Shown piece after piece: positions 1-64,000 of a stretch of 64,000 nucleotides of DNA (within the stretch, counting starts at the first letter, position 1; each line of letters starts with the position of its first letter). The notes under the pieces were generated by a model that saw only the letters and a program-made list of their open reading frames with translations, did not search any database and was not told where the DNA came from. Made by a program: the position numbers and the translations under genes. The stretch covers positions 59,572-123,571 of the forward strand of contig JAMOMK010000104.1 of assembly GCA_027067055.1 (NCBI GenBank), written 5' to 3'. Source of the stretch: Lysobacterales bacterium. GTDB lineage: Bacteria; Pseudomonadota; Gammaproteobacteria; Xanthomonadales; Marinicellaceae.

Positions 1-123
1 CCCTGTTATTAAAAGGTGCGTTTTACAATGCAGAAACTCATGCAACGGATACTTCTAAAGTATGGTTTATGGTAACAAGTAAATTTTAGAAAGATACTGC
101 CAAACTATAAAACAAGTTAAAAA

Positions 124-148
124 GGCATACTTTGTTATGCCTTTTTTT
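124..148 (+). terminator. Intrinsic terminator-like hairpin (GGCATA-loop-TATGCC) followed by a run of 7 T, upstream of obgE. It likely ends the preceding plus-strand gene.
   Basis: Read directly: 6-bp stem, 6-nt loop, TTTTTTT at 142-148. Confidence 0.45.
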
Positions 149-194
149 ATGCCATAACACTTTAAACTAACCATTGTTTTATTCTCAATGCTAA

Positions 195-1530
<1,336 letters not shown>

Positions 1531-1584
1531 TTACACAAAACATTTTTATTGGTGGGCAAGCCCGCCTTACGACTGGTTAGTAGC

Positions 1585-2721
1585 ATGTCTAAATATGATG
1601 TTATAACATTAAGCCAAGAATTAATTAAAAGACAATCAATCACCCCAAATGATGCAAGTTGCCAACAACTACTGGCACAACTTTTAAGTGATGCAGGTTT
1701 CCAAATTGAGCACAAACGCTTTGGCGAGGTCGACAATTTGTTTGCTTGGCACGGACAAGACAGCGAGAACTCCAAGAGCTTCTTATTTGCAGGGCACACC
1801 GATGTTGTACCAACAGGCGATAAATTTGCATGGAAACACCCACCCTTTTCTGCTATTGTTGATGACGATTATCTCTATGGGCGAGGTTCTGCGGATATGA
1901 AGTCTGCTGTTGCTGCTTTTACTCTTGCAATGATTGATTTTGTTAAAAAAAACCCAAGACACCAAGGCAAGATTGCTTTACTAGTGACTAGTGATGAGGA
2001 AGGTCCTGCTACAGAAGGCATTAAAAAGATGATGCCTTATATTGCTAAAAAGCATAAATTTGACTTTTGTTTAGTTGGTGAGCCTTCAAGTTCAGAAAAA
2101 CTAGGTGATGTGGTTCGAATTGGTAGACGTGGCTCTTTACATGTTGAGATTACTATTCATGGCAAACAAGGACATGTAGCTTATCCGCAAAATGCTAAAA
2201 ACCCAGTATTCCTAGCTGCACCATTTATTCAGGAACTATCGCAATTTAGCTGGGATGATGGCAATGATGACTTTCCACCCACCAGTTTTCAAATTTCATC
2301 AGTTACAACCTCTAGCAACACATCTAATATTATACCTGCTGATATGGTTATTAATGCTAACTATCGCTACTCGCCAGAATCATCAAAGCAATCACTTGAG
2401 CAACAAATAAAGCATTTGCTTAATAAACACTCTCTTGATTACTCACTTGCATGGAACTTATCTGGGCTTCCATTTTATAGCCAGTCTACTTATTTACATC
2501 AAGCTATTTCTAAAAGCATTGATGAAATATGTCACATAAAACCGCAATTCAATACAGCTGGCGGTACTTCAGATGGTCGATTTATTGCACAGTATGGTGT
2601 TGATGTGGTGGAACTGGGCGTCATTAACAAAACCATTCATCAAATTAATGAGTGTGTTTTAACCAAAGACATAATTAATCTTGAGAAAGTGTACCAAAAG
2701 ATTATAGTCCGTGTTTTATAA
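1585..2721 (+). CDS. dapE: Succinyl-diaminopimelate desuccinylase (M20 peptidase)
   Basis: M20 metal-binding motifs AGHTDVVP and GRGSADMK, and the 'dimerisation' lid region. Start placed at ATG 1585 (MSKYDVITLSQEL..); the track start at 1549 lies in an intergenic palindromic repeat. Confidence 0.85.
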   Translation: MSKYDVITLSQELIKRQSITPNDASCQQLLAQLLSDAGFQIEHKRFGEVDNLFAWHGQDSENSKSFLFAGHTDVVPTGDKFAWKHPPFSAIVDDDYLYGRGSADMKSAVAAFTLAMIDFVKKNPRHQGKIALLVTSDEEGPATEGIKKMMPYIAKKHKFDFCLVGEPSSSEKLGDVVRIGRRGSLHVEITIHGKQGHVAYPQNAKNPVFLAAPFIQELSQFSWDDGNDDFPPTSFQISSVTTSSNTSNIIPADMVINANYRYSPESSKQSLEQQIKHLLNKHSLDYSLAWNLSGLPFYSQSTYLHQAISKSIDEICHIKPQFNTAGGTSDGRFIAQYGVDVVELGVINKTIHQINECVLTKDIINLEKVYQKIIVRVL

Positions 2722-2742
2722 ATAGTAGTATCTATATCTTAA

Positions 2743-3462
2743 TCATTCAATCCAAGGTTTTCTTTGTTTGTATAAGTTGAGACGCTCATAGTAGCTTGGT
2801 TTGGCATCTTCATCAACTTTTTTCATTTCATCAATTAACCACTGTTGTAGTGTGATGGCAGCTCCAAAGTCTGAAACCGATGCTAAAACTGCAGCTTTAG
2901 TGTCCCAAATATGCCACGGTATTAAATCGTCATCGTTAAAAATAGCCATTAAATTTGATATGACTTTCAAGGCTTTTTCTGGATTCCTACATCTTTCACT
3001 CTTAGATGTAGCTAAAAACCAAGCATGGTTATTATAAGCGACTTCCACCTCTTTTTGCTCTGCTTTTTCAAACCAATCATAAGCAACATGGCAATCTTTC
3101 TTAAGCCCCGCTCTCCCAAAATAATGATACAATGCAATTTGATCTAAAACCGAACCCATACCTAAGTTTGCAGCTTTCATGTACCAACTCAAAGCTTCTT
3201 CGAACTTTGATTCGTTTTCAAATTCAATAGCCAACTTTTCCATCGCATGAGCATAACCCATCTGAGCTGCTTTTTTTAGCCACTTAAGCCCCTTATCATA
3301 GTTGGATGCAAATTTTTCTGAACCTTCAAAAAAAGTCGAGGCAATAAAATAGGCAACCTCTGCATTTCCACTGTCGACCTGATCAACTAAAGTTTGAGGA
3401 ATAGTAAACTCATCTTTAGCATAGACACTAAAAGACAAGAGTAGAATAAGGAGTTTATTCAC
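2743..3462 (-). CDS. Sel1/TPR-like repeat protein, probably secreted
   Basis: Repeated ..A..WY.KAA.QG...A...L pattern (GYAHAMEKLA, WYMKAANLGMG, WFEKAEQKEVEVA). A hydrophobic N-terminus is present if the GTG start at 3462 is used (VNKLLILLLSFSVYA). The longer track ORF to 3594 would overlap the upstream gene. Confidence 0.55.
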   Translation of the reverse strand: MNKLLILLLSFSVYAKDEFTIPQTLVDQVDSGNAEVAYFIASTFFEGSEKFASNYDKGLKWLKKAAQMGYAHAMEKLAIEFENESKFEEALSWYMKAANLGMGSVLDQIALYHYFGRAGLKKDCHVAYDWFEKAEQKEVEVAYNNHAWFLATSKSERCRNPEKALKVISNLMAIFNDDDLIPWHIWDTKAAVLASVSDFGAAITLQQWLIDEMKKVDEDAKPSYYERLNLYKQRKPWIE

Positions 3463-5980
3463 TGCGCAATTCCTTTTCAAAATAATGACCTCTTTGTTTA
3501 TAGTTATCAAACTCATCAAAGCTTGGAGCGCCAGGAGACAATAACAGTGTATGATTTTTTGGCGTATTTTCAACAGCAAATTCAATTGCATCAACTAATT
3601 TTTCAAAATAGTTATAGGCTATAGATGAATTAATCCCATTTAAATAATCATAAATGATTTTTCCACTCTGCCCTGTTAACAACAATAAAGCTGGAGGGGA
3701 ATTATCTAACGCCTGAGTAAACTCACTCCACTCATTGCCTCGATCAAAACCACCAACGAACAAAGTCGTTGTTGAGCAATTCTGTGTTTTTAATGCCGCC
3801 AAGGTAGCAATTGGCGTTGTTGCAATACTGTCATTGATAGCGAAGTGACAACCTATTTTACCTAAATTTTGCAAACGGTGTTCTAGTGGCTCAAATGCCT
3901 TGATTGCCTTTAAACACGTTGTAACATCAAGTTTTAGCTCATTACAAATGGTGAGAACAGCACCTATATTTTCCAAATTGTGTTGGCCAATTAGCTGTAT
4001 ATCATCTATTTGTAATACTTCGACATTATTTAAATAGAGTGATTTTGCTACAACATGAAAAGCATTTTTAACATTAAATAACACACAATCCATCTTGCTG
4101 GTTCTTTTAACTAATTCTTCATTTTTTGCATTGATTATTTTTGTCGTTGCTTTATTTAGTAGTTTAAGCTTATCTGTAAAATAATTATCGGCACCCTCAT
4201 GCCAATCCACATGCTCAGGGTATAAATTATTAATTAAGGCAATATCTGCTTGAATTTCTCCATCATATATCTGAAAGCTTGAAGCTTCTAAAACGATATA
4301 ATTACAATCACTTGATGCCGAAATCAAAGGTGTGCCAATGTTGCCAACTAAGTTGACTTTACAACCCAAAGACTCCAAAACATGATTCAATAAACTAACG
4401 ATGGTACTTTTACCCTTAGTTCCAGTAATGGCAATAACTTTGGTGTTTTTTTCATTGGCAAACCACAATGCGGTAGCTGAAGTAAATTGTGCCTGTGAAC
4501 TTTTTACTAACTCTGAATAGGGGCTAATTCCAGGTGATTTAACGACAATACCATACAAATCAAGTAATGCAACATCAACTTTCTTAGTTTCACAGTTGTA
4601 CCTTTCATCTTTTTCTTTTTCCGAACACAAAACTGTAAAATCAATCCCATGTTTGTACAAATAATCTGCAACTGCCCTACCCTCAACTCCAAAGCCCCAA
4701 ACGGCTATTTTTTTATTGCGTATATTTACCAACTTTACACTTGTTTTTTGCTTAAAAAATTGCACCAACTTATCTGTTTGCCAATTACTCTTATGTTTAA
4801 TCAAATCAAATGCCAGTCTGCTTTCCTGTATTTCACCCACGCATTCAAATGGTTTAAACCCTTCATAACCTAACAACTCTGCAAATCCTTGCTTTTGACT
4901 GTCATCATCTAATAGGTTGTGACCAAAGATTTTTAATAACTCAGGTTTTTCGACATAGGGAGCCAAGCCTAGAAAAACAAATCGACACTTGGGACAATCA
5001 CAGCACCACAACGAATTGTTATTATACGAACCATCAATATGAAAGTTACGATTACAACTTGAAAACACAGGGAAATACTGAGAATACTTGGCAAATTTTT
5101 CTAAAATATCTAATTCAGAAAATTGCCTTTGTTGTGAATAATAATGCACATCTTGAGTGATCTCATTATAAACTACAGCAGAAAAGTCCTTTTCAAACTC
5201 AAAACTTTTAGAATATTGGTGGTTAACCTTATCACCATCAGCATTTATGGTGTTTTCTGAATCTGCCGATTTTTCATTGGAAAAAACCACCTCTTGGCAA
5301 TCAAACAATAAAGCAGTCAAAACAGCAATAGATGAAATGATTGATGTAATCGGTACATGCCCATTAATTGCGCCAGCTTTATTATAAGCAATTAGTTTAT
5401 CGTCTATTTTGCGTTTAATTTGGATTAAGGGTAAATCAATAAATTTTGCCACATCTTTAATCAATGATGAGTTTCCAACCATAAACAAAGAGATGCTTTT
5501 ATTCTGTTGTTTTAGCTCTTCAACAGTAACTAAAGAATCTTTGCCACCACCTAGAGCAACAAGCGAGTGTTTTAAAGGGGTCAGTACCCTTTTATGTTCG
5601 ACTTTGTCTAGTAAAAGGGTGCTGACCCCTTTAAAACATTCTCGCAAGGAAATTTTATTCTCAAACGCTAATTCAGCCAGCCCATGAAACCACGTTTTCT
5701 TAATAAAATTTAGCATGAGTTCTGAGGGGTGCTTGAATTGAAAATTTATTTCTTTTGCTAAGCCTGACTTATAGTAGCTTACGCCACACATCCAGTGAAC
5801 CAAATTACAAGCAGCGTCAATTTTGTCTTTATTTATACGACTAGTTGAAAATGGAGGAAAAGACAGAATTTCCGTCACTTTTCCAATAGTTTCAATCTCA
5901 TAATTCAACAATAGCTTATGGTTTGATGTGTCCAAATGCCAATCAAGGAATGTAAAAGTTTGGTGAAATAATGCTGTCAT
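3455..5980 (-). CDS. Two-domain protein: N-terminal PP-loop-like (GGGKDS) ATP-pyrophosphatase-type domain fused to a C-terminal MurD-like Mur ligase
   Basis: C-terminal about 420 aa: KIAVWGFGVEGRAVA (Rossmann), ITGTKGKST (P-loop), LIGQHNLENIGAV and LLSPGAPSFDEFDNYKQRG are MurD hallmarks. N-terminal about 400 aa: LVALGGGKDSLV resembles the SGGxDS PP-loop, with CxxC pairs (CCDCPKC). Confidence 0.7.
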   Translation of the reverse strand: MTALFHQTFTFLDWHLDTSNHKLLLNYEIETIGKVTEILSFPPFSTSRINKDKIDAACNLVHWMCGVSYYKSGLAKEINFQFKHPSELMLNFIKKTWFHGLAELAFENKISLRECFKGVSTLLLDKVEHKRVLTPLKHSLVALGGGKDSLVTVEELKQQNKSISLFMVGNSSLIKDVAKFIDLPLIQIKRKIDDKLIAYNKAGAINGHVPITSIISSIAVLTALLFDCQEVVFSNEKSADSENTINADGDKVNHQYSKSFEFEKDFSAVVYNEITQDVHYYSQQRQFSELDILEKFAKYSQYFPVFSSCNRNFHIDGSYNNNSLWCCDCPKCRFVFLGLAPYVEKPELLKIFGHNLLDDDSQKQGFAELLGYEGFKPFECVGEIQESRLAFDLIKHKSNWQTDKLVQFFKQKTSVKLVNIRNKKIAVWGFGVEGRAVADYLYKHGIDFTVLCSEKEKDERYNCETKKVDVALLDLYGIVVKSPGISPYSELVKSSQAQFTSATALWFANEKNTKVIAITGTKGKSTIVSLLNHVLESLGCKVNLVGNIGTPLISASSDCNYIVLEASSFQIYDGEIQADIALINNLYPEHVDWHEGADNYFTDKLKLLNKATTKIINAKNEELVKRTSKMDCVLFNVKNAFHVVAKSLYLNNVEVLQIDDIQLIGQHNLENIGAVLTICNELKLDVTTCLKAIKAFEPLEHRLQNLGKIGCHFAINDSIATTPIATLAALKTQNCSTTTLFVGGFDRGNEWSEFTQALDNSPPALLLLTGQSGKIIYDYLNGINSSIAYNYFEKLVDAIEFAVENTPKNHTLLLSPGAPSFDEFDNYKQRGHYFEKELRSE

Positions 5981-6119
5981 TGAAAATAAACATGATAAAG
6001 TTGGTGAGGAGATTTTAGCCTATCTGTATTTGATAAACAATTAACAAATTAAAAAACCCCCAGCTAAAGCCAGGGGCTGCCAGTATTTCAACTGGCAAGA
6101 GAGAGAAGTCTAAAACTTT

Positions 6120-6683
6120 TTAAAATTCAGCTACTTGAACATTAACCTGAATTCTAACCCTGTCACCAGGATGATTCTGCATTCTAGTATGGTAAGTTCT
6201 ACCAATGTATTCATAGGCTACATCGTATCCAGTGATGCGTTGTTCTTCATAATAATCACGCTGTGTATAACATTGTCTACGGCTATTACGATTATTGTGT
6301 CTAGAATTTGAATACCTAGAGTTGTAACGTCTATTATTTCTATCTGTACCAGATCCGATAGCAGCTCCAGCAATAATCCCTACAGCTGTTGCAGCATCTC
6401 GACCGCGACCATCACCAAATCGGTTACCTAACAAACCACCGATTATTCCACCGAGTACAGCTCCACCTCCGCTACTAGTTCGGCGCTCTCCATAAGATCT
6501 TCCACGAGGACCTCTGTTTCTGTCTTCACAGACTCTTCTGTTTTGTGGTACACGAATTGTTTCATAAATTGGTTGCACATCAACTACAGGAGCATAAGTG
6601 TATTCATCATAACGACCCGCACTTGCGAAAGTTGCAGCCATCATCAAAGTCATTCCTGCTAATATATTTCTAATGTTTTTCAT
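6120..6683 (-). CDS. Glycine-zipper 2TM / 17-kDa-antigen-like outer-membrane lipoprotein, Arg/Asn-rich
   Basis: Signal peptide MKNIRNILAGMTLMMAATFASA. GAVLGGIIGGLLG and GIIAGAAIGSG glycine zippers. Low-complexity RNNRN tail. Confidence 0.6.
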   Translation of the reverse strand: MKNIRNILAGMTLMMAATFASAGRYDEYTYAPVVDVQPIYETIRVPQNRRVCEDRNRGPRGRSYGERRTSSGGGAVLGGIIGGLLGNRFGDGRGRDAATAVGIIAGAAIGSGTDRNNRRYNSRYSNSRHNNRNSRRQCYTQRDYYEEQRITGYDVAYEYIGRTYHTRMQNHPGDRVRIQVNVQVAEF

Positions 6684-6900
6684 GTTATCACCATTTGGTT
6701 TTTAAAATCTTGCGCCCACTTTATCGCAATAACAATGAATGAAAGCTGAATAATAGAAAGCAAAAATTACAATACCTAGATGAAATCAATCTATATGAGC
6801 GTTGTAGCCTATATGTTTATGGTAAGATTTTGTAGGTTTAATAAGTAACAAAAGACGTAAGGAGAGGAATTTCGACTCGTAAGTGTCAATATTTAGTGCA

Positions 6901-6935
6901 TAAAAAAGCCAGTAGCGCCTGTTCTCGCTACTGGC
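6901..6935 (-). terminator. Strong intrinsic terminator on the minus strand (10-bp stem GCCAGTAGCG/CGCTACTGGC followed by UUUUUUA)
   Basis: Read directly: on plus, taaaaaa then gccagtagcg-cctgttct-cgctactggc. A second 7-bp hairpin at 6940-6959 lies immediately 5' on the minus strand. Confidence 0.55.
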
Positions 6936-7023
6936 TTAAGCACAACCGTGGAGTTGTGCAATCCCACTAAAATTGCTACAGTCGGAGATTTGACCAAACT
7001 CGCATCGTAGCATTTACCCACGA
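6901..7023 (-). ncRNA. Candidate small RNA or 5' leader: TATAAT -10 box at 7035-7030 (minus) and two 3' hairpins ending in the terminator at 6901
   Basis: Inference from promoter-like TATAAT with AGTTTA 16 nt upstream, no ORF, and a tandem hairpin + U-run. It could instead be an attenuating leader of the glycine-zipper gene, whose start is 218 nt further downstream. Confidence 0.2.
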
Positions 7024-7402
7024 GCTTCCATTATAGGAAAAAACAATTGTTTAAACTGTGTAAGATTACACAATAGAATAAGTAAAATCATGAATATTCA
7101 ATTCACTAGATGAGTAGTTAGTTTTAGAAACAAAAAAAGGCCCCAATACTAGCATCGTCACTATTGCTATTCGCACAGGTATCAACAGACGTTAGATATA
7201 GATTCTGAAGCTGATACAGTTAACTACTCTCAAATGACTGCAACTCAAATTAATCGCACTGTAGAAATAATAATTTTGTTATGGCTTTATCTTTTTGAAG
7301 CACTTCAAGTCATCTAAACATATGCCGCCTTCGTGTTACATTAGTAACAATATATTTAAGAAAACCTTTTCCTTAAGGCAAAGGCCTCTTAAATGGAATA
7401 AG

Positions 7403-7455
7403 AGAGATACGGTCATCATATTTCCCGTACTAGACCTGTATCTCTTTTATTTTTT
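7403..7455 (+). terminator. Hairpin (AGAGATACGGTC...GACCtGTATCTCT) followed by TTTATTTTTT. Plus-strand oriented, and possibly also serving sucD on the minus strand.
   Basis: Read directly. The T-run is on the plus side only. Confidence 0.4.
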
Positions 7456-7467
7456 AGCTTTACAACA

Positions 7468-8340
7468 TTAAGAAACTAATTTCTTGATTGCTTCACCAAG
7501 CAAAGTTGGCGACCTTACTGTTGTAACACCCGCTGCCTCTAATGCTTCGTACTTTGCTTGTGCTGTGCCTTTGCCACCTGCGACAATTGCACCAGCATGT
7601 CCCATGCGCTTGCCTTCAGGAGCGGTAACACCTGCTATATAAGAAACAACTGGCTTGGTTACATGTTGTTTTATGTATTCTGCCGCATCTTCTTCTGCCG
7701 AACCACCAATTTCACCCACCATAATAATGCCGTGGGTTTCTGGATCTGCTTGAAACAATTTTAAACAATCAACAAAGTTCATACCTTGAATAGGGTCACC
7801 ACCGATACCAATACAAGTTGTTTGACCTAGTCCGACTTTGGTTGTTTGATGAACCGCTTCATAAGTTAATGTTCCAGAACGTGAAACAATGCCGATGTTA
7901 CCCACACGGTGAATTGCCCCTGGCATAATGCCAATTTTACATTCGCCAGGAGTGATAACACCTGGGCAGTTTGGTCCGATTAAATTAATCTCAGGTTTGG
8001 TATCTAAAACCGACTTAACTTTCATCATGTCTAATACAGGAATACCTTCGGTGATACAAATAATCACTTTAATACCGGCATCAACAGCTTCCATAATTGC
8101 ATCAGCTGCAAATGGAGGTGGCACTAAAATCATACTTGCATTGGCACCTGTTTCTTTAACAGCATCAACTACTGTATTGAAAACTGGACGATCCAAATGC
8201 GTTGTTCCGCCTTTTCCGGGAGTAACACCACCTACAATCTGTGTGCCATAATCAATAGCTTGCTCTGAATGAAATGTGCCTTGAGATCCAGTAAAACCTT
8301 GAACTACAACCTTTGTGTCTTTATTAATTAATACGCTCAT
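7468..8340 (-). CDS. sucD: Succinyl-CoA ligase (ADP-forming) alpha subunit
   Basis: Full-length match to the SucD pattern ([24 protein letters not shown]..., catalytic His loop GHAGAI). Confidence 0.95.
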
Positions 8341-8349
8341 TGTTTTCTC

Positions 8350-9510
8350 CTATGCTACAGCTGCGACAGCTTTATTGGCAGCATCATCTAAATCTTCAGC
8401 TGCAATAACAGCTAAACCACTTTGTTGGATTAATTCCTTACCTTTTTCTACATTTGTTCCTTCTAAACGTACAATGATTGGCTGCTTAACACCCACTTCT
8501 TTAATCGCATCGATAATGCCTTGTGCAATTAAATCGCAACGCACGATACCACCAAAAATATTAACCAGAATTGATTTAACATTTGGGTCTTTTAAAATAA
8601 TTTTAAAAGCAATGGCAACACGTTCTGCTGTTGCTCCACCACCCACATCTAAGAAGTTAGCTGGATCGCCACCTTTAAGTTTAATCACATCCATTGTTGC
8701 CATAGCAAGACCAGCTCCGTTGACCATACAAGCAATATTGCCATCTAATTTGATATAATTTAATTCGTGCTCGTGAGCTTCTGCCTCTGCTGGGTCTTCT
8801 TGGGTTACATCACGCATAGCGGCTAATTTTTTATGCCTGAATAATGCATTGTCATCAATAGCAACCTTGGCATCCAATGCCACAACATCATCATTGCCAT
8901 CAATAATTAATGGATTAACCTCTACAAGTGACAAATCATTTTCATGGAACATTTTGTGCAATGCCATCATAATACCTGTTAGTTGGCGTGTTTGTTTGGA
9001 GCTTAAACCCATATTGAAGCCAACTTTGCGGCACTCATAAGGAAACAAACCTTCAACATTTTCAACAACAATAGTATGAATAAGCTCTGGAGTTGTGCGT
9101 GCCACCTCTTCAATGTCAACACCGCCCTCGGCTGACACTACAAAAGAGAGGCTTTTATTGGCTCTATCAACCAATAAACTCATGTAAAGTTCCTTTTTAA
9201 TATCTGCCGCTTCGGTAATTAAGACTTCATTAACAGGCAAAGCCATACCACCTGTTTGGTAAGTCGTAATTGTCATGCCAAGCATATTGTTTGCGTTTTC
9301 TTTAACATCGGCTAATGTTTTGCAAAACTTAACGCCACCTGCTTTACCGCGACCACCTGCATGAACTTGAGCTTTTACTATCCACGCTTCACAATTTAAT
9401 TTTTCAGCAGCGACCACTGCCTCTTCTACTGTTCTTGCAACGATTCCGCGAGGAACTGGAATGCCATAGGCTTCAAATATCTCTTTGGATTGATATTCAT
9501 GAAAATTCAT
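8350..9510 (-). CDS. sucC: Succinyl-CoA ligase beta subunit
   Basis: [17 protein letters not shown].. ATP-grasp N-terminus. Immediately upstream of sucD. Confidence 0.95.
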
Positions 9511-9777
9511 TAGATACCCCTAATTTTTCTTGATTGAATGAAGCTTGTCATTATACTCTATTTTTTATGGATTTATTACAAGATAATAGTTAATAAATAA
9601 GATTACTCAAGTGTAATTATTTTTTAGATTTTAACAGCCATCACAAAAAGTAAAACCTTCGTCACAAAAAAGGAATGATAAATTGATAAGATAGTTGTTC
9701 ATTAATTTAAGAAAATCGTGTAAAGTACAGATATATATAAGAAATTTATTTAAATATTCACCCAAACTTTAAAAAAA

Positions 9778-11493
9778 ATGACTCAAACACCACCAAAAAT
9801 TATGTTAAATGGAACCCTGAAGAAGCTTATTGCTTCTTCAGTACTAACAGAAGAAGCGGCAATAGATGCAGTTCAAACATCTAAAAAACGGCGTATTCCT
9901 TTATTTACCTATTTGGTTGAAAACAACATCGCCCCTGCAAGTGAATTGGCTTATATTTCATCCCAAGAATACGGTGTTCCTTTATTCGATATTTCTGTAA
10001 TGGATCTAAAAACACTGCCATTAAAACTTATCGAAGAAAAACTTATTCATAAGCATAATGTTTTACCTTTGTATCAAAGAGGAACAAAATTATTTATTGC
10101 TATTGCAGACCCTGTTAATGTGACAGCCATTGAAGAGGTAAAATTTCACACCAATATGGCTGTTGAACCCATCGTTGTTCCACACGATACTTTAGTTTCC
10201 ATAATTGATGAAGCTTTAAGAGAAGCTGATTCAATGATGGACGAGGATGAAGATGACGAAGGGTTGGAGGACCTAGACTTTGAAGACACTACAGATGTTC
10301 AAGAAGACACAGCCGACAACTCAAGTGATGCAGATGACACCCCGATTGTTAAATTTGTCAACAAGGTCTTATTAGATGCTATAAAACGCGGAGCATCTGA
10401 TATTCATTTTGAACCTTATGAAAAAAACTATAGAGTCCGATACAGAATTGATGGCATGCTCAAAACAATGGCTCGCCCACCTCAAAGCATGACCATGAAA
10501 ATCTCTTCACGCATCAAGGTGATGTCCCGACTAGATATTGCTGAGAGGCGCATTCCTCAAGATGGACGAATAAAATTAAACTTATCAAAAAAGAAGTCTA
10601 TTGACTTTCGTGTCAGTACTTGTCCAACACTGTTTGGTGAAAAGATTGTTATGCGTATTTTGGATGCCTCTGCGGCAAGAATGGGTATTGATATGTTGGG
10701 CTATGAGCCTGATCAAAAAGAGTTGTTTATTAATGCCATTCACAAACCTTACGGAATGGTACTTGTAACAGGTCCTACAGGAAGTGGTAAAACTGTATCA
10801 CTTTATACGGCTTTAAATATACTTAATGTCGATGGCACTAATATTTCAACGGTTGAAGATCCTGTAGAAATACGTGTTAACGGTATCAACCAAGTACAGC
10901 AAAATGAACGTCAAGGCATGACCTTTGCTGCCGCACTTCGTTCTTTCTTACGTCAAGATCCAGACATCATCATGGTTGGTGAAATTCGTGATTTAGAAAC
11001 AGCAGAAATTGCTATCAAAGCAGCACAAACAGGGCATATGGTTTTATCAACATTGCACACCAATAGCGCACCAGAGACAATCAGTAGACTAATGAATATG
11101 GGCATAGCTCCTTTCAATATTGTTTCAGCAGTGTCAATCGTTATTGCCCAAAGACTAGGACGGCGTTTGCACGATTGCAAACAAGTTGGAGAATATCCAG
11201 CAGAGGCCTTATTAAAAGAAGGCTTTACTGAAGATGATATCAAAGACATTCAGATTTACGATGCCATTGGTTGCCGCAAATGTTCTTCAGGCTTTAAAGG
11301 TCGCGTTGGCATCTACCAAGTCATGCCAATGTCTGACAACATAAGGCGCATTGTACTTGCTGGCGGCAATGCACTAGAGATAGCTGACCAAGCATTAAAA
11401 GATAAAATACCTGATTTAAGACAATCAGCATTATTAAAAGTAAAAAATGGCATTACCAGCTTAGCTGAAGCCAACAGAATAACGGTGGATTAA
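9778..11493 (+). CDS. pilB: Type IV pilus assembly ATPase PilB (GspE family), with a long acidic linker
   Basis: GspE N-terminal domain, Walker A GPTGSGKT, tetracysteine CRKC..., and an Asp/Glu-rich segment DEDEDDEGLEDLDFEDTTD. Confidence 0.9.
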   Translation: MTQTPPKIMLNGTLKKLIASSVLTEEAAIDAVQTSKKRRIPLFTYLVENNIAPASELAYISSQEYGVPLFDISVMDLKTLPLKLIEEKLIHKHNVLPLYQRGTKLFIAIADPVNVTAIEEVKFHTNMAVEPIVVPHDTLVSIIDEALREADSMMDEDEDDEGLEDLDFEDTTDVQEDTADNSSDADDTPIVKFVNKVLLDAIKRGASDIHFEPYEKNYRVRYRIDGMLKTMARPPQSMTMKISSRIKVMSRLDIAERRIPQDGRIKLNLSKKKSIDFRVSTCPTLFGEKIVMRILDASAARMGIDMLGYEPDQKELFINAIHKPYGMVLVTGPTGSGKTVSLYTALNILNVDGTNISTVEDPVEIRVNGINQVQQNERQGMTFAAALRSFLRQDPDIIMVGEIRDLETAEIAIKAAQTGHMVLSTLHTNSAPETISRLMNMGIAPFNIVSAVSIVIAQRLGRRLHDCKQVGEYPAEALLKEGFTEDDIKDIQIYDAIGCRKCSSGFKGRVGIYQVMPMSDNIRRIVLAGGNALEIADQALKDKIPDLRQSALLKVKNGITSLAEANRITVD

Positions 11494-11499
11494 AAAAAT

Positions 11500-12726
11500 A
11501 TGGTAACTAAATCAAATCAAATTGCAGAATACGTCACTTATTCTTGGAGTGGCAAAGACAAAACAGGCAAAAAGCTAAAAGGCGAAATCAAGGCAAAGTC
11601 GCAAACGATAGCCAAATCAGAGCTAAGAAGACAAAGCATTACTGTTAGTAGAATTGGCAAAAAAACCAAACCGCTTTTTTCTCAAGGCAAGAGAATATCT
11701 GCTCAAGATATTTCTTTGTTCTCCAGACAGCTAGCAACAATGATGGAATCTGGCGTACCTATGGTTCAATCTTTTGAAATAATCGAGGGCGGGCAAAAAA
11801 ACCCCAACATGGCAAAGCTTGTTAGCAAGGTTAAAACAGATATTCAATCAGGTTTAAGCTTAAGTGAATCGCTTGCCAAACACCCTGTTCACTTCGATGA
11901 GTTGTACTGCAACTTGGTTGCCGCAGGTGAAAAAGCCGGTGTTTTAGATGAACTGCTTAACACCATTGCCACCTATAAGGAAAGGACCGAAGAAATCAAA
12001 GGCAAAATCAAAAAAGCCATGTATTACCCTGCAGCTGTCCTTGTGGTTGCGTTTGGTGTAAGTGCCTTGTTACTACTAAAAGTTGTTCCGCAGTTTGAAG
12101 ATATGTTTAAAAGCTTTGGTGCTGACTTACCCGCGTTGACCCAAGTAGTGGTTCGTGCATCTGAAGCTCTTCAAGAGCATTTTTTCTTTTATTTATTGGT
12201 CGTTGTTGGTTTTATTGCGGGGTTTATTATGCTCAAAAAACGTTCATTAAAATTTGCTCATGCTTTAGATAGGATCTCTTTGAAGTTACCAATTGTCGGG
12301 AATATCTTAAACAATGCAGCCATTGCTAGATTTGCACGTACACTCTCCACCACATTTGCTGCGGGTGTTCCTTTGGTTGAAGGGCTTGATACTGTAGCAG
12401 GGGCTGTTGGCAACATCGTATATTCTGATGCTGTGCACAAAATAAAATCAGATGTTTCAACAGGACATCAACTGCAATTAGCCATGCAACAAGTAAATAT
12501 CTTTCCACACATGGTTGTCTCAATGGCTTCCATTGGTGAAGAGTCGGGAAACCTTGACTCCATGTTAGCCAAAGTTGCTGATTATTACGAAACCGAAGTA
12601 GCCAATGATGTAGATGCAATGAGTTCCTTAATTGAGCCATTGGTTATGGTTGTTATTGGTGGACTTGTTGGTGTTATGATTGTTGCCATGTATCTACCAA
12701 TATTCAAACTTGCTGCAGTTATGTAA
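11500..12726 (+). CDS. pilC: Type IV pilus inner-membrane platform protein PilC (GspF family)
   Basis: Duplicated GspF domains and the conserved synteny pilB-pilC-pilD. Confidence 0.9.
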   Translation: MVTKSNQIAEYVTYSWSGKDKTGKKLKGEIKAKSQTIAKSELRRQSITVSRIGKKTKPLFSQGKRISAQDISLFSRQLATMMESGVPMVQSFEIIEGGQKNPNMAKLVSKVKTDIQSGLSLSESLAKHPVHFDELYCNLVAAGEKAGVLDELLNTIATYKERTEEIKGKIKKAMYYPAAVLVVAFGVSALLLLKVVPQFEDMFKSFGADLPALTQVVVRASEALQEHFFFYLLVVVGFIAGFIMLKKRSLKFAHALDRISLKLPIVGNILNNAAIARFARTLSTTFAAGVPLVEGLDTVAGAVGNIVYSDAVHKIKSDVSTGHQLQLAMQQVNIFPHMVVSMASIGEESGNLDSMLAKVADYYETEVANDVDAMSSLIEPLVMVVIGGLVGVMIVAMYLPIFKLAAVM

Positions 12727-12728
12727 TA

Positions 12729-13637
12729 ATGGAAATATTTGATTTATTAGAGCAATCTCAAGTACTATTAATAAGTGCCACTTTTGTTTTTTCTTTATTG
12801 GTTGGTAGTTTTCTTAATGTTGTTATTTATAGATTTCCAAAATCCATGCAATATGAATGGACTGTTGACAGTGTCGCTCATCTTAGTGATACTTTTGATG
12901 AATTAAAAGAGCCTTTAAAAAAATACAGTGAAATTAAAAAACCTGACAGTATTATTTGGGTGCGCTCACACTGCCAAAACTGTAATCACCAGATTAAAGC
13001 CTGGGAAAATATTCCTGTTCTTGGTTTTTTATTCTTAAGAGGCAAATGTTCAGGTTGCAAAACCAAAATTTCGCACCGTTATTGGATTATAGAATTACTC
13101 ACTGCCATTCTAGCGACAATGGTTGTTTATCATTTTGGTTGGTCGTATCAATCACTAGCTGGCATTGTCTTAACCTATTTTCTCGTTGCTATCTCAATGA
13201 TTGACTTTGATACCATGGTTATTCCAGATCAGTTTAGTTTAACCTTGATGTGGATAGGTTTATTTTTAAGCCTGTTTGGTATTTTTGTTGACACACCAAG
13301 TGCCATCAAAGGAGCGTTGTTAGGCTACCTATTGTTGTGGACGATTTTCCACCTATTCAAGTTACTCACTGGTAAAGACGGGATGGGCTATGGTGACTTT
13401 AAGCTACTTGCAGCAGCCGGTGCATGGTTTGGCATGAAAATAGTCATGGTTGTAGTGATTTTATCTGCTTCGGCTGGTGCAGTAATTGGCACCTTATATA
13501 TTGTGTTAAGCAAAAACAGCAAGGACAAGCCCATACCTTTTGGTCCTTATTTAGCCCTTGGCACATGGATAGCCATGCTTTATGGCAACCAAATCATCAA
13601 TTGGTATCTTAACTTTTCTGGACTCAACTCAATCTAG
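12729..13637 (+). CDS. pilD: Prepilin leader peptidase / N-methyltransferase PilD
   Basis: N-terminal CxxC..CxxC zinc motif (CQNCNH...CSGC), the A24 peptidase membrane core, and GDFKLLAAAG. Confidence 0.9.
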   Translation: MEIFDLLEQSQVLLISATFVFSLLVGSFLNVVIYRFPKSMQYEWTVDSVAHLSDTFDELKEPLKKYSEIKKPDSIIWVRSHCQNCNHQIKAWENIPVLGFLFLRGKCSGCKTKISHRYWIIELLTAILATMVVYHFGWSYQSLAGIVLTYFLVAISMIDFDTMVIPDQFSLTLMWIGLFLSLFGIFVDTPSAIKGALLGYLLLWTIFHLFKLLTGKDGMGYGDFKLLAAAGAWFGMKIVMVVVILSASAGAVIGTLYIVLSKNSKDKPIPFGPYLALGTWIAMLYGNQIINWYLNFSGLNSI

Positions 13638-14236
13638 TGAAAACCCAACCCTGCATTGCCATTGGACTAACAGGCGGCATAGCCAGTGGCAAATCAGCTG
13701 CTAGTAATAAGTTTGCAGACATGGGAATACCTGTCATTGATGCTGACATCATTGCGCGTGAAGTAGTAGAACCTAAAAGCAAAGGTTTGCAACAACTCGT
13801 TAATGCCTTTGGGCAATCTATTCTAGATGGAGAAAAACTTGATCGTTCAAAATTACGTGCTATTGTTTTTAATGATTCAGAAAAACTCAAACAGATAAAT
13901 GCCATATTGCATCCACTAATTGGTCATGAAATACGTAAACAAGTTAATGTAATCAAACAACATTATTGTATTGTTGTCATTCCACTACTGTGCGAAAGCA
14001 CACGATATGATTGGCTGGATAGAGTGCTTGTTATAGATGTCAGCAAAGAAACTCAAACCAAGCGATTATTAAAACGCGATGCTATTACTATTGAACTTGC
14101 CAACAAAATGTTAGACAGCCAATGTTCACGAGAACAACGATTAGCTATTGCCGATGATGTACTCAATAATGAAAAAGACTTGAAACAACTTTACCAACAT
14201 ATCGAAAGATTACATCTACTATACAAATCCTTATAA
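13637..14236 (+). CDS. coaE: Dephospho-CoA kinase (GTG start overlapping the pilD stop)
   Basis: P-loop GLTGGIASGKS. Classic pilBCD-coaE arrangement. Confidence 0.85.
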   Translation: MKTQPCIAIGLTGGIASGKSAASNKFADMGIPVIDADIIAREVVEPKSKGLQQLVNAFGQSILDGEKLDRSKLRAIVFNDSEKLKQINAILHPLIGHEIRKQVNVIKQHYCIVVIPLLCESTRYDWLDRVLVIDVSKETQTKRLLKRDAITIELANKMLDSQCSREQRLAIADDVLNNEKDLKQLYQHIERLHLLYKSL

Positions 14237-14311
14237 AACGCAAAAAATATTATGCATTTTACAAAACAAAGCGTTATACTACGCATCCTCATTTATGTAA
14301 AGCATAAAAAA

Positions 14312-14388
14312 GGGCCCGTAGCTCAGTTGGTTAGAGCATCCGACTCATAATCGGCAGGTCCCCCGTTCAAGTCGGGGCGGGCCCACCA
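14312..14388 (+). tRNA. tRNA with CAU anticodon: elongator tRNA-Met, or tRNA-Ile2 (lysidine-modified)
   Basis: Cloverleaf read by hand: acceptor GGGCCCG/CGGGCCC, D arm GCTC/GAGC, anticodon loop CTCATAA, T arm CCCCG-TTCAAGT-CGGGG, CCA encoded. G1-C72 is paired, so it is not an initiator. The anticodon arm and T loop resemble E. coli ileX. Confidence 0.85.
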
Positions 14389-14435
14389 TTTAACATTTTA
14401 CAAAAATCATTAATTTACTAAACCCAGCTAATGAC

Positions 14436-15132
14436 TCACCTTTTTTGTGCCATTGCAAAAGGATAGCAGTTTTCTACAGTGTGGGTTTCTAAACCTAGTA
14501 ATTTAATTTCTTCAGCCAGTTGTTGATAGGCTGAATCAACATTTCCAGCTCCAAGAGCATCCAAATCCATATAACTCCAGATTAGTTTCAACACCATTTC
14601 ATTAGTAAGGCTTCTTGTATCATAGTAGATTTTCTTGTAACTATCTTTAACCCAATCTTGGCTTATCAAAGCATTATAGCCCTTCATCAAAATATTCAAT
14701 TTGCTCTTTAGTGCCTCTAGGGATTTCAAAATCAGGGTATAAAGGCAAGACGACTGTTTCGATAATATTATAAATTGGTGTCTCAAACCTTGGCATATTC
14801 CGCACACCAGCTAACCACCCACCGCTTTTAAGCAAATCATCTGATTTTGTAAACACTATTGCTTTGGGGATCCAATGCAAGGCACAGCCTGAAAACATTA
14901 AGTCAAATTTCTTATCGGATTTAAACTCTTCAAATGTGCAGAGATGCATTTTAATCGCATCATTGTCTTTGAATAGTGTATTGAGTATTTTGACAAAGTT
15001 TATTCCTGACTCAATACAATCCAGCGATTGTGCTAATGTACTTAGTTTGTGAGTTGCCTGACCAGAACCACTACCAACCTCTAATATATTTTCAAGTCGG
15101 CCGAGTGAGTCGTCAGAAAATAATTTTTTTGG
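14436..15132 (-). pseudogene. Degraded class I SAM-dependent methyltransferase (Tam-like). It is N-terminally truncated with no start before motif I, and has one internal frameshift.
   Basis: Hand translation of the minus strand gives ..KKLFSDDSLGRLENILEVGSGSGQ.. (motif I) in frame with the 14674-14949 ORF. The reading then continues in another frame (14436-14807). A stop lies immediately upstream at 15135-15133. Confidence 0.5.
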
Positions 15133-15177
15133 CTATTTCGGTGGGCAAGCCCACCTTGCTTGATTGTATTTAAGAAA

Positions 15178-15885
15178 TTAGACTAAAATCTCATAAACAG
15201 CCCATGGTTGCCAAAGAGCTGGTTCGACGTGATTTTCAGGATTATTAGCATAATCTGATGCCTTTTCTGCTAGTGCCAGCTCATCAATTAATCCAACTGG
15301 ATTAAACTTAATATCCAGTTTTTCAGAAAAGTCATTTTCTAAGGAACTGCACAAATATGAATGAAAACTACCATATTCAAAACCAAGAATATCATGACCA
15401 AGGAATTTCATAGTTGGATCAATTATGTTCTTATTCTTATTCTTAAAAGTCTTATAGATGCCATGAAAATCATCAGCAATATTCATGGATTCAGATGATT
15501 CTATAAAAAGGTTTCTGTGTTTTTCTGTAGTAGCAATTGCAACAAGTTTTAAATTTGGGATATTATTAAAATATTGATTATAGTATTCTTTAGCACACTC
15601 CAAGTCAGAAAAAACTTCAGAAAAACCATACTTATTGGCATTAAAATCATTATCAGTTTTAACTTGTAATTCATGAAACTTTTCTAAATTAATTCCAAGT
15701 TTCTTTGCATATTTTTCCTTGTCATTTTTAGAACTAGAAATCCACGACAAACAAAACTCTAAGGGATGCAAATTGCAAATACAATCTGATAAGCTTAAAA
15801 TATTTTTTGGTAATATATCATGATTCATCCCTCCTCGAATAGGAGTCATTTCTACCAAATAATAACCACCTACAAATAATTTCAT
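15178..15885 (-). CDS. Hypothetical protein (235 aa), AT-rich
   Basis: Long ORF in stop-rich AT-rich DNA, 3 nt downstream of the DUF819 gene. No recognisable motif. Confidence 0.45.
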   Translation of the reverse strand: MKLFVGGYYLVEMTPIRGGMNHDILPKNILSLSDCICNLHPLEFCLSWISSSKNDKEKYAKKLGINLEKFHELQVKTDNDFNANKYGFSEVFSDLECAKEYYNQYFNNIPNLKLVAIATTEKHRNLFIESSESMNIADDFHGIYKTFKNKNKNIIDPTMKFLGHDILGFEYGSFHSYLCSSLENDFSEKLDIKFNPVGLIDELALAEKASDYANNPENHVEPALWQPWAVYEILV

Positions 15886-15888
15886 AAT

Positions 15889-17169
15889 TTAGTGAGCAAT
15901 CATTTGCAACAAAACTCCCGTAAACCACGCACCGTAAGTTCCGATGGCATAACCAAACACGGCTAAAAGTACACCAACAGGTGCGAGTGATGGGTGAAAA
16001 GCACTGGCGACAACGGGTGCCGATGCGGCTCCGCCGACATTGGCTTGGGATCCTACGGCAAGGAAAAATAATGGTGCTTTGATAAGTTTGCCGACAACTA
16101 ACAACAATATGGCATGGATGGAGATCCAAATACCACCAATTAGGAAAACCACTGGGTCATCAAATATTTTCATGACGTCCATTTTTAAGCCTATTGTTGC
16201 AACTAAAATATAGATAAAAACAGAGCCAACGGCTGATGCGCCACCGCCTTCTAGGTTTCGTGCTTTTGTGAATGACAAGAACACCCCTATCATTGTGGAT
16301 ACCACAATCAACCAAAAGAATGGACTGCCTAATGAATAATATTCATGTAGAATTGGGTAATTTTCTTTAATAAGTGGTGAAATCCAATTGGCAAATGCGT
16401 GTCCAACAGCTGTTGCAGAAAAAGCAACAGCAACAATTAACATTAAATCATTGAGATTAAATTTACGGGCATTTTCGGTTTGAAAAGTTTCCATTTTAAG
16501 TTTTATACGTTCGATAGCAGATACATCAGCTCCTGTCTTGGCATCGATGCTTTTTGCGCGTTTACTCATAAATAATAGCGTCCCCATCCAAATATTTGCC
16601 CAAATCACATCTACGGCTATCATTTTTGAAAAAGCCGCATCGGAGACTTGGTAAATTTCTTTCATGGCTGCTTGGTTGGCCCCACCACCAATCCACGACC
16701 CTGCTAATGTGGTCATACCTTTCCATATTTCATCTGCAGCGGTACCTGCAAAGCTTTCAGGAAATACCGCTCGTACCACCATAAAGGCAACTGGTCCGCC
16801 AATCATAATTCCCGCTGTACCTGTGAGAAACATTATTACCGCTTTTGGTCCCAGCCTAAAAATACCTTTCAAGTCAACACTAAGTGTTAGTAAGACCAGT
16901 GAGGCTGGCAGTAAATAACGTGAAGAAACATAGTACAAGCTCTTAGCATCGGCATCTTCGATTAAACCAAAGGTGTTTAACAAAGAGGGTAAAAAATAAC
17001 AGAGTAATAAGGCAGGGACAACACCATAAAACTTTGTCCAAAATTTGGTTTTGAGTTGCCCTGTGTAAAAAACCAAACCTAAAATTGCGGCAAGTACGCC
17101 AAAAAGTACAGCATCGGATTGGATTAATGGTATAGTTTGTTCATGCATAATTTTATTTCCCCTATTCAA
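15889..17169 (-). CDS. DUF819-family polytopic membrane protein (putative transporter)
   Basis: About 12 predicted TM helices. Overall resemblance to the DUF819 family (GGANQAAM, GSQANVGGAASAPVVA). Confidence 0.7.
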   Translation of the reverse strand: MNRGNKIMHEQTIPLIQSDAVLFGVLAAILGLVFYTGQLKTKFWTKFYGVVPALLLCYFLPSLLNTFGLIEDADAKSLYYVSSRYLLPASLVLLTLSVDLKGIFRLGPKAVIMFLTGTAGIMIGGPVAFMVVRAVFPESFAGTAADEIWKGMTTLAGSWIGGGANQAAMKEIYQVSDAAFSKMIAVDVIWANIWMGTLLFMSKRAKSIDAKTGADVSAIERIKLKMETFQTENARKFNLNDLMLIVAVAFSATAVGHAFANWISPLIKENYPILHEYYSLGSPFFWLIVVSTMIGVFLSFTKARNLEGGGASAVGSVFIYILVATIGLKMDVMKIFDDPVVFLIGGIWISIHAILLLVVGKLIKAPLFFLAVGSQANVGGAASAPVVASAFHPSLAPVGVLLAVFGYAIGTYGAWFTGVLLQMIAH

Positions 17170-17694
17170 AACATTCGTAAATTTGGTTCTAAGACACCAG
17201 TAATTTATAAATCTGCTTATATCGATTCACAAGCCTGTGTTATTGGCGATGTAGAAATTGGTAAAAACTCATCAATCTGGCCAATGGCTGTTATACGTGG
17301 TGATGTTAATTTTATTAGAATTGGTCATAATACCAATATTCAAGATGGCAGTATACTACATGTCACCCATAAAGGTGAATACGGCGATGGTGCTCCTTTG
17401 ATAATTGGTAATAATGTTACTGTTGGTCATGGTGCCATTTTGCACGCTTGCACTATCGGCAACAATTGCCTCATCGGCATGGGAGCGACAATAATGGATA
17501 ATTGTATTATTGAAGATGATGCCATGATAGGAGCAGGTACGATGTTACCACCAAATAAGCACGTCAAGTCTAGAGAGTTATGGCTTGGAAATCCTGCTAA
17601 AAAAGTGAGAGAATTAACTGATGAACAGGTTCGACAAATAGACTATTCAGCACAACAATATATTAAATTAAAAAATAATTACAGCGAAGTTTAA
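17137..17694 (+). CDS. Gamma-class carbonic anhydrase family / hexapeptide-repeat protein (YrdA-like)
   Basis: Left-handed beta-helix hexapeptide repeats, IWP..V.RGDV..I.IG..TNIQDG..LH. Start uncertain; the 5' ends overlap the divergent DUF819 ORF. Confidence 0.8.
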   Translation: MFMHNFISPIQNIRKFGSKTPVIYKSAYIDSQACVIGDVEIGKNSSIWPMAVIRGDVNFIRIGHNTNIQDGSILHVTHKGEYGDGAPLIIGNNVTVGHGAILHACTIGNNCLIGMGATIMDNCIIEDDAMIGAGTMLPPNKHVKSRELWLGNPAKKVRELTDEQVRQIDYSAQQYIKLKNNYSEV

Positions 17695-17777
17695 GTTATT
17701 CAAAAGAATCCACATAAATATAATCCGTTGCTGCAAATAAAGTAAACTCTAACAAGGGTGAAATGGCAAAGTATTTT

Positions 17778-19088
17778 TTAGTCTTGTGCAATAATTTCTA
17801 AGGCTTTACTCAATGCCTTATCTGATTTAACTTTTACATGAGGGCTAATTCCAATCCTGTCAATTCTATCGCCTGAGTATGTGATGTAGTCATTAAGTGG
17901 AATTCCTAAAGAGATACCATCATCGACAGGAAAAGTATTCATAGACAGCATAGCCCCTCTAGTGTTTTCTCCTATTATAGTGGCAATTTTTTCTTGCTTT
18001 AATGCATAGATTAATGGTTCACACGTACTAGCGGTATTGCGGTTAGTCAACACATAAACCTTGCCTGTAAAATGGTTTTCTGATGGATAGATTTTCAAAT
18101 AACTTCCATATTTTTCACTGGCTTTGGTTATCCACTCTTGCATTGTGCCGTCAGAAAATTCATTGAATTGTGCGTATTCTTCATGTGTGGGGGCGCGATT
18201 ATGTTGTTTGTACCATTTTTGGTTTGGAAAAATACCAGCAATTAGTGGTTTACTGATTAGAAACTGCCCTAAAGGATAAGCAGATAAGAAATTTCCACCA
18301 TAGTTATTTCTTAAGTCAATAATAAGGTTGCTATAGTTTTTAGTTTGAATTTGCTCCAATAAATCCTGCATTTGTTGTTTTGTACCAGTAAAACTATCAA
18401 TGGCTAGTACAACGGTATTTTTGTTGATTTCTGTGAGTTTGGCAAACGTATTTTGAGTTGTTGTTTCTTTTTTATCACCTATTGGATTGAGTTGATAATG
18501 TGAAAAGGGAAATTCTCGAACAATAGCAAAAAAAGCAATTTGCATCTCAAGATCGTCTTTAATATTACGTGTTAATTTCAATATTCTCTTTTTAAATTTC
18601 ATCCATTTTTTAGTCTTTAAGAAATCTTGTTTATAAAGATTGTCTTCAGTTAATTCAAAGACATGTTGATAAATACTATTATAATCGCGTTTTGCGGTGA
18701 ATTTTTTCACTTTATGACCCTTTAAATCAAAGGTTTTACCATTCTTTTGTTCTACCGTTAAAATCAAGGAATCGTTCTCAATCGTTCCTTTAAAATGTCC
18801 TTTGCTGAAAAGATTTTGGATTTCACCTGTTAGGCTGTTTCCATCAACTACACCATTGAGATGAATGATTTCTGGATATTTCATTGATGAAGTCAGTTTG
18901 ACAAGTGTGAACTTTGTCCATCCAACAATATTTTTTAGTGCATTTTTACGTGTATATCCTTCTATGACATTATTCTTTATCTCGGTAGTTAGATAGAAGT
19001 TAAAACCATTTGGATCAGAAACATACCATTTGTCTTTTGCAACAACTGAAGTTGAAATTACAATTAATAGAATAAACAGTTTGTTCAC
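17778..19088 (-). CDS. S41-family peptidase (C-terminal processing protease-like), secreted
   Basis: Signal peptide. Ser/Lys dyad context TASTCEP and IIGENTRGA. LIIDLRNNYGG motif. Confidence 0.65.
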   Translation of the reverse strand: MNKLFILLIVISTSVVAKDKWYVSDPNGFNFYLTTEIKNNVIEGYTRKNALKNIVGWTKFTLVKLTSSMKYPEIIHLNGVVDGNSLTGEIQNLFSKGHFKGTIENDSLILTVEQKNGKTFDLKGHKVKKFTAKRDYNSIYQHVFELTEDNLYKQDFLKTKKWMKFKKRILKLTRNIKDDLEMQIAFFAIVREFPFSHYQLNPIGDKKETTTQNTFAKLTEINKNTVVLAIDSFTGTKQQMQDLLEQIQTKNYSNLIIDLRNNYGGNFLSAYPLGQFLISKPLIAGIFPNQKWYKQHNRAPTHEEYAQFNEFSDGTMQEWITKASEKYGSYLKIYPSENHFTGKVYVLTNRNTASTCEPLIYALKQEKIATIIGENTRGAMLSMNTFPVDDGISLGIPLNDYITYSGDRIDRIGISPHVKVKSDKALSKALEIIAQD

Positions 19089-19475
19089 ATTAAGGCTCCA
19101 GAAAATAAAAAAGAACTATAACATTGTGGTTGTTAGTTTTTAGTTAAAAAAACAGAGGTACAGTATAAAGCCAAAATAGTGTTGTTAATAATAAAGCAAT
19201 GAAATTTTTTATAGAAAAGAATAATATTTTATAACTCCCTCGACCTTCCACGTGCATTATAACCTTATAACCCACTCTTACTTATTACCCAAATTCCGAC
19301 ATAGAAAACACGGTTAGAACACAAGTCCTTAGCACGCCTAGCAAATCTAAAAAATGACTAACCACCAATAAGGTGGCAACGTATTTTTTATTCGCTATAC
19401 GCACCAAGTGATTGCACTCTATTTCGCGTTTCTATGTCGAGATTTGGGTATTAACATTATTCTAGAAAGAGTCAA

Positions 19476-20222
19476 TTAACTTGATGTGATTTTAATAGTT
19501 TGTGATAAAGCATAAAGTGCATTATGGTGACTTGAGCTTTGTAAGTTATTACTCAACAAAGTGAATTGTATCAGCCATTTGTTTTTAAATATTGCTCCTT
19601 TGGTTGTATAGCGGTACTTAGGCATATATTCATTACTAGTAAACGTTGTTATTGCACCTTTTCCATTATTTACATTGAAATTTCGAATATTTACCTGTGT
19701 CTCTTTTGACTTTTTGACAAACCGACTACCTAGCAATTGAACCAAATCATCTATCTCTTTTTGGCTAAAGTTTTTATTGTCTGGAAAGACAAAATCAATC
19801 ATCAAAGAAGCCTTTGAGCCTGCTTGCTGATTATTCATTTTAATGTGGTATAACTTATTACTGTAAACTTTTTTAAAATATTGCCATTGCTTAGGTAGAT
19901 TAATCACCATACGATAATGACCGACAGTAGCGTGTAAAACCGCGCTATTTGTTGATTTGTATTCGGTGCTTTTAATTCTCCCTGGGCTTTTAATGACTTT
20001 TTGTTGCGTTTTCTTTGTAATTTTTTGTTTGATCACAGCTTTTTTCTTCGGCTTTACTGTGACTTGATGATTTTTTTTAAGCTTGAGATTATAAACATCA
20101 ACACTGCATTTTTCCTCCTGAAATGAAACCGTACCATTTGCCAAAATACAGCGATGTATTTCGAGTTTTTTTGCATAAATCACACTTGAACAAAATAAAG
20201 TTAAAACTATTAACAACCTCAT
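19476..20222 (-). CDS. Hypothetical secreted protein (248 aa)
   Basis: Signal peptide MRLLIVLTLFCSSVIYA. Basic and Lys-rich. No recognisable domain. Confidence 0.5.
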   Translation of the reverse strand: MRLLIVLTLFCSSVIYAKKLEIHRCILANGTVSFQEEKCSVDVYNLKLKKNHQVTVKPKKKAVIKQKITKKTQQKVIKSPGRIKSTEYKSTNSAVLHATVGHYRMVINLPKQWQYFKKVYSNKLYHIKMNNQQAGSKASLMIDFVFPDNKNFSQKEIDDLVQLLGSRFVKKSKETQVNIRNFNVNNGKGAITTFTSNEYMPKYRYTTKGAIFKNKWLIQFTLLSNNLQSSSHHNALYALSQTIKITSS

Positions 20223-20223
20223 G

Positions 20224-21225
20224 TTAATTATTACAGTAATTATTTAAATTCAATAATAGCTCTTTTTTTCGTTCACTATTTGCAAAACTGCCATTAATGG
20301 CATTTTTAGCCATTTGGATTATGCCTGCCTTGGTTACCGCAGTGTTTTCGACAATACTAAGCATATTTTCGGTCAGATATGCATTAAAATGAGCGGGATC
20401 ATCTGAGTGAATACTAACATTTAAGCCTTTATCTAGCATTATAGGCAAAGTGTGTTGCGACATATCTTTAAAGATTTTTAATGCCACATTTGATTGTGGG
20501 CAAACAGTTAATGGCAATTGTGTCTCAACCAAATACTCCACTAACCTCTCATCATCCAGACAACGTATACCATGGTCAATACGCTCAACTTTGATGTCTT
20601 TGATTGCAGACCAAATATAATCAGCAGGAGCCTCTTCACCCGCATGGGCTATCACATGAATGCCTGCATCACGAACCTTTGCAAAAGTGTCTTTAAACAG
20701 AGACGGCGGATAACCGACTTCGATAGCAGAAAGACCAATCGCTAATATTTTATCTTTAAAAGGCAACATCAGTTCTAAATCTTGTTGTGCCACATCATTG
20801 CCTAAATGACGAATAAAACAGGGCATAAAACCACCTGTTATTCCGTATAGTCTTTTAGCATCGATAAAAGCACTATGCAAAGCGTTAATAACAAACTCTG
20901 GTGGATACCCATAATCCACATAAGTACGAATATCAGAATGAATTTCTGTGTGTTGGATATTTTGTTCCACACATTTTTTAAAATACGTCATGCACACATC
21001 ATATAAGTCTTGCTCCGACTTAATCACACGTGTGCCAAGCATGTACATATCAATAAATTCAGTCAAATTATTAAATTTGTACGCTGCTTTGAGTTCATCA
21101 ATATTGTTGTATCCAATCTTATAATCATTATGATGTGCCAACTCCCACAAGGTTTCAGCTTCCATCGAACCCTCAACATGCATGTGAAGTTCAACTTTTG
21201 GCATTTTTTTAATAAATTTTTTCAT
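20224..21225 (-). CDS. add: Adenosine deaminase
   Basis: PKVELHMHVEGS zinc-binding motif, SIHSDDPA, and HG..A..E. Confidence 0.85.
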   Translation of the reverse strand: MKKFIKKMPKVELHMHVEGSMEAETLWELAHHNDYKIGYNNIDELKAAYKFNNLTEFIDMYMLGTRVIKSEQDLYDVCMTYFKKCVEQNIQHTEIHSDIRTYVDYGYPPEFVINALHSAFIDAKRLYGITGGFMPCFIRHLGNDVAQQDLELMLPFKDKILAIGLSAIEVGYPPSLFKDTFAKVRDAGIHVIAHAGEEAPADYIWSAIKDIKVERIDHGIRCLDDERLVEYLVETQLPLTVCPQSNVALKIFKDMSQHTLPIMLDKGLNVSIHSDDPAHFNAYLTENMLSIVENTAVTKAGIIQMAKNAINGSFANSERKKELLLNLNNYCNN

Positions 21226-21228
21226 CTT

Positions 21229-22023
21229 CTATTTCTTTTTGTTTAAAGGCTTTGGTTGTTTACGTGAAAACACCAGTGAATCTTCTTTTGAAACGCTTTC
21301 ATCAAGCTTATAATCTGCATAATCAAAGCCTTTTAATTCTTCGACTGTTTCGATGCTATTACGGATGATGAAATCCGTCATCATGCCACGGGCTTTTTTA
21401 GCGTAGATGGCGATGATGCGGCTTTTGCCTTCTTTGTTTTCTTTAAAAGCGACATTAACAATCGTACCATTGATGGCTTTTGGTTTAATTGATTTGTAGT
21501 ATTCGTTTGAGGCCAAATTAACCAGAACTTTTTGTTTTTGTTTGGCTAGTGCTTGGTTTAATAATTCGGTAATACTATCACCCCAAAATTGGTAGAGGTT
21601 ATCACCTCTATTGGATGGTAACTTCGTTTTCATTTCTAAACGGTAGGGTTGCATTAAATCCAGTGGGCGCAGACAACCATAAAGACCTGATAATATCCTC
21701 ACATGCTCTTGTGCATATTCAAAATCAGCCTGGTTCATGCTCGCAGTGTTAATGCCTGAATACACATCGCCTTTAAAAGCAAAGAAGGCTTGCTTAGCAT
21801 TTTGTGGATTAAAAGGTGTGGTAAAATCCAGATAACGCTGATGGTTGAGTTTTGATAGATTTTCACTAATCGACATCATCTTAGCTATTTCATCTTGTGA
21901 ATAGTTTCTAAGTTGAGCAATTAATTCTCCTGAATCTTTTAATTGTTGCGGAATTGTGTAAGTCTGCGTTGGTGCCGCTTGTTCGAAATCTTGTCCTTTT
22001 GAGGGTGAAAGTGTAATTATCAT
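21229..22023 (-). CDS. yaaA: Peroxide stress protein YaaA (UPF0246)
   Basis: MIITLSPSKGQDF.. N-terminus and overall YaaA pattern. Confidence 0.8.
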   Translation of the reverse strand: MIITLSPSKGQDFEQAAPTQTYTIPQQLKDSGELIAQLRNYSQDEIAKMMSISENLSKLNHQRYLDFTTPFNPQNAKQAFFAFKGDVYSGINTASMNQADFEYAQEHVRILSGLYGCLRPLDLMQPYRLEMKTKLPSNRGDNLYQFWGDSITELLNQALAKQKQKVLVNLASNEYYKSIKPKAINGTIVNVAFKENKEGKSRIIAIYAKKARGMMTDFIIRNSIETVEELKGFDYADYKLDESVSKEDSLVFSRKQPKPLNKKK

Positions 22024-22122
22024 TAGTATGTAATTTTAGTAAATAGGGGTAATATTAACCATTAACTAGCAGAGAAACAAATATTTGCGTAGAATATCAG
22101 TTTTGATTTACAAAATTTGTCA

Positions 22123-23088
22123 ATGAATAACGATTATCTCGAATTTGAACAACCTTTAGCCGAATTAGAAGCCAAAATTTCTGAACTACGCAATGTCAGT
22201 GATGACAATGCGATGAATATTGATGATGAAATTCATCGTTTAGAAGAAAAATTAAAAATTAAAACCAAACAGATATTTGCCAAGTTAAATGATTGGCAAA
22301 TTGCCCAATTAGCAAGACACCCAAAGCGTCCATACACTCAGGACTATATTGATTTATTAACTGAGAGCTTCGATGAGTTACATGGTGATCGAGCCTTTGC
22401 TGATGATCCTGCTATTATTGGTGGGTTGGCTCAATTTAATGGCAAAGCAGTGATGATTATTGGCCATCAAAAAGGACGTTCAACTAAAGAAAAAATCAAG
22501 CGCAATTTTGGAATGCCACGACCTGAAGGCTATCGCAAAGCTTTGCGTCTAATGAAAATGGCAGAGCGTTTTAATATCCCTATTCTCACCTTTATTGACA
22601 CCCCAGGTGCTCATCCAGGTATTAGTGCTGAAGAACGCGGTCAAAATGATGCTATTGCACGCAATTTAGCCACCATGTCAGACTTACGTGTTCCAATCAT
22701 CTGCACTGTTATTGGCGAAGGTGGTTCCGGCGGTGCTTTGGCTATTGGTGTGGGTGATGTCACCATGATGCTCGAATATAGTACCTATTCAGTTATTTCA
22801 CCAGAGGGTTGTGCTTCAATTCTTTGGCGTACGGCTGAAAAGGCTCATGTAGCTGCTGAGGCTTTATCTATTACTTCTAAAAAATTAAAAAAACTGGGCT
22901 TAATAGACCGAATCATTGAAGAACCACTGGGTTCTGCCCATAAAAATATCGAGAAAGTAGCAGGTTCACTTGCTGTTGCCATTGCTCAAGAACTGGACAA
23001 GCTTGAACAAATGAACACTGATGAAATGGTTAAAAGGCGTTACCAACGTCTCATGAGTTATGGCGTATATCAAGAAGCTCAAGCTTAA
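22123..23088 (+). CDS. accA: Acetyl-CoA carboxylase carboxyltransferase alpha subunit
   Basis: [14 protein letters not shown]...FIDTPGA.PG..AEERGQ. A TTG at 22117 is an alternative start. Confidence 0.9.
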
Positions 23089-24301
23089 GACTCTAATTGC
23101 AGACCTTCCTGACTGCGAAGGCTATTTGATTGCTTATAGCGGCGGTGCTGATTCCACTGCCCTTTTGCACCTCTTTTCACAATTGAAAAATGTTCGAGCT
23201 ATTCACATCAATCATGGTTTACAAGATGAGGCTGATAATTGGCAAAGTCACTGCCAAACAACGTGTGAGAAACTCGGTATTGAATTAATTGTGGAACAAG
23301 CCAACCTAGCTGATGCCAGTGAAAACAGTTGCCGCAAAGCACGTTATGAGTTTTTCAAAAAGCACCTTAAAGCCAACGAGACTCTACTCACGGCTCATCA
23401 CACACAAGACCAAGCGGAAACAGTTTTACTGAAATTACTACGTGGCACAGGCATAGGTGGTTTAACAGGCATGGATAAACTGCGAAAGTTTTTCAATGGT
23501 TTTATAGCTCGCCCCTTGCTTGCCTATTGCCCACAGCAACTCAAAGATTACCTAAAAACAAACAATATTTCTTGGATTGAAGATACCTCAAACAAAGAGA
23601 ATTCGTACAGAAGGAATTACATCCGTAATGAAATCCTTTCAGCCTTGCAATCACACTTCCCAAATGCCATTAACAACATTGCGCGAAGTGCTAACAATGC
23701 CTCTCAATCATTGGCATTACTCAATTACTTGTGTGACTTTCAAACAAAAGAATTACCGCTTATAAGACTTCATGAGCTTCCAATTGATTTACAACCAAGT
23801 TTATTCTACCAATGGTTAAATCAAAAGGGCATGCCACTACCTGACACAAAAACTCTCAAGCAAATCACTTATGATTTCATCCATGCTGCACAGGATAAAA
23901 ACCCCCATTACAAGAATGAGTTTTACCAATTATTTCGTTCACAAGCTGCGGTATATTGTATTGACAACTTTGATATTATAGACTCAGGAACAACTTTTAT
24001 TTGGGACACTGACATTCCATTTACCTTTCCAAATGGATGCGGTGTGTTAACTTACTCTGGTTCAGAAAAGCTGTGTTTAGAAATTAAATTTAACCAAAAA
24101 GGGCAGAAACTCAAACTGCATAATCGCCACACTAAATCAGTCAAAAAGCTATTTCAAGAAAATAGAACTCACCAATGGGATAAATTAAATACTCCTTTCA
24201 TCTATCACAATAATGAATTAACTTCTTTAGGGTATGATTGGTCACATATTCATGGTACAGAGAAAAAAATAAAAATGAGTTTAAAAAACTTAAGCCATTA
24301 A
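23060..24301 (+). CDS. tilS: tRNA(Ile)-lysidine synthetase
   Basis: PP-loop SGGADS. accA-tilS order as in many gammaproteobacteria. Confidence 0.8.
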
Positions 24302-24810
24302 AGCTCTTGATTTAACTTATTAATAATATTTTCCAAAGTTTTATCACCATAACCCACTCCGTGGTAGGCAATTGTTCCATCTTTTGCAATCATAAACATA
24401 TTGGGAATAGTTTTTACTCCAAACTTTCTTCCCAACGACCCCATTGGATCACTTAACATGGTAAGACTGATATCTTTGAGCTTATGCCTAATTTGTCGAT
24501 ACAGTTTTCTGTCTTGTTTGTAATTAACGGCTATAATCTGTATTTTATTACCAAGTTTCTTTTGAATACCATCTAAAACAGGCAACTCTCGAAGACAAGG
24601 CTTGCACCATGATGCCCAAAAGAAAACTATAACCACCTTCCCTTTCAAATCGTTTAAATCAATTTTTTCTCTGCCACTAGTTTTACCTAAATAATGTGGA
24701 GGTGTATCACCAACCATCAACTCTATTACTTTTTTCTTTGCTTCAACTCCAAAAGAGAATGTAATTAACAAGAACAAAGACATTACTAGATTCAATATAT
24801 TAGTATTCAT
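24298..24810 (-). CDS. TlpA/ResA-like periplasmic thiol:disulfide oxidoreductase
   Basis: Signal/TM N-terminus and a WASWCKPC thioredoxin active site. Confidence 0.75.
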   Translation of the reverse strand: MNTNILNLVMSLFLLITFSFGVEAKKKVIELMVGDTPPHYLGKTSGREKIDLNDLKGKVVIVFFWASWCKPCLRELPVLDGIQKKLGNKIQIIAVNYKQDRKLYRQIRHKLKDISLTMLSDPMGSLGRKFGVKTIPNMFMIAKDGTIAYHGVGYGDKTLENIINKLNQEL

Positions 24811-25340
24811 TTCGACTTCCTCTTCTTTAAGTATTCAATAACAACATTCTTCTTTTCATAGCTATCCAACCACACTTTGAATGCACTTATCTTACTAAAT
24901 TCGTCCCCAAAGAGATTTTTAACTCTTTTTTCTATTTTCTCATCAATAATATTAACCACTAGATTATTTTGCCAGCGGTCAGAAAATATATCATCCAATT
25001 GTTGCTGTAAATCCAATTGACGCAATAATTGCCATTCTCCAGAGTCAATCCATACCTCATAACATCTGTAGCATAAGTCCAGACGATTGTGCGTATGGTT
25101 TGAGATTCTGTATTTTGTCATAAAGCCAGAACATTTTGGACAGTACAATAACTGACTAGTCTCATCAATCTCACAAATGGCATTAACGATATTATCAGAG
25201 ATTTTCTGGGTTGCTCGCCATTGAATGAATTGAACAATTGACAGCAAGGTTCCGCGGCAATTGTCACAACTCAATGCCATCAATCCATTGTCTAGTTTTT
25301 GGGGCTTTAAATAATAACCTTCACATTTAGGGCAATTCAT
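24807..25340 (-). CDS. Double zinc-ribbon protein (CPKC...CDNC and CPKC...CYRC), hypothetical
   Basis: Two CxxC...CxxC units. Its stop overlaps the downstream thioredoxin start by 4 nt. Confidence 0.45.
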   Translation of the reverse strand: MNCPKCEGYYLKPQKLDNGLMALSCDNCRGTLLSIVQFIQWRATQKISDNIVNAICEIDETSQLLYCPKCSGFMTKYRISNHTHNRLDLCYRCYEVWIDSGEWQLLRQLDLQQQLDDIFSDRWQNNLVVNIIDEKIEKRVKNLFGDEFSKISAFKVWLDSYEKKNVVIEYLKKRKSK

Positions 25341-25560
25341 AATTCCTCTTAAATTTACAATTAGTTAATCGTTTAATATAGTTCTTGAATAAAGACATCT
25401 AATGTATCACATGCTGCTTGCGGATCAGGATACCCATTTTTCTTCATATTATCGAGCTCCTGCATTACAGTAATTAGTTTATATTTATTACTATTTTTGT
25501 TTATAGCTCCTGCTTTTATAATATAATTCTCAATTTCTTTCTCTTTCAATTTAATATCTC

Positions 25561-25659
25561 TTATATTTGTACAAATTGATGAAGAAGAGGAGATAGATTA
25601 TATTCAAAATAGTAATAACCCGCTGCACCAAGTATTCCTATGATAATTAGATTTTTCAT
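25561..25659 (-). CDS. 32-aa hydrophobic micropeptide (MKNLIIIGILGAAGYYYFEYNLSPLLHQFVQI). Its ATG overlaps the TGA stop of the giant ATPase gene (ATGA).
   Basis: Hand translation. Not in the ORF track (under 60 aa). Single predicted TM helix. Confidence 0.3.
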   Translation of the reverse strand: MKNLIIIGILGAAGYYYFEYNLSPLLHQFVQI

Positions 25660-28600
25660 AGTTTTTTACTCTTCGTTGTTTTTTTAATAATAGTTTGAAC
25701 AGATTTTGTAGAGCTCAAATCATTGAGCTGTTTACTCAGTTTAGTGACTTCTTCTAAGACTTCCATGTTGATTTCCAATTTTTTATTCATGGCTACAACA
25801 ATGGGGACAAAAGAGTTTGTCATGGTTTCTGAAAGTGATGTGAGAGCATCACCTAGTGCTGGTAGTGGGTTGTTGATTACTTCAACATCAAGATTAAGTT
25901 TGCCAATGGCAGAGGTGATCGCTTTGACTTGTGAGCTTGTCGCTGTTTTCGACTGAGCTTTGTCCTCTCGAATAGATGACGATAAATTATCTAGGTTTTC
26001 TTTCAAGCCTGAGATTTGTGAGGCAATTTTAGTCGCCCCATCTTCATCACCAGCTACAGAATTACGAATTTTGAATTCTGTTTTTATCTGAGACCATCGC
26101 TTGGCTTCACTTTCGGTTAACACTCCACGAAGTTCTTTTAGTTTGAGTAAGTTTTCCTCTGCTCCTGTGGTTAACAATTGGGCTTCACCGACATAATGAT
26201 CATCAATCAATAGCTGTAGTTCTTTTTCATCCATAATGGCAACAATTTTTTCTGCCAACTTATTCATATTTCGGTAGGAACCTTGTAATTTAAACGAGGG
26301 TTCTTCACGGTATTTATCATCCATGGCAGCAGAGCGAATATACTCTTGATTGACCGACAGTATCACTTTTTGCACTTTGAATAAGGCTTTTAGCACGGTG
26401 GTTATTTCATTGATTTCACTGCCAGAATAACTGTAAGATAAATCCGAAGTAGCAACTTCTTTGCCTTGGGCTTTATCCATCAGCAAATACAAGTCATTCA
26501 TGTCACGCAATGCCAAAGGTGCGAGGACTTTGTTTGAAGTCAATGAGTTCTCGATATAACTCATGGAGAATATCTCTTGTTGGCCACTTAACACATCACC
26601 CAAATTATAGACATCGGCACGATTGGCTAACATGTCAGGAATTTTGAACACTTCTCCTGATTCGGTGTAAGGGTTTCCTGCCATAATGACACAGAATTTC
26701 TTGCCACGAAGGTCATAAGTCTTAGGCTCATTTCGCCAAACACCTTCAATCCTGCGTGTACCATCACATAATGAGATGAATTTCTGTAAAAATTCAGGGT
26801 GAGTGTGTTGAATATCATCCAAATACAACATGGCGTTGTTGCCCATTTCTAAAGCGAGATTAAGTTTTTCAAGCTCTTGTTTTGCCGTAGCATTGGGTGC
26901 ACCAGCTGGATCCAGTGATTTAACATCGTGTCCAAGTGACGGGCAGTTAATCTTCATAAAGTTCAAGCCCAAACGATTAGAAACGTATTCCATCAAGGTG
27001 GTTTTACCGTAACCTGGAGGTGAAATTAACATTAATAACCCCATTAAATCAGTGCGTTTTTCTGCACCTAACGCACCCATTTGTTTGGCTAAATTGTCAC
27101 CAATAATAGGTAAGTAAGATTCGTTAATCAGTTTATTTCGCACAAAGGATGACAAAGGTCGTGCTTTGAATGATTGTAAATTCATCGTAGCTTTTTGTGA
27201 TTCCATAATTGAGGTTTTCACTTTTTTGAATTCATTATAAGCTGGCACAGTATCCTTGCTGTAATGGCTTAATCTTTCTATAAATTCATCCACTTCAAAA
27301 GCAATGATTCTATCATTAATATTATTGTGATCACCTAATAAATTGTTGGCTTCACAGTGCATGTCCTTGGGGTTTTTACTAAAAGAATCGCTTGATTGCA
27401 TCACTATATTGACGATAGCTTCATTCAAATAGCGTTTGTTTTGTGGTTGTTGAGATTGTTCAATCAAACCTGATAACCAATAGCCAATATACTGCCACTG
27501 GCCTTTGGGTGAATCCTTAAGTTCTACTAATGTCGCGTTAAAATCATTGCTTTCAGTGCTGGTTTTGAAAAAGGTATGCAGTTGTTCTACTAAATCTGCC
27601 GCTTTGTGCGACACATCGAATTGCTTCTTATCAACGCTTAAGAAATTAATTAAATAATCTGCTGAGTTAAACAATAAACCTTCATCAAATTCCATTTCAA
27701 ATTGCTGATAAAATTTATGCATGTTTATTTGCAATTCTGCTTTTAAATCTTTAAGCATCTGTACGCCACCAAAAGCCTGTTGTATTTTGTTAGCAGTTTT
27801 GGCTTGTTTGCTAGTAAGTTTTTTAAATTTTTCATCTCCAACATTGAGCCAATAATAACTGGCAATACCTCGAGCTGATGGGCTAAACCGCAATAAAGGC
27901 TGGGTTTTGTATTTGTCTAAAAGACTGCTCAAAATCATTGTTGCATCGTTATCGTGCACGCCTTTTTCATAACCTTCCTGATAACGAGGTGAGGCATAGT
28001 CCTTAACGATTTTTGTAAGTGCTTTGTCGCTTTCAAATAGTTTCTCTAGACTCAAATCATTGTTATTTTCTAAGGCATCGGTAAAGATGGAATAAGCCAG
28101 ATATTCAGCTCGGTAAATATCGCTATTTTCTGAAACCAAGGTTTGTTGCCAAAATTCACTCAAGTTATTTAGTAAATCATTTTCTACAGTCTCGTAATAT
28201 TCCGTGCCCGATAAATGAAAGGCAAGTTTGCCATCTTTGGGCAAGATGGTTAAATCCAATGCTTGAGTATTGACACTAAATTTGTGTTTACCAAACTTAA
28301 TGGCATTACCACCATCTTCAAAGATGTCTTTTTTATCACGCAGTGATCGTATTGCTTGCTCTTTTAAGGCTTTGAGTTTGGCTTCGACATCATCGGCTTT
28401 GACATTATCATTTATATCACGTAGCTTTAAAACTAAATCGCCGACTTTCATCACCGTTGGATCGGATGAAAAATAGGTGTTGAGCTCGTCATTTTCACTA
28501 AATTTTAGGCTGCGTTTTTCTATGCTCTTTAATATTCGTGTTACGGCTGTTTGCAGTGATTGGGCTTTGCGTTGCCTTTGATCTAGCAGGGTTTGCTTGC

Positions 28601-30884
28601 GTGCTTCAAAGGTTTCGTGAATCTCATCTCGCTTGGCATAGATTTGATCTAAAAACTCATCATTTTCACTAAAGATACTTTCCAATTCTTCCAGTTGCAC
28701 TAGCAATCGCGCGAGTTGTTCGTCACAGGCATCGGGTGTGTCGGCATTGGACACTCCGTTAGAAATGCTTTGCGATAAAACCGCAAGTTGAGCACCAAAC
28801 TCAGCAACTGACTCACCAGCGGACAATTCCTTGCTGGTTAATTTGGCATGGGCTTTGGTTTGGTTAATACGACTGTAAATTGTTGAAACGGATTGTAAAA
28901 TTTTCGTTTTAACCGTTGTGTCATCAATTTCTAAACCATTAATCACTTCACTCAAGGCATCTAAGCCATGGCTCATTTCATCAAGTTGTTCTAAAATAGG
29001 CTTTAGGTCTTTAACAGTTTTAATTTTTTCTATACTTTCGTGAACTTCATCCACAACATTACTGTAATAGCCCATCGAATTTTCTTGCGACAAGAACTCA
29101 ACAGTCCGTTTACCCAATTCATCTATTTCTTTATCCACTTTGGCTGAAATAGTATCCAACTTATCTAAATTGATATACCGGTAATCTTTGAGGGAAAGCA
29201 AATGGCCTTTCTGGCGCTTAAGTTTTAACAGTCCATCGACAAATGGAGCTGGTGTATCCCAGTTAGAAATAGCTATTTCTTTGAGTAAAACTTTGAGTTT
29301 ACTTTGCGCCTCTTTTAAGGCAAGTGATGATTGTTCGCTAATGGCACGAACTTTTTCAAATTCATCCAATACCAGCTCGGATGTATTGCCAATTTCTTTT
29401 AACTGACTGGAAAACTCTCCTATATCATCGTTTTCTAACCAATAATAGCCATCGACTACACGTTGAATATTTTTGATTAAATCTTCATACACCAAGATAC
29501 TGGGTTGTTGTTCGCTTATCATTTTGGTGATGGTGTAAAGCTCTGAAATTCCTTGCACCAACTCAGCATTTCCGATAGTCGCTAAAAAAGTTTTTTCACT
29601 GCTGTTGGCTATGGAATATTCTTCGCTGGTATAAGGTGTTTGCCAAATTTGCATGGGATGAATACGAGTTGGTTCATTGGATTCACTGCGAAAAATTATC
29701 ATCTTGCCATCATCATATAGTGAGTAGCCATGACCAAATATTGGACTGGAGAGTTCCTTACGAATCATGTTGTAAGAAAACAGAGCAAACTTGCCTTCAT
29801 TTTGCTCATAAAACACATAAAGAACATCTTCGCCGTTGGGTGAATTCCATTGGCGTTTAAATTTTAAGCCACTTATCTCTTCGTCAAATATTTTGGATTC
29901 ACCACTTTGTAAATAATAACCTCCAGGGAATATAATACCGTGCTCATTGGGTAAACTGATGCAAGCATAACCAATGGCATCAATGCGTTTGACATCGTGG
30001 TTGCGGGTATTGAAGACGAAATAACGCCATATTTCTTCTTTGTATGGCAGAAACTTCAATAAGATTAAATGACCAACTCGCGCATAGAATATCTCAGCAT
30101 CATCCAAGGATTGATGCGCTTCTTCTACAGACTCACTGTAGATGCCTTCACCATCCTCGGTATTATCCTCAATCTTGATAGTTAAATCACCGCCAACGGT
30201 TTCGACAAAGATTTCATCCATTATTGAAACATGCGGATACTTTCCTTCTATGAAGTTTTCACGCTTGGTAGCAATCCATTCGAAATCGTAAGCTGGCGGC
30301 AATTCCATATCTCGTTCGCCACGGTCATCAATGTACTTGATTTGACCATCTACTGATAAATCCCATCGGAAGACGCGAACATCAGAAATCCTATCGCCAA
30401 TTTGAAAACCAGCGAGTAATTTTTGGTTGTTAATCCTTAATTGTACTAGGTGTGTGTTTTTGTAATAACTGTATAACTCAAAAAATTGTTTCTGGAATAA
30501 GGGATCATCCAAAAAACTGCCACTTATGCTTTCAGGCTTAACATCAAACTTTCCATCTTTTTCCTGTAATGAATATAAGGCAAAGACGTCAGATATCTTG
30601 GTTTCCTTTTTTAAACCGATAAAGACATTGTAACCAAACAGCAATTGTCCATTGATGCGTACTATATCACGAGGGGCGCAATTATTTTCGGTGCGTACAC
30701 GTACACGGTCGATAACCTCAAGCACTGTTTTACCAAACTCTTCTTCGCGTTTTTGATTTAACGATTGAATGCCAGCTTCGAGCTTTTTGTTTTGTTCCTC
30801 AAGACGTTTACGTATGACTTCATATGAGCCACCTTCGGCTACTGCCTTGTTTATTGTATTATTTTTTGTATTCTCTTCTGCCAC
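25656..30884 (-). CDS. Giant (1742 aa) protein with a single MoxR-class AAA+ ATPase module. Family not recognised.
   Basis: Walker A PPGYGKTT. Walker B AMLYLDDIQH. Sensor/MoxR-like CVIMAGNPYTESGEVFKIPDMLANRADV. Coiled-coil N- and C-termini; the N-terminal third is beta-rich. Confidence 0.8.
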   Translation of the reverse strand: MAEENTKNNTINKAVAEGGSYEVIRKRLEEQNKKLEAGIQSLNQKREEEFGKTVLEVIDRVRVRTENNCAPRDIVRINGQLLFGYNVFIGLKKETKISDVFALYSLQEKDGKFDVKPESISGSFLDDPLFQKQFFELYSYYKNTHLVQLRINNQKLLAGFQIGDRISDVRVFRWDLSVDGQIKYIDDRGERDMELPPAYDFEWIATKRENFIEGKYPHVSIMDEIFVETVGGDLTIKIEDNTEDGEGIYSESVEEAHQSLDDAEIFYARVGHLILLKFLPYKEEIWRYFVFNTRNHDVKRIDAIGYACISLPNEHGIIFPGGYYLQSGESKIFDEEISGLKFKRQWNSPNGEDVLYVFYEQNEGKFALFSYNMIRKELSSPIFGHGYSLYDDGKMIIFRSESNEPTRIHPMQIWQTPYTSEEYSIANSSEKTFLATIGNAELVQGISELYTITKMISEQQPSILVYEDLIKNIQRVVDGYYWLENDDIGEFSSQLKEIGNTSELVLDEFEKVRAISEQSSLALKEAQSKLKVLLKEIAISNWDTPAPFVDGLLKLKRQKGHLLSLKDYRYINLDKLDTISAKVDKEIDELGKRTVEFLSQENSMGYYSNVVDEVHESIEKIKTVKDLKPILEQLDEMSHGLDALSEVINGLEIDDTTVKTKILQSVSTIYSRINQTKAHAKLTSKELSAGESVAEFGAQLAVLSQSISNGVSNADTPDACDEQLARLLVQLEELESIFSENDEFLDQIYAKRDEIHETFEARKQTLLDQRQRKAQSLQTAVTRILKSIEKRSLKFSENDELNTYFSSDPTVMKVGDLVLKLRDINDNVKADDVEAKLKALKEQAIRSLRDKKDIFEDGGNAIKFGKHKFSVNTQALDLTILPKDGKLAFHLSGTEYYETVENDLLNNLSEFWQQTLVSENSDIYRAEYLAYSIFTDALENNNDLSLEKLFESDKALTKIVKDYASPRYQEGYEKGVHDNDATMILSSLLDKYKTQPLLRFSPSARGIASYYWLNVGDEKFKKLTSKQAKTANKIQQAFGGVQMLKDLKAELQINMHKFYQQFEMEFDEGLLFNSADYLINFLSVDKKQFDVSHKAADLVEQLHTFFKTSTESNDFNATLVELKDSPKGQWQYIGYWLSGLIEQSQQPQNKRYLNEAIVNIVMQSSDSFSKNPKDMHCEANNLLGDHNNINDRIIAFEVDEFIERLSHYSKDTVPAYNEFKKVKTSIMESQKATMNLQSFKARPLSSFVRNKLINESYLPIIGDNLAKQMGALGAEKRTDLMGLLMLISPPGYGKTTLMEYVSNRLGLNFMKINCPSLGHDVKSLDPAGAPNATAKQELEKLNLALEMGNNAMLYLDDIQHTHPEFLQKFISLCDGTRRIEGVWRNEPKTYDLRGKKFCVIMAGNPYTESGEVFKIPDMLANRADVYNLGDVLSGQQEIFSMSYIENSLTSNKVLAPLALRDMNDLYLLMDKAQGKEVATSDLSYSYSGSEINEITTVLKALFKVQKVILSVNQEYIRSAAMDDKYREEPSFKLQGSYRNMNKLAEKIVAIMDEKELQLLIDDHYVGEAQLLTTGAEENLLKLKELRGVLTESEAKRWSQIKTEFKIRNSVAGDEDGATKIASQISGLKENLDNLSSSIREDKAQSKTATSSQVKAITSAIGKLNLDVEVINNPLPALGDALTSLSETMTNSFVPIVVAMNKKLEINMEVLEEVTKLSKQLNDLSSTKSVQTIIKKTTKSKKL

Positions 30885-31003
30885 GATGATACCTTTTTAA
30901 GATTTTTGATGATGGGCGGAGCCCATCTACGTCGGATTTGGGGTGTTGAACTTAATCAACAAAGCCCCAAATTTCTGTGGACTAAAGTCCACACCCCTTG
31001 GTT

Positions 31004-32998
31004 TTAAGTTTCCTTATCTTCGCCTTGGCTTTCATCCTTATTCCTTGCTAAGTTCTTAATCATCTTAGTGACACTTGCCACATCAAAGCTTTGTCCTGTG
31101 CCAAGTTTCATCACTTTTGAAACAGCGGCTTGTAGGACATCTGATTTACCAATGGCTCCATCAACAGCCTTACCAACAGCAAGAGAACTCATGAATTTTT
31201 CTAAGAAATCACCATTACCACCGACAATATCGATGTTCGCTTCTTTGAGCGCTTGTGCCAAAATATGCGCTTGTTTATCAGCAATTTCAGTATTGGCTTC
31301 TATCGCGGTCATGTTTTCTTTATGTGCTAAATCTAATGCCATACGGAACTCTTCATGTCCTCGAACATCTTGATTCATGGTTCCTAAAGCTTCAAACTTC
31401 TCCTCTAAACCTTTGGCTTCTGCTGCGTAACGGAGTTGAATCACCTCGGCTTCAGCTTCACCACGTTTCTTAATGGCTTCGGCTTCGGCTACCTTGATTT
31501 TAACATCAACCATGGCTTGTTGTTCTTCACCTTTAGCATCCGCTTCTTTGACTCTTACATGCGCCATACCCACTTCTTCGGCTCCCATAGCTTCTGCCTT
31601 GAACTTACGTTCTTGTACAATAGCTGCGGCAATTCCAGGGGCTGCTACTTTTTCTTTAATACCTTCAGCTAAGCGAATCATCGCATCGGCTTCTTTGCTT
31701 GCAGCTTCGCGTTCGGCTTCGGCTAAGATTATACGTTCAGAAGCCTTATGTTTAGCACGCGTTTCATCGGCTTGTGCGGCTTTGATTTCTTTTATTAACT
31801 CTTGTTCAGCGATGGCTTCAGCATTAATCACATCAGATTTTTTGTTACGTAGTGCCTCTTCAACTAGGCGTAATTCTTTGATCTTTTCTTCCTGCTCGGC
31901 TACGGTTCGCTCTACCGCTATGCGCTCACGGATAACATCGGCTATGTTTTTCTTTTCAACTTCGATGTCTTTTTCTGCATTAATTTCTTGTAAGGCTACT
32001 TCACGTTCGCGGCTAACAATTTCAACTTCTCTGGTACGAATGACTTTTTCTTCTTCAATTGCAACAGCGCGTTTGCGGTTGTTTTCTGCCACTTCGACTT
32101 CGCGTTGTTTGTTTTCTTCTAGCACCTGAACTTCTTGCTCCATGGCAATACGAGCTTGCTCTGATTTAAGTTTTTCTTCAGATTCAATTTTTTCTTGTTC
32201 TGCAGTTTCACGTGCCTGAACTGACGCAACTTCACGACCTTGTTTTGCAACAGCATCCGCTTCTATCCGTTCAAGTTCTAAAATACGTTCACGGGCTTCA
32301 ACATCTCGTTTTTTAATACGCGTTTCTTCATCACGTTCAAATTCATTGGTAAGAATATGTTGTTTCGCAGTCAATTCGGTAATTTTACGAATACCTTGCG
32401 CATCCAAAATATTGTTTTCATCCAATGCACCAATAGGTGTTTGTTCCAAATAATCAATAGCGGCATCTTCTAACACATAACCATTTAAATCCTTGCCGAT
32501 GACCATGATAATTTCATCACGAAATCTATCTCGCTCTTCATATAATTCCTCGAAATCTAACTTCTTACCCACAGTTTTTAAGGCTTCTGAAAATTTTGCA
32601 CTGAATAATTCATCAACCGTGGCTTGTTTGGATGCCCGTTCACAACCTATGGCTTGCGCCACCTTGAGTACATCTTCTTTGGTCTTGTTGACTCGTACAA
32701 AGAAAGTCACTTTAATATCAGCACGAATATTGTCCTTACAAATCAAACCATCTTGTGCTCGTCTATCTATTTCGATAGTTTTTAGAGAGATATTCATAAT
32801 TTCTTTTTTATGAATGATTGGAATGACTAATCGGCCTGTAAAAGTCACATCTGGTACAGCACGTAATGTGTTAACAATCATGGCTTGGCCTTGATCGACC
32901 TTCTTGTAGAATTTCATTAAAATAAGTGCTAACCCCATAATAACGAGGAAAATAATTCCCGCATAGGTTGCAATGGCTATTAATAAATCACTGTTCAT
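31004..32998 (-). CDS. Flotillin (SPFH/band-7) family protein with a long Glu/Ala-rich coiled-coil (YqiK-like)
   Basis: N-terminal TM, SPFH domain, then about 300 aa of EA-rich heptads. Confidence 0.85.
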   Translation of the reverse strand: MNSDLLIAIATYAGIIFLVIMGLALILMKFYKKVDQGQAMIVNTLRAVPDVTFTGRLVIPIIHKKEIMNISLKTIEIDRRAQDGLICKDNIRADIKVTFFVRVNKTKEDVLKVAQAIGCERASKQATVDELFSAKFSEALKTVGKKLDFEELYEERDRFRDEIIMVIGKDLNGYVLEDAAIDYLEQTPIGALDENNILDAQGIRKITELTAKQHILTNEFERDEETRIKKRDVEARERILELERIEADAVAKQGREVASVQARETAEQEKIESEEKLKSEQARIAMEQEVQVLEENKQREVEVAENNRKRAVAIEEEKVIRTREVEIVSREREVALQEINAEKDIEVEKKNIADVIRERIAVERTVAEQEEKIKELRLVEEALRNKKSDVINAEAIAEQELIKEIKAAQADETRAKHKASERIILAEAEREAASKEADAMIRLAEGIKEKVAAPGIAAAIVQERKFKAEAMGAEEVGMAHVRVKEADAKGEEQQAMVDVKIKVAEAEAIKKRGEAEAEVIQLRYAAEAKGLEEKFEALGTMNQDVRGHEEFRMALDLAHKENMTAIEANTEIADKQAHILAQALKEANIDIVGGNGDFLEKFMSSLAVGKAVDGAIGKSDVLQAAVSKVMKLGTGQSFDVASVTKMIKNLARNKDESQGEDKET

Positions 32999-33053
32999 AT
33001 TTTTGCTCCGTTTGTATTTGAGAAATTCTAACTTTTGTTAGAATGACGGTCTT

Positions 33054-33704
33054 TTATAGTTTTGCTACGTTATAGCAATCATCTTTTTCAATGTATTCGA
33101 TAAGGATTACCTTATCCCCTTTTTTAATTTTTTTATCTACTGGCGCTCTTATTGATAAAATCATTCCAGCTTCACCATCTTCCAATGTTGCTTGTCCAAA
33201 CTCTTCATTAACTTTACCTGTTGTTACTTCACACTCTTGCCCAATAAGTGTACTTTTCTTTACTGCTGTATGAGCGATAAAGAAGCCTTTAAATGGCCTT
33301 ATTGTTAAGGCTGTAATTGGAATAGATATGGCAAAACAAACTAAAATTAAAGCTACTCCTATTGCATAACGTACTATATCTATTGGTATATGGACTAAAA
33401 TAAGCGATGTAGCCAGATAACATATTAGCCATGAGGTAACGATTAATAATGACAGAACAACTGTGATTGGTACTCCTGTTAAACCCCAGTTGAGCATAAA
33501 TCCGGCTAAACCACTTAAACCTTCGGCATCTGGATTGATACTGACTTCAGTCTCAAAATCCGTTTCAATCTCAATATCAGCATCAAACATCTCAATGTCA
33601 ACGACACCTATAAATGCCATCATCCAGTACAAAAGCACGATAATTAACAGAAATGTGTAAACTACCACAGGAAATGTTGTTAAGTTTGCTAAAAATGTAT
33701 CCAT
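33054..33704 (-). CDS. NfeD-like membrane protein (YqiJ-like) with a C-terminal OB-fold
   Basis: Polytopic N-terminus plus C-terminal GQECEVTTGKV..GEAGMILSIRAP..KGDKVILIEY. Immediately upstream of the flotillin gene, as in NfeD-SPFH operons. Confidence 0.7.
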   Translation of the reverse strand: MDTFLANLTTFPVVVYTFLLIIVLLYWMMAFIGVVDIEMFDADIEIETDFETEVSINPDAEGLSGLAGFMLNWGLTGVPITVVLSLLIVTSWLICYLATSLILVHIPIDIVRYAIGVALILVCFAISIPITALTIRPFKGFFIAHTAVKKSTLIGQECEVTTGKVNEEFGQATLEDGEAGMILSIRAPVDKKIKKGDKVILIEYIEKDDCYNVAKL

Positions 33705-34042
33705 TATTTTTTCACCTCATCACTTTTACTTGCGTGTTTAATTAGTATTTCTGCTGCACGTTTTTTTATCTCTAATTTATTGTCTTCTTCTACACCAAAT
33801 TTTTGAGCTAAAAACTTCATGTCTGCACCATTTAATGAAATGGACAACCGCAGTCGTTTCGGTTTTCGTGATATTTTCAACCCTAACAATTCACGAATTC
33901 GATCCGAGGGATTGAGATCCCTGTCAAGCGCTTCCTTGCGAATGACGTATTGAATCTTTTCACCCACATCAAAGGCAACTTGTGTGGCTTTAATGGCTTT
34001 TTCTTCTTTTTCCCACTTTTGTAGGATTTTTTTCTTTTTCAT
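33704..34042 (-). CDS. Hypothetical Lys-rich 112-aa protein; its stop shares one base with the NfeD start
   Basis: ORF, with translational coupling (TAATG). Confidence 0.45.
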   Translation of the reverse strand: MKKKKILQKWEKEEKAIKATQVAFDVGEKIQYVIRKEALDRDLNPSDRIRELLGLKISRKPKRLRLSISLNGADMKFLAQKFGVEEDNKLEIKKRAAEILIKHASKSDEVKK

Positions 34043-34130
34043 AGGCTGGCTGTTTTATTTAAATTTATGTCGTCACATAAACCTTATCTTATTTATCAAG
34101 GCGCCCAAAAGGGACGCCACTACCTTTTAA

Positions 34131-34841
34131 TTACGCTTTCTTCTTGGAGCTTTTTGCTTTTAAACGTGCCAACACCGCTTCTGCAGCACTTTGCGTATCA
34201 CCAATACCAGCCTCTTTCATCTTGTCTGATAAGTTTTTACCACTATTTTCAGCATCTAACTGATCGGCGGCTAAGTTTCTATCATCAAAGTCTTCTTGTT
34301 TTTTACGGATTCTGTCCAATGATTCTTTTGCAGACATCAAGGTCGAATCAGTTGTGCCAAAGTTGTCGGTAATGGCAGCAGTGGCTTTTTGTACATTTTC
34401 AGTAGTTTTCACCATCGTTAATTGACGTTCATAATCCTTGAGCTGTCTTTCGGCTTTTTCCATCATGCTTTTGAGTTTTCCAATGTGCTTTTCATACGAT
34501 TGTTGTGCATCAACTTGCTGTGCCTTATCTTGTTCAAGCTCTGCCACTTTAGTGGCAATTTCCAAAGCTAAGGTTTCTTCTTTTTTGGCTAAAGCATCAG
34601 CAACATAGCCTTCATTTTTGTCAATTTCTGCCGTTATGGATTCAACCTTTCGTGATGCCTGCATTTCTTTTGCCATCACTTGGGTTAAATCATGTTTAGC
34701 TTTTTTCAAGCTTTCTTGAGCATCTTCAATTTCTTGTTCAAAGATACGCGTGCCTTGAGAATCGACTATCGACTCGCCTAACTCACGCGTTCCACCTCGA
34801 ATTGCTGTCATTATTTTCTTTAATATGTTCATGTTATTCAC
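34131..34841 (-). CDS. PspA/IM30-family protein (YjfJ-like; ESCRT-III superfamily)
   Basis: Coiled-coil PspA pattern: MNILKKIMTAIRG..E.IVD...R.FEQEI.DA...L..A... Confidence 0.8.
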   Translation of the reverse strand: MNNMNILKKIMTAIRGGTRELGESIVDSQGTRIFEQEIEDAQESLKKAKHDLTQVMAKEMQASRKVESITAEIDKNEGYVADALAKKEETLALEIATKVAELEQDKAQQVDAQQSYEKHIGKLKSMMEKAERQLKDYERQLTMVKTTENVQKATAAITDNFGTTDSTLMSAKESLDRIRKKQEDFDDRNLAADQLDAENSGKNLSDKMKEAGIGDTQSAAEAVLARLKAKSSKKKA

Positions 34842-34856
34842 CTTATAAATGTTACG

Positions 34857-35264
34857 TTATTTTAAAAAGTCTTCCATAGCGGTAACAACATCTATGGCAT
34901 TTTCATTAAGTGTCACCACTTCTTCTACAACTTTATCTAAATTTGAATTAACCGACAATGCTCCATAAAGAACAAATCGATTACCCACTCGCGCATAAGC
35001 AGACAGTGGTATGGAAATACTGGTATCGAGCATCATTTCTAACATTTCGACGCGCTTTTCTGGCTTAACTTCATCTTCTGACCATAAATAGACAATACAC
35101 AATATTTGGCTTTGGGTTTTGGTCATAAATATAGGGAAACCATTCATTCCATTAACTTCAACCTGCAAAACTTCCACTTCTCCATTAATAGTTTGGCAAT
35201 CAAAAGTAAATCCCTCTTTCGTTCTATTCTGCGATATTCGTATAGCGTAATCCTGTATATTCAT
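34857..35264 (-). CDS. YjfI-like (DUF2170) protein
   Basis: Resembles the partner of PspA-like YjfJ in the E. coli yjfIJ operon. Start taken at MNIQDYAIRISQ (135 aa). Confidence 0.55.
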   Translation of the reverse strand: MNIQDYAIRISQNRTKEGFTFDCQTINGEVEVLQVEVNGMNGFPIFMTKTQSQILCIVYLWSEDEVKPEKRVEMLEMMLDTSISIPLSAYARVGNRFVLYGALSVNSNLDKVVEEVVTLNENAIDVVTAMEDFLK

Positions 35265-36133
35265 TCTTGTTTTTCTCCTAACAGTTTGTTTGCTTAATGA
35301 CATAATATGGCAAATGCCATAATATGTCAAGGTATTTTTGACATATTATGGCGTAAATAATGTAAATCCTGTTGAAATCAACTATAAGGAGAATGGTTGT
35401 ATAACATGGAATTGGACGATGATAGACCACATTAATGGCTCTATCTGAAATACAGTGGGTAATCTAGTCTAAATTATTTCACATAAGAAGAAATTTACTG
35501 TCTTATGGATTGATTGAAATTTCCTCCATTGTGTAATTTTTACTTATACAAGTAAACTCTCAACACAGGGGGCTGGACTTTACTGCAATTTGTTTTATAC
35601 ATTGATACCAGCATTAGACTTAAATTTTAATACTCTAGTCAAAGCAGGGTTCACCAACCAATGACAATAAATAAAAGCACAAAACTTTCAGTTAATATCC
35701 ATTGCTAGAAACTCTACTTTTTTAAGAAACTTGCAAAGAGCAGTGTACTGGAAGACTGTTTTGATGAAGTATTGATGATTTAAATTGATTACTTTTATGA
35801 AAAGGTAGTATTAAAAATACGCGACTAAAGTCACGTCCCCAGTTTTGATTGTGGGTTTGTTTTAGGCAGCCAGTATAATCATCTACCCACTTAATTTCAT
35901 ATAGAGCCACATTAATTTACCGCCGCGATAAGGAGTTATTATCTTACAGGCTTCTACTTTTATTTTTTCTGATGCAGAGAAAAGGAATTTATAAAGTTAT
36001 GTTGTATTTTTTCTGATTAGATTGCTTTAGAAATTTTCTTCATCAAAGAAGAAAAATTGAGCTTACGAGTAGTAAGTGAAATTTTTCTGATGCAGAGGAA
36101 GGAGGTTTATGAAGTAATATCATCAGAAAAAAA

Positions 36134-36231
36134 GGTGACTTCCGTTAGCCGCTCTTACCACACAGCGTTACGACTGTGGCTGCTCCCTTCCGGGCCTGAC
36201 CAAGTCCACCGCTAGCCGTTGATAAGTGACC
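36134..36231 (-). ncRNA. ffs: Signal recognition particle RNA (4.5S, small type)
   Basis: Minus strand reads ..TTGGTCAGGCCCGGAAGGGAGCAGCCAC.. This is the conserved domain IV (GGUCAGG.CC-GGAA-GG.AGCAGCC, GGAA tetraloop). It is GC-rich in an AT-rich context and followed by UUUUUUU. Confidence 0.6.
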
Positions 36232-36266
36232 AACGAAAGTCGATGTGCATTATCTATTATGTTTTG

Positions 36267-36956
36267 TTATTTCTCAAGCACTATTTTCTTTAATAGCGGA
36301 ATTGTTACCTGCTTTTTTTCAACTAAGGTTGCTTGGTCAAGTTTTATCAATAATGAACTTAAGTACGACATATTCATGGCACAGTTATTTTTGAGGTAAT
36401 TTTCTATCTTGTCGTCGATTTTGATGCCATTATTGGCTGCTTGATTTTTAAACACGTGAAGAGCATCCTCACGATTGAGGGTCTTTAACTCGTATGTTCT
36501 TCCTGCTTGAAGACGTGAACGCAAATCAGGTAGTTGCCACTGCGTGCTATTATTGGAGAGTTGTCCTGCAAGGATTATTTTTTTGCCTGCTTGTTTTATT
36601 TCGTTTATCCAAATAAATAAAGCTTCTTCACGTGTTTTGTTTTGCGCAATATTTTCGACATTATCAAGACAAATGATGTCAAACATGTCGATGAGTTGCA
36701 CATTTTGTCTTTTATCTAACTCTAATGGTTTGACCACTACTGCTAATTTACTTTGCGATAATAATTGGGTAACATAGGCTTGTAATAGGTGCGTTTTACC
36801 AGAGCCTGTTTCTCCCCACATATAAAAAATCACTTCACTTGATTGAATGAAGCTTTTTAAACTTTCTATCAATACATGGTTTTTTCCTTCTAGAAAATCA
36901 ACAAATGTTTTGGTTTGGGTGTTTTTAAAATCCAGTGGCAGCTGTTGTTCAGTCAC
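36267..36956 (-). CDS. hda: DnaA regulatory inactivator Hda
   Basis: AAA+ P-loop GETGSGKTHLL and DnaA-homologue length/order. The clamp-binding N-terminus QLPL is present. Confidence 0.8.
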   Translation of the reverse strand: MTEQQLPLDFKNTQTKTFVDFLEGKNHVLIESLKSFIQSSEVIFYMWGETGSGKTHLLQAYVTQLLSQSKLAVVVKPLELDKRQNVQLIDMFDIICLDNVENIAQNKTREEALFIWINEIKQAGKKIILAGQLSNNSTQWQLPDLRSRLQAGRTYELKTLNREDALHVFKNQAANNGIKIDDKIENYLKNNCAMNMSYLSSLLIKLDQATLVEKKQVTIPLLKKIVLEK

Positions 36957-38076
36957 TTTTGGGCTCTTTTTTTGATTTTGTTTTCTTTTTGGGAGTTGTG
37001 TTGCTTAAACTAAAGTCATCACCATCACCGTACATTTTACTTTGTATATAGTTTTGGTGAGCAAATCGCAATAATACCATAACCACTGCAGCTATTGGCA
37101 AACCGAGCAAAATTCCGACAAAACCAAAGAGCTGCCCACCTGCTAATACTGCAAATATAACGGCAACTGGGTGCAATCCTATTTTATCGCCAACTAACCA
37201 TGGAGTTAATACAAAGCCTTCTAATAATTGCCCTACACCAAATACAATCAAAACATAAACTACAAATGTTGGATCGCCAAATTGCACAAAAGCAGTAATG
37301 ACACCAACAACCATACCTGTTATGGCTCCAAGATATGGAATGAAAGAGACAATGCCTGCACCCATTCCAATTAGCAGTGATAAATCTAATCCTATAATCA
37401 TTAAACCAATGGAATAAATAACACCCAGTGCTAACATAACCGAAAACTGACCACGAAGAAATGCACTTAAGACACTGTTTGATTCTGTCACCAGTTTGTT
37501 GATTGTTGGGTAAACAGGACGTGGAATAAGCTCTCCTACTCGCGCTGTTAATATATCCCAATCACGAAGCAAGTAAAACGTAACAACTGGAATAAGGACA
37601 ATATTCATCATCCAGTTGACCACCACCATACTGCTTTTTGACAGTGAAGAAACGATTGTTTTGGCAATACCTCCCGCTTCATTCCAATGAGCTTTGAGTA
37701 AATCTGTTAATTCTGAAAAGTTAAACAAGTCGGTTTGCAAACCAAATTTTTCACGTAACCATGGCGTAACATTATCACTAAGGTATTGAAAATATCTAGG
37801 CAAATTAGTGATTAAATTTGATGTTTGACGTTCTAAAGTTGGTATTAATACCAACAATATAAGGAAGACAATAATAATCATAACAATAAAAACAATAACC
37901 ACTGAGAGTGTTCGTGAGAGCTTCCAACTTTCTAATTTATCGGCAAATGGATCAAATAGGTAGGCTATGAGCGCACTTATAGCAAAGGGAGTTAAAATAG
38001 GTGCAAGTAAGTAAATAAGCATTCCTAATAGTAGAAATACGGCTAAAAAATACCAACGATTTGAATCGACTAACAT
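36949..38076 (-). CDS. AI-2E family transporter (PerM/YdiK-like)
   Basis: 8-TM AI-2E pattern. Overlaps the hda start. Confidence 0.8.
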   Translation of the reverse strand: MLVDSNRWYFLAVFLLLGMLIYLLAPILTPFAISALIAYLFDPFADKLESWKLSRTLSVVIVFIVMIIIVFLILLVLIPTLERQTSNLITNLPRYFQYLSDNVTPWLREKFGLQTDLFNFSELTDLLKAHWNEAGGIAKTIVSSLSKSSMVVVNWMMNIVLIPVVTFYLLRDWDILTARVGELIPRPVYPTINKLVTESNSVLSAFLRGQFSVMLALGVIYSIGLMIIGLDLSLLIGMGAGIVSFIPYLGAITGMVVGVITAFVQFGDPTFVVYVLIVFGVGQLLEGFVLTPWLVGDKIGLHPVAVIFAVLAGGQLFGFVGILLGLPIAAVVMVLLRFAHQNYIQSKMYGDGDDFSLSNTTPKKKTKSKKEPKSD

Positions 38077-38652
38077 TTACTCTGACTCCGTGTTTTGTTT
38101 TTGTAAAAAGGACTTTCTATGGGTGAAGAACAAATATACATAATGTAAACCACTAATAACAGTGAAGAAAGTCACTAAATAGATTAATCCTTGAAGAATA
38201 CTCTCATTAAATTGATAAATAGAATAGTGAGCAAGCACAACGACAATTAATAAAATTTGCAGTGCTGTGTTTGTCTTACTTAATAGGCTCGGTTGTGTCT
38301 TTTGCATTTTATCAACGGTAAAATGGTATAGCGTTGTACCCGTAACAATCACCACGTCACGAGCCAAAACAACTATTAACAACCAATTTGGGATAATATT
38401 TTGTACCGCGAACACCAAAAAACAGCATAACATCATAAACTTATCAGCCAGAGGGTCTAAAATACCACCAAGCCAACCTTCCCAACCAAAACGTTTAGCC
38501 AAAAAACCATCCAGCAAATCTGAAAAACCTGCGACCATCGCAATATAAAAAGACACCTCATAATTTTTTTCAAGCATAAACCAAACCAATGGAATCATCG
38601 CAAAGATTCGTGCAAATGTTATGGCATTAGGAATGTGTCGCAACCAGGTCAT
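38077..38652 (-). CDS. CDP-alcohol phosphatidyltransferase family protein
   Basis: D..GF.AR....S..G..LD...D motif region (FSDLLDGFLAKRFG...GGILDPLADK). Confidence 0.8.
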   Translation of the reverse strand: MTWLRHIPNAITFARIFAMIPLVWFMLEKNYEVSFYIAMVAGFSDLLDGFLAKRFGWEGWLGGILDPLADKFMMLCCFLVFAVQNIIPNWLLIVVLARDVVIVTGTTLYHFTVDKMQKTQPSLLSKTNTALQILLIVVVLAHYSIYQFNESILQGLIYLVTFFTVISGLHYVYLFFTHRKSFLQKQNTESE

Positions 38653-39722
38653 AAGTTGTTGTATGAAAAAACGAGTTGATTAATAGAACCTTGTTCGATT
38701 GGCAACAATATGTTATCACGACTTATCATCAAAAGAAATGAATCTGTTGTTACTGTTAGTTCACTGGTCAGAACCAATTGGTTTTGTGTCGCAGAGACAA
38801 TCATCGAATCATCAATAACAGACAGTCGCTTTAAATATTCTTGCACATACATAACATTATCATAACTGAACAAATTATTTATCACTATTTGGACAGTGTG
38901 TCTTTGTATGTTGGTACTATCAATTTTATATTGCGATGCAAACCTTTTACTTAAATCTTCAAAAACCGAATACATTAGCGAACCCATATCGCCTGTTTCG
39001 TCTTGAAAGTGGCTCATTGCCATTTCTTGTCCAGTGTGAAAATAACCAGATCGTGCTTTAACCTTGTCGGTTTTATTGTCAATTGATAGCAACAAATTAT
39101 GGTCTACATAATAGCGGCCCTGCGCTTGTTTTTGTGCTTCAAAAGACAAAGACTTAATAGATTGTGGAGAAACATTGATAAGATCAATTTCATCCATCTT
39201 TGGTAGAACTAGATTAATGCCCATCACTTGAGCCCAGTGGTTCAGCCAATACATAATGTTTTCGTCATCAAAAGCATATATTAATTCAGGCTGATTTGAT
39301 TCATTATTTTCAACTACCCATGCCATGACTTTTTCACGGCTACGAGGCAATACAGAAAAATGAGCATCTGCAATAATTTTATCAATGAACTTCTCTTGCA
39401 TGACTGCATAAAACCAATATTTGTATGGGCTGTTTTCAGATAGAAAGTTGTTATCAATTTGTTCAACGTATGAACGTTTCAAACCCGATTTAATATTGGC
39501 TTCAATAAAAACAGGGTTGTTTAGCACATCAGAAATTGATTCGCCTGTATTATTGACGATAATTTGAGCAAAGACTTGTTTAAGTTTCAACTCATCATTA
39601 AGATTTGTATCCTCAACCAATATTGCACTTTTGCTTTGATCAAAAGCCGCAGCATTAGCGCAAAAAATGGCAACCAATACTATCCAAATCACTGTATTTT
39701 TAGAAAACAAAATATTCCTCAT
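38649..39722 (-). CDS. Hypothetical periplasmic protein (357 aa), conserved neighbour of the hda cluster
   Basis: Signal peptide. I recall a DUF2066-type protein at this position in other gammaproteobacteria but cannot verify it. Confidence 0.5.
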   Translation of the reverse strand: MRNILFSKNTVIWIVLVAIFCANAAAFDQSKSAILVEDTNLNDELKLKQVFAQIIVNNTGESISDVLNNPVFIEANIKSGLKRSYVEQIDNNFLSENSPYKYWFYAVMQEKFIDKIIADAHFSVLPRSREKVMAWVVENNESNQPELIYAFDDENIMYWLNHWAQVMGINLVLPKMDEIDLINVSPQSIKSLSFEAQKQAQGRYYVDHNLLLSIDNKTDKVKARSGYFHTGQEMAMSHFQDETGDMGSLMYSVFEDLSKRFASQYKIDSTNIQRHTVQIVINNLFSYDNVMYVQEYLKRLSVIDDSMIVSATQNQLVLTSELTVTTDSFLLMISRDNILLPIEQGSINQLVFSYNNL

Positions 39723-39877
39723 GTTTAAAACTTATTTAACGGCTATTATCCCTAATTGTACCTCATAAATAAAGGTCTAAGATAAAACACTCGATATTTA
39801 GTAAATTGTTTAGACTAGTGTGCACTGTTGAGTTAAAATGCCCATCCAGCCGATAATCACTCATACGACATAAAATT

Positions 39878-41050
39878 ATGCACAGATCCTCTTTAGATTC
39901 TGTTCTTTTTGCTGGACAAAATAAAGCAATACTCGCTCTTGAAGATGGCACCATCTTTTCAGGAATTTCCATTGGTTTTAACGACAACAGTGTTGGTGAA
40001 ATCGTTTTCAATACTGCCATGTCGGGTTATCAAGAGATATTAACCGACCCTTCCTATGCAGAACAAATTGTCACATTGACCTATGTGCATATTGGCAACA
40101 CAGGTTGCAATACAGCCGATGTTGAGTCTGAAAAACTGCATGTTCGTGGCTTAGTTATTCGAGACTTGCCCAAACTAGCAAGTTCGTGGCGCAATCAAAT
40201 CAGTTTGGACAAGTACCTTGAGAATAACAAAATTGTTGGGATTGCCAATCTTGACACGCGCGAACTCACACGAATCTTGCGTGAAAAAGGCGCGATGAAA
40301 GCCTGTATCATGACTAAAGACATTGATGAGCAAAAAGCTGTTGAACTAGCTCAAGGCTTTGCTGGCTTGGAAAACAAGGATTTAGCCATCGAAGTGACCT
40401 GCAAAGAATCTTATCAATGGAATCAAGGTGGTGAGTTTGATTTATTGACCAATGATTTCAATGAACACCGTAACAATAAACATAAAGTGATTTGTTATGA
40501 TTATGGCGTTAAACACAATATCTTACGCATATTAGTCGATCTTGGTTGTGATATTACTGTTGTTCCAGCTAATACATCAGCAGATGAAGTATTAGCCATG
40601 AAACCAGATGGCATCTTTTTATCCAATGGGCCCGGCGATCCTGCGGCTTGTGATTATGCGATTGAATCAACTAAACAGATACTAAAATCGGGCACCCCTT
40701 TATTCGGAATCTGCTTAGGCCACCAAATACTCGCTTTAGCAAGTGGGGCACAAACTAAAAAAATGAAATTTGGACACCATGGAGCCAACCATCCTGTGCA
40801 AGATTTAGAAACAACCGAAGTGATGATTACTTCGCAAAATCATGGGTTTGCCGTTGATGAAAGCGTTATTCCAGAGAATCTACAAGTGACACACAAATCT
40901 TTATTTGATGATTCAGTACAGGGTATAAAGCGCACTGATTGTTTCGCTTATAGTTTCCAAGGTCATCCTGAGGCAAGTCCTGGCCCACATGATGCCAAAA
41001 AGTTATTTGAACCATTTATTACTGCCATGCAGGAGAAGTCACATGCCTAA
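39878..41050 (+). CDS. carA: Carbamoyl-phosphate synthase small (glutaminase) subunit
   Basis: [20 protein letters not shown], and the GATase triad region GICLGHQ. Confidence 0.9.
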
Positions 41051-44000
41051 ACGTAATGATATAAAAAGCATTTTAGTATTAGGTGCAGGACCTATTGTTA
41101 TTGGACAAGCCTGTGAATTTGATTACTCAGGTACTCAAGCGTGTAAAGCTTTAATGGATGAAGGTTATAAAGTGATATTGGTGAACTCCAATCCTGCAAC
41201 CATTATGACTGACCCTGAAACAGCTGACAAAATATTTATTGAACCAATTAACTGGCAAACCGTTGCCAAAATTATTGAACAAGAACGTCCTGATGCGTTA
41301 TTACCAACAATGGGCGGACAAACGGCTCTCAATTGTTCATTAGATTTAGTTGCTCGTGGAGTTTTAGAGAAATTCGGTGTCGAAATGATTGGCGCAACCC
41401 GCGAAGCCATTGATATGGCTGAAGACCGTGAGTTGTTTAAAAAAGCCATGACCGAAATTGGTTTAGGTACTCCTACATCCTACCTAGTGCATGATATTGA
41501 AGAAGCACGTGTAGCACAGAAACAAATCGGCTACCCTGTTATTATTCGCCCATCTTTCACCATGGGCGGTTCTGGCGGTGGTATTGCTTACAATTTAGAA
41601 GAATTTGAAACCATTACAGCCAATGGTTTGAAACTCTCACCAACCTCAGAGGTTTTACTTGAAGAATCCTTGCTAGGTTGGAAAGAATTTGAAATGGAAG
41701 TGGTGCGAGACAAAAAAGACAATTGCATTATTATTTGCTCAATTGAAAACCTTGACCCAATGGGCGTACATACGGGTGACTCAATTACTGTCGCACCAGC
41801 ACAAACCTTAACCGATAAAGAATACCAAATTCTGCGAGATGCTTCTTTGGCTGTTTTGCGTAAAATTGGTGTAGATACTGGTGGTTCAAACGTACAGTTC
41901 TCAATCAATCCAGAAAATGGTCGTGTTATTGTCATTGAAATGAATCCACGGGTATCTCGTTCATCGGCTCTAGCCTCCAAAGCCACAGGGTTTCCAATTG
42001 CCAAAGTGGCTGCCAAATTGGCTGTTGGCTACACATTGGATGAATTGCAAAACGAAATAACAGGTGGAGCAACGCCTGCATCCTTTGAACCAAGTATTGA
42101 TTACGTGGTCACCAAAATACCACGCTTTGCTTTTGAAAAATTTGCCAAAGCAGACAATCATCTGACAACACAAATGAAGTCAGTTGGCGAAGTCATGGCA
42201 ATTGGTCGAACCTTTGCTGAATCCTTACAAAAAGCCCTACGCGGTTTGGAAACAGGGTTAAACGGACTGAATCCACTCATTACACAAGAAGATATTGATA
42301 AAGGTTTTGACCTTAACACCGAGTTACGCGAACCAACACAAGATAGGTTGCTTTATGTCGCTGATGCATTTCGTTTGGGCTATGATGTCGATAAATTATT
42401 CACTATTTCTAAAATAGATCCATGGTTTTTAGCAGAAATTGAACACATTATTCATGTCGAAGAAGCGATTGAAAAAAGTGAGGGTATTAATGCCAAACAA
42501 TTTCTTGCCATCAAACAACTTGGCTTCTCTGATAGTCGAATTGCAGAATTAATGGGCAAAGCCGAAAGTGAAGTCACCCAACTTCGCCATGACATGAATG
42601 TTCGTCCTGTTTACAAGCGTGTCGATTCGTGTGCAGCAGAGTTTGATGCTACCACCGATTATTTTTACTCCACCTACGAAGCTCACTGCGAAGCACGACC
42701 AACCAACAATAAAAAAATCATGATTCTTGGCGGCGGCCCCAATCGCATTGGGCAAGGCATTGAATTTGACTATTGCTGTGTGCATGCGGCATTAGCACTT
42801 AAAGAAGACGGCTTTGAAACCATCATGGTCAACTGTAACCCAGAAACCGTTTCCACCGATTATGACACAGCCAATCGCTTATACTTTGAACCCTTAACTC
42901 ACGAAGATGTGTTAGAAATCGTCAACATAGAAAAACCACACGGCGTTATCGTGCAATACGGTGGGCAAACACCTCTAAATTTAGCCAATGGCTTAAAAGC
43001 GGCAGGTGTTCCGATTATTGGTTCACAACCCGAATGCATTGACATGGCAGAGGACCGTGAGTTATTCAAAGCCATGTTAGATAAGCTAAAACTTAAACAA
43101 CCGCCTAATCGTATTGCCAAAAGCGTCGAAGAAGCAGTCGATTTAGCCAACCAAGTGGGTTATCCATTAGTTGTCCGCCCTTCATTTGTATTAGGCGGGC
43201 GGGCGATGGAAATCGTTCATAATGATAACGAACTCAACCGCTATATGAAAGAGGCAGTCAAAATATCCAATGACTCCCCTATTCTACTTGATCGATTTTT
43301 AGATCACGCTATTGAGGTTGATGTGGATATTATTTATGATGGCAAAGATGTTTTTATTGGTGGTATTATGGAACATATCGAACAAGCTGGAGTGCATTCA
43401 GGTGATTCATCTTGTTGTATTCCTCCTTTTTCACTCTCTGATGAAGTGCAAAAAGAATTAGGCAGACAATCAGGCTTAATGGCAAAAGAACTAGGCGTAG
43501 TTGGTTTAATGAATACGCAATTCGCCATTCAAGGTGAGGATATTTATATTTTGGAAGTGAATCCAAGAGCCTCGCGAACCGTGCCTTTTGTCTCAAAAGC
43601 CAGCGGAGTACCCTTGGCTAAAATTGCGGCTCGTTGTATGGCTGGTATCAGCCTAAAACAGCAAAATGTTAAAGAACGTCTAAAACTGAATCATTTTTCC
43701 ATCAAAGAACCGGTATTCCCATTTTTAAAATTTCCAGGTGTTGATCCAATTTTAGGACCGGAAATGCGATCAACCGGTGAAGTCATGGGCATAGGTAAAA
43801 CCTTTGGTGCCGCTGTTGCTCGCGCAAAGCAAGCAAGTGACACATCTATGCCATTGCAAGGAACCGCATTTATTTCTGTGCGTGAAGCCGATAAACAGCA
43901 AGTTATTCCCCTAGCTAAAACATTACAAGACATGGGTTTTGACTTAGTAGCAACCAGTGGAACTTGTCAATTATTGCGAGATAATGGCTTGTATTGCGAA

Positions 44001-44255
44001 AGAGTGAATAAAGTTTTGGAAGGCAGACCACATATAGTTGACAAAATTAAGTCAAAAGAAATAGAATTCATCATTAACACAACCGAAGGCTCTGGAGCCA
44101 TATCGGATTCATATTCTATACGTCGCGAAGCTCTGCAACAAAATATAAATTATTCCACCACTATCTATGGTGCTGCAGCAACATTGGAAGCGTATAAGTA
44201 TTTAAATAAACAAGAAATATATTCACTTGATGAATTACATGATTTAAGTGAGTAA
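41043..44255 (+). CDS. carB: Carbamoyl-phosphate synthase large subunit
   Basis: Start at ATG 41043 ([32 protein letters not shown]), 8 nt overlap with carA. Duplicated ATP-grasp halves and an MGS-like C-terminus. Confidence 0.95.
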
Positions 44256-44278
44256 ACTACAAGATAAGAGGATAGAAA

Positions 44279-44752
44279 ATGGCATTAGCTCCATTAACTG
44301 CAACTGGTGCAGAACGATTAAAAAAAGAACTTAAAAGACTGAAAACAGAAGAAAGGCCGCGTATTATTGAAGCCGTTGCAGAAGCACGTGCTCATGGTGA
44401 TTTAAAAGAAAACGCAGAATACCATGCAGCACGTGAAGAACATGGCATGAACGAAGCGCGTATCAAATATTTAGAAGGCACCATTTCAAATGCTCAAATT
44501 ATTGACATCCATAGCTTGAATGTTGGTGACAAAGTGGTATTTGGTGCAACAGTTACACTAGAAGATGATGATGAAAATGAAGTGACTTATCAGATTGTTG
44601 GCGATGTTGAGGCGGAAATTGAAAAAGGTCAAATCTCCATTTCTTCACCTATTGCACGGGCTTTAATTGGTAAAGAGTTAGATGATGAAGTCGAAGTACA
44701 AACACCAGGTGGCAATAAAACTTATTACATCATTAAAGTTAAGTACATATAA
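44279..44752 (+). CDS. greA: Transcription elongation factor GreA
   Basis: [26 protein letters not shown] and the FKBP-like C-terminus. Confidence 0.9.
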
Positions 44753-44755
44753 ATT

Positions 44756-45298
44756 TTATTTGAATTTATTACAAAAAAACCCACTTGGCAAAAGTGGGTT
44801 TTTCATTTGCAGGGTGCTACTTAGTGCCCCACCAAAATCAAGCATTAATTCTTTGATTTTATTTTCTGACTTTTCAGCTCTCATTGCATACCAGCTGATG
44901 ATTTCACTATCACTCATTGAGTCAAGGGATGTCGCTATCGCGCGGTAGGTATTAACCCGGAACCCGGTAATCAATGGGGTCAAAGCATTTGATTTACCTT
45001 CCTTTTTTATGAATTCAACGCTTCTTTTGAGCCTTGCCTTTAAAGGAGCTATAGAGGTCAACACCCTTAAATGCCAAGTCATTGTTTTAATTAAATATTT
45101 GACAACAAATTGACAACATCTATAAAAGCTTTCTTGATTAATAAAAAAACCACCGCTAGGGTTGTGTTTGATATAAGTTTGAAGACGTGACATTTCTGCT
45201 CTAATTGCATGGTGTGAGAGGTCTTCGAACTTGAGTTTAACAAAAATGATTAATGTTATCCAATTGTATTTAATCAATTGGTGGAATAAAGTTTTCAC
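44756..45298 (-). CDS. Hypothetical 180-aa ORF downstream of Fic; its last 15 codons are encoded by the greA terminator hairpin
   Basis: ORF only; may be spurious or a gene remnant. Confidence 0.3.
   Translation of the reverse strand: MKTLFHQLIKYNWITLIIFVKLKFEDLSHHAIRAEMSRLQTYIKHNPSGGFFINQESFYRCCQFVVKYLIKTMTWHLRVLTSIAPLKARLKRSVEFIKKEGKSNALTPLITGFRVNTYRAIATSLDSMSDSEIISWYAMRAEKSENKIKELMLDFGGALSSTLQMKNPLLPSGFFCNKFK
44772..44801. terminator. Bidirectional intrinsic terminator (A-run, ACCCACTT-ggca-AAGTGGGT, T-run) after greA
   Basis: Read directly. Confidence 0.6.
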
Positions 45299-46415
45299 TT
45301 TCTAATTGCTGAATCAACCCTCTCATAAGATAGTTGTTTTGAAATGATACATAATATTCTCGACCTTTTTCCTTGGTTGGCGATATTAATTTGCTAGATT
45401 TCAGCTTAGCTATTAATAAAGTTATTTGCCTTGTTGATAAGTTGAGTTTTAATTTGCTTATATCAAGTGATTTGAATGTTTGTTTTACAACTCCCATTTT
45501 CAATACCTTTGCTTCTGTAGCAGTAATTAACTCGCGTTCACGCCCTTTACTAATAGCTGGTTTAAGAATGTTTGCGACCAAGTAATCATGGTCAAGTAAC
45601 TTATTGATTTTTGAAATTTCAGCACTGACACCTGTTAGCACATACTCGCACCATTGAAGCATCGAATCTTCAGTTCCTCTATCTGCAATTGATAGCATTT
45701 TATAATACATATCTCTATCGTTACAAAAAACAGCGGTAGGATTGAGTAATTGTCCATCTTGCACCCTAAATCCATATTTAATCAATAAAGCGTAAGTCAA
45801 TAGCCTAACCACACGACCATTGCCATTACCAAATGGATGAATCCAAACGAACCTATGGTGGGCAATAGCCACTTTTATTAAATCAAATTTTTCTTTATTA
45901 TCATCATTGATAAAGTCAACCAACTCGTCCATGTAAGGTTGAACCATATGTGGTTCAGGTGGCGTATGTTTTGATTGTGAAATATCAACTTGCCATGACC
46001 GGTAAGCACCTGGGGTTTTATCGCCTTCATTTTTTAAATTTGTAACAGTAAGTTGATGCAATTCTCGAATGAAGTGATTAGTGATAGGAGTTCCAGTTTC
46101 AATGCTTTGTTCGATATATTCCATTGCACGTTCTACATTGGCAATTTCCTTAAATGTATCAGTAGAATTTTCCTTTTGTTCAATCTTAGTTTCAATGTAT
46201 TCAGATATGGTTGTTCTATTGCCTTCAATACGTGCAGAACCCACACTTTCCAGTAAATGAAATATCTTTTTTAACTGAAAAAATAGATAAGGTGATGTTG
46301 TGCCCCGTAATTGTGAACGTCTAAGATAATTCAACTCCATAATTGCATCTAGCAACTTAGAATCAAATGCTGGGCTGACTAATTTTAGTTCGTTTTTTGT
46401 ATTGTTTGTAGTCAT
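45270..46415 (-). CDS. Fic/DOC-family protein (AMPylase-type)
   Basis: Fic motif HPFGNGNGRVVR (HPFx[DE]GNGR). Confidence 0.8.
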   Translation of the reverse strand: MTTNNTKNELKLVSPAFDSKLLDAIMELNYLRRSQLRGTTSPYLFFQLKKIFHLLESVGSARIEGNRTTISEYIETKIEQKENSTDTFKEIANVERAMEYIEQSIETGTPITNHFIRELHQLTVTNLKNEGDKTPGAYRSWQVDISQSKHTPPEPHMVQPYMDELVDFINDDNKEKFDLIKVAIAHHRFVWIHPFGNGNGRVVRLLTYALLIKYGFRVQDGQLLNPTAVFCNDRDMYYKMLSIADRGTEDSMLQWCEYVLTGVSAEISKINKLLDHDYLVANILKPAISKGRERELITATEAKVLKMGVVKQTFKSLDISKLKLNLSTRQITLLIAKLKSSKLISPTKEKGREYYVSFQNNYLMRGLIQQLESENFIPPID

Positions 46416-46626
46416 AATATTTGCAATTATTTACTTAGATAATTAACATTATTTACCATATGTTTAAATTTTATATACATATATAGTAGATACTATATTG
46501 ATATCATTGATTATTTTACCATAAGGACAATGAATTTATTTACGTTATATCGTAACATTAAGTACATTAACGGTATACTTTATTTACAATTTATACAGTT
46601 ATTTGTATTTGACAATACATGACTAA

Positions 46627-47210
46627 GTGTATCTTATAAGTTACAATACCCAAATGATTGAAATTATCAAATATGCAGCAGAACATGACTGGTGTCCTTT
46701 TGATATTTGGTTAGATGGTTTAAAAGATCTAAGAGCAAAGGCTCAAATACTGGTAAGGTTAAATAGGCTAGAACTAGGTAATGAAGGTCATTGGCGGTCA
46801 GTTGGTAAGGGCGTTAGAGAATTAAAAATATCAGTCGGCAAAGGCCTGTACAGAGTGTAAAAGTATTCTGATGACGAGTATAAATGGCATAAAATACGCT
46901 ACTATTACTGCGTATCGTCCTTGATACTTGCCTACATCCATGTAGGTTTACATGAAAATCCTTTCCATAAGGATTTTTCGTTGAAAAACTTGGAATTAGC
47001 CAGCTAGTCACAGCGCTTTCCACCTCTATTAGCGAACTTTCTACTCATTTTTCTTTCGCCCCATAATACTTTCACATTCTGTATTGGGTTTATTATGGTT
47101 GGACTGGTAAAGAAATCGTTTTATTATTATGTGGTGGTGATAAATCCACGCAAGACAAAGACATTAAAAAAGCCAAACAATATTGGAGTGATTACAATGA
47201 GCAAAGCTAA
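46627..47210 (+). pseudogene. Disrupted HigB/RelE-superfamily toxin ('addiction module killer', COG3657-like)
   Basis: The first 77 codons are intact (..RAKAQILVRLNRLELGN..VGKGVRELKISVGKGLYRV) and then hit a stop. The homologous C-terminal segment ..TGKEIVLLLCGGDKSTQDK.. reappears about 240 bp downstream in another frame. A further frame change precedes ..KKAKQYWSDYNE, which overlaps the antitoxin start. Confidence 0.55.
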
Positions 47211-47481
47211 AGCATTTAAAACAAGTGATTATTTAAAATCAAATGAAGACAGAGCCGAATATTTAAAAGCCATCATGGCACAAAATAATGAAGGCTTGCT
47301 AATGCTTGCCATTCGTGAAATCATTGATTCTATGGGTGGTATTGGCAAACTAGCTAAGGAAACTGGTTTAGCAAGGGAAAGTCTATACCGTACATTTAGC
47401 AAAAAAGGAAACCCAACTTATAATACTTTATTCAAAGTATTGGATAATATCGGTTTACAATTGAGTGTATCAGTTAAATAG
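47197..47481 (+). CDS. HigA-like HTH antitoxin ('addiction module antidote protein', COG3636-like)
   Basis: MSKAKAFKTSDYLKS.EDRAEYLKAIM.. followed by an HTH (LAKETGLARESLYRTFS). Start at ATG 47197. Confidence 0.7.
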   Translation: MSKAKAFKTSDYLKSNEDRAEYLKAIMAQNNEGLLMLAIREIIDSMGGIGKLAKETGLARESLYRTFSKKGNPTYNTLFKVLDNIGLQLSVSVK

Positions 47482-47610
47482 TTTTCTTACACTATTAATA
47501 GCATTAATTAAGGTTTGCAAATGGTGAAAATTAAAAATAATTGTTGGTATATTTGTTGGTATAAAATTATATTAGCACTGAATTTATGTTGAAAAACAAG
47601 GACTTGTGAC

Positions 47611-47663
47611 AAAAAATGGTGCCCGGTCTCGGAATCGAACCAAGGACACGAGGATTTTCAATC
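47611..47663 (-). repeat. attR: 53-bp direct repeat containing the 3' 47 nt of tRNA-Phe (a duplicate of 54523-54575)
   Basis: Exact match read by eye: aaaaaatggtgcccggtctcggaatcgaaccaaggacacgaggattttcaatc at both sites. Confidence 0.85.
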
Positions 47664-47845
47664 ACAAAATGCCAATAATTCATAACAAACAACAACTAAT
47701 AAAAACATATAATACAATAGGTTACAATAATTTAATTGTTATATTTTATTATCTTTTATTACCACAATTTATACTTAATTGTGGCACGAGTGTGGCATTC
47801 TCTTAGCTTGTTATTTAATAAATATTTTTTATGTATGTTAATTAC

Positions 47846-49708
47846 TTATTTACTTATTGCTTTTACTATTCTATCTGGGTTAATCAATACATCACGCAGT
47901 AATAATTTATACGGAAACTGTTTATGTTTGTTAGATTTCTTAAAACTCTCAAATATTTTAATTAGTGATGATGCAGTCATTAGTGATAAATCTAAGTCGC
48001 TATCAAGTTCACAGTCCTCTATAAAATCATCACTGAAATCTGGTGCAATTAATAACATTTTTCTTACTTCAAAATTATGTTTCTTAGCTAATTCATAATA
48101 AGCTTTTAGTTGTCTAGAGACTGATGAAAATTTATTATATCCACTCTCCTTAATGGTTTTACATTCTATAATGATGTAGTCATTGTTTTCTAAATTAATA
48201 AGAATATCCATTTTATCTTTTTTAGTATTTATTTTCTTTCTTAGTGATTCATCAACATTAAAACCTAATTTCTCAAAAATATCTTTTGTAAGCTCTTCAA
48301 ATTTTATTCCAAGTTCGCTTTCCTTAATTTTAATGCCATTTTCCTTTAAAGCATTTAAATTTCTAAAACCAATATTTTCAAAGTTTTCAAAATATAAATT
48401 CTCAGTATCTCTATAATTATCTAGTATATTTAAAACCTCATCCCCTCTTTTCTTAATATCATTTTTCTCACAAAAATCTAACAACTCCTTATGCTTTGTC
48501 AGATAAAGAATATCTCTAGGTTTAATATTGTAATCAAGTAATAATGTACTTTTTAAAACAAACTCCTCTTGTAACTCGAATGCTTCTTTAATTTGCTTAT
48601 TCAGTTTAGGCAAAGTTCTATTTAAATCCTGTAATAGTTTCTCATAACCATCTATTGAAATTCCAACTTTCTCATCTTTTTCTTTGCTTTCAAAATAATT
48701 AATTAAGTTGATAATTTTATCATCCAATGTAATACCTTTGAGTACGGTTTTTGAATTTGAAATTTTACTCCAAATATTATTAACATATTTCTTTTTGGTA
48801 GTTAAATTTGTTCCTTCCTTATGGACTGAACTTGTTAATATAGTTGTAAGATTAACACCTTCTTTTATAACTTCTTCAATTTTATCTTCTGCACTTAATA
48901 GTTTATTAATATTATGTTTTTTGGCAATTATATTAATTTCAGGAATTCTAAAGTTTTTCAAAACTCTTCTTAAATATTTATCAGCAACATCTTTTCCTCT
49001 GATTTTTCTTAGAATTTTAACCATTTCATCAGCAACATAAATTGTATTCAATTTCTTAGAAAAGAATATCACACCAATATTTTTAAGGTTATTAATTATC
49101 TGAATGATATCCATTTTAATAATTGGAATAACCCTATAGTTAAGTAACTTTATTTCTTCTTGTGATAGTTCAAGCTTTTTTGATAGTGTGATTAGAATGG
49201 ATAATTCATCATCTGTAATTTTTGAATCTCTATTATTTAACAAATCATTTTTATATGCAGTAGTTACACATGAGTGGTAAATACTATAATCTCTTTTTCT
49301 TTCATATGTTAATTCTGATTTTTCATCCTTAATTGATACCTGAATATCTTTAACTTTTTTCTTTAGGTTCTTTAATTCTTTGTCATACAATCTTGAAAAC
49401 CAATCCAGTTTCATAATATTGTTGCCATCTTTAGCAATGATATCTATTAGAATGTCTAGTTGTGATGATGTATCAATAAATTCATCTTTGATAGATTTTG
49501 CGAATTCATTTGCAATTAATTGGAATATTTTAGAAATATTTAAGCTATCAAATGACTTTAATCCTTTGTCTGAAGAGCTAATGATTTTATTTATTTCTTT
49601 GAAGTTTTTCGGCTTCTCTTTTTCACTAGATATAATATTGTCAATTATTTTTATGAATGCATTTTTTTCTAGAGAACCTAAGTTATCCAATATTTTTTCA
49701 AGTTTCAT
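47846..49708 (-). CDS. Large orphan protein (620 aa from the ATG with an AGGGA RBS) with a C-terminal PD-(D/E)xK nuclease-like motif. Candidate defence cargo.
   Basis: C-terminal ..NDYIIIECKTIKESG.. (D-x-ExK). Extremely AT-rich, Lys/Asn/Ile-rich. No other recognisable domain. Confidence 0.6.
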   Translation of the reverse strand: MKLEKILDNLGSLEKNAFIKIIDNIISSEKEKPKNFKEINKIISSSDKGLKSFDSLNISKIFQLIANEFAKSIKDEFIDTSSQLDILIDIIAKDGNNIMKLDWFSRLYDKELKNLKKKVKDIQVSIKDEKSELTYERKRDYSIYHSCVTTAYKNDLLNNRDSKITDDELSILITLSKKLELSQEEIKLLNYRVIPIIKMDIIQIINNLKNIGVIFFSKKLNTIYVADEMVKILRKIRGKDVADKYLRRVLKNFRIPEINIIAKKHNINKLLSAEDKIEEVIKEGVNLTTILTSSVHKEGTNLTTKKKYVNNIWSKISNSKTVLKGITLDDKIINLINYFESKEKDEKVGISIDGYEKLLQDLNRTLPKLNKQIKEAFELQEEFVLKSTLLLDYNIKPRDILYLTKHKELLDFCEKNDIKKRGDEVLNILDNYRDTENLYFENFENIGFRNLNALKENGIKIKESELGIKFEELTKDIFEKLGFNVDESLRKKINTKKDKMDILINLENNDYIIIECKTIKESGYNKFSSVSRQLKAYYELAKKHNFEVRKMLLIAPDFSDDFIEDCELDSDLDLSLMTASSLIKIFESFKKSNKHKQFPYKLLLRDVLINPDRIVKAISK

Positions 49709-49842
49709 TTTACTATCCCTTTTTATAATATGACCTCTAAAACAATAAATTTCACAAATATAGAACAATAAATTTTTGATTTAGTGGATGTTCATTCCAA
49801 GTATATCATATAGAAATTAAATTATTAATAATATTGAAGATG

Positions 49843-50361
49843 TCATTTTCCGTTTGTAAGTGCAGAAAGAGACTTTTCTATCATCTTTTGGCTCTCAGCT
49901 CCCATTTCTTGCCATTGTTCAATGCTTAATGGCTCTGTGGTGACTATGTAGCCTGTTTCCCTTACATTTGTTGTAATATTTGAATCAATAGCTTTACGGC
50001 TTGCCCATTGCTCGGGTTGACGGTTATTAAGCCAATATATGCACGCTACTACATCAGGCGGATAGTGTTTAATGAATGGTGTCTTGGTTATTTTACCTTG
50101 ATAGTTGCTTATATGGGTTTCTTCATGGCTGTATCCAATGGCACGTTCTGCCAGTGCCCTTTCAACTTTCCTATCAAAATCTTGTTTACTTCTTTTTAAG
50201 GACTTGCAAAACTCTGGATATTTTATTTTCCATCGGTTTATTGTTGACTCATTCACATTGAAAAATTCACCAATTTGGTAATCAGTAAAACCATGTAAGC
50301 ATAGATTGCTTGCTTGCTCTATGTATTCTGTTTTAAATTTTGTTGGTCTTGTCATATTCAT
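49843..50361 (-). CDS. Phage terminase small-subunit-like protein (Terminase_2-like HTH)
   Basis: MTRPTKFKTEYIEQASNLCLHGFTDYQIGEFFNVNESTINRWKIKYPEF resembles TerS N-terminal HTH domains. Confidence 0.55.
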   Translation of the reverse strand: MNMTRPTKFKTEYIEQASNLCLHGFTDYQIGEFFNVNESTINRWKIKYPEFCKSLKRSKQDFDRKVERALAERAIGYSHEETHISNYQGKITKTPFIKHYPPDVVACIYWLNNRQPEQWASRKAIDSNITTNVRETGYIVTTEPLSIEQWQEMGAESQKMIEKSLSALTNGK

Positions 50362-50604
50362 TTTTATTGTTCATTAAATTATAGTTGTTTTTTTGGAAGC
50401 AAGGGCTGTTAAACCCTTGCCATAGGTTTTTATGTGGTTAGTGGCTTTTCTATTTAATCCAATGCCAATTTTTTAATAATCCTTTCACATTGCTTTAGGA
50501 TGCAAGCCTTTTTAATTAAAGGCTTTGCTAGTGATTTATACTAGCGTGACTTTAACTGTGGCTTAGCTAATACAAAAACTAAAACAATATTAAGGGATTA
50601 TTTT

Positions 50605-51081
50605 TTATAAAATATTTACCTCCCTTACTAAACTGTATTTCATTTGCTCAGGATATAACTGTTGCTTATAGTCTTTTAATACGAAACCAACTGTAATTTC
50701 AATCGGTTGTTGTTGTAGCTTAGTTATAGGTATTTGGTCAAACCTGACTTTGGGATGTAATGGTAAAAGCTTATAGAAATCTTTGAGGAAATCACCTCTC
50801 GGCTTTACTATAAATTTACCTTTATTACGTGCTTTACCTTTTAGCTTTTTGACGTTGTAATATTTGGCTATATCAATACCAAAATATTCACCCTCGGTAA
50901 TTGTATAAATCAAAACAACTTTAGGTTGTTTAAATAATGTACCAGTAAACCACGTTTTCATAACGGCTTCATATTTGCCTTTTGGGATTAATGGAAGGTC
51001 TCCATTTTGTATATTATTGGTATCGTATGTGGTACAATCCAAATCAGAATGCAGTGGTATAACATTTGAAGTCTTTTTCAT
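50605..51081 (-). CDS. Hypothetical island protein (158 aa)
   Basis: ORF within the island; overlaps the next gene by 4 nt. Confidence 0.45.
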   Translation of the reverse strand: MKKTSNVIPLHSDLDCTTYDTNNIQNGDLPLIPKGKYEAVMKTWFTGTLFKQPKVVLIYTITEGEYFGIDIAKYYNVKKLKGKARNKGKFIVKPRGDFLKDFYKLLPLHPKVRFDQIPITKLQQQPIEITVGFVLKDYKQQLYPEQMKYSLVREVNIL

Positions 51082-51404
51082 GATTGCTCTCCATTCGATA
51101 TGAAAGTATCATCATTGGCAGCTTTCTCGTAAAAAGCTGCTAATGAATTTCTTGCTATTTTATGCATGTGTACAGGTAAGATATACCGTCCTGGTCTTGT
51201 TTTAATTGAATCCCTGTCAAGCATCGTGAATCGTATAGTTTCAATTTCCCATCCTTTTAGGATTAATTGTCTTTTAACTTCAGCTACATTCTGAGAGCCT
51301 ACTTTTGGCTTCAGGTCTTTAAGTGTTTCTGTTTTCGCTAATATGAAACTAATTAATCTTGCTTCTCTTTGCGTGTGTATAGGAAGTGTTATATTCTCGT
51401 ACAT
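51078..51404 (-). CDS. Hypothetical island protein (108 aa)
   Basis: ORF, coupled by a 1-nt overlap with the upstream alpA-like gene. Confidence 0.45.
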   Translation of the reverse strand: MYENITLPIHTQREARLISFILAKTETLKDLKPKVGSQNVAEVKRQLILKGWEIETIRFTMLDRDSIKTRPGRYILPVHMHKIARNSLAAFYEKAANDDTFISNGEQS

Positions 51405-51613
51405 TACGCGGCACTCCTATTGTTGTTAATAGAATCAAGCCATGTAAAAAACAGATTTTCATCTATTAAAATTTTCCGACCTATGCGCACGATTACACCA
51501 TGTTTATTTAAGCCGTTTGTTTCAGCGTTAAAGATTAAAGCTCTAATGCCACCATTTGTAAATGCTGTATTGTCATCAAGGAATTGATTGACAGATTTTA
51601 AATTTGTACTCAT
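51404..51613 (-). CDS. AlpA-family phage transcriptional regulator / excisionase-like
   Basis: ..GLNKHGVIVRIGRKILIDENLFFTWL matches the AlpA C-terminal pattern (G.R...W.E.E...W). Confidence 0.5.
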   Translation of the reverse strand: MSTNLKSVNQFLDDNTAFTNGGIRALIFNAETNGLNKHGVIVRIGRKILIDENLFFTWLDSINNNRSAA

Positions 51614-51805
51614 TTGTTCACCTATATAGTAAATTATTAATAATGTAGAAAACTATTCGTTTCTACTGTAATTCACAGCTGTTTAGCAGTTGTGAGTCTA
51701 TCATCATAATGAACTATGTTACCATTTCAAATGGTATTGAAAGTATCGAAATGTATCGATGGTATTGTCAGGTATTTGACATGGTATTAAGGGAAAGTAT
51801 ATGTT

Positions 51806-53095
51806 TCATTTTGCAAAAGAACATAGTTTTGCATCTCTAAAAAATGCATTAATAGTATTAGTTTTACGTGAGTCAAATAACTTTCCACTGAAACAATCAG
51901 GATATTCGTTATCTAAAAAATAATCCTCTAGTTCTTCCCATATTATATTTTTAGTTTTTCCTTGTAGTATAGTTTCTGTAATTCTTGAACATATTTCTAT
52001 GTTTTTAGATGCCAAATAATCTTTAAAAACACTCTCTCTTTGAATTTGTTCTTTTGATTTCTTTTTTTCCTGTTTAATTTTTTGAATGGGGTAATTTTTA
52101 TCTAGCCACTTATTGAATTTAATTGTATCAATTAGAATGTCTGAAATAAAATTATCTATCACTATTGATTTGCTGTGGTTTACCATAAAATCTATTTTTG
52201 TATATCTCTCTATCGCGGTTAGTGTATTTGATGTAATCGAACGTATTAGAAAATTTATTAACTTAACCTTTGTAATCATGTTTTCGTTAAACGTATATTT
52301 GTTGCTATTTGAAATTCTTTTAAAAATCATTTCAATTGCATATGGCACGGTTATGTAATTTTTTATTTCTTCAGTATTTTGTTTTTCTATTCCCTTGATG
52401 AATAAATTGTTAATTCTGTCAACTAGCTCGAGGTGTTCTTCATCTATTTCATCAAAAATTATAAATGCTTTTTTTAATACACCTGCCAATTTCGCATAAG
52501 AAAATATATCTTCATAATAGTAAAATTTTCGAATCTCTGGGAAATCTTTATAACCGATATTAAATGTTCTATTTTTAATACTTTCACAATATTTTTCTTC
52601 TAATATCTTGTCTTCAATTTCTTCATAGGTATATATGTCCGAGCCATATAAAATTTTATTTAAGTTTCTATAACTGACCATTAATTTTTTATGTGTCGAT
52701 TTCTCCCCATCAATTCTTGTATTCAAAATATCGAATATTACATATATATTTTTATCATTAAAACTGTGGTCATCAAGCTTAATACTTGTAGTTTCTGGCA
52801 GGGATGTAAAAGTTTTATCTTTTACCTCAATTATACAAATCGGCTTGTAGTAACCTTTTAGAATAAAGAAATATTCTTTGTCTCTAAAGTTTTTAGCCAC
52901 TACTGAATTATCCCCAGTGTAAAAAGCACCCAGTACTTCACCACTAATATGAAAATATGTATTTTTATCAATTGCTTTTTGGAAAGTTGGTATATTATTA
53001 AATTCAAAAATTACTTGTAATTGATTGGTTTCAATAAACTTGTTTTTTGGTGCTTCCTTAGGTATTTCCATATTTCTATCCAAATATCTTTTCAT
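51806..53095 (-). CDS. Large orphan island protein (429 aa) with an N-terminal ExK-containing beta-strand motif (KPICIIEVKDK)
   Basis: ORF overlapping the integrase 3' end by 20 nt. Extremely AT-rich. Possible PD-(D/E)xK-like motif, weak. Confidence 0.5.
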   Translation of the reverse strand: MKRYLDRNMEIPKEAPKNKFIETNQLQVIFEFNNIPTFQKAIDKNTYFHISGEVLGAFYTGDNSVVAKNFRDKEYFFILKGYYKPICIIEVKDKTFTSLPETTSIKLDDHSFNDKNIYVIFDILNTRIDGEKSTHKKLMVSYRNLNKILYGSDIYTYEEIEDKILEEKYCESIKNRTFNIGYKDFPEIRKFYYYEDIFSYAKLAGVLKKAFIIFDEIDEEHLELVDRINNLFIKGIEKQNTEEIKNYITVPYAIEMIFKRISNSNKYTFNENMITKVKLINFLIRSITSNTLTAIERYTKIDFMVNHSKSIVIDNFISDILIDTIKFNKWLDKNYPIQKIKQEKKKSKEQIQRESVFKDYLASKNIEICSRITETILQGKTKNIIWEELEDYFLDNEYPDCFSGKLFDSRKTNTINAFFRDAKLCSFAK

Positions 53096-54131
53096 TCATA
53101 GAAGCCACCACAGTGCTTGTGTGGCTATCTGATAGGTGTGCGTAACGCTTAACCATTTGTAAGGTCTTATGCCCTAGTATCTCGGCTATCTCAGCTAGGC
53201 TTGCGCCATCCATGGCAAGGTATGAAGCGGCTGAATGTCTAAGGTCGTGAAATTTAAAATCTTCGATTTCTGCCTGTGCCATTAAGTCAGTCCAAATATT
53301 ACGGATAAAATAGGGTGAAGTGGGTTTGTTACCATAGAAAACAAAATTGGTATCAATTCGCCTTATTGAATTATGCTTTTTTAATACTTCAAAGGCATGT
53401 CCTGAAATTGGTATCCTGCGTCTTTCGTCGTTCTTTGATTCGTGAATGATTAAATAACCCTCTCTTAAGTTTAGGTCATTCCATTTAAGATTGAGAATTT
53501 CGCCTTGACGCATTCCTGTGGATAAAGCCAGTACAATAATGGCATAAATATGTGGGTTTTTATATTGGCTTGCAGAATTTAAAAGTCGTTGCCTTTCATC
53601 ATCAGATAGAAACCGTACACGTCCACGCGGTTCTTTGGGTCTTTTAACCTTTCTCATGGGATTGTCATCTATCCATTCCCATTCATTAACTGCGGTGGTA
53701 AATACATGCGATAAAGCAGCCATATAGCGTACAACGGTTGACGGTGAGCGTTTTTTGCCGTTGGGTACTTTTTCAGTTAATAGTTTTTCTTTAATCTCAA
53801 CAATGCGACTTGCATTGATTTCTGATAGTAGATAAACACCCAATTCTTTTTTCCATCTTAATAATTGGGGGGTACGTTGTTTTATGCTTTTGGGTGTTTC
53901 AGGAAGTTTAACCTCTAGGTATCTATCAATCATTTCACCAAAGGTATGCTTTTTGGACTCAATGGTTTTGAAGTGCCTACCATGTCGAATATCGGATTCG
54001 GTATCAGATGCCCACTTTTTTGCATCGGTCAATCTGTGAAAGGTAGCTGTTTGCTGTGGATAGCCTTTTAATCTGATTTGTACTTGATAGGTGGTTTGAC
54101 CTTTAGTGGTTCGCTTTTTGATAGATGCCAT
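53076..54131 (-). CDS. int: Tyrosine-type site-specific integrase (P4-like)
   Basis: N-terminal SAM-like/arm-binding region. Catalytic R..H..R..Y context (HDLRHSAASYLAMDG...GHKTLQMVKRYAHL). Confidence 0.9.
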   Translation of the reverse strand: MASIKKRTTKGQTTYQVQIRLKGYPQQTATFHRLTDAKKWASDTESDIRHGRHFKTIESKKHTFGEMIDRYLEVKLPETPKSIKQRTPQLLRWKKELGVYLLSEINASRIVEIKEKLLTEKVPNGKKRSPSTVVRYMAALSHVFTTAVNEWEWIDDNPMRKVKRPKEPRGRVRFLSDDERQRLLNSASQYKNPHIYAIIVLALSTGMRQGEILNLKWNDLNLREGYLIIHESKNDERRRIPISGHAFEVLKKHNSIRRIDTNFVFYGNKPTSPYFIRNIWTDLMAQAEIEDFKFHDLRHSAASYLAMDGASLAEIAEILGHKTLQMVKRYAHLSDSHTSTVVASMNEKIFG

Positions 54132-54528
54132 TTGTATAATCCTTATTAACTAAGGACATTGTATAGTAAGTGACAATTAAACACAACATCGGATTAATAA
54201 TCCTAGTGTATAAAATGCACCATCCTTGCTATATAAGGCTTTTATCCTTGTTTGTGCAACGTTTTAGGTAATTTGCCACACTTGCAACACACTCACAACG
54301 AAAAACAAGCCACCACAGGTAAAATTTTTACCCTTTAAGTATTGAATTTTCAAGTACTGCACAGGCAATGGATTTAATTAAAAGTTGATTATGGTTTGAT
54401 GTGAATTGTTACTAAATAACGTGATTTCTTATTTTCAAGTGTGTTGAAAGTGTGGCATTTATAAAAAACAATAAGTTTTCATATTGTTTTTTATTGGTGT
54501 AAGTGATTGATTTGTAACGTTTAAAAAA

Positions 54529-54604
54529 TGGTGCCCGGTCTCGGAATCGAACCAAGGACACGAGGATTTTCAATCCTCTGCTCTACCGACTGAGCTAACC
54601 GGGC
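54529..54604 (-). tRNA. tRNA-Phe (GAA)
   Basis: Reverse complement GCCCGGTTAGCTCAGTCGGTAGAGCAGAGGATTGAAAATCCTCGTGTCCTTGGTTCGATTCCGAGACCGGGCACCA is near-identical to E. coli tRNA-Phe. Confidence 0.95.
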
Positions 54605-54784
54605 ATCTTTTTTCGTTTCATTTGCAAAGAAGAAATCTTCACAACCTGAATTGAACGCGCATTATATTTAGCAAAATACATACTGTCAAACTTTATTTTT
54701 GAAATTGTGCTAATAATGGAAGCATGAATGCTTAGTTGCGTTATTGTAAAATCTATATAAGGAGATACAGTATTTTAAAATCTA

Positions 54785-55051
54785 TTAATCCTCTGGCGTA
54801 TATCCTTCTACTGGTTCTACACCTCCATCAAAAAAGAATTTTTGCATGGCGCCTTCTATGCGCTTTCTGTCTTTTGGTTTGATTGGTGATAATCTATTTT
54901 CATTAATGAACATCACTTGGTAGCTTAACCATTCTTGCCAAAATTTTTGTGAGACTTCGCTATGAATTCGTTGACCGAGTTCTCCTGGGTAAGGAACATA
55001 GTCCATGGCTTGTTGGTTTTCACCGTATTTGATGCAGTTAATAGTGCGCAT
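54785..55051 (-). CDS. yggX: Fe(2+)-trafficking protein YggX
   Basis: ..PYPGELGQRIH.EVS...W.EWL..Q.M.INE..L matches the YggX pattern. Confidence 0.75.
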   Translation of the reverse strand: MRTINCIKYGENQQAMDYVPYPGELGQRIHSEVSQKFWQEWLSYQVMFINENRLSPIKPKDRKRIEGAMQKFFFDGGVEPVEGYTPED

Positions 55052-55141
55052 AGTTTGCTTTGATGAGTAATTGGCTTAATTTTATGGTGTATTGCCTGTA
55101 AATAAAAGATAATACGCGTCAATTTTAACGATATGTATTAA

Positions 55142-56578
55142 ATGCTCAATACTGTAAAAGCTCAATTACTCGAAGCAGGTGGTTTGGATGAGTCCAAACT
55201 TGAAACTGCTCTTTCCCATTGTTTATCCAAAGGCGGCGATTTTGCCGACCTTTATTTTCAATCATCCCGAACTGAATCATGGATGTTAGAAGACACTAAA
55301 GTCAAAAACGGAAGCCACAGCATTGATGCTGGGGTTGGGGTTCGGGTTAACAAAGGTGAAAAAACGGGCTTTGCTTATTCTGATGCCATGACTAATGAAG
55401 GCATGATGAGCGCCGTCAAAACTGCAAGTTCCATTGCTAAAGCCAATAAAGAAGTTGCTCCTGTTAAGGTTTTAGCTGTTGAAACACCACAAATTTACAC
55501 AGGTCAAGATGTACTTACAGGCGTGACCAATAATGAAATCATCGCCTTGCTCAATCAAATGGATGCCACTGCACGCAAAGCTGATCCTCGTATTTCAAAA
55601 GTAATATGTTCGGTATCAACTTCGCAAGAGTACATTTTAGTCGCTGCCAGTGATGGCACTTTAGCTGCCGATATTCGCCCTTTGTGCAAGTTAAGCATTC
55701 AAGTCATTGCTAATGACGGCAAAGGTCGTATGGAAATTGGCTTTTCTGGTGGCGGCGGTCGCATGACTTTGGATGAATTATTCAAACAAGGTGTGGATGA
55801 AACTTTTATCAATCAAGCAGTCAAGTCTGCATTAATCAATTTAGAAGCTGTTGCCGCACCTGCTGGTGATATGCCAGTGGTCTTGGGCGCAGGGTGGCCT
55901 GGGGTTTTATTGCATGAAGCCATCGGTCACGGACTTGAGGGCGACTTTAATCGCAAAGGTACATCGGCATTTTCTGGCAAAGTCGGGCAACGTGTTGCCA
56001 GTGATGTTTGTACGATTATTGATTCGGGCATTTTACCTAATCGACGTGGCTCATTGACTATTGACGATGAAGGCACACCAGCTCAAGAGAATGTCTTAAT
56101 CGAAAACGGCATCTTAAAAGGTTATATGCAAGATAAGCTTAATGCCCGATTAATGGGTGTCAAACCCACAGGTAATGGCAGACGTGAAACCTTCGGACAT
56201 TTACCGATTCCTCGCATGACCAATACTTATATGCTACCTGGTAAATATGAACACGAAGAAATCATCGCCTCGGTCAAAAAAGGCATTTATGCCGAAAATT
56301 TCCGTGGCGGACAAGTGGATATCACTAATGGCAAATTCGTCTTTTCTGCTAGCGATGCCTTTATGATAGAAAATGGAAAAATCACCAAACCCGTCAAAGG
56401 TGTGACCCTAATCGGTGATGGCCCAACCGTATTGACCAAAGTTTCTATGGTGGGTAATAATTTAGAATTTGACCAAGGCATGGGTGTTTGTGGCAAAGAC
56501 GGACAATCCTTACCCGTAGGCATCGGACAACCCACTTTAAAAGTAGATTCATTGACAGTTGGTGGGACGGAGTTTTAA
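55142..56578 (+). CDS. tldD: Metalloprotease TldD
   Basis: N-terminus ..[18 protein letters not shown], HExxxGH-like [16 protein letters not shown]. Confidence 0.9.
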
Positions 56579-56624
56579 AGGAAAGACATTAGTAATATAC
56601 AAAATTATGTAGGATATTAAACAA

Positions 56625-57284
56625 ATGAATAATGAAATATGGAAAAGTTGGATTAATAGAATTAATTGGATTCTTCAAATTGCCAAAAAAAGAAACTGGG
56701 ATTATTCAGAACTAGTTATAAAAAAGCCTGTATCAGAAAAAGATATTACAATTCTTGAAAGAGAATTAAATATTGAATACCCAGTTGATTTTAAAAGCAT
56801 CCTTACAAATTATTCATCTGGATTATTAATGCATTGGCAAATTGAAGGCAAAGAAACTGAAGATGATTTTAGAGAAATATTTTGTGGTGGTGGTCGTGGG
56901 TATTTATGGGATTTTAGTTCTTTAAGAGGAGACTTTCACAGTATTCAAAGTTGGATAAAAGAATGTTTTCCTAATTCAGACAATGAATATGATAAAATCT
57001 GGCATAACAAGATACCATTTTTAGATGTTCCAAATGGAGATATTATTGCTTTTGGTAAAAAAACAGAGTATGGAAACCAAGTTGTATATTTGAGTCATGA
57101 TGGTGATGATTTTCATGGTCAAGTTTTAGGTGATAATTTTATTGATTTTATAAATAGGTGGACTCAATTAGGATGTATTGGTAGTGAAGGTTGGCAGTTT
57201 GAACCATTTTATAGCTATGAAAAAAGACAGTTGCTATACGATACTTCCATACTAGAAAAGTGGAAAGCTTGGTTAGAAAAATAA
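56625..57284 (+). CDS. SMI1/KNR4 (SUKH-1) family immunity-type protein
   Basis: ..ITILERELNIEYPVDFKSIL.. is the SUKH N-terminal signature. Inserted between tldD and the yjgA-pmbA locus. Confidence 0.65.
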   Translation: MNNEIWKSWINRINWILQIAKKRNWDYSELVIKKPVSEKDITILERELNIEYPVDFKSILTNYSSGLLMHWQIEGKETEDDFREIFCGGGRGYLWDFSSLRGDFHSIQSWIKECFPNSDNEYDKIWHNKIPFLDVPNGDIIAFGKKTEYGNQVVYLSHDGDDFHGQVLGDNFIDFINRWTQLGCIGSEGWQFEPFYSYEKRQLLYDTSILEKWKAWLEK

Positions 57285-57406
57285 CTTTGCACTCAATATT
57301 AAGCTAATATAATACAGGGAATGCTAGAGAATCACTCTTGAATTGTTTGACGAATTTATTTTAATTGTATATACTTGTAATATATACATCATTATGGATA
57401 TCAAAA

Positions 57407-57655
57407 ATGTCATCAGGTTCAGTCTTTCTCAATAATAAAACCCAAGCGGTGCGTCTCCCTAAAGATTCTAAATTTCCTGATGGTATTAAAAAAGTCAATG
57501 TGCGTAAGTTAGGGGTTGATCGCATACTTTCTCCGATTGATAAGATTTGGGATAGTTTCTTTTTGTCGGATGATAACGTTAGTGATGATTTCATGTCTGA
57601 ACGTGAAAAATCTCAATCTGATAAACAAGAGCACGAAGAAAGAGAGTCTTTTTGA
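57407..57655 (+). CDS. vapB: VapB/VagC-type antitoxin (SpoVT/AbrB fold)
   Basis: KTQAVRLPKD.. swapped-hairpin motif. 4-nt overlap with the vapC start. Confidence 0.7.
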   Translation: MSSGSVFLNNKTQAVRLPKDSKFPDGIKKVNVRKLGVDRILSPIDKIWDSFFLSDDNVSDDFMSEREKSQSDKQEHEERESF

Positions 57656-58053
57656 TGTTAAAATACATGCTTGATACCAACATTGTTATTTATATTATTA
57701 AACGAAAGCCCATCGAAGTCCTAGAAAAATTTAATCAAAATGCTTTGAGAATTTGTGTAAGTTCAATCACTTATGCAGAACTTATTTATGGGGTTGAAAA
57801 AAGTGCGAAAGCAGCCCATAACCTCCGCCATGTTGAAGATTTTATTTCACGTCTTGAAGTGCTAGATTATGGGATGAAAGCAGCTAATCATTATGGTGAA
57901 ATTCGAAGTAATTTAGAAAAGGTAGGTCAACCCATTGGTCCAAATGATTTACATATCGCTGCCCATGCACGAAGTGAAGGTTTAGTTTTGGTGTCAAATA
58001 ACCTTAAAGAATTTAATAGAGTGAATGGTTTACGTTTGGAGAATTGGCTTTAA
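57652..58053 (+). CDS. vapC: PIN-domain toxin VapC
   Basis: MLDTNIVIY..., conserved acidic residues, ..LVSNN.KEF.RV C-terminus. Confidence 0.85.
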   Translation: MMLKYMLDTNIVIYIIKRKPIEVLEKFNQNALRICVSSITYAELIYGVEKSAKAAHNLRHVEDFISRLEVLDYGMKAANHYGEIRSNLEKVGQPIGPNDLHIAAHARSEGLVLVSNNLKEFNRVNGLRLENWL

Positions 58054-58054
58054 A

Positions 58055-58540
58055 ATGATTAGAAACTACCACCCAAAAGACTTACAAAGCATTGTTGATA
58101 TATTAAATTATTACGTCAAAAATGATGTCTGTATCTTTCAGGTAGAGCCTTACAGCTTTGAAGAGATTGAAAGTAAGTTTAAAAGTATTCTTCCAGCTTA
58201 TCCATTTTTTGTACAAGAATACAATGATAAAGTGGTTGCTTTTGCCTACGGAGCGCAGTGGCGAGATAAACCAGCTTACGCCCAATCAGTTGAAACCACT
58301 ATTTATGTGCATCCCGATTATAAACACTCTGGTATTGGTGAGCCTCTCTATCAAAAACTCATCGACAAGTTAACTGAAATGGAGTTTCATCTACTGGTTG
58401 CTGGCATGACTATGCCAAATCCAGGTAGTCAACGATTGCATGAAAAGCTGGGTTTTGAGAAGGTCGGCGAGTTTAAAGATGCTGGTATGAAGTTTAGACA
58501 ATGGCACAATGTTGGGTTTTGGCAGATGGTTTTGGAATGA
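58055..58540 (+). CDS. GNAT N-acetyltransferase of the phosphinothricin/MSO acetyltransferase (PAT/YncA) family
   Basis: ..VYVHPDYKHSGIGEPLYQKLID......HLLVAGM...N..S..LHEKLGFEKVG (acetyl-CoA binding Q/RxxGxG/A). Confidence 0.8.
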   Translation: MIRNYHPKDLQSIVDILNYYVKNDVCIFQVEPYSFEEIESKFKSILPAYPFFVQEYNDKVVAFAYGAQWRDKPAYAQSVETTIYVHPDYKHSGIGEPLYQKLIDKLTEMEFHLLVAGMTMPNPGSQRLHEKLGFEKVGEFKDAGMKFRQWHNVGFWQMVLE

Positions 58541-58576
58541 AATCTGTTGAGCTTTGTTCTTAAGTTGTAGAACCCC

Positions 58577-58675
58577 CCCCTCAATCCCCCTTTGCAAAGG
58601 GGGAGGAATGAGTTATTATTTAGAACCCGTTATAGCTCCCTCCTTTGCAAAGGAGGCCTGGGGAGGATTTCCTAC
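58577..58675. repeat. Compound palindromic GC-rich repeat, copy A (arms CCCCCTTTGCAAAGGGGG and CCTCCTTTGCAAAGGAGG)
   Basis: Read directly. Direct-orientation duplicate at 59141-59280. Confidence 0.8.
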
Positions 58676-58703
58676 ATGACAACGCATGATTTAAAAGAAC
58701 ACT

Positions 58704-59075
58704 ATGCTCAAATATAACAAAAACAATAAACAGAATGCTCGCAGTTTACGCAAAAACATGACAGATGCAGAGCGAGTTGTTTGGTCTCGAATTAGGAGAA
58801 AGCAATTATTGGGCGTTCAATTTTATCGGCAAAAGTCAATTGCTGATTTTATTGTGGATTTTTATGCGCCTTCAATCAAGTTGGTAATAGAAATTGATGG
58901 TTCTCAGCATTATGAACAAGAACATCTATTGCGAGATAAACAACGCGATAGTGCTTTAACCAAATTAGGTTTACGTGTTTTTCGTTATGATAATCGGCAA
59001 GTTTTGACACAGACAGATGATGTTATTGAATCAATTTTTCAGGTGGTTTCGAGTAATTTTGAAAATACAGAGTAA
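58704..59075 (+). CDS. DUF559 (Vsr-like endonuclease fold) domain protein
   Basis: ..MTDAERVVWSRIR..Q..GVQFYRQKSIADFIVDFYAPS.KLVIEIDGSQH.. is the DUF559 signature. Confidence 0.75.
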   Translation: MLKYNKNNKQNARSLRKNMTDAERVVWSRIRRKQLLGVQFYRQKSIADFIVDFYAPSIKLVIEIDGSQHYEQEHLLRDKQRDSALTKLGLRVFRYDNRQVLTQTDDVIESIFQVVSSNFENTE

Positions 59076-59140
59076 TACCATGACAAATGTGGAATGTTTA
59101 AAACAGCAAGAATTAGATAGTAATATGCTGAGAGAAAATC

Positions 59141-59280
59141 CCCCTCAATCCCCCTTTGCAAAGGGGGAGGAATGAGTTATATTTTAGAACTCGATTTTGT
59201 TATCTGAATGAAATTAGTTATATTTGAAACTGGATTCAACTCCCTCCTTTGCAAAGGAGGGCTGGGGAGGATTTTCTACA
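59141..59280. repeat. Compound palindromic GC-rich repeat, copy B (same arms as copy A, longer AT-rich spacer)
   Basis: Read directly. Confidence 0.8.
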
Positions 59281-59312
59281 ATTTAATGCAAAACTATCAA
59301 AGAATAAAATAA

Positions 59313-59840
59313 TTAAACATTCGGCAATGGTTCATTATTATCCATCATTCTTAGGTATTCAAATACTTTGCGACGGTTTCTTTTGGTATTGGCATTTTCT
59401 TTACTGGCTGCGCGGACTAATTGGCGTAGCGTTTGGATATCGCCGTGGTCGTGGGTTTCATACAAACTAGCAATAAGGTCGTTATCTTCTAAGACTTTTT
59501 CTTGCCACATTTGTAGGAAAGGTTGTCGGATCAGACCTGCTTCATGGTTTTTTTCTTGTAATTCTAGTGCTTCAATTACCGCTGGATGATCAGTTTTTAG
59601 CAGTAATTTACCGATAAACTGAAAGTGGCGCTTACGGGCAATATTACTTTTTATTTTCTTTGATGCAACAATCGCATCGATGATGGATTCTGTGATTGGT
59701 AGTTCAATCATTATAGAATGCTTCATTTCTGCTAATTTATGTGCCAAATCAACCATAGAATGTGCATAATGTTTTTTTTGTGTGCGCGAATCGAACTCGA
59801 TTTCGTTGTCGCTTGAACTGTTTGTTAAACCTTTTACCAT
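59313..59840 (-). CDS. yjgA: Ribosome-associated protein YjgA (DUF615/DarP)
   Basis: Divergent from pmbA as in E. coli. ..RQ.QFIGKLLL pattern. Confidence 0.75.
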   Translation of the reverse strand: MVKGLTNSSSDNEIEFDSRTQKKHYAHSMVDLAHKLAEMKHSIMIELPITESIIDAIVASKKIKSNIARKRHFQFIGKLLLKTDHPAVIEALELQEKNHEAGLIRQPFLQMWQEKVLEDNDLIASLYETHDHGDIQTLRQLVRAASKENANTKRNRRKVFEYLRMMDNNEPLPNV

Positions 59841-59848
59841 GAAACTAT

Positions 59849-61171
59849 ATGAATACCATTAAAAATACCGAAGCGATTGTTGCAGAAATTTTAGAGACAG
59901 TAAAGAAAAAAGGCGCAAGTGATGCCGAAGTTGTTTATTCCAAAGGCGCCGGGCTCTCAATTAGTGTTCGAAATGGTGATGTTGACACGGTAGAAAACTC
60001 CAATGATTCATCACTTATATTGACTGTTTATAATGGTAAAGCTAAAGGGTCAGCATCTACGGCAATCTTAGATAAGGACAGCATTGATTTAACCATAGAA
60101 AAAGCTTTAGAAATTGCCAAACTGACACAAGAAGATGAATTTGCTGGTATTGCTGACAAAGAGTTATTGGCTAATTCTGCAGATTTTAAAGATTTATCCA
60201 CTTACCATCCGCGTGACATCTCTCCTGAAACCATGATTGAAATGGCGAAACAAGCCGAAAGCGCAACTTTAGAAACCAAAGGCGTAGTTGTTGACGAAGC
60301 AGGTGTTTCTATGGGTGAAGGCTTTTCTGTTTACGCTAATTCCAATGGTTTTATGGGCACAAAACAAGACACCAATTCTTCCATGAGTGTCGTAGCAATT
60401 GCTGAAAAAAATGGTCAAATGGAACGTGATTATTGGTGGGATGCAGTTCGTGATTTTAACAATCTAATGTCAGCAGATGAATTAGGGAGAAAAGCTGCAC
60501 AGCGTACCATTTCACGCATTGGTGCCACTAAAGTGAAATCGTGTAAAGTGCCCGTGCTTTTTGATGCCACAATTGCTCAAGGTTTGGTTGGTCATATTTT
60601 ATCGGCTATTTCGGGTAGTAGTTTATACCAAGAGACGAGTTTTCTTAAGGATGATTTAGGCAATCAAATATTCCCTGAGTGGTTTGAAATCAACGAAGAC
60701 CCTTTTGTCAAAGGTGGATTTGCCTCTAATAATTACGATAGCAATGGCGTGGCAACTAAACAGCGCAATATCATTGAACAAGGCGTTCTCAAAGGCTTTT
60801 TGTTATCGGTTTATTCTGCTAAGCGTTTGGGTTTAGAAACCACTGGTAATGCTGGAGGTTCGCATAACTTATTTGTCCAATCAAGCAGCAAATCATTTGA
60901 TGAAGCGTTAAAAGAACTCGGTACAGGTTTGTATGTAACCAGTGTCATGGGACAAGGCGTTAATACAGTTAATGGTGATTATTCTCGCGGAGCATCTGGC
61001 TTTTGGGTGGAAAATGGTGAACTTCAGTTCCCCGTTAGCGAACTAACCATCGCCAGCAACCTCAAAGACATGTATAAAAATTTGGTATTGGTTGCAGGTG
61101 ACATTGATAAACGCTCTAAAATTCAAACTGGCTCATGGTTAATTGAAGAAATGACTATTGCTGGAGATTGA
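59849..61171 (+). CDS. pmbA: Metalloprotease PmbA (TldE)
   Basis: Full-length similarity to PmbA (..GDYSRGASGFWVENGELQFPVSELTIASNLKDM..). Confidence 0.9.
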   Translation: MNTIKNTEAIVAEILETVKKKGASDAEVVYSKGAGLSISVRNGDVDTVENSNDSSLILTVYNGKAKGSASTAILDKDSIDLTIEKALEIAKLTQEDEFAGIADKELLANSADFKDLSTYHPRDISPETMIEMAKQAESATLETKGVVVDEAGVSMGEGFSVYANSNGFMGTKQDTNSSMSVVAIAEKNGQMERDYWWDAVRDFNNLMSADELGRKAAQRTISRIGATKVKSCKVPVLFDATIAQGLVGHILSAISGSSLYQETSFLKDDLGNQIFPEWFEINEDPFVKGGFASNNYDSNGVATKQRNIIEQGVLKGFLLSVYSAKRLGLETTGNAGGSHNLFVQSSSKSFDEALKELGTGLYVTSVMGQGVNTVNGDYSRGASGFWVENGELQFPVSELTIASNLKDMYKNLVLVAGDIDKRSKIQTGSWLIEEMTIAGD

Positions 61172-62312
61172 TTTTATGCACTGGTTTTTCTTTGTTAATC
61201 ACTAAGATACCATCAAACATTTTACTCCAGTCGGCTTTTTTAGGATTTTCGTAATCTAATACTATAGAACTAATCGCCGATAATGACTGCAATTTATTTG
61301 GATTAAGATAAAAACAATCATCCGAACTTTGTATTTGTGCCTCTAAGCTTTGGAGATCTTGATTAGTAATTTCTGCATTTCCAGCTTTGAAACGGTTATA
61401 GTATTGTCCAGATTGAGCACTTATTCCTAGAGCAAAAGATTGATCTTTAAAACTTGTAGCAATATATACTCCCATCGGTTTTATTTTTGTTGATATTTGA
61501 TCTACACTTTTTAGAGCATGAATGTTTGCCGTCCAAATTATTATTTTTTCATGCTTGCTTTGTTGTTTATTTAGCCAAAGTACATTATCAAACATTTGCT
61601 TGTCTCTAATGTTAAAATTATTTCCATCAAGCATGGCAAGGTATTGAATAAAATTAGCTGTTAGTTGTTTTAATTCTTCTATCTTTTTTGATTGGTTTTG
61701 TTTTTCTAAACTGCTGCTTATTTGAATGGCACACTTATTAAGTTGTACTTTTTCTGCACCATTGAAAGGTTTTTTATCCGTGTATTGCCAATTAATATGT
61801 TGTGATATTTTCTTTTCACACAAAACCTTATCCTTTTTCAAAAAGGAAGTCATATCTTTTGGTAGTTGCTTTTGGGCATATGTATTGGTGATACCAAACT
61901 GCAAATCCAGACCCGCTAGTTTCACCTTTCTTGATTGCGCTTTTTTAAACAGATATTTAATTAACCCATCCATTTCTTGAGTAAATGACCAGATGCCACC
62001 AATACTATTTGCTAATTGATTTCTTGTAGCAACTTTATTGTCAATTGAATGATTGAAATCTATAAAGTCATAAAAACCACTTTCAAAGTAGATACTGGTG
62101 AAATGACACTCTTGGATTAATTTTTCAATAATTTGCGTTTTCAGTAAGATTGCCTGACCGCCACCATGATTGCCCTCCTCTCCTAGTATGACAATATTTT
62201 TATTACAGGCATCTTTGATTAGTAGATTTAAGTGAGCATCATTTTTAGCTAAGCTTAATTGACTAAAAAGTAAAACTAAGGAGATAAAATATTTCATATT
62301 ACACTTTGACAA
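61155..62312 (-). CDS. Erythromycin-esterase-like / ChaN-Tiki superfamily protein, secreted
   Basis: Signal peptide. VILGEEGNHGGGQ....K..II.KLIQECHFTSIYFESGFYD resembles the Ere N-terminal GEATHG..E...h...LV...GF...A.E motif. Confidence 0.5.
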   Translation of the reverse strand: MSKCNMKYFISLVLLFSQLSLAKNDAHLNLLIKDACNKNIVILGEEGNHGGGQAILLKTQIIEKLIQECHFTSIYFESGFYDFIDFNHSIDNKVATRNQLANSIGGIWSFTQEMDGLIKYLFKKAQSRKVKLAGLDLQFGITNTYAQKQLPKDMTSFLKKDKVLCEKKISQHINWQYTDKKPFNGAEKVQLNKCAIQISSSLEKQNQSKKIEELKQLTANFIQYLAMLDGNNFNIRDKQMFDNVLWLNKQQSKHEKIIIWTANIHALKSVDQISTKIKPMGVYIATSFKDQSFALGISAQSGQYYNRFKAGNAEITNQDLQSLEAQIQSSDDCFYLNPNKLQSLSAISSIVLDYENPKKADWSKMFDGILVINKEKPVHKINLQQ

Positions 62313-62369
62313 AATTAAAAAACCTAAGTTCCATGAAAAAGAATTTGGGAGATTATGCCATCTTTTTTA

Positions 62370-62999
62370 CTACTGTTTTTGTGCGGCATAAAGTGTTAAG
62401 CCCAATTGATTTGTAATGAGCTTTGCTGAAGTAAAACCACTTTTTAGTAATGTATCTTTTTGTTCTGCTTCGGTCATGTACATACCTGTGTCTTTCATCC
62501 CTGGATTGCCAATGACAAAATCACAAACCAAGAAGTAGCCATTGAGTTTTATCACATTAATAATGTTTTTGTAAATTTCTACAGCTAATGTTTTGTCCCT
62601 GACTTCGTGTATTGATTGCATACAAACAACAACATCATATTGTCCTAAGCCCTCAAAACAGTGTTTTTCCAAAAAACTGCCAACTTTATATTCTGTTATC
62701 GACTGGTATTTATTTAATCGTTTTGATGCAATCTGGTGCATAGATTTTGAGAGATCAAATAGGGTATATTTCTTGATTTTATTGGTTTGTATCAGTCGTT
62801 CGGCTAAGTGTCCAGGTCCCGATCCAATTTCAAGAACAGTTATTGGAGTATCAAATAGTTTGTTAATTTGGTCAGCAAAAGCTTTAAAGAAGTGTTCGCG
62901 ATAATGCCCCTTCTCTATCATTCTCTTTTCCCACTTTTGGGCTTTTTTGAGGTTTTTGGAGCTTCCTTTTTGTGATAAGTCTTGTTTTGTGATTTTCAT
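62370..62999 (-). CDS. Class I SAM-dependent methyltransferase
   Basis: Motif I VLEIGSGPGHLAERL and motif II-like DVVVCMQSIHEV. Confidence 0.7.
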   Translation of the reverse strand: MKITKQDLSQKGSSKNLKKAQKWEKRMIEKGHYREHFFKAFADQINKLFDTPITVLEIGSGPGHLAERLIQTNKIKKYTLFDLSKSMHQIASKRLNKYQSITEYKVGSFLEKHCFEGLGQYDVVVCMQSIHEVRDKTLAVEIYKNIINVIKLNGYFLVCDFVIGNPGMKDTGMYMTEAEQKDTLLKSGFTSAKLITNQLGLTLYAAQKQ

Positions 63000-63143
63000 A
63001 ATGGCTTATTGTTGGCTGCTTAATTACTTATTCAAATAAATAATTTGAATTATTTTATAATCCTTGATAGCTGTCAAGTGACATAATTATTAAAATCATT
63101 TAATATATAAACAAATTTTATATCAAAGAGTTTTGAGGAAATC

Positions 63144-64000
63144 ATGAAAAAAAGAAACAAATTATTATTAAAGGCTTTAACTGCTGTACTTATGGGTGCA
63201 ACAATTACATCTGCCTCTGCACAACAAATTATTGTAAATGAATTTTTACGTGCAGGAAACTTATCAACTACTAATGAGTATATAGAATTAGTATTAATGC
63301 AAGATTTGACAGCGGCTCAATTAGATACTTTTTTTGTAGGCGATTCAACTGGTTCAACTGCGGCAAAATTTTCAGGCTATCAATTTACTAGTATGGCAAC
63401 TATTGCACCAACATTTTGTGCAGGTAGCATTATCACCGTGGGTGGCGATACAGGCCCTGTAGTAGATACAGTATATGATCCAACAAATGGAGACTGGGCA
63501 ATAACCATACACACTAATGATGTAAATATTACAGGAAATGGTTCTGGAGGTAATTTAGCTGGAACAGATGTGGCTTATGTTGATACAGATGGCACCAATG
63601 GAAATACGACATTGTCAGCTAACGGCTTTGCTGTAAATTGGGACAGCACACCAGGTACATTCGGAGCTAATGCCAGTTTTACACTGACAAACTCACCTGC
63701 TAACAATTCCGGTGCATATTTAAATGATGTGTTAGCAAATGCCGCTCTTGATGCCTCATGGGCTTCAGATGCAACAGCTACATTAACTCCTGGAGCAGTT
63801 AATGGCGGTGGAAACACCACGAGTATTCAAGCACTTCAAGCAACAGCATTAGGAACTGTAACAATCTCAGGTACTCCTGCAGCAATTGAAGGCAATGCAG
63901 GTAACACTATTTTCACCTTTACAGCAACAAGAACGGCAAGTTGTGTCGCTGCCAGTGTTGATTTTACTGTTACCGGAACAGGTGCAAATCCAGCTGATGC
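63144..64000 (+). CDS. Secreted large protein with an N-terminal lamin-tail-like domain (partial; continues beyond the window)
   Basis: Signal peptide MKKRNKLLLKALTAVLMGATITSASA, then IIVNEFLRAGN...NEYIELVLMQD (LTD-like start). Thr/Gly/Asn-rich repeats. No stop before position 64000. Confidence 0.55.
   Translation, partial: MKKRNKLLLKALTAVLMGATITSASAQQIIVNEFLRAGNLSTTNEYIELVLMQDLTAAQLDTFFVGDSTGSTAAKFSGYQFTSMATIAPTFCAGSIITVGGDTGPVVDTVYDPTNGDWAITIHTNDVNITGNGSGGNLAGTDVAYVDTDGTNGNTTLSANGFAVNWDSTPGTFGANASFTLTNSPANNSGAYLNDVLANAALDASWASDATATLTPGAVNGGGNTTSIQALQATALGTVTISGTPAAIEGNAGNTIFTFTATRTASCVAASVDFTVTGTGANPAD

What the first reader, a model, noticed from the sequence alone, without database searches (positions are those of the whole stretch)
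3455..5980. Fusion of a PP-loop-like domain to a MurD-type ligase: a possible alternative D-Glu/L-Glu peptidoglycan step
The C-terminal half is an unambiguous MurD-like UDP-MurNAc-L-Ala:glutamate ligase. The N-terminal 400 aa carry a GGGKDS PP-loop-like motif and CxxC pairs, and are not part of any canonical Mur ligase.

The gene is outside a dcw cluster, next to dapE. A described alternative route (MurD2 adding L-Glu, plus an ATP-dependent epimerase MurL) exists in some bacteria, and I recall the two can be adjacent or fused. This could be such a fusion, or a new Mur-ligase-coupled adenylating enzyme.
Basis: partly seen in the sequence, partly recalled or inferred. Interest (0 to 1): 0.55.

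Follow-up and report, generated by a model that had tools for sequence, protein, structure and literature searches.

The report
Fused MurL epimerase–MurD2 ligase gene
This gene joins two already-described cell-wall enzymes into one protein: a ligase that adds L-glutamate to the peptidoglycan precursor, and the ATP-driven epimerase that then turns it into D-glutamate; it is a tidy fused example of a known alternative pathway, not a new kind of system.

Summary
The ORF is real: 3455..5980 on the minus strand, 841 aa.

- **N-terminal half (residues 7-418).** It matches the MurL epimerase model end to end (E 4.6e-127) and carries the Pfam domains MurL_N and MurL_epimerase_C.
- **C-terminal half (residues 424-837).** It is an intact MurD-type ligase. 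It has all four residues that distinguish the L-Glu-adding MurD2 of Xanthomonas from canonical MurD: E589, R747, P819 and F821. It also lacks the Lys equivalent to E. coli K319.
- **Source organism.** It is a relative of Marinicella (Lysobacterales), the order in which MurD2/MurL was discovered. Marinicella marina has the two genes separate, overlapping by 11 nt.
- **The fusion is common.** It occurs in Patescibacteria, Bacteroidales, Bacillota and proteobacterial MAGs. The reverse domain order also exists.
- **dcw context.** In some candidate-phyla-radiation (CPR) genomes the fusion sits beside ftsW in the dcw cluster, and a split murL-murD2 pair fills the mraY-ftsW slot in a gammaproteobacterial MAG.

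Whole-genome absence of murD and murI could not be checked.

The parts
3455..5980 (-). Whole fused gene murL::murD2, 841 codons plus a stop at 3455-3457
   Evidence: ORF list and translation. NCBIfam MurL plus murD hits. Pfam MurL_N, MurL_epimerase_C and Mur_ligase_M.
4745..5980 (-). [quoted passage not shown]
   Evidence: NF041275 E 4.6e-127 over model positions 8-417 of 447. 40% identity to Stenotrophomonas MurL. AF2 model with pLDDT 92.2 and pTM 0.92.
5534..5551 (-). PP-loop-type motif GGGKDS (residues 144-149), the predicted ATP pyrophosphate-binding loop
   Evidence: G146, K147 and S149 are invariant in 95 sequences. hhalign places it on QueC SGGQDS. QueC-like fold. Coordinates checked.
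4985..5056 (-). Invariant Cys cluster C309-x16-C326-x2-C329-x2-C332, the predicted QueC-type Zn site
   Evidence: All four Cys are present in 92 of 92 sequences. E. coli QueC has the same C...CxxCxxC pattern, C188-x8-C197-x2-C200-x2-C203. Metal binding is inferred, not shown.
4841..4843 (-). C380 in the KPFECVG motif, a fifth invariant Cys and a candidate catalytic residue of the epimerase
   Evidence: Present in 92 of 92 sequences; K376 and P377 are also invariant. Its role is inferred only.
4712..4744 (-). Short junction (residues 413-423, TSVKLVNIRNK) joining the two enzymes
   Evidence: pLDDT dips to 78 in the 411-420 block. It aligns with the N-terminus of the separate Marinicella MurD2 (MKLESLKDKTIAIWGFG), whose ATG overlaps the murL stop by 11 nt.
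3458..4711 (-). MurD2-type ligase half, residues 424-841
   Evidence: TIGR01087 292 bits. PDB MurD hits at E 1e-30 to 1e-41. 33% identity and 220 bits to Stenotrophomonas MurD2, against 27% and 127 bits to E. coli MurD.
4403..4426 (-). Mur-ligase ATP P-loop TGTKGKST (residues 519-526)
   Evidence: Aligns with E. coli GSNGKST, which contains K115. Nearly invariant in the family.
4214..4216 (-). E589, equivalent to X. oryzae MurD2 E197 and E. coli MurD D182; a chirality determinant
   Evidence: Alignment. Mutagenesis reported in PMC8788868. E in 59 and D in 29 of 94 aligned relatives.
3824..3826 (-). I719, at the position of E. coli MurD K319, whose K319T change lets MurD accept L-Glu
   Evidence: Alignment. 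Never Lys in 94 aligned relatives. Literature.
3740..3742 (-). R747, equivalent to X. oryzae MurD2 R358 and E. coli K348; a chirality determinant
   Evidence: Alignment. R in 87 of 89 aligned residues. Literature.
3518..3526 (-). P819-S-F821, equivalent to X. oryzae MurD2 P433 and F435 (E. coli A414 and L416)
   Evidence: Alignment. P in 86 of 89 aligned residues. Literature.
6055..6078 (-). Terminator-like hairpin between the upstream gene (6120-6683) and the fusion start. It suggests the fusion, together with the overlapping downstream Sel1 gene, has its own transcript.
   Evidence: Consensus scan only: 10-bp stem, 6 GC pairs, T-run. This is weak evidence.

Best explanation
The gene encodes a bifunctional enzyme of the alternative D-glutamate route of peptidoglycan synthesis.

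**C-terminal half.** The MurD2 half uses ATP, through an acyl-phosphate as in all Mur ligases, to add L-glutamate rather than D-glutamate to UDP-MurNAc-L-Ala.

[quoted passage not shown] **Proposed MurL chemistry.** MurL's core is a QueC-like PP-loop ATP pyrophosphatase. The GGGKDS loop holds ATP and the alpha-carboxylate of the terminal Glu is adenylated. Activation acidifies the alpha-proton. The proton could be lost directly, through an oxazolone, or after transfer to the invariant C380 as a thioester. Stereoselective reprotonation and hydrolysis then give the D-epimer. The invariant C309/C326/C329/C332 cluster is predicted to bind Zn structurally, as in QueC.

**Origin of the fusion.** It arose from the tightly coupled murL-murD2 gene pair seen in the organism's relatives. 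It probably keeps the two activities equimolar and the L-Glu intermediate local.

**Shown here:** domain identities, motif conservation, fold similarity, signature residues and gene contexts.

**Taken from the literature on the separate X. oryzae enzymes:** the two reactions, AMP formation and unidirectionality.

**Inferred:** that this fused protein performs both steps, the roles of Zn and C380, and channelling.
For: **MurL half.**
- It matches NF041275 full length, at E 4.6e-127.
- It carries the Pfam domains MurL_N and MurL_epimerase_C.
- It is 40% identical to Stenotrophomonas MurL.

**MurD half.**
- It passes the murD model.
- Its catalytic residues are intact: K524, E565, H590, K604, N668/N671, R702 and D717.
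- E589, R747, P819 and F821 are identical to Xanthomonas and Stenotrophomonas MurD2. E197D/R358K at the first two positions switched X. oryzae MurD2 from L-Glu to D-Glu (PMC8788868).
- The Lys equivalent to E. coli K319 is absent; ours is I719.

**Published biochemistry of the separate enzymes.** MurD2 adds L-Glu. MurL needs ATP and Mg2+, forms AMP and runs only from L to D.

**Lineage.** CarB is 75-79% identical to Marinicella spp., which belong to Lysobacterales. Marinicella marina has murL and murD2 as separate genes overlapping by 11 nt.

**Recurrence of the fusion.**
- More than 100 fusion-length homologues were found.
- 14 of 80 GTDB species loci have a single ORF.
- The reverse order MurD-MurL occurs in P0064 and P0066.

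**Housekeeping role in related genomes.** In L012 and L013 ftsW lies directly downstream of the fusion. L018 has mraY-murL-murD2-ftsW. L015 has mraY-ftsW with no murD between them. Across 80 loci of about 20 kb each, tblastn with E. coli MurD and MurI found no second murD-like match and no murI.

Against: - No enzymology exists for this protein or for any fused form in the literature I could search.
- The MurL match of 424 bits is below NCBIfam's equivalog cutoff of 700, so curators would not transfer the name automatically.
- Position 589 is Asp in about a third of MurL-linked ligases, so E/D at this site is not a universal chirality marker.
- Arg at 747 also occurs in D-Glu-specific streptococcal MurD.
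- Absence of canonical murD, murI and D-amino-acid aminotransferase from the source genome could not be tested. Only the 64-kb window plus about 15 kb of flank of a 205-kb contig were visible.
- Inter-domain geometry is uncertain: the full-length model has pTM 0.66, so channelling is speculation.
- The profile comparison with E. coli QueC aligned only the PP-loop segment, with low probability.
Confidence: 0.87

Rival explanations
1. The ligase half is an ordinary D-Glu-adding MurD, and the MurL-like half has some other role, for example salvage or proof-reading of mis-incorporated L-Glu, or an unrelated adenylation.
For: - The ligase half passes the canonical murD equivalog model at 292 bits against a cutoff of 212.
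- Asp at position 589 occurs in a third of relatives.
- Arg at the K348 position is also found in D-Glu-specific streptococcal MurD.
Against: - All four MurD2-specific residues are present in this protein, and the K319 equivalent is not Lys.
- The ligase half is closer to Stenotrophomonas MurD2 (220 bits) than to E. coli MurD (127 bits).
- The only known MurL substrate is the MurD2 product, and MurL does not act on the D-epimer.
- Recurrent fusion in both domain orders argues for consecutive steps.
- TIGR01087 predates MurD2 and does not discriminate between the two.
Confidence: 0.06
2. The fusion is an assembly or sequencing artefact, or a recent pseudogenising indel. A lost stop codon or frame shift would have joined two separate genes that overlap in relatives.
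For: - In the nearest named relative, Marinicella marina, the two genes overlap by 11 nt in different frames, so a single indel would fuse them.
- The source is probably a metagenome-assembled genome.
Against: - The identical 841-aa product is recorded by three sources (NCBI, JGI, ENA) and on two contigs of different length, 205,758 bp and 11,778 bp.
- Twenty-one homologues at 59-85% identity from different projects have the same fused length.
- The junction is in frame with conserved flanks, and both halves model confidently in one chain with pLDDT 92.4.
Confidence: 0.03
3. A MurL/MurD2-like pair recruited for a different product, such as a secondary metabolite or a non-peptidoglycan glycopeptide, rather than housekeeping peptidoglycan.
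For: The gene lies outside a dcw cluster, among unrelated housekeeping genes and next to a Sel1-repeat gene.
Against: - The characterised Xanthomonas-type pair is also found outside any dcw context in the Lysobacterales loci.
- No biosynthetic-cluster genes are nearby.
- The residues nearly invariant across the Mur-ligase half are all present.
- Homologues sit beside ftsW or between mraY and ftsW in other lineages.
Confidence: 0.04

Closest known systems
[quoted passage not shown] 2017, as reviewed in PMC8788868 and PMC5808125)
   Same: - Both enzyme families are present, in the same order as the Lysobacterales operons (murL then murD2).
- The MurD2 chirality residues are the same: E, R, P and F.
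- The bacterial order is the same (Lysobacterales, via Marinicella-like CarB).
- The location outside dcw is the same.
   Different: - Here the two enzymes form one 841-aa polypeptide with a junction of about 10 residues, instead of two genes.
- Sequence identity to Stenotrophomonas is only 40% for MurL and 33% for MurD2.
- The MurL score is below the Xanthomonadales equivalog cutoff.
- The reviews I could read list Gamma- and Alphaproteobacteria and rare actinobacteria, and never mention fused forms.
Canonical MurD (E. coli b0088; PDB 1UAG, 2JFF and others)
   Same: - Three-domain Mur ligase fold.
- The P-loop, the carbamylated-Lys position (K604) and the His, Asn and Arg catalytic residues are all present.
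- Full-length alignment at E about 4e-34.
   Different: - The D-Glu pocket residues differ: D182 to E, K348 to R, A414 to P, L416 to F and K319 to I.
- It is fused to MurL.
- It is not located between mraY and ftsW.
QueC (7-cyano-7-deazaguanine synthase) and QueC-like PP-loop enzymes (Cap9, QatC, nitrile synthetase ArtA)
   Same: - A PP-loop at the same position.
- The same C...CxxCxxC motif.
- From my own knowledge, QueC also activates a carboxylate with ATP.
   Different: - Only 12-16% identity over about 175 residues.
- MurL has an extra N-terminal domain (residues 1-120) and a C-terminal helical region carrying KPFEC(380)VG.
- The outcome is epimerisation plus hydrolysis, not amide or nitrile formation.
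- There is no sequence-level family membership: no Pfam or NCBIfam QueC hit.

Membership tests
[quoted passage not shown] | Significant end-to-end similarity to the MurL model and domains | tested here: met
   NF041275 E 4.6e-127, residues 7-418 against model positions 8-417 of 447. Precomputed Pfam MurL_N plus MurL_epimerase_C. 40% identity to Stenotrophomonas MurL.
[quoted passage not shown] | Score reaches the curated equivalog cutoff (700 bits) | tested here: not met
   424 bits against a cutoff of 700. The model is named for Xanthomonadales. Even P0285 (494 bits) and P0013 (445 bits) fail it. The miss reflects divergence, not a different architecture.
[quoted passage not shown] | Family-invariant residues present (GGGKDS, NGHVP, NHQYSKS, SCN, WCxxCxKC, KPFEC) | tested here: met
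   All 30 invariant columns of the 92-95-sequence alignments are reported on this protein's own numbering.
[quoted passage not shown] | Genetic linkage to a MurD2-type ligase | tested here: met
   The two are covalently fused. Relatives have adjacent, overlapping or fused pairs.
[quoted passage not shown] | [quoted passage not shown] | not testable with these tools
   Known only for the X. oryzae, Micromonospora and Salinispora enzymes.
MurD2 (L-Glu-adding UDP-MurNAc-L-Ala ligase) | Intact Mur-ligase architecture and catalytic residues | tested here: met
   TIGR01087 292 bits, Mur_ligase_M, and MurD-like N and C domains. P-loop 519-526, E565, H590, K604, N668/N671, R702 and D717 are present.
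MurD2 (L-Glu-adding UDP-MurNAc-L-Ala ligase) | Chirality-switch residues Glu and Arg (Xo E197, R358) instead of Asp and Lys (Ec D182, K348) | tested here: met
   E589 and R747 are identical to the Xanthomonas L081 and Stenotrophomonas L040 MurD2. Mutagenesis basis in PMC8788868.
MurD2 (L-Glu-adding UDP-MurNAc-L-Ala ligase) | Pro and Phe at Xo 433 and 435, and no Lys at Ec K319 | tested here: met
   P819, F821 and I719. Family-wide counts.
MurD2 (L-Glu-adding UDP-MurNAc-L-Ala ligase) | Genome lacks canonical murD, murI and D-amino-acid aminotransferase | tested here: inconclusive
   None found in the window, L001 or L085, about 80 kb in total. In related loci there is no second murD or murI within about 10 kb on either side, and the pair or fusion sits at the murD position of dcw (L018) or directly upstream of ftsW (L012, L013).
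MurD2 (L-Glu-adding UDP-MurNAc-L-Ala ligase) | Preference for L-Glu in vitro | not testable with these tools
   Needs an enzyme assay.
Canonical MurD (D-Glu ligase) | D-Glu pocket residues D182, K348 and K319 (E. coli numbering), and position between mraY and ftsW | tested here: not met
   The residues are E589, R747 and I719 instead. No mraY or ftsW is nearby.
PP-loop ATP pyrophosphatase superfamily, QueC-like branch (fold level only) | Rossmann-like alpha/beta core with an N-terminal SGGxDS-type loop, plus the QueC-type C...CxxCxxC Zn motif | tested here: met
   [not shown]

The most novel reading that the evidence does not exclude
The evidence does not exclude the following combined reading.

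1. **Wider distribution.** The 'ligate L-Glu, then epimerise' module is far more widespread than the published list. It occurs in Patescibacteria/CPR, Bacteroidales, Bacillota, Chloroflexia and Solirubrobacterales MAGs. In some of these it sits at or beside the murD position of the dcw cluster.
2. **Repeated fusion.** It has been fused independently at least twice, as MurL-MurD2 and as MurD2-MurL, which implies obligate coupling or channelling of the L-Glu intermediate. One homologue even has an aspartate-kinase-MurL fusion.
3. **Mechanistic frame for MurL.** The reviews I read describe MurL as lacking known domains. It is in fact a QueC-type PP-loop/Zn enzyme with a fifth invariant cysteine (C380) that could act as the catalytic base or as a thioester carrier. 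This would give the first structural frame for an ATP-driven one-way epimerase.

I found none of these points in the searchable literature. Pfam already models the MurL domains, so part of this may be known to curators or published in journals not held here.
Probability: 0.35. Interest if true: 0.45.

Novelty: new member of a known kind. Interest (0 to 1): 0.3.

Why it matters
[quoted passage not shown] That name gets the substrate stereochemistry wrong and hides the epimerase. Genome-scale metabolic models would then report a missing D-Glu source in these organisms.

**Experimental value.** A natural single-chain MurL-MurD2 is a convenient object for structural and kinetic work. MurL has no solved relative by sequence, and the reviews call its mechanism unclear.

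**Drug-target interest.** The pathway has been proposed as a narrow-spectrum antibiotic target in Xanthomonas and Stenotrophomonas (PMC8788868). Its true taxonomic spread, and the QueC-like active site, bear on that idea.

None of this changes the basic picture. The window contains a known pathway in the order where it was discovered.

Tried and rejected
- **Source genome not recovered.** I therefore could not inspect its dcw cluster or look for murI.
- **Flank extension found no dcw.** Extending the window through exact-protein look-ups added only about 5 kb on the left (L001) and about 10 kb on the right (L085). Neither contains dcw genes. One look-up, for the 61155-62312 ORF, was not on record.
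- **Organism name.** The listing of cluster members gave no accession or organism name for the protein. Taxonomy was inferred from CarB instead.
- **Profile comparison with QueC.** The MurL alignment against E. coli QueC aligned only the PP-loop segment, with probability 2%. The QueC relationship rests on fold, not sequence.
- **PDB search.** A sequence search with the MurL half found nothing.
- **AFDB search.** The afdb50 fold library was unavailable.
- **Primary paper.** The 2017 JACS paper is not held. The biochemistry is cited from two open reviews by the same group.
- **Full-length model.** It gave confident domains but pTM 0.66, so I make no claim about an inter-domain tunnel.
- **Second copies.** I considered a second murD or a murI in the window. 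tblastn with E. coli MurD, MurI and MraY found only the fusion itself.
- **dapE proximity.** I considered whether being near dapE is meaningful. An M20 peptidase also directly follows the Bacteroidales fusion in L016, but two cases are not enough to claim linkage.


Full report
**Observation.** The window has one uninterrupted ORF on the minus strand from 5980 to 3455, 841 codons with an ATG start. Pfam finds the Mur ligase middle domain plus weaker MurD-like N-terminal and Mur ligase C-terminal domains in residues 423-816. NCBIfam splits the protein cleanly in two. Residues 7-418 match NF041275, 'UDP-N-acetyl-alpha-D-muramoyl-L-alanyl-L-glutamate epimerase' (MurL), at E 4.6e-127 over model positions 8-417 of 447. 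Residues 424-837 match TIGR01087 murD at 292 bits against a cutoff of 212. The Pfam domains precomputed for the identical database protein are MurL_N (PF26299), MurL_epimerase_C (PF26298) and Mur_ligase_M. They are not chance: G146, K147, S149, C309, C326, C329, C332 and C380 are invariant in 92-95 homologues whose mean column identity is only about 27%.

**Is the fusion real?** The same 841-aa product is held by NCBI, JGI and ENA. It is recorded on contigs of 205,758 bp and 11,778 bp; the latter, an ENA contig, was read here. Twenty-one homologues at 59-85% identity from different projects are 837-869 aa long with the same architecture. A full-length AlphaFold model is confident throughout, with mean pLDDT 92.4. 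It dips to 78 around the junction and below 50 only in a loop at residues 121-135. I therefore treat the fusion as genuine.

**The ligase half is MurD2-like, not canonical MurD.** The review PMC8788868 reports that E. coli MurD residues D182, K348, A414 and L416 are replaced in X. oryzae MurD2 by E197, R358, P433 and F435. It reports that E197D/R358K switches MurD2 completely to D-Glu ligation, and that K319T lets E. coli MurD accept L-Glu. I aligned this protein with three references:
- E. coli MurD, taken from NC_000913
- MurD2 of a Stenotrophomonas genome (L040)
- MurD2 of a Xanthomonas MAG (L081)

All three MurL-linked ligases have Glu, Arg, Pro and Phe at the four positions; here these are E589, R747, P819 and F821. 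All three have Ile at the K319 position, here I719. The HMMER alignment to PDB MurD gives the same correspondences.

Across 94 aligned relatives, R747 and P819 are nearly invariant and position 719 is never Lys. Position 589 is Glu in 59 and Asp in 29, so that site alone is not a universal marker. The half is closer to Stenotrophomonas MurD2 (33% identity, 220 bits) than to E. coli MurD (27%, 127 bits). The general Mur-ligase catalytic residues are intact.

**The organism and the origin of the fusion.** The window's CarB is 75-79% identical to CarB of several Marinicella species and about 71% identical to Lysobacterales and Xanthomonadales MAGs. Marinicella belongs to Lysobacterales, family Marinicellaceae. 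The source is therefore a Marinicella-like member of the order in which MurD2/MurL was discovered.

In Marinicella marina (L017) murL and murD2 are separate genes. The murD2 ATG lies 11 nt before the end of the murL stop codon, in another frame. Its MurD2 N-terminus (MKLESLKDKTIAIWGFG) aligns with residues about 415-431 of the fused protein (VKLVNIRNKKIAVWGFG). One small indel at the overlap is enough to create the fusion. In many other lineages the two genes are separated by a single in-frame stop codon and a few bases.

**How common is it?**
- A full scan of 1.84 billion cluster representatives with the MurL half found 1,080 proteins at E<=1e-30. Most of the best 150 are stand-alone proteins of about 450 aa, and 13 are longer than 750 aa.
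- Among 80 GTDB species loci, 14 have one fused ORF. These come from Peribacteria, Moraniibacteriota, Saccharibacteria, Staskawiczbacteria, Bacteroidales/Marinilabiliales, Eubacteriales and an uncultured gammaproteobacterium. The cultured Lysobacterales genera have two ORFs.
- The reverse order, MurD then MurL, exists in P0064 and P0066, so fusion happened at least twice. P0285 is an aspartate kinase-MurL fusion.

The fused architecture is thus an established, recurrent database architecture. Neither open review mentions 'fused' or 'fusion', and no other paper in the library treats MurL or MurD2 in any depth.

The opposite holds. XOO_1320 was the gene annotated as MurD in X. oryzae, and MurD2/MurL organisms lack D-Glu-forming genes. 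Related loci show the replacement directly:
- L012 (Saccharibacteria) reads mraY, one ORF, the fusion, then ftsW.
- In L013 the fusion is followed by ftsW.
- L018 reads mraY-murL-murD2-ftsW.
- In L015 mraY and ftsW are adjacent with no murD between them, and the fusion lies 5 kb away.

No second murD-like match and no murI turned up in any of the 80 loci. For the source genome I could examine only the window, L001 and L085. They contain no mraY, ftsW, murI or second murD. The rest of the genome is untested.

**Neighbourhood.** The gene order around the fusion is obg, arsC-like, dapE (NF009557, 499 bits), a Sel1-repeat gene that overlaps the fusion's 3' end, the fusion, a YcfJ-like small protein, sucD, sucC, pilB, pilC, a prepilin peptidase and coaE. 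A terminator-like hairpin lies just upstream of the fusion start. This is ordinary housekeeping context. The proximity to dapE may or may not be meaningful.

**Mechanism of the MurL half.** The reviews state that MurL needs ATP and Mg2+, forms AMP, works only from L to D, and 'lacks known conserved domains'. Their authors proposed adenylation of the Glu alpha-carboxylate. No solved structure is related by sequence.

An AlphaFold model of residues 1-421, built from a 95-sequence alignment, is confident, with pLDDT 92.2 and pTM 0.92. Its best structural neighbours are as follows:

| Search | Neighbour | Score |
|---|---|---|
| Foldseek | QueC (2pg3) | E 2.7e-5 |

A profile comparison puts LVALGGGKDS on QueC's VVVFSGGQDS, although with low probability. 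MurL's invariant C309-x16-C326-x2-C329-x2-C332 has the same pattern as QueC's C188-x8-C197-x2-C200-x2-C203. From memory, those QueC residues are its zinc ligands.

I infer that MurL is a QueC-type PP-loop enzyme that adenylates the terminal carboxylate and has a structural Zn site. A fifth invariant cysteine, C380 in KPFECVG, is a candidate catalytic base or thioester carrier. The full-length model does not fix the relative position of the two halves (pTM 0.66), so substrate channelling remains a hypothesis.

**Verdict.** This is a fused member of the known MurL/MurD2 alternative pathway, found in a relative of the lineage where the pathway was discovered. I rate it 'new member of a known kind' with modest interest (0.3). 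Its value lies in correcting the annotation, in the wider distribution and repeated fusion of the module, and in a structural frame for the MurL mechanism.

Noticed in passing
window 44700-54604: A low-GC stretch (25-33% against about 37% elsewhere) is bounded by tRNA-Phe (54529-54604, minus strand) and a tyrosine recombinase (53076-54131, minus strand). It is probably an integrated island. It carries a SoFic-like Fic protein (45270-46415; PADLOC SoFic E 6.7e-55) and a 640-aa ORF (47846-49768) with no Pfam, NCBIfam or PADLOC match.
   Followed up: partly
window 25656-35330: A giant 1742-aa ORF (25656-30884, minus strand) carries DUF3686 'ATPase involved in DNA repair' (663 bits), DUF7902 and an AAA domain. 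A 664-aa SPFH/Band-7 protein (31004-32998) and four small unannotated ORFs lie next to it on the same strand. None has a PADLOC hit. The function is unknown; it could be an uncharacterised multi-gene system.
   Followed up: partly
L012 6010-11684; L013 9971-13701; L015 3008-12514; L018 8699-13398: In candidate-phyla-radiation genomes and one gammaproteobacterial MAG the murL-murD2 unit sits in the dcw cluster. In L018 it lies between mraY and ftsW. In L012 and L013 ftsW lies directly downstream of it. In L015 mraY and ftsW are adjacent with no murD between them.
   Followed up: yes
proteins P0064, P0066, P0285 (no window coordinates): MurD-MurL fusions in the reverse domain order exist (P0064, P0066). 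One MurL is fused to an aspartate kinase (P0285), the entry enzyme of the diaminopimelate/lysine branch.
   Followed up: partly
L016 5185-9200; window 1549-2721: The Bacteroidales fusion in L016 is followed directly by an M20-family peptidase. In the window, dapE (M20; NF009557, 499 bits) lies two genes from the fusion. This may be weak linkage between the Glu step and DAP supply, or it may be coincidence.
   Followed up: no
L002, L004, L005, L008, L018, L023, L035, L062, L079 (murL/murD2 junctions): In many genomes murL and murD2 are in the same reading frame, separated only by a stop codon and 0-27 nt. Fused and split forms are therefore one mutation apart.
   Followed up: partly
window 63000-64000 and beyond (L085 1-10000): Just past the right edge of the window the contig carries rsmI, lpoA (LppC), yraN, a BON-domain gene and a class A PBP (transglycosylase plus transpeptidase). 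These are peptidoglycan-related, but this is not the dcw cluster.
   Followed up: no

What the first reader, a model, noticed from the sequence alone, without database searches (positions are those of the whole stretch)
25656..30884. Architecture of the 1742-aa protein: one MoxR-class AAA+ module between a beta-rich N-terminal third and long coiled-coil/helical arms
Walker A is ISPPGYGKTT. Walker B is NAMLYLDDIQH (DD rather than DE). A MoxR/dynein-midasin-like sensor segment CVIMAGNPYTESGEVFKIPDMLANRADVYNLGDV (h-h-h-AGNP..E.G.hF.hPD.L.NR) sits at about residues 1215-1360.

The N-terminus (about 1-60) and the final 200 aa are heptad-rich (..LKENLDNLSSSIREDKAQSK..). Residues about 150-420 look beta-rich (YVFYEQNEGKFALFSYNMIRKELSSPIFGHGYSLYDDGKMIIFRSE).

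A single AAA+ module in a protein of this size implies large non-catalytic arms, for example for polymer binding.
Basis: seen in the sequence. Interest (0 to 1): 0.75.

Follow-up and report, generated by a model that had tools for sequence, protein, structure and literature searches.

The report
Flotillin-operon giant AAA+ ATPase (BacE family)
This 1742-residue protein is a well-conserved member of a catalogued but never biochemically studied bacterial family (Pseudomonas BacE, mislabelled "DNA repair ATPase") that is almost always encoded next to a flotillin membrane scaffold and often next to a PspA membrane-repair protein, so it is most likely the ATP-driven partner of those scaffolds.

Summary
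The ORF (25656-30884, minus strand, 1742 aa) and all quoted motifs are real. One position is wrong: the sensor-1/arginine segment is at residues 1398-1431, not 1215-1360.

Order of domains: N-terminal helix, beta-propeller (56-415, Pfam DUF3686), spectrin-like helical arm (421-856, includes DUF7902), small beta unit, compact all-alpha domain (about 925-1240), one AAA+ core (about 1270-1440), lid, and a poorly modelled heptad-rich tail. The ATPase is therefore near the C-terminus, not between a beta third and the arms.

This is a known family. Ravi et al. 2024 described this architecture and operon. Synteny shows the P. aeruginosa orthologue is PA3728/BacE, part of the co-transcribed bacABCDEF operon.

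In 80 genomes the gene follows a YqiK-like flotillin (75) and a YqiJ-like membrane protein (72). PspA is present in 51.

The most likely role is an ATP-driven assembly or remodelling factor for flotillin/PspA membrane scaffolds. That role is inferred and untested. The "DNA repair" label has no support.

The parts
25656..30884 (-). Whole gene for the 1742-aa DUF3686-DUF7902-AAA+ protein, orthologue of P. aeruginosa BacE/PA3728.
   Evidence: ORF list and translation. Pfam DUF3686 E 2.7e-199, DUF7902 3.4e-23, AAA/AAA_5 about 1e-7. More than 5588 homologues. P. aeruginosa synteny.
30735..30881 (-). N-terminal long helix, residues 2-50.
   Evidence: AF2 model mebf93e699b4b: helices H2-17 and H19-50. 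Not above background in the crude heptad scan.
29640..30719 (-). Beta-propeller-like domain, residues 56-415. This is the core of Pfam DUF3686.
   Evidence: About 28 strands in the AF2 model, pLDDT mostly 80-93. Foldseek PDB hits are beta-propellers (CyRPA, PON1, the prolyl-oligopeptidase propeller, WD40 domains) at E 1e-5 to 1e-4 and TM about 0.3.
28317..29624 (-). Elongated helical arm, residues 421-856, with helices up to 58 residues. It contains DUF7902 (607-684).
28185..28304 (-). Small beta-hairpin unit, residues about 861-900.
   Evidence: AF2 strands E861-899 in piece 1 and E6-19 in piece 2. Low to moderate confidence.
27165..28112 (-). Compact all-alpha domain, residues about 925-1240, with no recognisable relative.
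26565..27077 (-). AAA+ alpha/beta core, residues about 1270-1440.
26997..27026 (-). Walker A motif ISPPGYGKTT (1287-1296; K1294).
   Evidence: Position. Invariant in the alignment. Present in 306 of 307 family members.
26805..26837 (-). Walker B motif NAMLYLDDIQH (1350-1360; D1356, D1357). It reads DD instead of DE.
   Evidence: Position. DD in 299 of 307 members and DE in none.
26592..26693 (-). Sensor-1 strand and putative arginine-finger segment CVIMAGNPYTESGEVFKIPDMLANRADVYNLGDV (1398-1431; N1404, R1422).
   Evidence: Position. N, P, E, G, F, P, D, R invariant. GNPYTE and NRAD present in 296 of 307 members. The roles of N1404 and R1422 are inferred from the MoxR/dynein-type motif pattern.
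26055..26564 (-). AAA+ lid and helical extension, residues 1441-1610. It includes the conserved QGSYRN motif (R1538), a candidate sensor 2.
   Evidence: Helices in the AF2 model. Conservation 0.76-0.81. QGSYRN present in 295 of 307 members. The sensor-2 assignment is an inference.
25659..26054 (-). C-terminal helical, heptad-rich tail, residues 1611-1742, with a conserved N-x-P ... P patch at 1671-1694.
   Evidence: Low pLDDT helices. Heptad signal at 1597-1709. Invariant N791, P793, P814 in piece numbering.
31004..32998 (-). Upstream partner gene: a TM + SPFH/Band-7 + long coiled-coil flotillin of 664 aa, YqiK-like.
   Evidence: Pfam Band_7. 31% identity to E. coli YqiK, E 2e-38. Directly upstream of the ATPase in 75 of 80 genomes.
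33054..33704 (-). Membrane protein of 216 aa with three hydrophobic stretches and a C-terminal soluble domain, YqiJ/YuaF-like.
   Evidence: Hydropathy scan. Weak similarity to the YqiJ C-terminal domain, E 5e-4, with the same size and position. Present in 72 of 80 loci. No Pfam or NCBIfam hit.
33704..34042 (-). Small basic 112-aa protein specific to this lineage, function unknown.
   Evidence: Present in only 15 of 80 loci. Only weak HTH hits.
34131..34841 (-). PspA/IM30 (ESCRT-III-fold) protein of 236 aa, BacB/YjfJ-like.
   Evidence: Pfam PspA_IM30 E 6e-36. Present in 51 of 80 loci.
34857..35264 (-). DUF2170 / CesT-like protein (BacA/YjfI-like). The likely true start is the ATG at 35264.
   Evidence: Pfam DUF2170 E 8e-31. 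NCBIfam BacA model E 6e-12, below its cut-off. Start read from the sequence.
35302..35330 (-). Best sigma-70-like promoter of the region (TTGACA-17-TATTAT), in front of the operon.
   Evidence: 11 of 12 consensus matches, the best of the scan. Overlapped by a 13-bp perfect inverted repeat.
24807..25340 (-). Downstream Zn-ribbon protein of 177 aa, possibly linked to the operon.
   Evidence: Pfam Zn_ribbon_TFIIB. Directly follows the ATPase gene in L001, L006 and the distant L023. Separated from the ATPase gene by 315 nt in the window.

Best explanation
The protein is the orthologue of Pseudomonas aeruginosa BacE (PA3728). It belongs to the DUF3686-DUF7902-AAA+ family that databases call 'DNA repair ATPase'.

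It most likely works at the inner face of the cytoplasmic membrane as the ATP-driven partner of a flotillin (YqiK-like) / YqiJ-like scaffold. In many lineages, including this one, a PspA (ESCRT-III-fold) protein with its CesT-like chaperone is also part of the unit.

Proposed mechanism (inferred):
- The single MoxR/AAA_5-like module oligomerises into a ring, as its structural relatives CbbQ and NorQ do.
- Each subunit contributes a long arm made of a spectrin-like helical rod tipped by a beta-propeller.
- The arm binds the scaffold or its clients.
- ATP turnover, probably slow given the invariant DD Walker B, is used to assemble, remodel or dismantle flotillin and/or PspA assemblies during envelope stress.

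Shown here: the domain order, the conservation of the catalytic motifs, the MoxR-like fold ranking, and the gene linkage.
Shown by others: co-transcription and co-regulation with the bac genes in P. aeruginosa.
Inferred: oligomeric state, binding partners, substrate and direction of action.
For: Gene linkage:
- In 80 genome loci the gene lies directly downstream of the flotillin in 75 and of the YqiJ-like gene in 72. Four of the five loci without a flotillin match lack upstream sequence.
- The loci include Longimicrobium (L051) and Actinoplanes (L070). PspA is present in 51 and DUF2170 in 39.
- The flotillin is 31% identical to E. coli YqiK, E 2e-38.

P. aeruginosa:
- The orthologue P0276 (1746 aa) sits in the order DUF2170-PspA-213aa-688aa-[it]-PLD-YaeQ-RecJ-LasB. 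That makes it PA3728/BacE.
- bacABCDEF is co-transcribed, and BacE (PA14_16190) rises 8.9-fold in a bacA mutant (PMC10948618).

Literature:
- Ravi et al. [quoted passage not shown]
- According to its title, PMC8581546 reports that an SPFH protein is required to link PspA to the membrane in B. subtilis (listed; I read only the title and the start of the abstract). Popp et al. 2022 describe YdjI as a probable adapter that recruits PspA to the membrane (PMC9239133).

Active ATPase of MoxR type:
- Walker A, DD Walker B, sensor-1 N and the NRAD arginine are kept in 296-306 of 307 members.

Arms:
- Propeller and spectrin-like rod. The rod segment 641-880 is well conserved.

Location:
- The protein has no TM segment, whereas its neighbours do.
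Against: - There is no direct evidence of any physical contact with flotillin, PspA or the YqiJ-like protein. The link rests on gene order and co-expression.
- No ATPase activity or oligomeric state is known for any member.
- One genome with full flanks (Moraxella boevrei, L066) has the gene without a flotillin neighbour.
- MoxR ATPases usually work with a VWA partner, and none is encoded here.
- The MoxR ranking has a small margin, and the AF2 model is poor at strand 1 and after sensor 1.
- The DD Walker B could mean a nucleotide-dependent switch rather than a motor.
Confidence: 0.55

Rival explanations
1. It is a MoxR-type maturation chaperone for a specific membrane enzyme or complex, not for the scaffolds themselves. 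Flotillin would only provide the platform. Candidate clients are the rhomboid-family or phospholipase-D proteins encoded downstream in Pseudomonas and Xenorhabdus, or an unlinked client.
For: - The closest folds, CbbQ and NorQ, are maturases or activases of specific enzymes.
- Downstream rhomboid (PF01694, 3e-18) and PLD (PF13091, 5e-30) genes recur in many loci.
- PLD is BacF in P. aeruginosa.
Against: - The downstream genes are not conserved across the family. The window has a Zn-ribbon and a thioredoxin-like gene instead.
- Only flotillin and the YqiJ-like gene are near-universal.
- There is no VWA adaptor.
Confidence: 0.2
2. It is a DNA repair ATPase, as the database name says.
For: Only the name points this way: Pfam DUF3686 is titled 'ATPase involved in DNA repair', and NCBI calls the protein 'DNA repair ATPase'. 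There are weak RuvB hits restricted to the 45-residue P-loop segment.
Against: - No full-length RuvB, SMC/RecN, nuclease or DNA-binding model matches. RuvB scores about 19 bits against cut-offs of 282-299.
- The DUF3686 region is a beta-propeller, not an ATPase.
- The conserved neighbours are membrane proteins.
- My full-text search for 'DUF3686' found no paper.
Confidence: 0.03
3. It is part of an anti-phage or conflict system: a large NTPase with a propeller sensor, coupled to membrane-acting or PLD effectors.
For: - Beta-propeller plus MoxR modules occur in described conflict systems. Pfam has a bpMoxR model for them.
- A PLD gene follows the ATPase gene in Pseudomonas.
- PspA responds to phage-related envelope stress.
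Against: - PADLOC models give no significant hit, and bpMoxR is not matched.
- The locus sits among housekeeping genes: hda, carAB, accA, tilS and SRP RNA.
- Gene order is stable across orders and phyla, unlike defence islands.
Confidence: 0.05

Closest known systems
P. aeruginosa BacE (PA3728 / PA14_16190) of the bacABCDEF 'biofilm-associated cluster', i.e. the Pfam DUF3686 + DUF7902 + AAA family
   Same: Same three Pfam domains in the same order and about the same length (1742 vs 1746 aa). About 50% identity to Pseudomonas-group orthologues. Same gene order DUF2170-PspA-YqiJ-like-flotillin-ATPase. This is the architecture 'Betapropeller+Coiled-coil+AAA-ATPase' of Ravi et al. 2024.
   Different: - The window has an extra 112-aa gene between pspA and the YqiJ-like gene.
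- It has a Zn-ribbon and a TlpA-like thioredoxin downstream instead of PLD (BacF).
- It has a sigma-70-type promoter and no sigma-54 site like the one proposed for bacA.
MoxR-family AAA+ ATPases (CbbQ, NorQ, RavA)
   Same: Best structural matches of the ATPase core. It shares the beta-hairpin before sensor 1 and the NP...E.G...P..L..R segment. Pfam AAA_5 is above its threshold.
   Different: - MoxR proteins are about 250-500 aa and work with VWA partners. This one is 1742 aa with a fused propeller and rod, and has no VWA gene nearby.
- The Pfam MoxR model AAA_3 is below its threshold.
- Walker B is DD, not DE.
Vps4 with ESCRT-III (eukaryotes and archaea)
   Same: An AAA+ ATPase encoded or acting with an ESCRT-III-fold polymer (here PspA) is a possible functional analogy. 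Ravi et al. raise it for PspA-linked ATPases in general.
   Different: - There is no MIT domain.
- The tightest linkage is to flotillin, not to PspA (75 vs 51 of 80 loci).
FtsH with the HflK/C SPFH cage
   Same: An SPFH-family scaffold paired with an AAA+ machine at the inner membrane. I draw this analogy from general knowledge; I did not test it.
   Different: - This protein has no TM segment and no protease domain.
Midasin/Rea1 and dynein (AAA_5 giants)
   Different: Those proteins carry six concatenated AAA+ modules in one chain. This protein has one and would need to oligomerise.

Membership tests
DUF3686-DUF7902-AAA+ family (BacE; 'DNA repair ATPase' in NCBI) | N-terminal DUF3686 (PF12458) above the Pfam gathering score. 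| tested here: met
   662.7 bits against a cut-off of 25, covering residues 35-481 and the full profile.
DUF3686-DUF7902-AAA+ family (BacE; 'DNA repair ATPase' in NCBI) | Central DUF7902 (PF25472) and a single C-terminal AAA+ module, with total length about 1600-2000 aa. | tested here: met
   DUF7902 82.1 bits against 26. AAA/AAA_5 at residues 1282-1411. Full-length relatives are 1590-2036 aa. All of the top 120 hits share the architecture.
DUF3686-DUF7902-AAA+ family (BacE; 'DNA repair ATPase' in NCBI) | Position directly downstream of a YqiJ-like gene and a flotillin gene, often preceded by DUF2170 and pspA. | tested here: met
   Window order. Flotillin in 75 and the YqiJ-like gene in 72 of 80 loci. 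The P. aeruginosa operon has the same order.
MoxR / AAA_5-type AAA+ (pre-sensor-1 hairpin superclade) | Walker A GxxGxGKT, Walker B, sensor-1 polar residue and an arginine finger in the NP..E.G...P..L..R arrangement. | tested here: met
   Motif positions, invariance. Walker B is DD, not DE. The match to the MoxR/dynein pattern is my reading of known consensus sequences, not a computed test.
MoxR / AAA_5-type AAA+ (pre-sensor-1 hairpin superclade) | Beta-hairpin inserted between helix 3 and the sensor-1 strand. | tested here: met
   The AF2 model has strands 1378-1383 and 1386-1391 before strand 1397-1401, with pLDDT 71-89. This is a prediction only.
MoxR / AAA_5-type AAA+ (pre-sensor-1 hairpin superclade) | Helix-2 insert hairpin and pre-sensor-2 insert. 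| tested here: inconclusive
   An invariant 18-residue loop (1314-1331) lies between strand 2 and helix 2, but no hairpin is modelled. Model coordinates cannot be inspected, and the lid position is not assessable.
MoxR / AAA_5-type AAA+ (pre-sensor-1 hairpin superclade) | Closest structures and profiles are MoxR/AAA_5 rather than other clades. | tested here: met
   [not shown]
MoxR proper (Pfam AAA_3; MoxR-VWA systems) | Match to the AAA_3 model above threshold. | tested here: not met
   15.2 bits against a cut-off of 27. Only 4 of 10 diverse members match at E<=0.1.
MoxR proper (Pfam AAA_3; MoxR-VWA systems) | Adjacent VWA/MIDAS partner gene. | tested here: not met
   None of the operon or flanking genes has a VWA domain.
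Classical AAA clade (PF00004: p97, Vps4, FtsH) | PF00004 match with a second region of homology and no pre-sensor-1 hairpin. | tested here: inconclusive
   PF00004 scores 35.4 bits, but the match stops at profile position 110 of 131. PDB sequence hits cover only the P-loop segment. The modelled hairpin argues against this clade.
Vps4-like ESCRT-III disassemblase | N-terminal MIT domain plus a classical-clade AAA+ module. | tested here: not met
   [not shown]
DNA repair ATPases (RuvB, SMC/RecN type) | Full-length match to a repair ATPase model, or DNA-binding or nuclease domains. | tested here: not met
   RuvB models score 17-19 bits against cut-offs of 282-299, over the P-loop only. No other repair domain is found.
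Known anti-phage defence systems (PADLOC) | Significant match of the ATPase or its neighbours to a defence-system model. | tested here: not met
   Only marginal hits at E 1e-3 to 4e-3 over short stretches.

The most novel reading that the evidence does not exclude
BacE-type ATPases are the missing ATP-dependent disassembly or remodelling machine for bacterial SPFH (flotillin) cages and/or PspA (ESCRT-III-like) polymers. On this reading a MoxR-like ring carries six long arms, each tipped by a propeller, that grip the scaffold. It would be a functional analogue of Vps4 built from a different AAA+ clade.
Probability: 0.25. Interest if true: 0.7.

Novelty: already known. Interest (0 to 1): 0.3.

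Why it matters
How bacterial flotillin and PspA/ESCRT-III-like scaffolds are assembled, turned over or taken apart is unresolved. Ravi et al. 2024 note that it is unknown how PspA homologues without an associated AAA ATPase regulate assembly.

This family is a strong candidate for the energy-consuming component. It is near-obligately linked to flotillin across phyla. It has invariant catalytic motifs. It is part of a P. aeruginosa operon tied to biofilm formation, swarming and virulence.

For this window the practical results are:
- a corrected annotation: not a DNA repair protein;
- a domain map with residue boundaries and candidate point mutants (K1294, D1356/D1357, N1404, R1422, R1538).

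None of this is new in kind. The family, its architecture and its operon are already in Pfam and in the literature.

Tried and rejected
- Sequence searches of the PDB, with the whole protein, the isolated AAA+ region and a 10-sequence profile, matched only the roughly 35-residue P-loop segment of p97, NVL, Rix7 and RuvB. They could not assign a clade.
- Pfam cannot separate AAA_5 from classical AAA: 35.9 vs 35.4 bits.
- No sigma-54 promoter like that proposed for P. aeruginosa bacA was found upstream of the operon.
- A full-text search for 'DUF3686' found no paper. The titles and abstract openings listed for 'PA3728' and the flotillin + NfeD + AAA+ search showed no functional study of the protein; I did not open those papers.
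- PADLOC gave no defence-system membership.
- The YqiJ-like protein has no Pfam or NCBIfam hit. Its assignment rests on topology, gene position and a weak pairwise match to E. coli YqiJ.
- The representative search reports only counts and lengths, so it gave no taxonomy or variant architectures.
Full report
OBSERVATION

The ORF at 25656..30884 on the minus strand starts with GTG and encodes 1742 residues.
- Walker A ISPPGYGKTT at 1287-1296
- Walker B NAMLYLDDIQH at 1350-1360
- sensor-1/arginine segment CVIMAGNPYTESGEVFKIPDMLANRADVYNLGDV at 1398-1431
- LKENLDNLSSSIREDKAQSK at 1627-1646
- the beta-rich example peptide at 356-401

The true position is 1398-1431.

The motifs are under strong selection. 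In 307 full-length relatives collected here, Walker A is kept in 306, the DD Walker B in 299 (DE never occurs), GNPYTE in 296, NRAD in 296 and QGSYRN in 295.

DOMAIN MAP

Pfam gives DUF3686 (35-481, E 2.7e-199), DUF7902 (607-684) and one AAA+ hit (1282-1411; AAA, AAA_5 and AAA_22 each near 1e-7).

Two AlphaFold2 models were built on a 102-sequence alignment. Residues 1-900 reached mean pLDDT 84. Residues 881-1742 reached mean pLDDT 79. Together they give this order:
- Long N-terminal helix, 2-50.
- Beta domain of about 28 strands, 56-415. Foldseek matches it to six- and seven-bladed propellers: CyRPA, paraoxonase, the prolyl-oligopeptidase propeller and WD40 domains. E-values are 1e-5 to 1e-4 with low TM of about 0.3.
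- Small beta unit, about 861-900.
- Confidently modelled all-alpha domain, about 925-1240, without a specific structural relative.
- AAA+ core, about 1270-1440.
- Helical lid and extension to about 1610.
- Low-confidence helical tail.

A crude heptad scan against shuffles flags 615-758, 813-864, 1021-1057, 1438-1475 and 1597-1709. It also flags 1306-1361, which lies inside the AAA+ core and is presumably a false positive. It does not flag the N-terminal 60 residues.

Conservation is highest in the AAA+ core (about 0.9). It is high in the propeller and in the rod segment 641-880. It is lowest in the alpha domain and the tail.

There is only one AAA+ module, and it lies near the C-terminus.

WHICH AAA+ CLADE

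Sequence searches against the PDB only match the P-loop segment and are uninformative.

Pfam AAA_5 is the top model (35.9 bits, profile positions 2-127 of 139). PF00004 is practically equal at 35.4 bits. The MoxR-proper model AAA_3 is below its threshold at 15.2 vs 27 bits.

- ClpB NBD2 8.3, and SPATA5 and NVL 8.1-8.2
- midasin 7.6 and dynein 7.4
- McrB 6.9 and Vps4 6.7-6.9

The model shows a beta-hairpin between helix 3 and the sensor-1 strand, a feature that classical AAA proteins lack. The invariant segment G-N-P-x-x-E-x-G-x-x-F-x-x-P-D-x-L-x-N-R has the spacing and residues I know from MoxR and dynein-type modules. That last point is my reading of known consensus patterns, not a computed test.

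CONTEXT

The gene is the sixth of a minus-strand cluster:
- DUF2170/CesT-like gene, 34857-35264
- PspA/IM30, 34131-34841
- a 112-aa lineage-specific gene
- a 216-aa protein with three hydrophobic stretches
- a 664-aa TM-SPFH-coiled-coil flotillin
- the ATPase

The flotillin is 31% identical to E. coli YqiK (E 2e-38). The 216-aa protein resembles YqiJ in size, position and weakly in its C-terminal domain (E 5e-4).

The best sigma-70-type promoter of the region (TTGACA-17-TATTAT) precedes the first gene.

The flanks are housekeeping genes: hda, SRP RNA, carAB, accA and tilS. This is not a mobile or defence island.

CONSERVATION OF THE LINKAGE

A scan of species-representative genomes returned 80 loci. 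The flotillin is directly upstream in 75 and the YqiJ-like gene in 72. PspA is found in 51, DUF2170 in 39, the 112-aa gene in 15 and the Zn-ribbon gene in 5.

Four of the five loci without a flotillin match lack upstream sequence. Only Moraxella boevrei (L066) has full flanks and no flotillin; there the gene follows clpB.

The loci span Gammaproteobacteria plus Longimicrobium, Actinoplanes and a Lentisphaeria MAG. Ravi et al. document the same operon in Bacteroidetes.

The N-terminal 480 residues find 705 clusters at 50% identity in 1.84 billion representatives. Full-length members are 1590-2036 aa, which indicates one uniform architecture.

WHAT IS ALREADY KNOWN

Ravi et al. 2024 (PMC11237479) describe exactly this operon class. 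[quoted passage not shown] They note that abbreviated flotillin-YqiJ-ATPase operons are more widespread.

In P. aeruginosa I located the orthologue (P0276, 1746 aa). Its gene order is DUF2170-PspA-213aa-688aa-[ATPase]-PLD-YaeQ-RecJ-LasB. I know from memory that lasB is PA3724 and recJ is PA3725. Counting from those, the ATPase is PA3728 and the PLD is PA3727. These correspond to BacE and BacF of the bacABCDEF operon.

Wallart et al. 2024 (PMC10948618) showed that the six genes are co-transcribed. They also showed that PA14_16190 (BacE) rises 8.9-fold in a bacA mutant. They did not analyse the protein itself.

For B. subtilis, the title of PMC8581546 states that an SPFH protein is required to link PspA to the membrane. 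I read only the title and the start of its abstract. Popp et al. 2022 describe YdjI as a probable adapter that recruits PspA.

A full-text search for 'DUF3686' found no paper. The papers listed for PA3728 and PA14_16190, judged by their titles and abstract openings, are not functional studies of the protein.

MECHANISM

Best supported (confidence about 0.55): the protein is a soluble, membrane-proximal AAA+ machine that works with the flotillin/YqiJ scaffold and, where present, with PspA.
- Shown: the linkage, the co-expression in Pseudomonas, the intact catalytic motifs, the MoxR-like fold ranking, and the propeller-plus-rod arm.
- Inferred: ring formation, arm-mediated binding of the scaffold or its clients, and use of probably slow ATP turnover (DD Walker B) for assembly, remodelling or disassembly.

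Rivals:
- A MoxR-style maturase for a specific client enzyme on the flotillin platform (0.2).
- A conflict or defence module (0.05; no PADLOC hit; core-genome location).
- A DNA repair ATPase (0.03). The name comes from the title of a Pfam DUF whose region is a propeller. RuvB models match only the P-loop, at 17-19 bits against cut-offs near 290.

VERDICT

There is a single AAA+ module, it is MoxR-like by a modest margin, and large non-catalytic arms are present. The layout differs from the one in the title.

The family, its architecture and its operon are already catalogued and published, so this is a known kind with an unknown biochemical function. Interest is modest (0.3). The open and testable question is whether this family is the ATP-dependent remodeller of bacterial flotillin/PspA scaffolds. 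That question belongs to the family rather than to this window.

Noticed in passing
window 36140-36235 (-): Bacterial small SRP RNA (ffs; Rfam RF00169, 59.6 bits) lies about 800 nt upstream of the operon, next to an hda-like gene.
   Followed up: yes
window about 35302-35352 (-): A near-consensus sigma-70 promoter (TTGACA-17-TATTAT, 11 of 12) is overlapped by a perfect 13-bp inverted repeat, CATAATATGTCAA / TTGACATATTATG. It sits just upstream of the likely true ATG (35264) of the DUF2170 gene and may be an operator. No sigma-54 -24/-12 site like that proposed for P. aeruginosa bacA was found.
   Followed up: partly
window 30885-31003 (-), between flotillin and the ATPase gene: The 119-nt intergenic RNA folds into three or four stem-loops much more stably than shuffles (-41.7 kcal/mol, z = -4.0, 0 of 200 shuffles as good). 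It may set the expression ratio of flotillin to the large ATPase.
   Followed up: partly
window 33704-34042 (-): A small basic 112-aa protein is inserted between pspA and the YqiJ-like gene. It occurs only in the Marinicella-like clade and Zooshikella (15 of 80 loci) and gives only weak HTH hits. It could be a lineage-specific regulator.
   Followed up: partly
window 24298-25340 (-): A Zn-ribbon protein (177 aa) and an overlapping signal-peptide TlpA/ResA-like thioredoxin (170 aa) follow the ATPase after a 315-nt gap. The Zn-ribbon gene also directly follows the ATPase in L001, L006 and the distant L023. This recalls YdjG of the B. subtilis pspA-ydjGHI operon, which as far as I recall also carries Zn-ribbons; I did not check that here.
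   Followed up: partly
L011 15223-16476; L027 15032-15601; L081 13260-13952: In Stutzerimonas (L011) and Xenorhabdus (L027) the gene after the ATPase is a rhomboid-family membrane protein (PF01694, 3e-18). In L011 a phospholipase-D/HKD protein (PF13091, 5e-30) follows it. In P. aeruginosa (L081) the PLD directly follows the ATPase and is BacF.
   Followed up: partly
L066 7183-15646: Moraxella boevrei carries a longer homologue (1909 aa) that follows clpB and has no flotillin or YqiJ-like gene within 10 kb. It is the only exception among loci with full flanks.
   Followed up: partly
window 25800-25872 (-), residues 1671-1694: An otherwise poorly conserved, low-confidence C-terminal tail contains an invariant N-x-P ... 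P patch (consensus VEVVNQPVPG). It may be a short docking motif.
   Followed up: no
window 26817-26822 (-), residues 1356-1357: The Walker B motif is DD in 299 of 307 family members and never DE. This is unusual for AAA+ proteins and suggests slow hydrolysis or switch-like behaviour.
   Followed up: partly
window 14312-14388 (+) and 54529-54604 (-): tRNA-Met (CAT) and tRNA-Phe (GAA) genes.
   Followed up: yes
whole window; L001, L006: The closest genomic relatives are marine MAGs labelled Lysobacterales or Alcanivoracaceae (89-92% identity) and Marinicella species (about 68%). The window therefore probably comes from an uncultured Marinicellaceae-like gammaproteobacterium with about 36% GC.
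   Followed up: partly

Follow-up and report, generated by a model that had tools for sequence, protein, structure and literature searches.

A 6.9-kb element that combines an integrase with a small terminase subunit homologue lies between the greA and tldD genes of the 64-kb stretch analysed here (the window). It comprises seven intact open reading frames, all on the minus strand, and ends in a tRNA-Phe gene. The features of the locus, in window coordinates, are listed below.

47611-47663: attR, an exact 53-nt copy of six A's plus the 3' 47 nt of tRNA-Phe
47779-47799, plus strand: attR-proximal motif TTGTGGCACGAGTGTGGCATT, a putative arm-type Int/Xis binding site
47846-49708, minus strand: cargoA, 620 aa, predicted to comprise a helical N-terminal region, winged-helix/SAP modules and a C-terminal Mrr-like PD-(D/E)xK nuclease
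49821-49832: second copy of the palindrome ATTATTAATAAT, upstream of cargoA
49843-50361, minus strand: terS, small terminase subunit homologue, 172 aa (phrog_309, 8.2e-43)
50362-50604, minus strand: structured noncoding element of ~230 nt, between orf158 and terS
50399-50420: covariation-supported hairpin within the noncoding element
50605-51081, minus strand: orf158, signature gene of the family, 70-92% identical in every relative
51078-51404, minus strand: orf108, conserved small protein
51404-51613, minus strand: 69-aa protein occupying the AlpA/Xis position; probably a small DNA-binding factor for excision/activation
51633-51644: perfect 12-bp palindrome ATTATTAATAAT, an operator-like site 20-31 nt upstream of the ATG of the 69-aa gene
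51806-53095, minus strand: ORF429, int-contiguous/overlapping gene, a two-module near-orphan
53076-54131, minus strand: int, tyrosine integrase, 351 aa (Phage_integrase 6e-35 plus Int_N; phrog_1 6e-74)
54274-54293 and 54438-54457: two 20-nt AGTGTGTTGNAAGTGTGGCA sites in inverted orientation, lying between int and attL; putative arm-type sites
54523-54575: attL, inside/adjoining the intact tRNA-Phe(GAA) gene, minus strand (repeat search and tRNA calls)
54529-54604, minus strand: tRNA-Phe(GAA) (ARAGORN; Rfam 68 bits)

The boundaries of the island are well defined. A repeat search recovered the duplication of the tRNA 3' end and six A's exactly as the first-pass annotation had read it, with a start-to-start spacing of 6912 nt between the copies at 47611-47663 and 54523-54575, and the 29-nt core of the repeat occurs at only two sites in the 64-kb window even with up to three mismatches allowed (chance expectation 0). 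The metagenome contig L001 is 100% identical to window positions 51160-47610 and carries unrelated sequence from the outer repeat edge onward; because it diverges exactly at this edge, the repeat can be taken as a real recombination boundary. Identical copies of the island sequence are present in several samples with differing flanks, a sibling island (L103) occupies the same tRNA within the same bounding repeat at a spacing of 7021 nt, and a relative at tRNA-Ser has an att repeat spacing of 6317 nt. L001 and L103 served as stand-ins for an empty-site comparison; the matches listed in a TldD-query scan of genome contigs all had at most 60% identity and included no true empty tRNA-Phe site. The locus thus has the make-up of a tRNA-integrated site-specific genomic island, with a bounding tRNA-3'-end repeat, an intact tRNA and an adjoining tyrosine integrase 391 nt from attL, and the proposal of a discrete island at tRNA-Phe is upheld. 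So are the flanking genes (carB and greA to the left of the island, yggX and tldD to its right) and the AT-rich composition, at 29.9% GC against 40.8% in carB and 43.6% in tldD, with values of 24.9% in the 620-aa gene and 26.3% in ORF429. Between greA and attR lie 2.9 kb with a SoFic-type Fic gene (PADLOC SoFic match at 6.7e-55), a truncated HigB-like ORF and HigA, all outside the island; a second, degenerate att copy, which would have been proof of a tandem island, was looked for in this interval and not found.

The motif GTGTGGCA has three copies in the 64-kb window, all three within 250 nt of the att cores, and this distribution, together with the inverted arrangement of the AGTGTGTTGNAAGTGTGGCA pair (95% complementary), underlies the candidate arm-type role. 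The 190 nt adjoining attR are 83% conserved in L103. The integrase does adjoin the tRNA, as had been stated, but it is not of the P4 type: a domain search found Int_N and Phage_integrase only, with neither Arm-DNA-bind_3 (DUF4102, PF13356) nor Phage_int_M, domains which the P4-type integrases of the relatives L015 and L017 at tRNA-Ser do carry. The integrases of L102, L103, L106 and L108 are 91-95% identical to that of the island, with tRNA-Phe association seen for L102 and L103.

The gene next to int, ORF429, overlaps it by 20 nt if read from the first ATG; its start is more likely M9 (nt 53071), which gives 421 aa and a beginning 4 nt past the int stop codon. It has only four representatives in the 1.8 billion searched, a 55% identical homologue in L108 and a split counterpart (180 + 251 aa) in L102, and the same slot in L103 and L106 is filled by an unrelated 419-433-aa gene. 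In PICMIs a gene overlapping or contiguous with int is required for excision (PMC10803314), and ORF429 fits by position the iolg/icg criterion that applies to most PICMI subfamilies; from this match of slots, it may be core rather than cargo. Of the two large orphans first reported, this one is indeed a near-orphan, and the 620-aa ORF has many homologues.

The 69-aa gene had been called an AlpA-like regulator, a designation that its sequence does not bear out. No Pfam match was obtained, PF05930 (AlpA) and PF12728 (HTH_17) gave nothing even at E = 10, and hhalign against AlpA64 of the relatives returned a probability of 1.3%, whereas the positional equivalents in L015, L017 and L019 do match PF05930. 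Its position alone makes it a probable small DNA-binding excision/activation factor. The palindrome ATTATTAATAAT stands at the same upstream distance from the equivalent gene in L102, L103 and L106, and its two copies in the window (0.06 expected) are both inside the island. Downstream, orf108 overlaps both of its neighbours, by 4 nt and 1 nt, which suggests that the 69-aa gene, orf108 and orf158 form one operon. The orf108 family counts 21 proteins and has no Pfam domain; orf158 is represented by only 10 clusters in 5.8 billion, has a weak phrog_7778 ‘SSB’ match (8e-5) and gave an unusable AF2 model (pLDDT 36). PDB profile searches with orf158, orf108, the 69-aa protein and TerS yielded nothing meaningful.

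Directly 3' of orf158, always in this position and as a single copy in each island, is the structured noncoding element. Its mean column identity is 71-75% over seven islands, while the neighbouring proteins have diverged, and its folding z-score is -5.97 on the sense strand vs -1.53 on the antisense strand. Helix 5 shows compensatory changes at 4 of 9 pairs, with 91.8% of cells paired. Strand-specific G-U pairing and the asymmetry of the z-scores make an RNA a better fit than a DNA hairpin; Rfam covariance models gave only chance-level matches (E >= 0.26). Several more specific readings were set aside. A pac site is disfavoured as the leading idea, since the element does not change with the TerS family; a small ORF (41 aa, called in L015) is at odds with indels among relatives that are not multiples of three; and the tandem RNA repeats of a type III toxin-antitoxin system are missing. 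The element, which adjoins the most conserved gene, may point to a new RNA or origin.

The TerS-like gene, singled out early on from its sequence, proved genuine once a similarity search was run: it matches phrog_309 at 8e-43 (170 aa if the start is M3, nt 50355), is homologous over its full length to functional phage TerS, and shares 52% identity with the TerS of Acinetobacter Obolenskvirus phages and 43% with that of CUS-3. Even the nearest phage TerS is only ~53% identical; in phage AbP2, TerS adjoins TerL and portal. Among the relatives, L108 carries a 77% identical TerS in the equivalent slot, so that the phrog_309 type is found in the window and L108, while L103 has two phrog_83 (P27-type) genes and L015, L017 and L019 have GP3_package/phrog_606 genes. 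One slot is therefore shared by TerS genes of three PHROG groupings, from at least two unrelated families. Different TerS genes have entered one position repeatedly, which would be difficult to account for unless packaging specificity were the selected function, and the fixed slot amounts to a natural experiment on how an element is retargeted to new helpers. TerS is not universal in the family, because L102, in which orf158 is fused to the SoFic flank, has none; L102 looks like a deletion derivative.

Other components of phages and mobile elements are missing. Searches of the island ORFs found no capsid, portal, TerL, tail or capsid-morphogenesis genes (Pfam, PHROGs), no primase, helicase or Rep domain (Pfam, PHROGs, NCBIfam) and no relaxase, coupling protein or other mob gene (domain search). 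The window as a whole has neither TerL nor portal, and hence no helper prophage was detected in it.

The island is one of a rare family of minimalist satellite-like elements, 5.6-7.0 kb long, that had not been described before. At least eight independent islands in this size range keep the order int, int-contiguous gene, small DNA-binding protein, orf~105, orf~157, ~230-nt element, TerS and cargo, combining two integrase types with changeable cargo in fixed slots; primase, capsid gene, portal and TerL are absent from every one of them. Mosaicism is evident in L002, where terS, orf158 and cargoA are 100% identical to those of the window, orf108 is 83% and the 69-aa gene 68% identical, a pattern that reads as modular recombination. 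Neither orf158 nor the noncoding element occurs in IMG/VR viral contigs, and none of the phage contigs examined carries the core of orf108, orf158 and the element.

Comparison with known satellites places these islands near several classes and inside none. The first-pass annotation had taken int, alpA and terS without capsid genes as the mark of a PICI/P4-type satellite; the integrase, the TerS, the missing capsid genes and a satellite-like order stand, and alpA and the formal PICI/P4 assignment do not. The formal PICI, PICMI and P4 definitions all fail because the island has no primase-replicase. In terms of the SatelliteFinder PICI core, integrase and TerS are found, and an alpA/merR/stl regulator, a primase-replicase and a capsid-morphogenesis gene are not. 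Profile detection of this type thus scores no more than 2 of the 5 components, or 3 with the positional ‘AlpA’ included, so that current detectors would miss these islands. PICIs, including SaPIs and the EcCICFT073 type, are similar in having a terminal int, a regulator next to it, a packaging-redirecting TerS, no tail or lysis genes, and accessory genes past terS and between int and the regulator. Their median is 9.5 kb and 15 genes, with a primase-replicase, and the capsid-morphogenesis gene is facultative in many, though proteobacterial PICIs usually have one (PMC10085698); the island is smaller and lacks both genes.

The PICMIs of Vibrionaceae (Barcia-Cruz et al. 2024) fit int, an int-overlapping gene, alpA, a small ORF, prim and defence cargo into 6.1 kb and are packaged as concatemers (PMC10803314). 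The island resembles them in size (~6-7 kb, 6-7 genes), marine hosts, the lack of capsid-remodelling genes and, by layout, in the succession of int, abutting gene, AlpA-position gene, small ORF, core gene and far-end defence-type cargo. The published PICMI model requires co-localised int, alpA and a DUF3987/DUF5906 primase, with integration downstream of fis as optional (PMC10803314); the island has neither primase nor alpA and is inserted at tRNA-Phe. PICMIs, mostly beside fis, have no TerS, whereas the island carries TerS and the module of orf108, orf158 and the noncoding element. VEIMEs (Eppley et al. 2022, PMC9618062) are likewise small marine integrative elements, many with a tyrosine integrase, AlpA and TerS homologues and without capsid genes, sometimes lacking recognisable replication genes, and their TerS is nearest to environmental phage TerS; they are defined by recovery as concatemers from virus particles, whereas the present family is known from sequence. 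P4-like satellites likewise integrate at a tRNA, have a defence hotspot beside int and use a small excision factor of the Vis/AlpA type; P4 also has a regulatory RNA. The island differs from them in lacking the alpha primase-helicase, sid/psu/delta, epsilon and the P4-type arm-binding domain of the integrase, and P4 uses helper cos sites without a TerS of its own.

Taken together, the island is probably a minimalist helper-phage satellite-like element that is integrated at tRNA-Phe and carries defence cargo. On this reading, helper phage infection or induction would switch on the operon of the 69-aa gene, orf108 and orf158, with its conserved upstream palindrome. Excision would be carried out by the small DNA-binding protein and Int, possibly with the int-contiguous gene, the GTGTGGCA arm sites taking part. 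As no primase is present, the circle would have to be amplified by another route, for which orf108/orf158 and the adjacent structured element are candidates. The island TerS could then recognise its own DNA and recruit the helper TerL, so that concatemers enter helper capsids without remodelling them, as PICMIs and VEIMEs do, and the terminal cargo, with its predicted winged-helix/SAP modules and Mrr-like nuclease, would most likely shield host and satellite from other phages. A further-reaching scheme is possible and is proposed here tentatively. The islands would define a new satellite family with a signature other than a primase, namely orf108/orf158 followed by a ~230-nt structured sense-strand RNA for primase-independent replication or activation (e.g., through an origin primed by RNA, or through a regulatory RNA of the P4-CI kind to which orf158 binds), the exchangeable TerS would retarget the element to other helpers, and the 617-620-aa protein would act alone as an anti-phage nuclease of a kind not yet described, which has passed between Bacteroidota and Gammaproteobacteria at 65-79% identity. 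If the islands are satellites, the minimal kit for hijacking tailed phages shrinks to a swappable TerS, an integrase and a few small proteins, and needs no primase.

An ordinary tRNA-targeting genomic or defence island would involve no phage particles at all, TerS being a co-opted HTH regulator or a leftover and movement a rare event, e.g., by generalised transduction or transformation. We consider this rather unlikely, although several observations are compatible with it: no sign of a helper phage or of encapsidation was found, orf158 and the element being absent from IMG/VR; replication genes are lacking; L102 does without TerS; and the tRNA-Phe locus is a defence hotspot anyway, with SoFic, HigBA or Lamassu past attR. 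Against it, at least two unrelated TerS families were recruited independently to one slot in sibling islands, which argues for selection on packaging; the TerS is homologous over its full length to functional phage TerS, and the compact size and gene order match known minimal satellites.

The phage origin of int and terS, and the PHROG match of the 620-aa protein, could also be those of a decayed prophage in which int, a few early genes and terS were left after deletions. Exact att repeats, intact ORFs throughout, identical copies with different flanks in several samples, and at least eight islands of one 5.6-7.0-kb design, never with TerL, portal or capsid, make this very improbable, as does the lack of the orf108/orf158/element core in all phage contigs examined. 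Least credence is given to an integrative mobilisable element transferred with the help of a conjugative one, the structured element being a cryptic oriT and orf158 an accessory factor. A conserved hairpin-bearing noncoding element adjoining a conserved small protein, with no replication genes, would suit such an element, but relaxase, coupling protein and any other mob gene are absent, the TerS genes are left unexplained, and strand-specific G-U pairing and z-score asymmetry favour RNA over a DNA hairpin.

For the supposed 620-aa orphan, over 2,792 homologues sharing 65-79% identity turned up across phyla, along with a phrog_34709 match; despite the latter, tblastn against the phage collection gave no match, and none was present in IMG/VR. 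Elsewhere, its homologues are solitary genes. Mrr_cat matches are sub-threshold (0.016 for the window protein; 6.6e-4 at best among homologues, in 18 of 29), the AF2 model of the nuclease domain is of low confidence (pLDDT 40-60), and residues D501, E515 and K517 are invariant. Running PADLOC v2 on the suspected defence cargo brought no support, with no match for cargoA or ORF429 at E <= 0.1, and cargoA is put forward as a candidate single-gene defence nuclease. The 617-aa putative nuclease, which is widely spread, can be taken up in its own right as a candidate single-gene defence system. The expectation of defence-type cargo at variable positions is met in the relatives: L103 holds a PADLOC HEC-09/NYN gene in the same end slot, and in other contexts Lamassu or SoFic is found just past attR.

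The island at 47611-54604 is best read, with fair probability, as a helper-dependent minimalist satellite. Its frame agrees with the first-pass annotation: the exact tRNA-Phe repeat and the intact tRNA were confirmed by ARAGORN, Rfam and a repeat search, and the island (29.9% GC; 25-26% in its two large ORFs) is indeed more AT-rich than the flanking core genes (about 41-44% in carB/tldD). The features on which the argument draws are as follows.

54529-54604, minus strand: tRNA-Phe(GAA), found by ARAGORN and confirmed by Rfam
47611-47663 and 54523-54575: exact 53-nt direct repeat (six A's plus the 3' 47 nt of the tRNA), spacing 6912 nt
53076-54131, minus strand: int, matching Phage_integrase (6e-35) and Int_N
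51806-53095, minus strand: ORF429, a near-orphan (4 representatives in a set of 1.8 billion proteins)
51404-51613, minus strand: 69-aa ORF, no AlpA or HTH_17 model match
50362-50604 (243 nt), between orf158 and terS: conserved noncoding element, 71-75% mean column identity
49843-50361, minus strand: TerS, phrog_309 at 8e-43
47846-49708, minus strand: 620-aa ORF, full-length phrog_34709 match

The 53-nt repeat is a real recombination boundary. Its 29-nt core occurs at only two sites in the window with up to three mismatches allowed (chance expectation, none), and all seven ORFs between the repeats lie on the minus strand. No true empty tRNA-Phe site was recovered for the comparison proposed in the first-pass annotation, the genome scan with TldD giving, among the matches listed, homologues of at most 60% identity, but contig L001 supplies a breakpoint exactly at the repeat edge: it is 100% identical to window 51160-47610 and unrelated from exactly one base past the repeat. 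Contig L004, from the same sample, matches the tRNA/yggX side at 100% identity, and the sibling island in L103 occupies the same tRNA-Phe next to yggX, with a 95% identical integrase and the same repeat at 7021-nt spacing. The host is a gammaproteobacterium of low GC. The contigs of relatives are metagenomic, a hydrothermal vent (GCA_900491025) being among the sources, and metagenome contigs also encode an identical TerS protein.

Look-up of orf158 homologues recovered a family of islands with a common order: int, an int-contiguous gene, a small gene in the AlpA position, orf100-109, orf155-159, a conserved noncoding stretch, TerS, one or two cargo genes and attR. Sizes are 7.0 kb in L103 (tRNA-Phe), 6.3 kb in the relative L017 (tRNA-Ser) and about 5.6 kb in the relative L015, the last figure resting solely on a short repeated motif near the ends. 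Within this order orf158 is 70-92% identical family-wide, while its neighbours have diverged past BLAST recognition; neither orf108 nor orf158 has an annotated homologue, and out of 5.8 billion clusters their families account for 21 (orf108) and 10 (orf158). Integrases are of two types, the 351-aa type of the window and a P4-type (L015, L017), and the int-contiguous slot holds at least three unrelated families. The TerS slot is filled by at least two unrelated families in three PHROG groupings: phrog_309-type in the window and in L108 (77% identity), phrog_83/P27-type in L103 (two genes), and GP3_package/phrog_606 in L015, L017 and L019, which also give weak phrog_309 scores. In one island, L002, two variants are combined as a mosaic. 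Cargo is variable, and the expectation of defence genes in it holds for the relatives, L103 carrying a PADLOC HEC-09/NYN nuclease. Primase, capsid, portal and TerL were found in none of the family islands recovered. Two tandem GP3_package TerS paralogues, 51% identical, lie at 6371-7231 of L017, and two phrog_83 TerS genes with a related 93-aa ORF at 6039-7282 of L103; such diverged tandem paralogues may reflect a hetero-oligomeric TerS or dual helper specificity.

The TerS identification is secure on sequence grounds. The protein is 52% identical to the TerS of Acinetobacter Obolenskvirus phages, 43% to that of CUS-3 and 42-53% to TerS proteins encoded by IMG/VR contigs, of which L012 and L013 at least carry a large TerL-sized ORF alongside; in AbP2 the homologue is annotated next to TerL and portal. 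The 64-kb window has neither a TerL nor a portal gene. The first-pass call of a TerS-like gene is thereby upheld, including the likeness to packaging proteins by which it was to be checked. IMG/VR contigs L006-L008 hold the viral TerS nearest to that of the island (148 aa, 53% identity); L006, a 6.9-kb contig, opens with a 344-aa ORF and has no TerL-sized ORF after TerS, and could itself be a satellite-like element, not a phage fragment.

Between orf158 and terS, the noncoding element is conserved in all seven alignable relatives, including those with a different integrase, AlpA and TerS; it is single-copy and invariably 3' of orf158, the copy in the relative L102 being truncated. Its sense strand folds at -62.2 kcal/mol (shuffles -38.6 ± 4.0; z = -5.97), against z = -1.53 for the antisense strand. 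The consensus structure has 44 pairs with 91.8% of cells paired, the terminal hairpin (50399-50420) shows compensatory changes in four of nine pairs, and helices 1-3 vary from G-U to G-C or A-U, with pairing preserved on the sense strand only. Drawn from seven related sequences, these features are suggestive of an RNA structure and do not prove one; Rfam returned no match. A conserved ORF is ruled out by indels that are not multiples of three, and a pac site is unlikely because the sequence does not vary with the TerS family beside it. The link with the invariant orf158 suggests that the two form a cognate pair of protein and nucleic acid, in which the element could act as an origin, as a priming or regulatory RNA, or as a regulated terS leader.

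The putative excision module departs from its first description. The integrase had been called P4-type, but the domain search found neither Arm-DNA-bind_3 nor Phage_int_M beside Int_N and Phage_integrase, so that label falls. Nor did the AlpA-like regulator survive: profile-profile comparison of the 69-aa ORF with genuine AlpAs of relatives gave 1.3% probability, and only its position and an Xis-like C-terminal pattern speak for the name. ORF429, taken from its first ATG, overlaps the int stop by 20 nt, and its homologues begin at M9, 4 nt past that stop. It consists of two modules, split in L102 into 180 and 251 aa, and its slot in L103 and the relative L106 holds an unrelated 419-433-aa gene. 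By analogy it may correspond to the int-overlapping or contiguous genes of PICMI, which are diverse and of unknown function, the prototype's being required for excision (PMC10803314).

Two large orphan ORFs had been reported; ORF429 comes close to that term, but the 620-aa protein does not, with more than 2,792 homologues, uniformly about 617 aa long and 65-79% identical, in Flavobacteriaceae, Bacteroidales and one archaeal MAG. In two genomes of Bacteroidota-type gene content (L020, L021) the homologue is solitary, with gyrB as its neighbour in one genome and dnaN in the second. Uniform length, cross-phylum identity and solitary occurrence together suggest that a single-gene module has recently been spread widely by horizontal transfer. 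Mrr_cat matches, all weak, were obtained for 18 of 29 homologues, others matching SAP, HSDR_N_2, Card1 or NERD models, and D501, E515 and K517 are invariant. The AF2 model (pLDDT 67) shows winged-helix similarity only, and PADLOC, proposed earlier as a test of this cargo, has no model matching it. At 24.9% GC the gene is foreign even relative to the island, and many assemblies break around it, leaving ~2-kb contigs.

What was observed directly is a pair of att sites, an integrase, a TerS homologue and a modular family, with no other phage genes; the course of induction, replication, packaging and defence that we infer from this would be the following. Int, a small DNA-binding protein and possibly the int-contiguous product would excise the island, which would be amplified by a primase-independent mechanism; its TerS would recruit the helper's TerL for packaging into unmodified capsids, and the putative terminal nuclease (the 620-aa protein) would defend against competing phages. 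Against this reading stand the absence of orf158 and the element from IMG/VR viral contigs, a helper phage and an island replication gene that were not found, and one relative, L102, without TerS. The strongest rival, which we nevertheless consider unlikely, is an integrative defence island that is no satellite and has co-opted its TerS-like protein. A prophage remnant is very improbable, and a conjugatively mobilised element marginally more so.

The earlier assignment to PICI/P4-type satellites stands as to satellite-like design but fails as to definition (family definitions from PMC10803314, PMC10085698 and PMC9618062). PICMI require a primase-replicase and PICI count it among their core components (PMC10803314, PMC10085698), whereas the island has none; it also lacks P4 genes, a P4-type integrase, a detectable AlpA and a capsid-morphogenesis gene. 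PICMI, TerS-bearing PICI or VEIME would be nearest in working, although the island fails their definitions. Since satellites of similar size had been described before, the surprise is limited; new are the module of orf158 and structured element, the exchangeability of TerS in its slot and the putative 617-aa nuclease with its wide distribution, all testable.

DNA beyond attR differs between strains and comprises the following features.

46627-47481, plus strand: HigBA-like pair, between attR and SoFic
45270-46415, minus strand: Fic-domain protein (PADLOC SoFic, 6.7e-55), just outside attR
44756-45298, minus strand: 180-aa ORF with GTG start, between greA and Fic, overlapping the Fic 3' end
L001 3842-10865: serine resolvase, complete Lamassu pair and two protein kinases, directly after attR

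Past attR, HigA, a truncated HigB-like ORF and a Fic of the SoFic type are found in the window, and a resolvase and Lamassu (LmuA 2e-110, LmuB 8.5e-206) in L001, which marks the attR-distal tRNA-Phe DNA as a strain-variable defence hotspot; the L001 segment is possibly a second element integrated into attR. The HigA-type antidote is intact (dnstrm_HI1420, 2.6e-22), while the 77-aa Gp49/HigB-like toxin ORF is probably a pseudogene, as it ends prematurely without continuation in other frames. The related island in L015 has a further SoFic downstream (1.5e-113). In L103, a P4-type integrase N-terminus fragment past attR (8926-9123) is the remnant of another element, and genes at 9399-11157 match window 19494-21224 at 75%, so that the two hosts differ in synteny around tRNA-Phe.

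Over the stretch from the tRNA to the end of orf158, L102 and the window share 82% identity; ~95 nt into the element, L102 then jumps to the SoFic-upstream region that lies outside attR in the window. A 90% identical SoFic copy is fused directly after orf158, and parts of the 180-aa ORF are 84-89% identical in nucleotides. A lineage deletion of terS, cargo, attR and higBA, leaving an immobilised remnant, is slightly favoured because no second att copy is detectable in the window; possibly, SoFic was instead cargo of an older island whose remnant persists left of attR.

Two further motifs may act in cis. The 64 kb contain three copies of GTGTGGCA, none of them more than 250 nt from the att cores: between int and attL two copies form an inverted pair of 20 nt, and the third adjoins attR, where the proximal 190 nt are 83% conserved in L103; they are plausible candidate arm sites. 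Of the 12-bp palindrome ATTATTAATAAT the window has two copies (0.06 expected), one 30 nt upstream of the 69-aa gene, a position kept in L102, L103 and L106, and one upstream of the 620-aa gene, which suggests a shared operator.

What the first reader, a model, noticed from the sequence alone, without database searches (positions are those of the whole stretch)
47846..49708. Island cargo: 620-aa orphan protein with a C-terminal PD-(D/E)xK-like nuclease motif, a candidate single-gene anti-phage effector
The C-terminal about 120 aa contain ..MDILINLENNDYIIIECKTIKESGYNKFSS..QLKAYYELAKKHNFEVRKMLLIAPDFSDD.. This is a D...ExK arrangement typical of restriction-endonuclease-fold nucleases.

The N-terminal 450 aa are Lys/Ile/Asn-rich with no recognisable motif, possibly a sensor or oligomerisation region. 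The gene sits at the att-distal end of a satellite-like island, a classic defence hotspot. A good RBS (AGGGA) lies 7 nt upstream of the ATG at 49708.
Basis: partly seen in the sequence, partly recalled or inferred. Interest (0 to 1): 0.7.

Follow-up and report, generated by a model that had tools for sequence, protein, structure and literature searches.

The report
Stand-alone FokI-type nuclease on phage satellite
The gene encodes a DNA-cutting enzyme from a large, uncharacterised family of marine Bacteroidota; it travels alone with no protective methylase, here as cargo of a small mobile phage-satellite island, and is most likely an anti-phage restriction-type nuclease, though that is untested.

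Summary
The ORF (47846-49708, minus strand, 620 aa), the quoted motif and the AGGGA ribosome-binding site are real. "Orphan" is wrong: more than 2,700 homologues exist and 397 species genomes encode a relative, nearly all ~617 aa.

- **N-terminal region.** The 450 aa form a conserved all-helical region with a winged helix. It does not resemble the FokI recognition domain, and there is no sequence-level link to FokI.
- **No partner.** No methyltransferase or other gene recurs in 91 loci.
- **Island.** An exact 53-bp att repeat bounds a 6.96-kb tRNA-Phe island (integrase, terS, the nuclease last). The identical island lies in a second genomic context, and a related island carries Fic in the distal slot.
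- **Cassettes.** A minority of relatives sit in co-oriented arrays of covariation-supported attC-like hairpins. The window copy has none.

Best reading: a methyltransferase-less modular endonuclease, probably a Type IV-like defence gene. Nuclease identity is well supported; the defence role is inferred. New variant of a known kind, moderate interest.

The parts
47846..49708 (-). CDS of the 620-aa nuclease (stop codon 47846-47848)
   Evidence: ORF and translation. Full-length homologues of about 617 aa. Full-length match to phrog_34709.
47849..48331 (-). C-terminal PD-(D/E)xK cleavage domain (about aa 460-620), FokI/BspD6I type
48098..48208 (-). Catalytic residue codons: D501 (48206-48208), E515 (48164-48166), K517 (48158-48160), Q533 (48110-48112), Y537 (48098-48100)
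   Evidence: Invariant in the alignment of 21 diverse members. Codon coordinates were computed from ATG 49708.
48353..49708 (-). N-terminal conserved all-helical region (aa 1-452), a putative DNA-binding or sensor module
48989..49231 (-). Winged-helix domain (about aa 160-240: three helices plus a beta-hairpin wing) carrying the motifs S.DE.SIL..LA..L.LS..E, G212 and IYIPDE
   Evidence: Secondary structure H166-178, H183-193, H201-211, E215-217, E222-224. Winged-helix hits to TubR, Cdc6/Orc1, ORC2, FUR and DpnI. The domain boundaries are my inference.
49709..49842 (-). Upstream region: AGGGA at 49716-49720, and TATATTTG at 49755-49762, which matches the Bacteroidetes -7 promoter consensus TAnnTTTG
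   Evidence: Read from the sequence. The promoter assignment is inferred from the published Bacteroides consensus and was not tested.
49843..50361 (-). Terminase small subunit homologue (172 aa), immediately upstream of the nuclease
   Evidence: phrog_309, E = 8e-43. 42-53 % identical to TerS on viral contigs.
50605..53095 (-). Island backbone genes: 158 aa (50605-51081, weak SSB-like match), 108 aa (51078-51404), 69 aa (51404-51613) and 429 aa (51806-53095, a near-orphan)
   Evidence: The backbone is shared with related islands L101 and L102.
53076..54131 (-). Tyrosine integrase of the island
   Evidence: Phage_integrase E = 6e-35. phrog_1 E = 6e-74.
54523..54575 (.). att copy overlapping the 3' end of tRNA-Phe (tRNA at 54529-54604, minus strand)
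   Evidence: Exact 53-bp repeat. tRNA called by ARAGORN and Rfam.
47611..47663 (.). Distal att copy, the island boundary
   Evidence: Exact 53-bp repeat. Contig L103 is 100 % identical to the window from 50708 to 47610 and unrelated beyond.
45092..47610 (.). Outside the island: a relic of an earlier related island. It holds Fic (45270-46415, minus strand) and a HigB/HigA-type pair (toxin fragments at 46654-46857 and 47100-47207; antidote ORF 47095-47481).
   Evidence: Pfam. Window 46613-45092 is 82-89 % identical to the distal Fic cargo of island L102, which ends in its own att-like repeat.

Best explanation
The gene encodes a modular, stand-alone DNA endonuclease. An N-terminal region of about 450 aa is all-helical and contains a winged helix. 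It would bind or sense DNA and position a C-terminal PD-(D/E)xK cleavage domain of the FokI/BspD6I type (catalytic D501, E515, K517).

The family has no cognate methyltransferase or any other constant partner, so it cannot work as a classical restriction-modification pair. The most likely mechanism is Type IV-like: the N-terminal module recognises a feature of foreign DNA that the host lacks, such as a base modification or another phage-specific DNA feature, and the nuclease domain then cuts nearby, probably after dimerising as FokI does.

The gene spreads horizontally as a single-gene unit. A minority of relatives lie inside integron-type (attC-like) cassettes. In this window it has been picked up as the distal accessory gene of a 6.96-kb phage-satellite-like island integrated at tRNA-Phe, where it would protect the host and the satellite against other phages.

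Shown: the fold, the conserved active site, the solitary and mobile distribution, and the island structure and its mobility.

For: - Active site: invariant D501/E515/K517/Q533/Y537 across members down to about 30 % identity.
- Model quality: AlphaFold pLDDT 89.4, pTM 0.83.
- N-terminal region: confidently folded, with winged-helix matches to DNA binders (TubR, Cdc6/Orc1 on origin DNA, FUR, DpnI).
- No partner gene: no neighbour family recurs across 91 loci. Among 142 nearest neighbours there are 146 Pfam families, none in more than 2 loci, and no recurrent DNA methyltransferase.
- Horizontal spread: low GC relative to flanks (28.7 % against 35.6 % on average); 60-64 % identity even in other phyla.
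- Defence-type neighbourhoods in some relatives.
- Island: att repeats, integrase and terS, the identical island in a second context, and a variable distal slot.
- Precedents from the literature: methyltransferase-less Type IIS-like nucleases act as modification-dependent defence (PMC12191111). Stand-alone winged-helix-nuclease fusions are m6A-dependent Type IV enzymes, and absence of a neighbouring methyltransferase is used there as the criterion (PMC11037411). Small marine satellites carry terS and defence genes (PMC9618062).
Against: - No PADLOC model matches.
- No deposited phage record carries the gene, and only one IMG/VR contig does.
- Most homologues lie between ordinary housekeeping genes rather than in recognisable defence islands.
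- 60-78 % identity across orders is unusually high for a restriction enzyme. It points to one constant target and does not fit diversifying specificities.
- Nuclease activity, DNA binding and phage resistance were not measured.
Confidence: 0.5

Rival explanations
1. It is a selfish, homing-type endonuclease. The nuclease cuts empty target sites or recombination sites and so promotes the spread of its own gene or cassette, with no benefit to the host.
For: The gene is solitary and sits in unrelated positions with homology confined to the ORF and short ends. It is highly conserved across taxa. One genome holds two copies that share 102 bp of upstream sequence.
Against: There is no conserved target or flanking sequence. 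The gene does not interrupt other genes, and there is no intron or intein context. Where its ends are defined, they are attC-like sites of a type recombined by an integrase in integrons, not by a PD-(D/E)xK nuclease. At 620 aa with a large DNA-binding region, it is atypical for homing enzymes.
Confidence: 0.12
2. It serves the satellite's own life cycle. Together with the adjacent TerS it would cut DNA for packaging, or degrade the helper phage genome so that the satellite is packaged instead.
For: It lies directly downstream of terS on the same strand in the window and in L103. PD-(D/E)xK nucleases do take part in some packaging and interference schemes (general knowledge).
Against: Across the homologue loci no neighbour family recurs, including among 142 nearest-neighbour ORFs, so terS is not a constant partner. 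A related island lacks both genes and carries Fic instead. The gene has its own 134-nt upstream region with a promoter-like motif.
Confidence: 0.1
3. It is a classical Type IIS restriction endonuclease or nickase whose protective methyltransferase is encoded elsewhere in each genome.
For: The best full-length structural matches are FokI and Nt.BspD6I.
Against: No DNA methyltransferase recurs in the neighbourhoods, and there is none in the 6.96-kb island that carries the gene between hosts. A mobile restriction gene arriving without its methylase would kill a new host. The N-terminal region does not resemble the FokI or BspD6I recognition domains. There is no sequence-level relation to FokI.
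Confidence: 0.08
4. It is a housekeeping DNA repair or recombination nuclease (NucS/EndoMS-like or Mrr-like) that merely happens to lie in an island here.
For: NucS and AF1548 appear among the fold matches. Many homologues sit next to housekeeping genes.
Against: The distribution is patchy: 397 of 185,579 species genomes. Positions are variable with no synteny. GC is lower than the flanks. Some relatives occur in attC-like cassettes, IS-rich regions and a satellite.
Confidence: 0.05

Closest known systems
FokI (Type IIS restriction endonuclease) and the BspD6I nickase with its small catalytic subunit
   Different: There is no detectable sequence similarity. The N-terminal region does not match the FokI or BspD6I recognition domains when searched alone. 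The motif is D-x13-E-x-K, whereas FokI has D-x16-D-x-K (my reading of the verified FokI sequence). There is no cognate methyltransferase anywhere in the family's neighbourhoods.
Modification-dependent (Type IV) modular endonucleases, e.g. winged-helix-nuclease fusions (DpnI and relatives, PMC11037411) and END nucleases (PMC12191111)
   Same: All are stand-alone enzymes without a methyltransferase, built from a modular DNA-sensing region plus a nuclease domain, often mobile and single-gene. A winged helix is present here too.
Mrr-family catalytic domain (Pfam PF04471)
   Different: The score of 15.8 bits is below the curated cut-off of 21 bits, and the N-terminal architecture is unrelated to Mrr.
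Integron gene cassettes that carry defence genes (sedentary chromosomal integrons, bioRxiv 10.1101/2024.07.02.601686)
   Same: Part of the family sits as a single-gene unit between co-oriented imperfect-palindrome sites with AAC...GTT ends, arranged in arrays. This layout matches attC sites.
   Different: No integron integrase lies within 10 kb of the arrays. Complete integrons are reported as almost absent from Bacteroidetes (PMC9024848). The window copy has no such site. No cassette system described in that paper corresponds to this protein.
Small marine phage satellites (VEIMEs; PICI-like elements, PMC9618062)
   Same: The island is about 7 kb, has a tyrosine integrase, integrates at a tRNA gene, encodes a terminase small subunit and carries an accessory nuclease. 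It is demonstrably mobile.
   Different: No recognisable primase or replication gene was found, since the 429-aa protein is a near-orphan. Helper dependence and packaging are untested.

Membership tests
PD-(D/E)xK nuclease superfamily | Catalytic D ... (D/E)-x-K motif conserved across the family | tested here: met
   D501, E515 and K517 are invariant in 21 members down to 27-30 % identity.
PD-(D/E)xK nuclease superfamily | Restriction-endonuclease-like alpha/beta core fold | tested here: met
PD-(D/E)xK nuclease superfamily | Metal-dependent phosphodiester cleavage | not testable with these tools
   Needs biochemistry.
FokI-type Type IIS restriction endonuclease | Separate C-terminal cleavage domain with the FokI fold | tested here: met
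FokI-type Type IIS restriction endonuclease | N-terminal recognition domain homologous to FokI D1-D3 or the BspD6I recognition domain | tested here: not met
FokI-type Type IIS restriction endonuclease | Sequence membership (Pfam FokI domains, or profile similarity to FokI) | tested here: not met
   No Pfam FokI family matches. hhalign of the family profile against the verified FokI cleavage domain gives probability 0.5 %. PDB sequence searches are empty.
FokI-type Type IIS restriction endonuclease | Cognate DNA methyltransferase encoded alongside | tested here: not met
   There is none in the island. No DNA methyltransferase family recurs among 142 nearest neighbours or across 91 loci.
Mrr_cat (PF04471) | Score at or above Pfam's gathering threshold | tested here: not met
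   15.8 bits against a cut-off of 21 bits, E = 0.016.
Type IV / modification-dependent restriction endonuclease | Stand-alone enzyme without a protecting methyltransferase | tested here: met
   This criterion is used in PMC11037411.
Type IV / modification-dependent restriction endonuclease | Recognisable modification-reader domain (SRA, EVE/PUA, YTH, DpnI-type winged helix) | tested here: inconclusive
Type IV / modification-dependent restriction endonuclease | Cleavage depends on modified DNA | not testable with these tools
   Needs assays on modified and unmodified substrates.
Known anti-phage defence systems (PADLOC-DB v2) | Match to a defence-protein model | tested here: not met
   0 families at E <= 1.
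Integron gene cassette | ORF followed by an attC-type imperfect palindrome with AAC...GTT outer boxes, an unpaired spacer and a covarying inner stem | tested here: not met
   Not met for the window copy: there is no significant model hit near it, and its flanks are unrelated to those of relatives.

Met for a minority of relatives. 39 sites at E < 0.01 all lie on the gene's strand. 11 of 17 stem pairs covary, 91.8 % of cells are paired against 79 % in shuffles and 29-40 % when slid. The boundary motifs occur in 13/82 and 19/82 loci against 1.5 % and 5.7 % of control windows.
Integron gene cassette | Integron integrase (IntI) next to the array | tested here: not met
   A phmmer search with a tyrosine recombinase found one unrelated hit in 91 loci of +/-10 kb. 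Whole genomes could not be searched.
Phage satellite (PICI / VEIME-like island) | Integrase plus att repeats at a tRNA gene, small size, and a packaging gene (terS) | tested here: met
   The island is 6.96 kb. The identical island occurs in a second context.
Phage satellite (PICI / VEIME-like island) | Own replication module, and helper-phage-dependent induction and packaging | not testable with these tools
   The 429-aa candidate has no family match and only 3 relatives. The rest needs experiments.

The most novel reading that the evidence does not exclude
The family is a previously unrecognised, widespread single-protein immune nuclease of marine Bacteroidota with a new kind of foreign-DNA sensor in its N-terminal 450 aa. 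It is disseminated partly as integron-type (attC-like) gene cassettes in a phylum considered almost devoid of integrons, and phage satellites such as the one in this window capture it from there.
Probability: 0.25. Interest if true: 0.7.

Novelty: new variant of a known kind. Interest (0 to 1): 0.5.

Why it matters
If the family is a methyltransferase-less defence nuclease, it would add a common, compact single-gene immune system for marine Flavobacteriia and other Bacteroidota, which are poorly covered by current defence catalogues.

Its N-terminal region would be a new DNA-sensing module. Its FokI-type cleavage domain could interest enzyme engineers.

The attC-like cassette arrays around some relatives suggest that integron-style gene shuffling, or something that mimics it, operates in Flavobacteriia. 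That is worth a dedicated look.

For this window specifically, the work shows a small active phage-satellite-like island with a swappable distal cargo slot.

Tried and rejected
- **Sequence searches.** Searches of the protein and of its family profile against PDB found nothing. NCBIfam gave only noise, PADLOC nothing and deposited phage genomes nothing.
- **Conserved element ends.** I tested whether DNA homology extends beyond the ORF. Between the window and L001 it stops at the ORF ends. The window's flanks are no more similar to those of its closest relatives than shuffled sequence.
- **First attC finder.** My rigid regex-and-ungapped attC finder failed and was replaced by motif extraction and a covariance model.
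- **19-nt similarity after the window's stop codon.** This stretch (TTAACATACATAAAAAATA) resembles the left arm of the relatives' sites. The model does not support it even with filters off, so I do not claim it.
- **'FokI family member'.** Rejected after the N-terminal-only fold search and the profile comparison.
- **Related islands via the 429-aa protein.** Viral and metagenome contig scans found none. A protein search found three relatives.
- **terS relatives on viral contigs.** These were ordinary phages or differently organised small contigs, not the same island type.
- **Short contigs.** The many ~2-kb contigs carrying the gene could reflect assembly breaks at repeats. They could equally come from the length bias of metagenome contigs, so I draw no conclusion from them.
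Full report
**Observation.** The longest ORF begins at TTG 49768, but every homologue starts at the MKL of ATG 49708. AGGGA lies exactly 7 nt upstream of that ATG. A TATATTTG at 49755-49762 fits the Bacteroidetes -7 promoter consensus; that is my inference from published consensus and was not tested. The gene is about 25 % GC in a 35-43 % GC background.

**Not an orphan.** A search of 5.8 billion proteins returned 2,792 hits at E<=1e-3 among the 8,000 candidates scored. The best 120 are all about 617 aa and 65-78 % identical, with no Pfam annotation, and are named 'hypothetical protein' where named at all. An exhaustive HMMER search of cluster representatives found 323 clusters at E<=1e-3. About 25 of them are full length, and they diverge to about 30 % identity. 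397 species-representative genomes encode a relative. Most are Flavobacteriales, Bacteroidales, Cytophagales and Saprospiraceae, with scattered MAGs of other phyla that are still 60-64 % identical. The protein matches phrog_34709 (function unknown) end to end. It is absent from deposited phage genomes and present on one IMG/VR contig. Three Pseudoalteromonas megaplasmids carry a copy at 35 % identity.

**The protein.**
- *Active site.* In an alignment of 21 diverse full-length members, D501, E515, K517, Q533 and Y537 are invariant. This is a complete PD-(D/E)xK core followed by a QxxxY motif, which I read from memory as the RecB/Cas4-type motif IV; that assignment was not tested here.
- *Pfam.* Only a sub-threshold Mrr_cat match appears on this stretch (15.8 bits against a cut-off of 21).
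- *Full-length model.* AlphaFold with this alignment gave a confident model (pLDDT 89.4, pTM 0.83).
- *Sequence-level test.* A profile comparison of the family with the FokI cleavage domain shows no sequence relationship.
- *Conclusion.* The cleavage domain is of the FokI/BspD6I structural type. The N-terminal 450 aa are a distinct, conserved, all-helical region. It contains a winged helix at about residues 160-240 and, by my reading of the helix pattern, two SAP-like helix-extended-helix motifs. This protein is not a member of the FokI family.

**No partner gene.**
- I clustered all ORFs within 6 kb of the gene in 91 loci. No family recurs apart from redundant contigs of one locus.
- The 142 nearest-neighbour ORFs of about 75 non-redundant loci hit 146 different Pfam families, none in more than two loci, and no DNA methyltransferase family recurs.
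- The neighbours are a mixture of housekeeping genes (gyrB, dnaK, SHMT, transketolase) and a minority of defence-type genes (DRT-like reverse transcriptases, mad3/mad8, AriA/PtuA-like ATPases, PDC candidates).
- The Pseudoalteromonas copy lies among HNH, metallophosphoesterase, DEAD-helicase and NERD genes.
- One metagenomic locus has a GmrSD-like gene a few kb away, and another is embedded in IS elements.
- The gene is on average 7 GC points below its flanks.

**How the gene moves in relatives.** DNA homology between loci is confined to the ORF plus short ends. Those ends turned out to be structured sites.
- Directly after the stop codon, many relatives have '...AGCC(C)AGNNNNYAAC-AAT-GTATATAAAAAATAGGCG...'. 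About 130 or 200 nt later comes '...CGCCTACTTTTCATATAC-TAACC-GTTAGCA'.
- Eleven such elements align as an imperfect palindrome. The outer AAC/GTT boxes are invariant, and an unpaired spacer separates them from a 17-bp inner stem in which 11 pairs show compensatory double changes.
- 91.8 % of cells are paired, against 79 % in shuffles (0/500) and 29-40 % when the partner is slid.
- Single-stranded DNA folds give long hairpins with z-scores of -2 to -3.
- A covariance model finds 39 sites at E<0.01 in 83 loci, all on the gene's strand. They form arrays. L090 (Bizionia argentinensis) has eight sites, most directly after stop codons. In L073, L078 and L014 the gene is bracketed exactly by two sites.
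- A conserved cassette start ('G|TTACCAACAAG' or 'G|TTAGGCACAAG') lies about 50 nt before the ATG.
- This layout matches integron attC sites (R''-spacer-L'' ... L'-spacer-R'). That comparison rests on my knowledge of attC structure.
- Caveats: only a minority of loci carry the boundary motifs (13/82 downstream and 19/82 upstream, against 1.5 % and 5.7 % of control windows). No tyrosine recombinase lies near the arrays. IntegronFinder 2.0 reported that complete integrons are almost absent from Bacteroidetes (PMC9024848). I therefore call these 'attC-like, CALIN-like arrays' and do not claim integrons.
- The window copy has no such site, and its flanks are unrelated to those of its closest relatives.

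**The island in the window.**
- *Bounds.* An exact 53-bp direct repeat (54523-54575 and 47611-47663) contains the 3' end of tRNA-Phe.
- *Gene order.* The repeats bound 6.96 kb, read along the minus strand from the tRNA-Phe end: a tyrosine integrase; a 429-aa protein with only three relatives in 5.8 billion proteins; small ORFs; a 158-aa protein with a weak SSB-like match; a terminase small subunit (phrog_309, E = 8e-43); and the nuclease as the last gene.
- *Class.* This fits the small marine phage satellites described from virus particles (PMC9618062).
- *Mobility and boundary.* Contig L103 carries the identical protein and is 100 % identical to the window from 50708 through the att repeat to 47610. 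It is unrelated beyond that point and is followed by a resolvase gene.
- *Variable distal slot.* Island L101 shares the backbone through terS at about 74 % identity and has an extra 224-aa ORF next to att. Island L102 shares the backbone at 82 % identity up to the 158-aa gene. It then continues directly into a Fic gene and ends in an att-like repeat, 25 of 26 nt.
- *Relic outside the island.* The L102 Fic segment is homologous to window 46613-45092, which lies outside the present att site. The HigBA/Fic stretch next to the island is therefore probably the relic of an earlier related island at the same tRNA-Phe site.

**Mechanism.**
- *Shown:* a conserved PD-(D/E)xK active site in a FokI-type cleavage domain; a large conserved helical N-terminal region containing a DNA-binder-type winged helix; a strictly solitary, horizontally mobile gene; and carriage here by an active satellite-like island.
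- *Inferred:* the N-terminal region binds DNA and provides self/non-self discrimination. The absence of any methyltransferase argues against classical restriction-modification and for a Type IV-like mode. Workers on winged-helix-nuclease fusions apply this same criterion (PMC11037411). A methyltransferase-less Type IIS-like nuclease has been shown to defend against hypermodified phages (PMC12191111).
- *Open points:* dimerisation for double-strand cleavage is expected by analogy with FokI and is untested. The unusually high conservation across taxa suggests a constant target rather than diversifying sequence specificities, which is compatible with a modification or structural cue.

**Rivals.** I considered a selfish homing-type nuclease, a satellite packaging or interference function linked to terS, a Type IIS enzyme with an unlinked methylase, and a housekeeping repair nuclease. 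The report sections give the evidence for and against each. None is excluded by computation alone, but each fits the distribution less well.

**Verdict.** The nuclease and island-cargo parts of the interpretation are supported, and the defence role remains a reasonable but untested inference. The protein is a new variant of a known kind: a modular PD-(D/E)xK restriction-type nuclease with a novel N-terminal module and no methylase. Interest is moderate.

Noticed in passing
L090:6924-20582; L073:93-2972; L078:123-2278; L014:1-7104; L004:9907-18913: There are co-oriented arrays of ~130- or ~200-nt imperfect palindromes with invariant AAC...GTT ends and a covarying stem, most directly after stop codons, in Flavobacteriia and other Bacteroidota. 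They look like integron attC sites (CALIN-like arrays), but no integrase lies within 10 kb, and integrons are reported as nearly absent from this phylum.
   Followed up: partly
window 46849-47083: A ~235-bp insert with 22-nt terminal inverted repeats (46849-46870 and 47062-47083, 86 % complementary) splits a HigB/Gp49-type toxin gene. The two fragments (46654-46857 and 47100-47207) pass Pfam's Gp49 threshold only when joined (25.4 bits against a 23.9-bit cut-off). It looks like a MITE that inactivated the toxin next to an intact antidote gene. Rfam finds nothing there.
   Followed up: partly
window 45092-47610: The Fic gene and its upstream region outside the current att site are 82-89 % identical to the distal cargo of the related island L102. 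This stretch is probably the relic of an earlier island at the same tRNA-Phe site. No second att remnant was found in 43001-47600.
   Followed up: partly
window 51806-53095: The 429-aa protein next to the integrase is the real near-orphan of the island. It has only three relatives in 5.8 billion proteins and no Pfam or PHROG match. It sits where a satellite replication or primase gene would be expected.
   Followed up: partly
L101:102-983: A related island carries an extra 224-aa ORF of unknown function between the att site and the integrase. This is a second variable cargo position.
   Followed up: no
L031 and L034 (Salinimicrobium flavum, two contigs): One genome holds two copies of the nuclease gene in different contexts. 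They share 102 bp of upstream sequence at 94 % identity, and their downstream sequences are unrelated.
   Followed up: no
window 17650-17733 and about 35586 (minus strand): There is a weak match to the attC-like model (13.5 bits, E about 1) and a separate left-arm motif match elsewhere in the window. Both may be chance.
   Followed up: no
P0077: A 69 % identical homologue is labelled as coming from a Promethearchaeota (Asgard archaeon) MAG. This is either a binning artefact or cross-domain transfer.
   Followed up: no
L010:6476-17842 (Pseudoalteromonas donghaensis megaplasmid): The 35 % identical homologue lies in a cluster with an HNH endonuclease, a metallophosphoesterase plus a P-loop protein, a large DEAD/DEAH helicase and a NERD-domain protein. 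This looks like a defence island.
   Followed up: no
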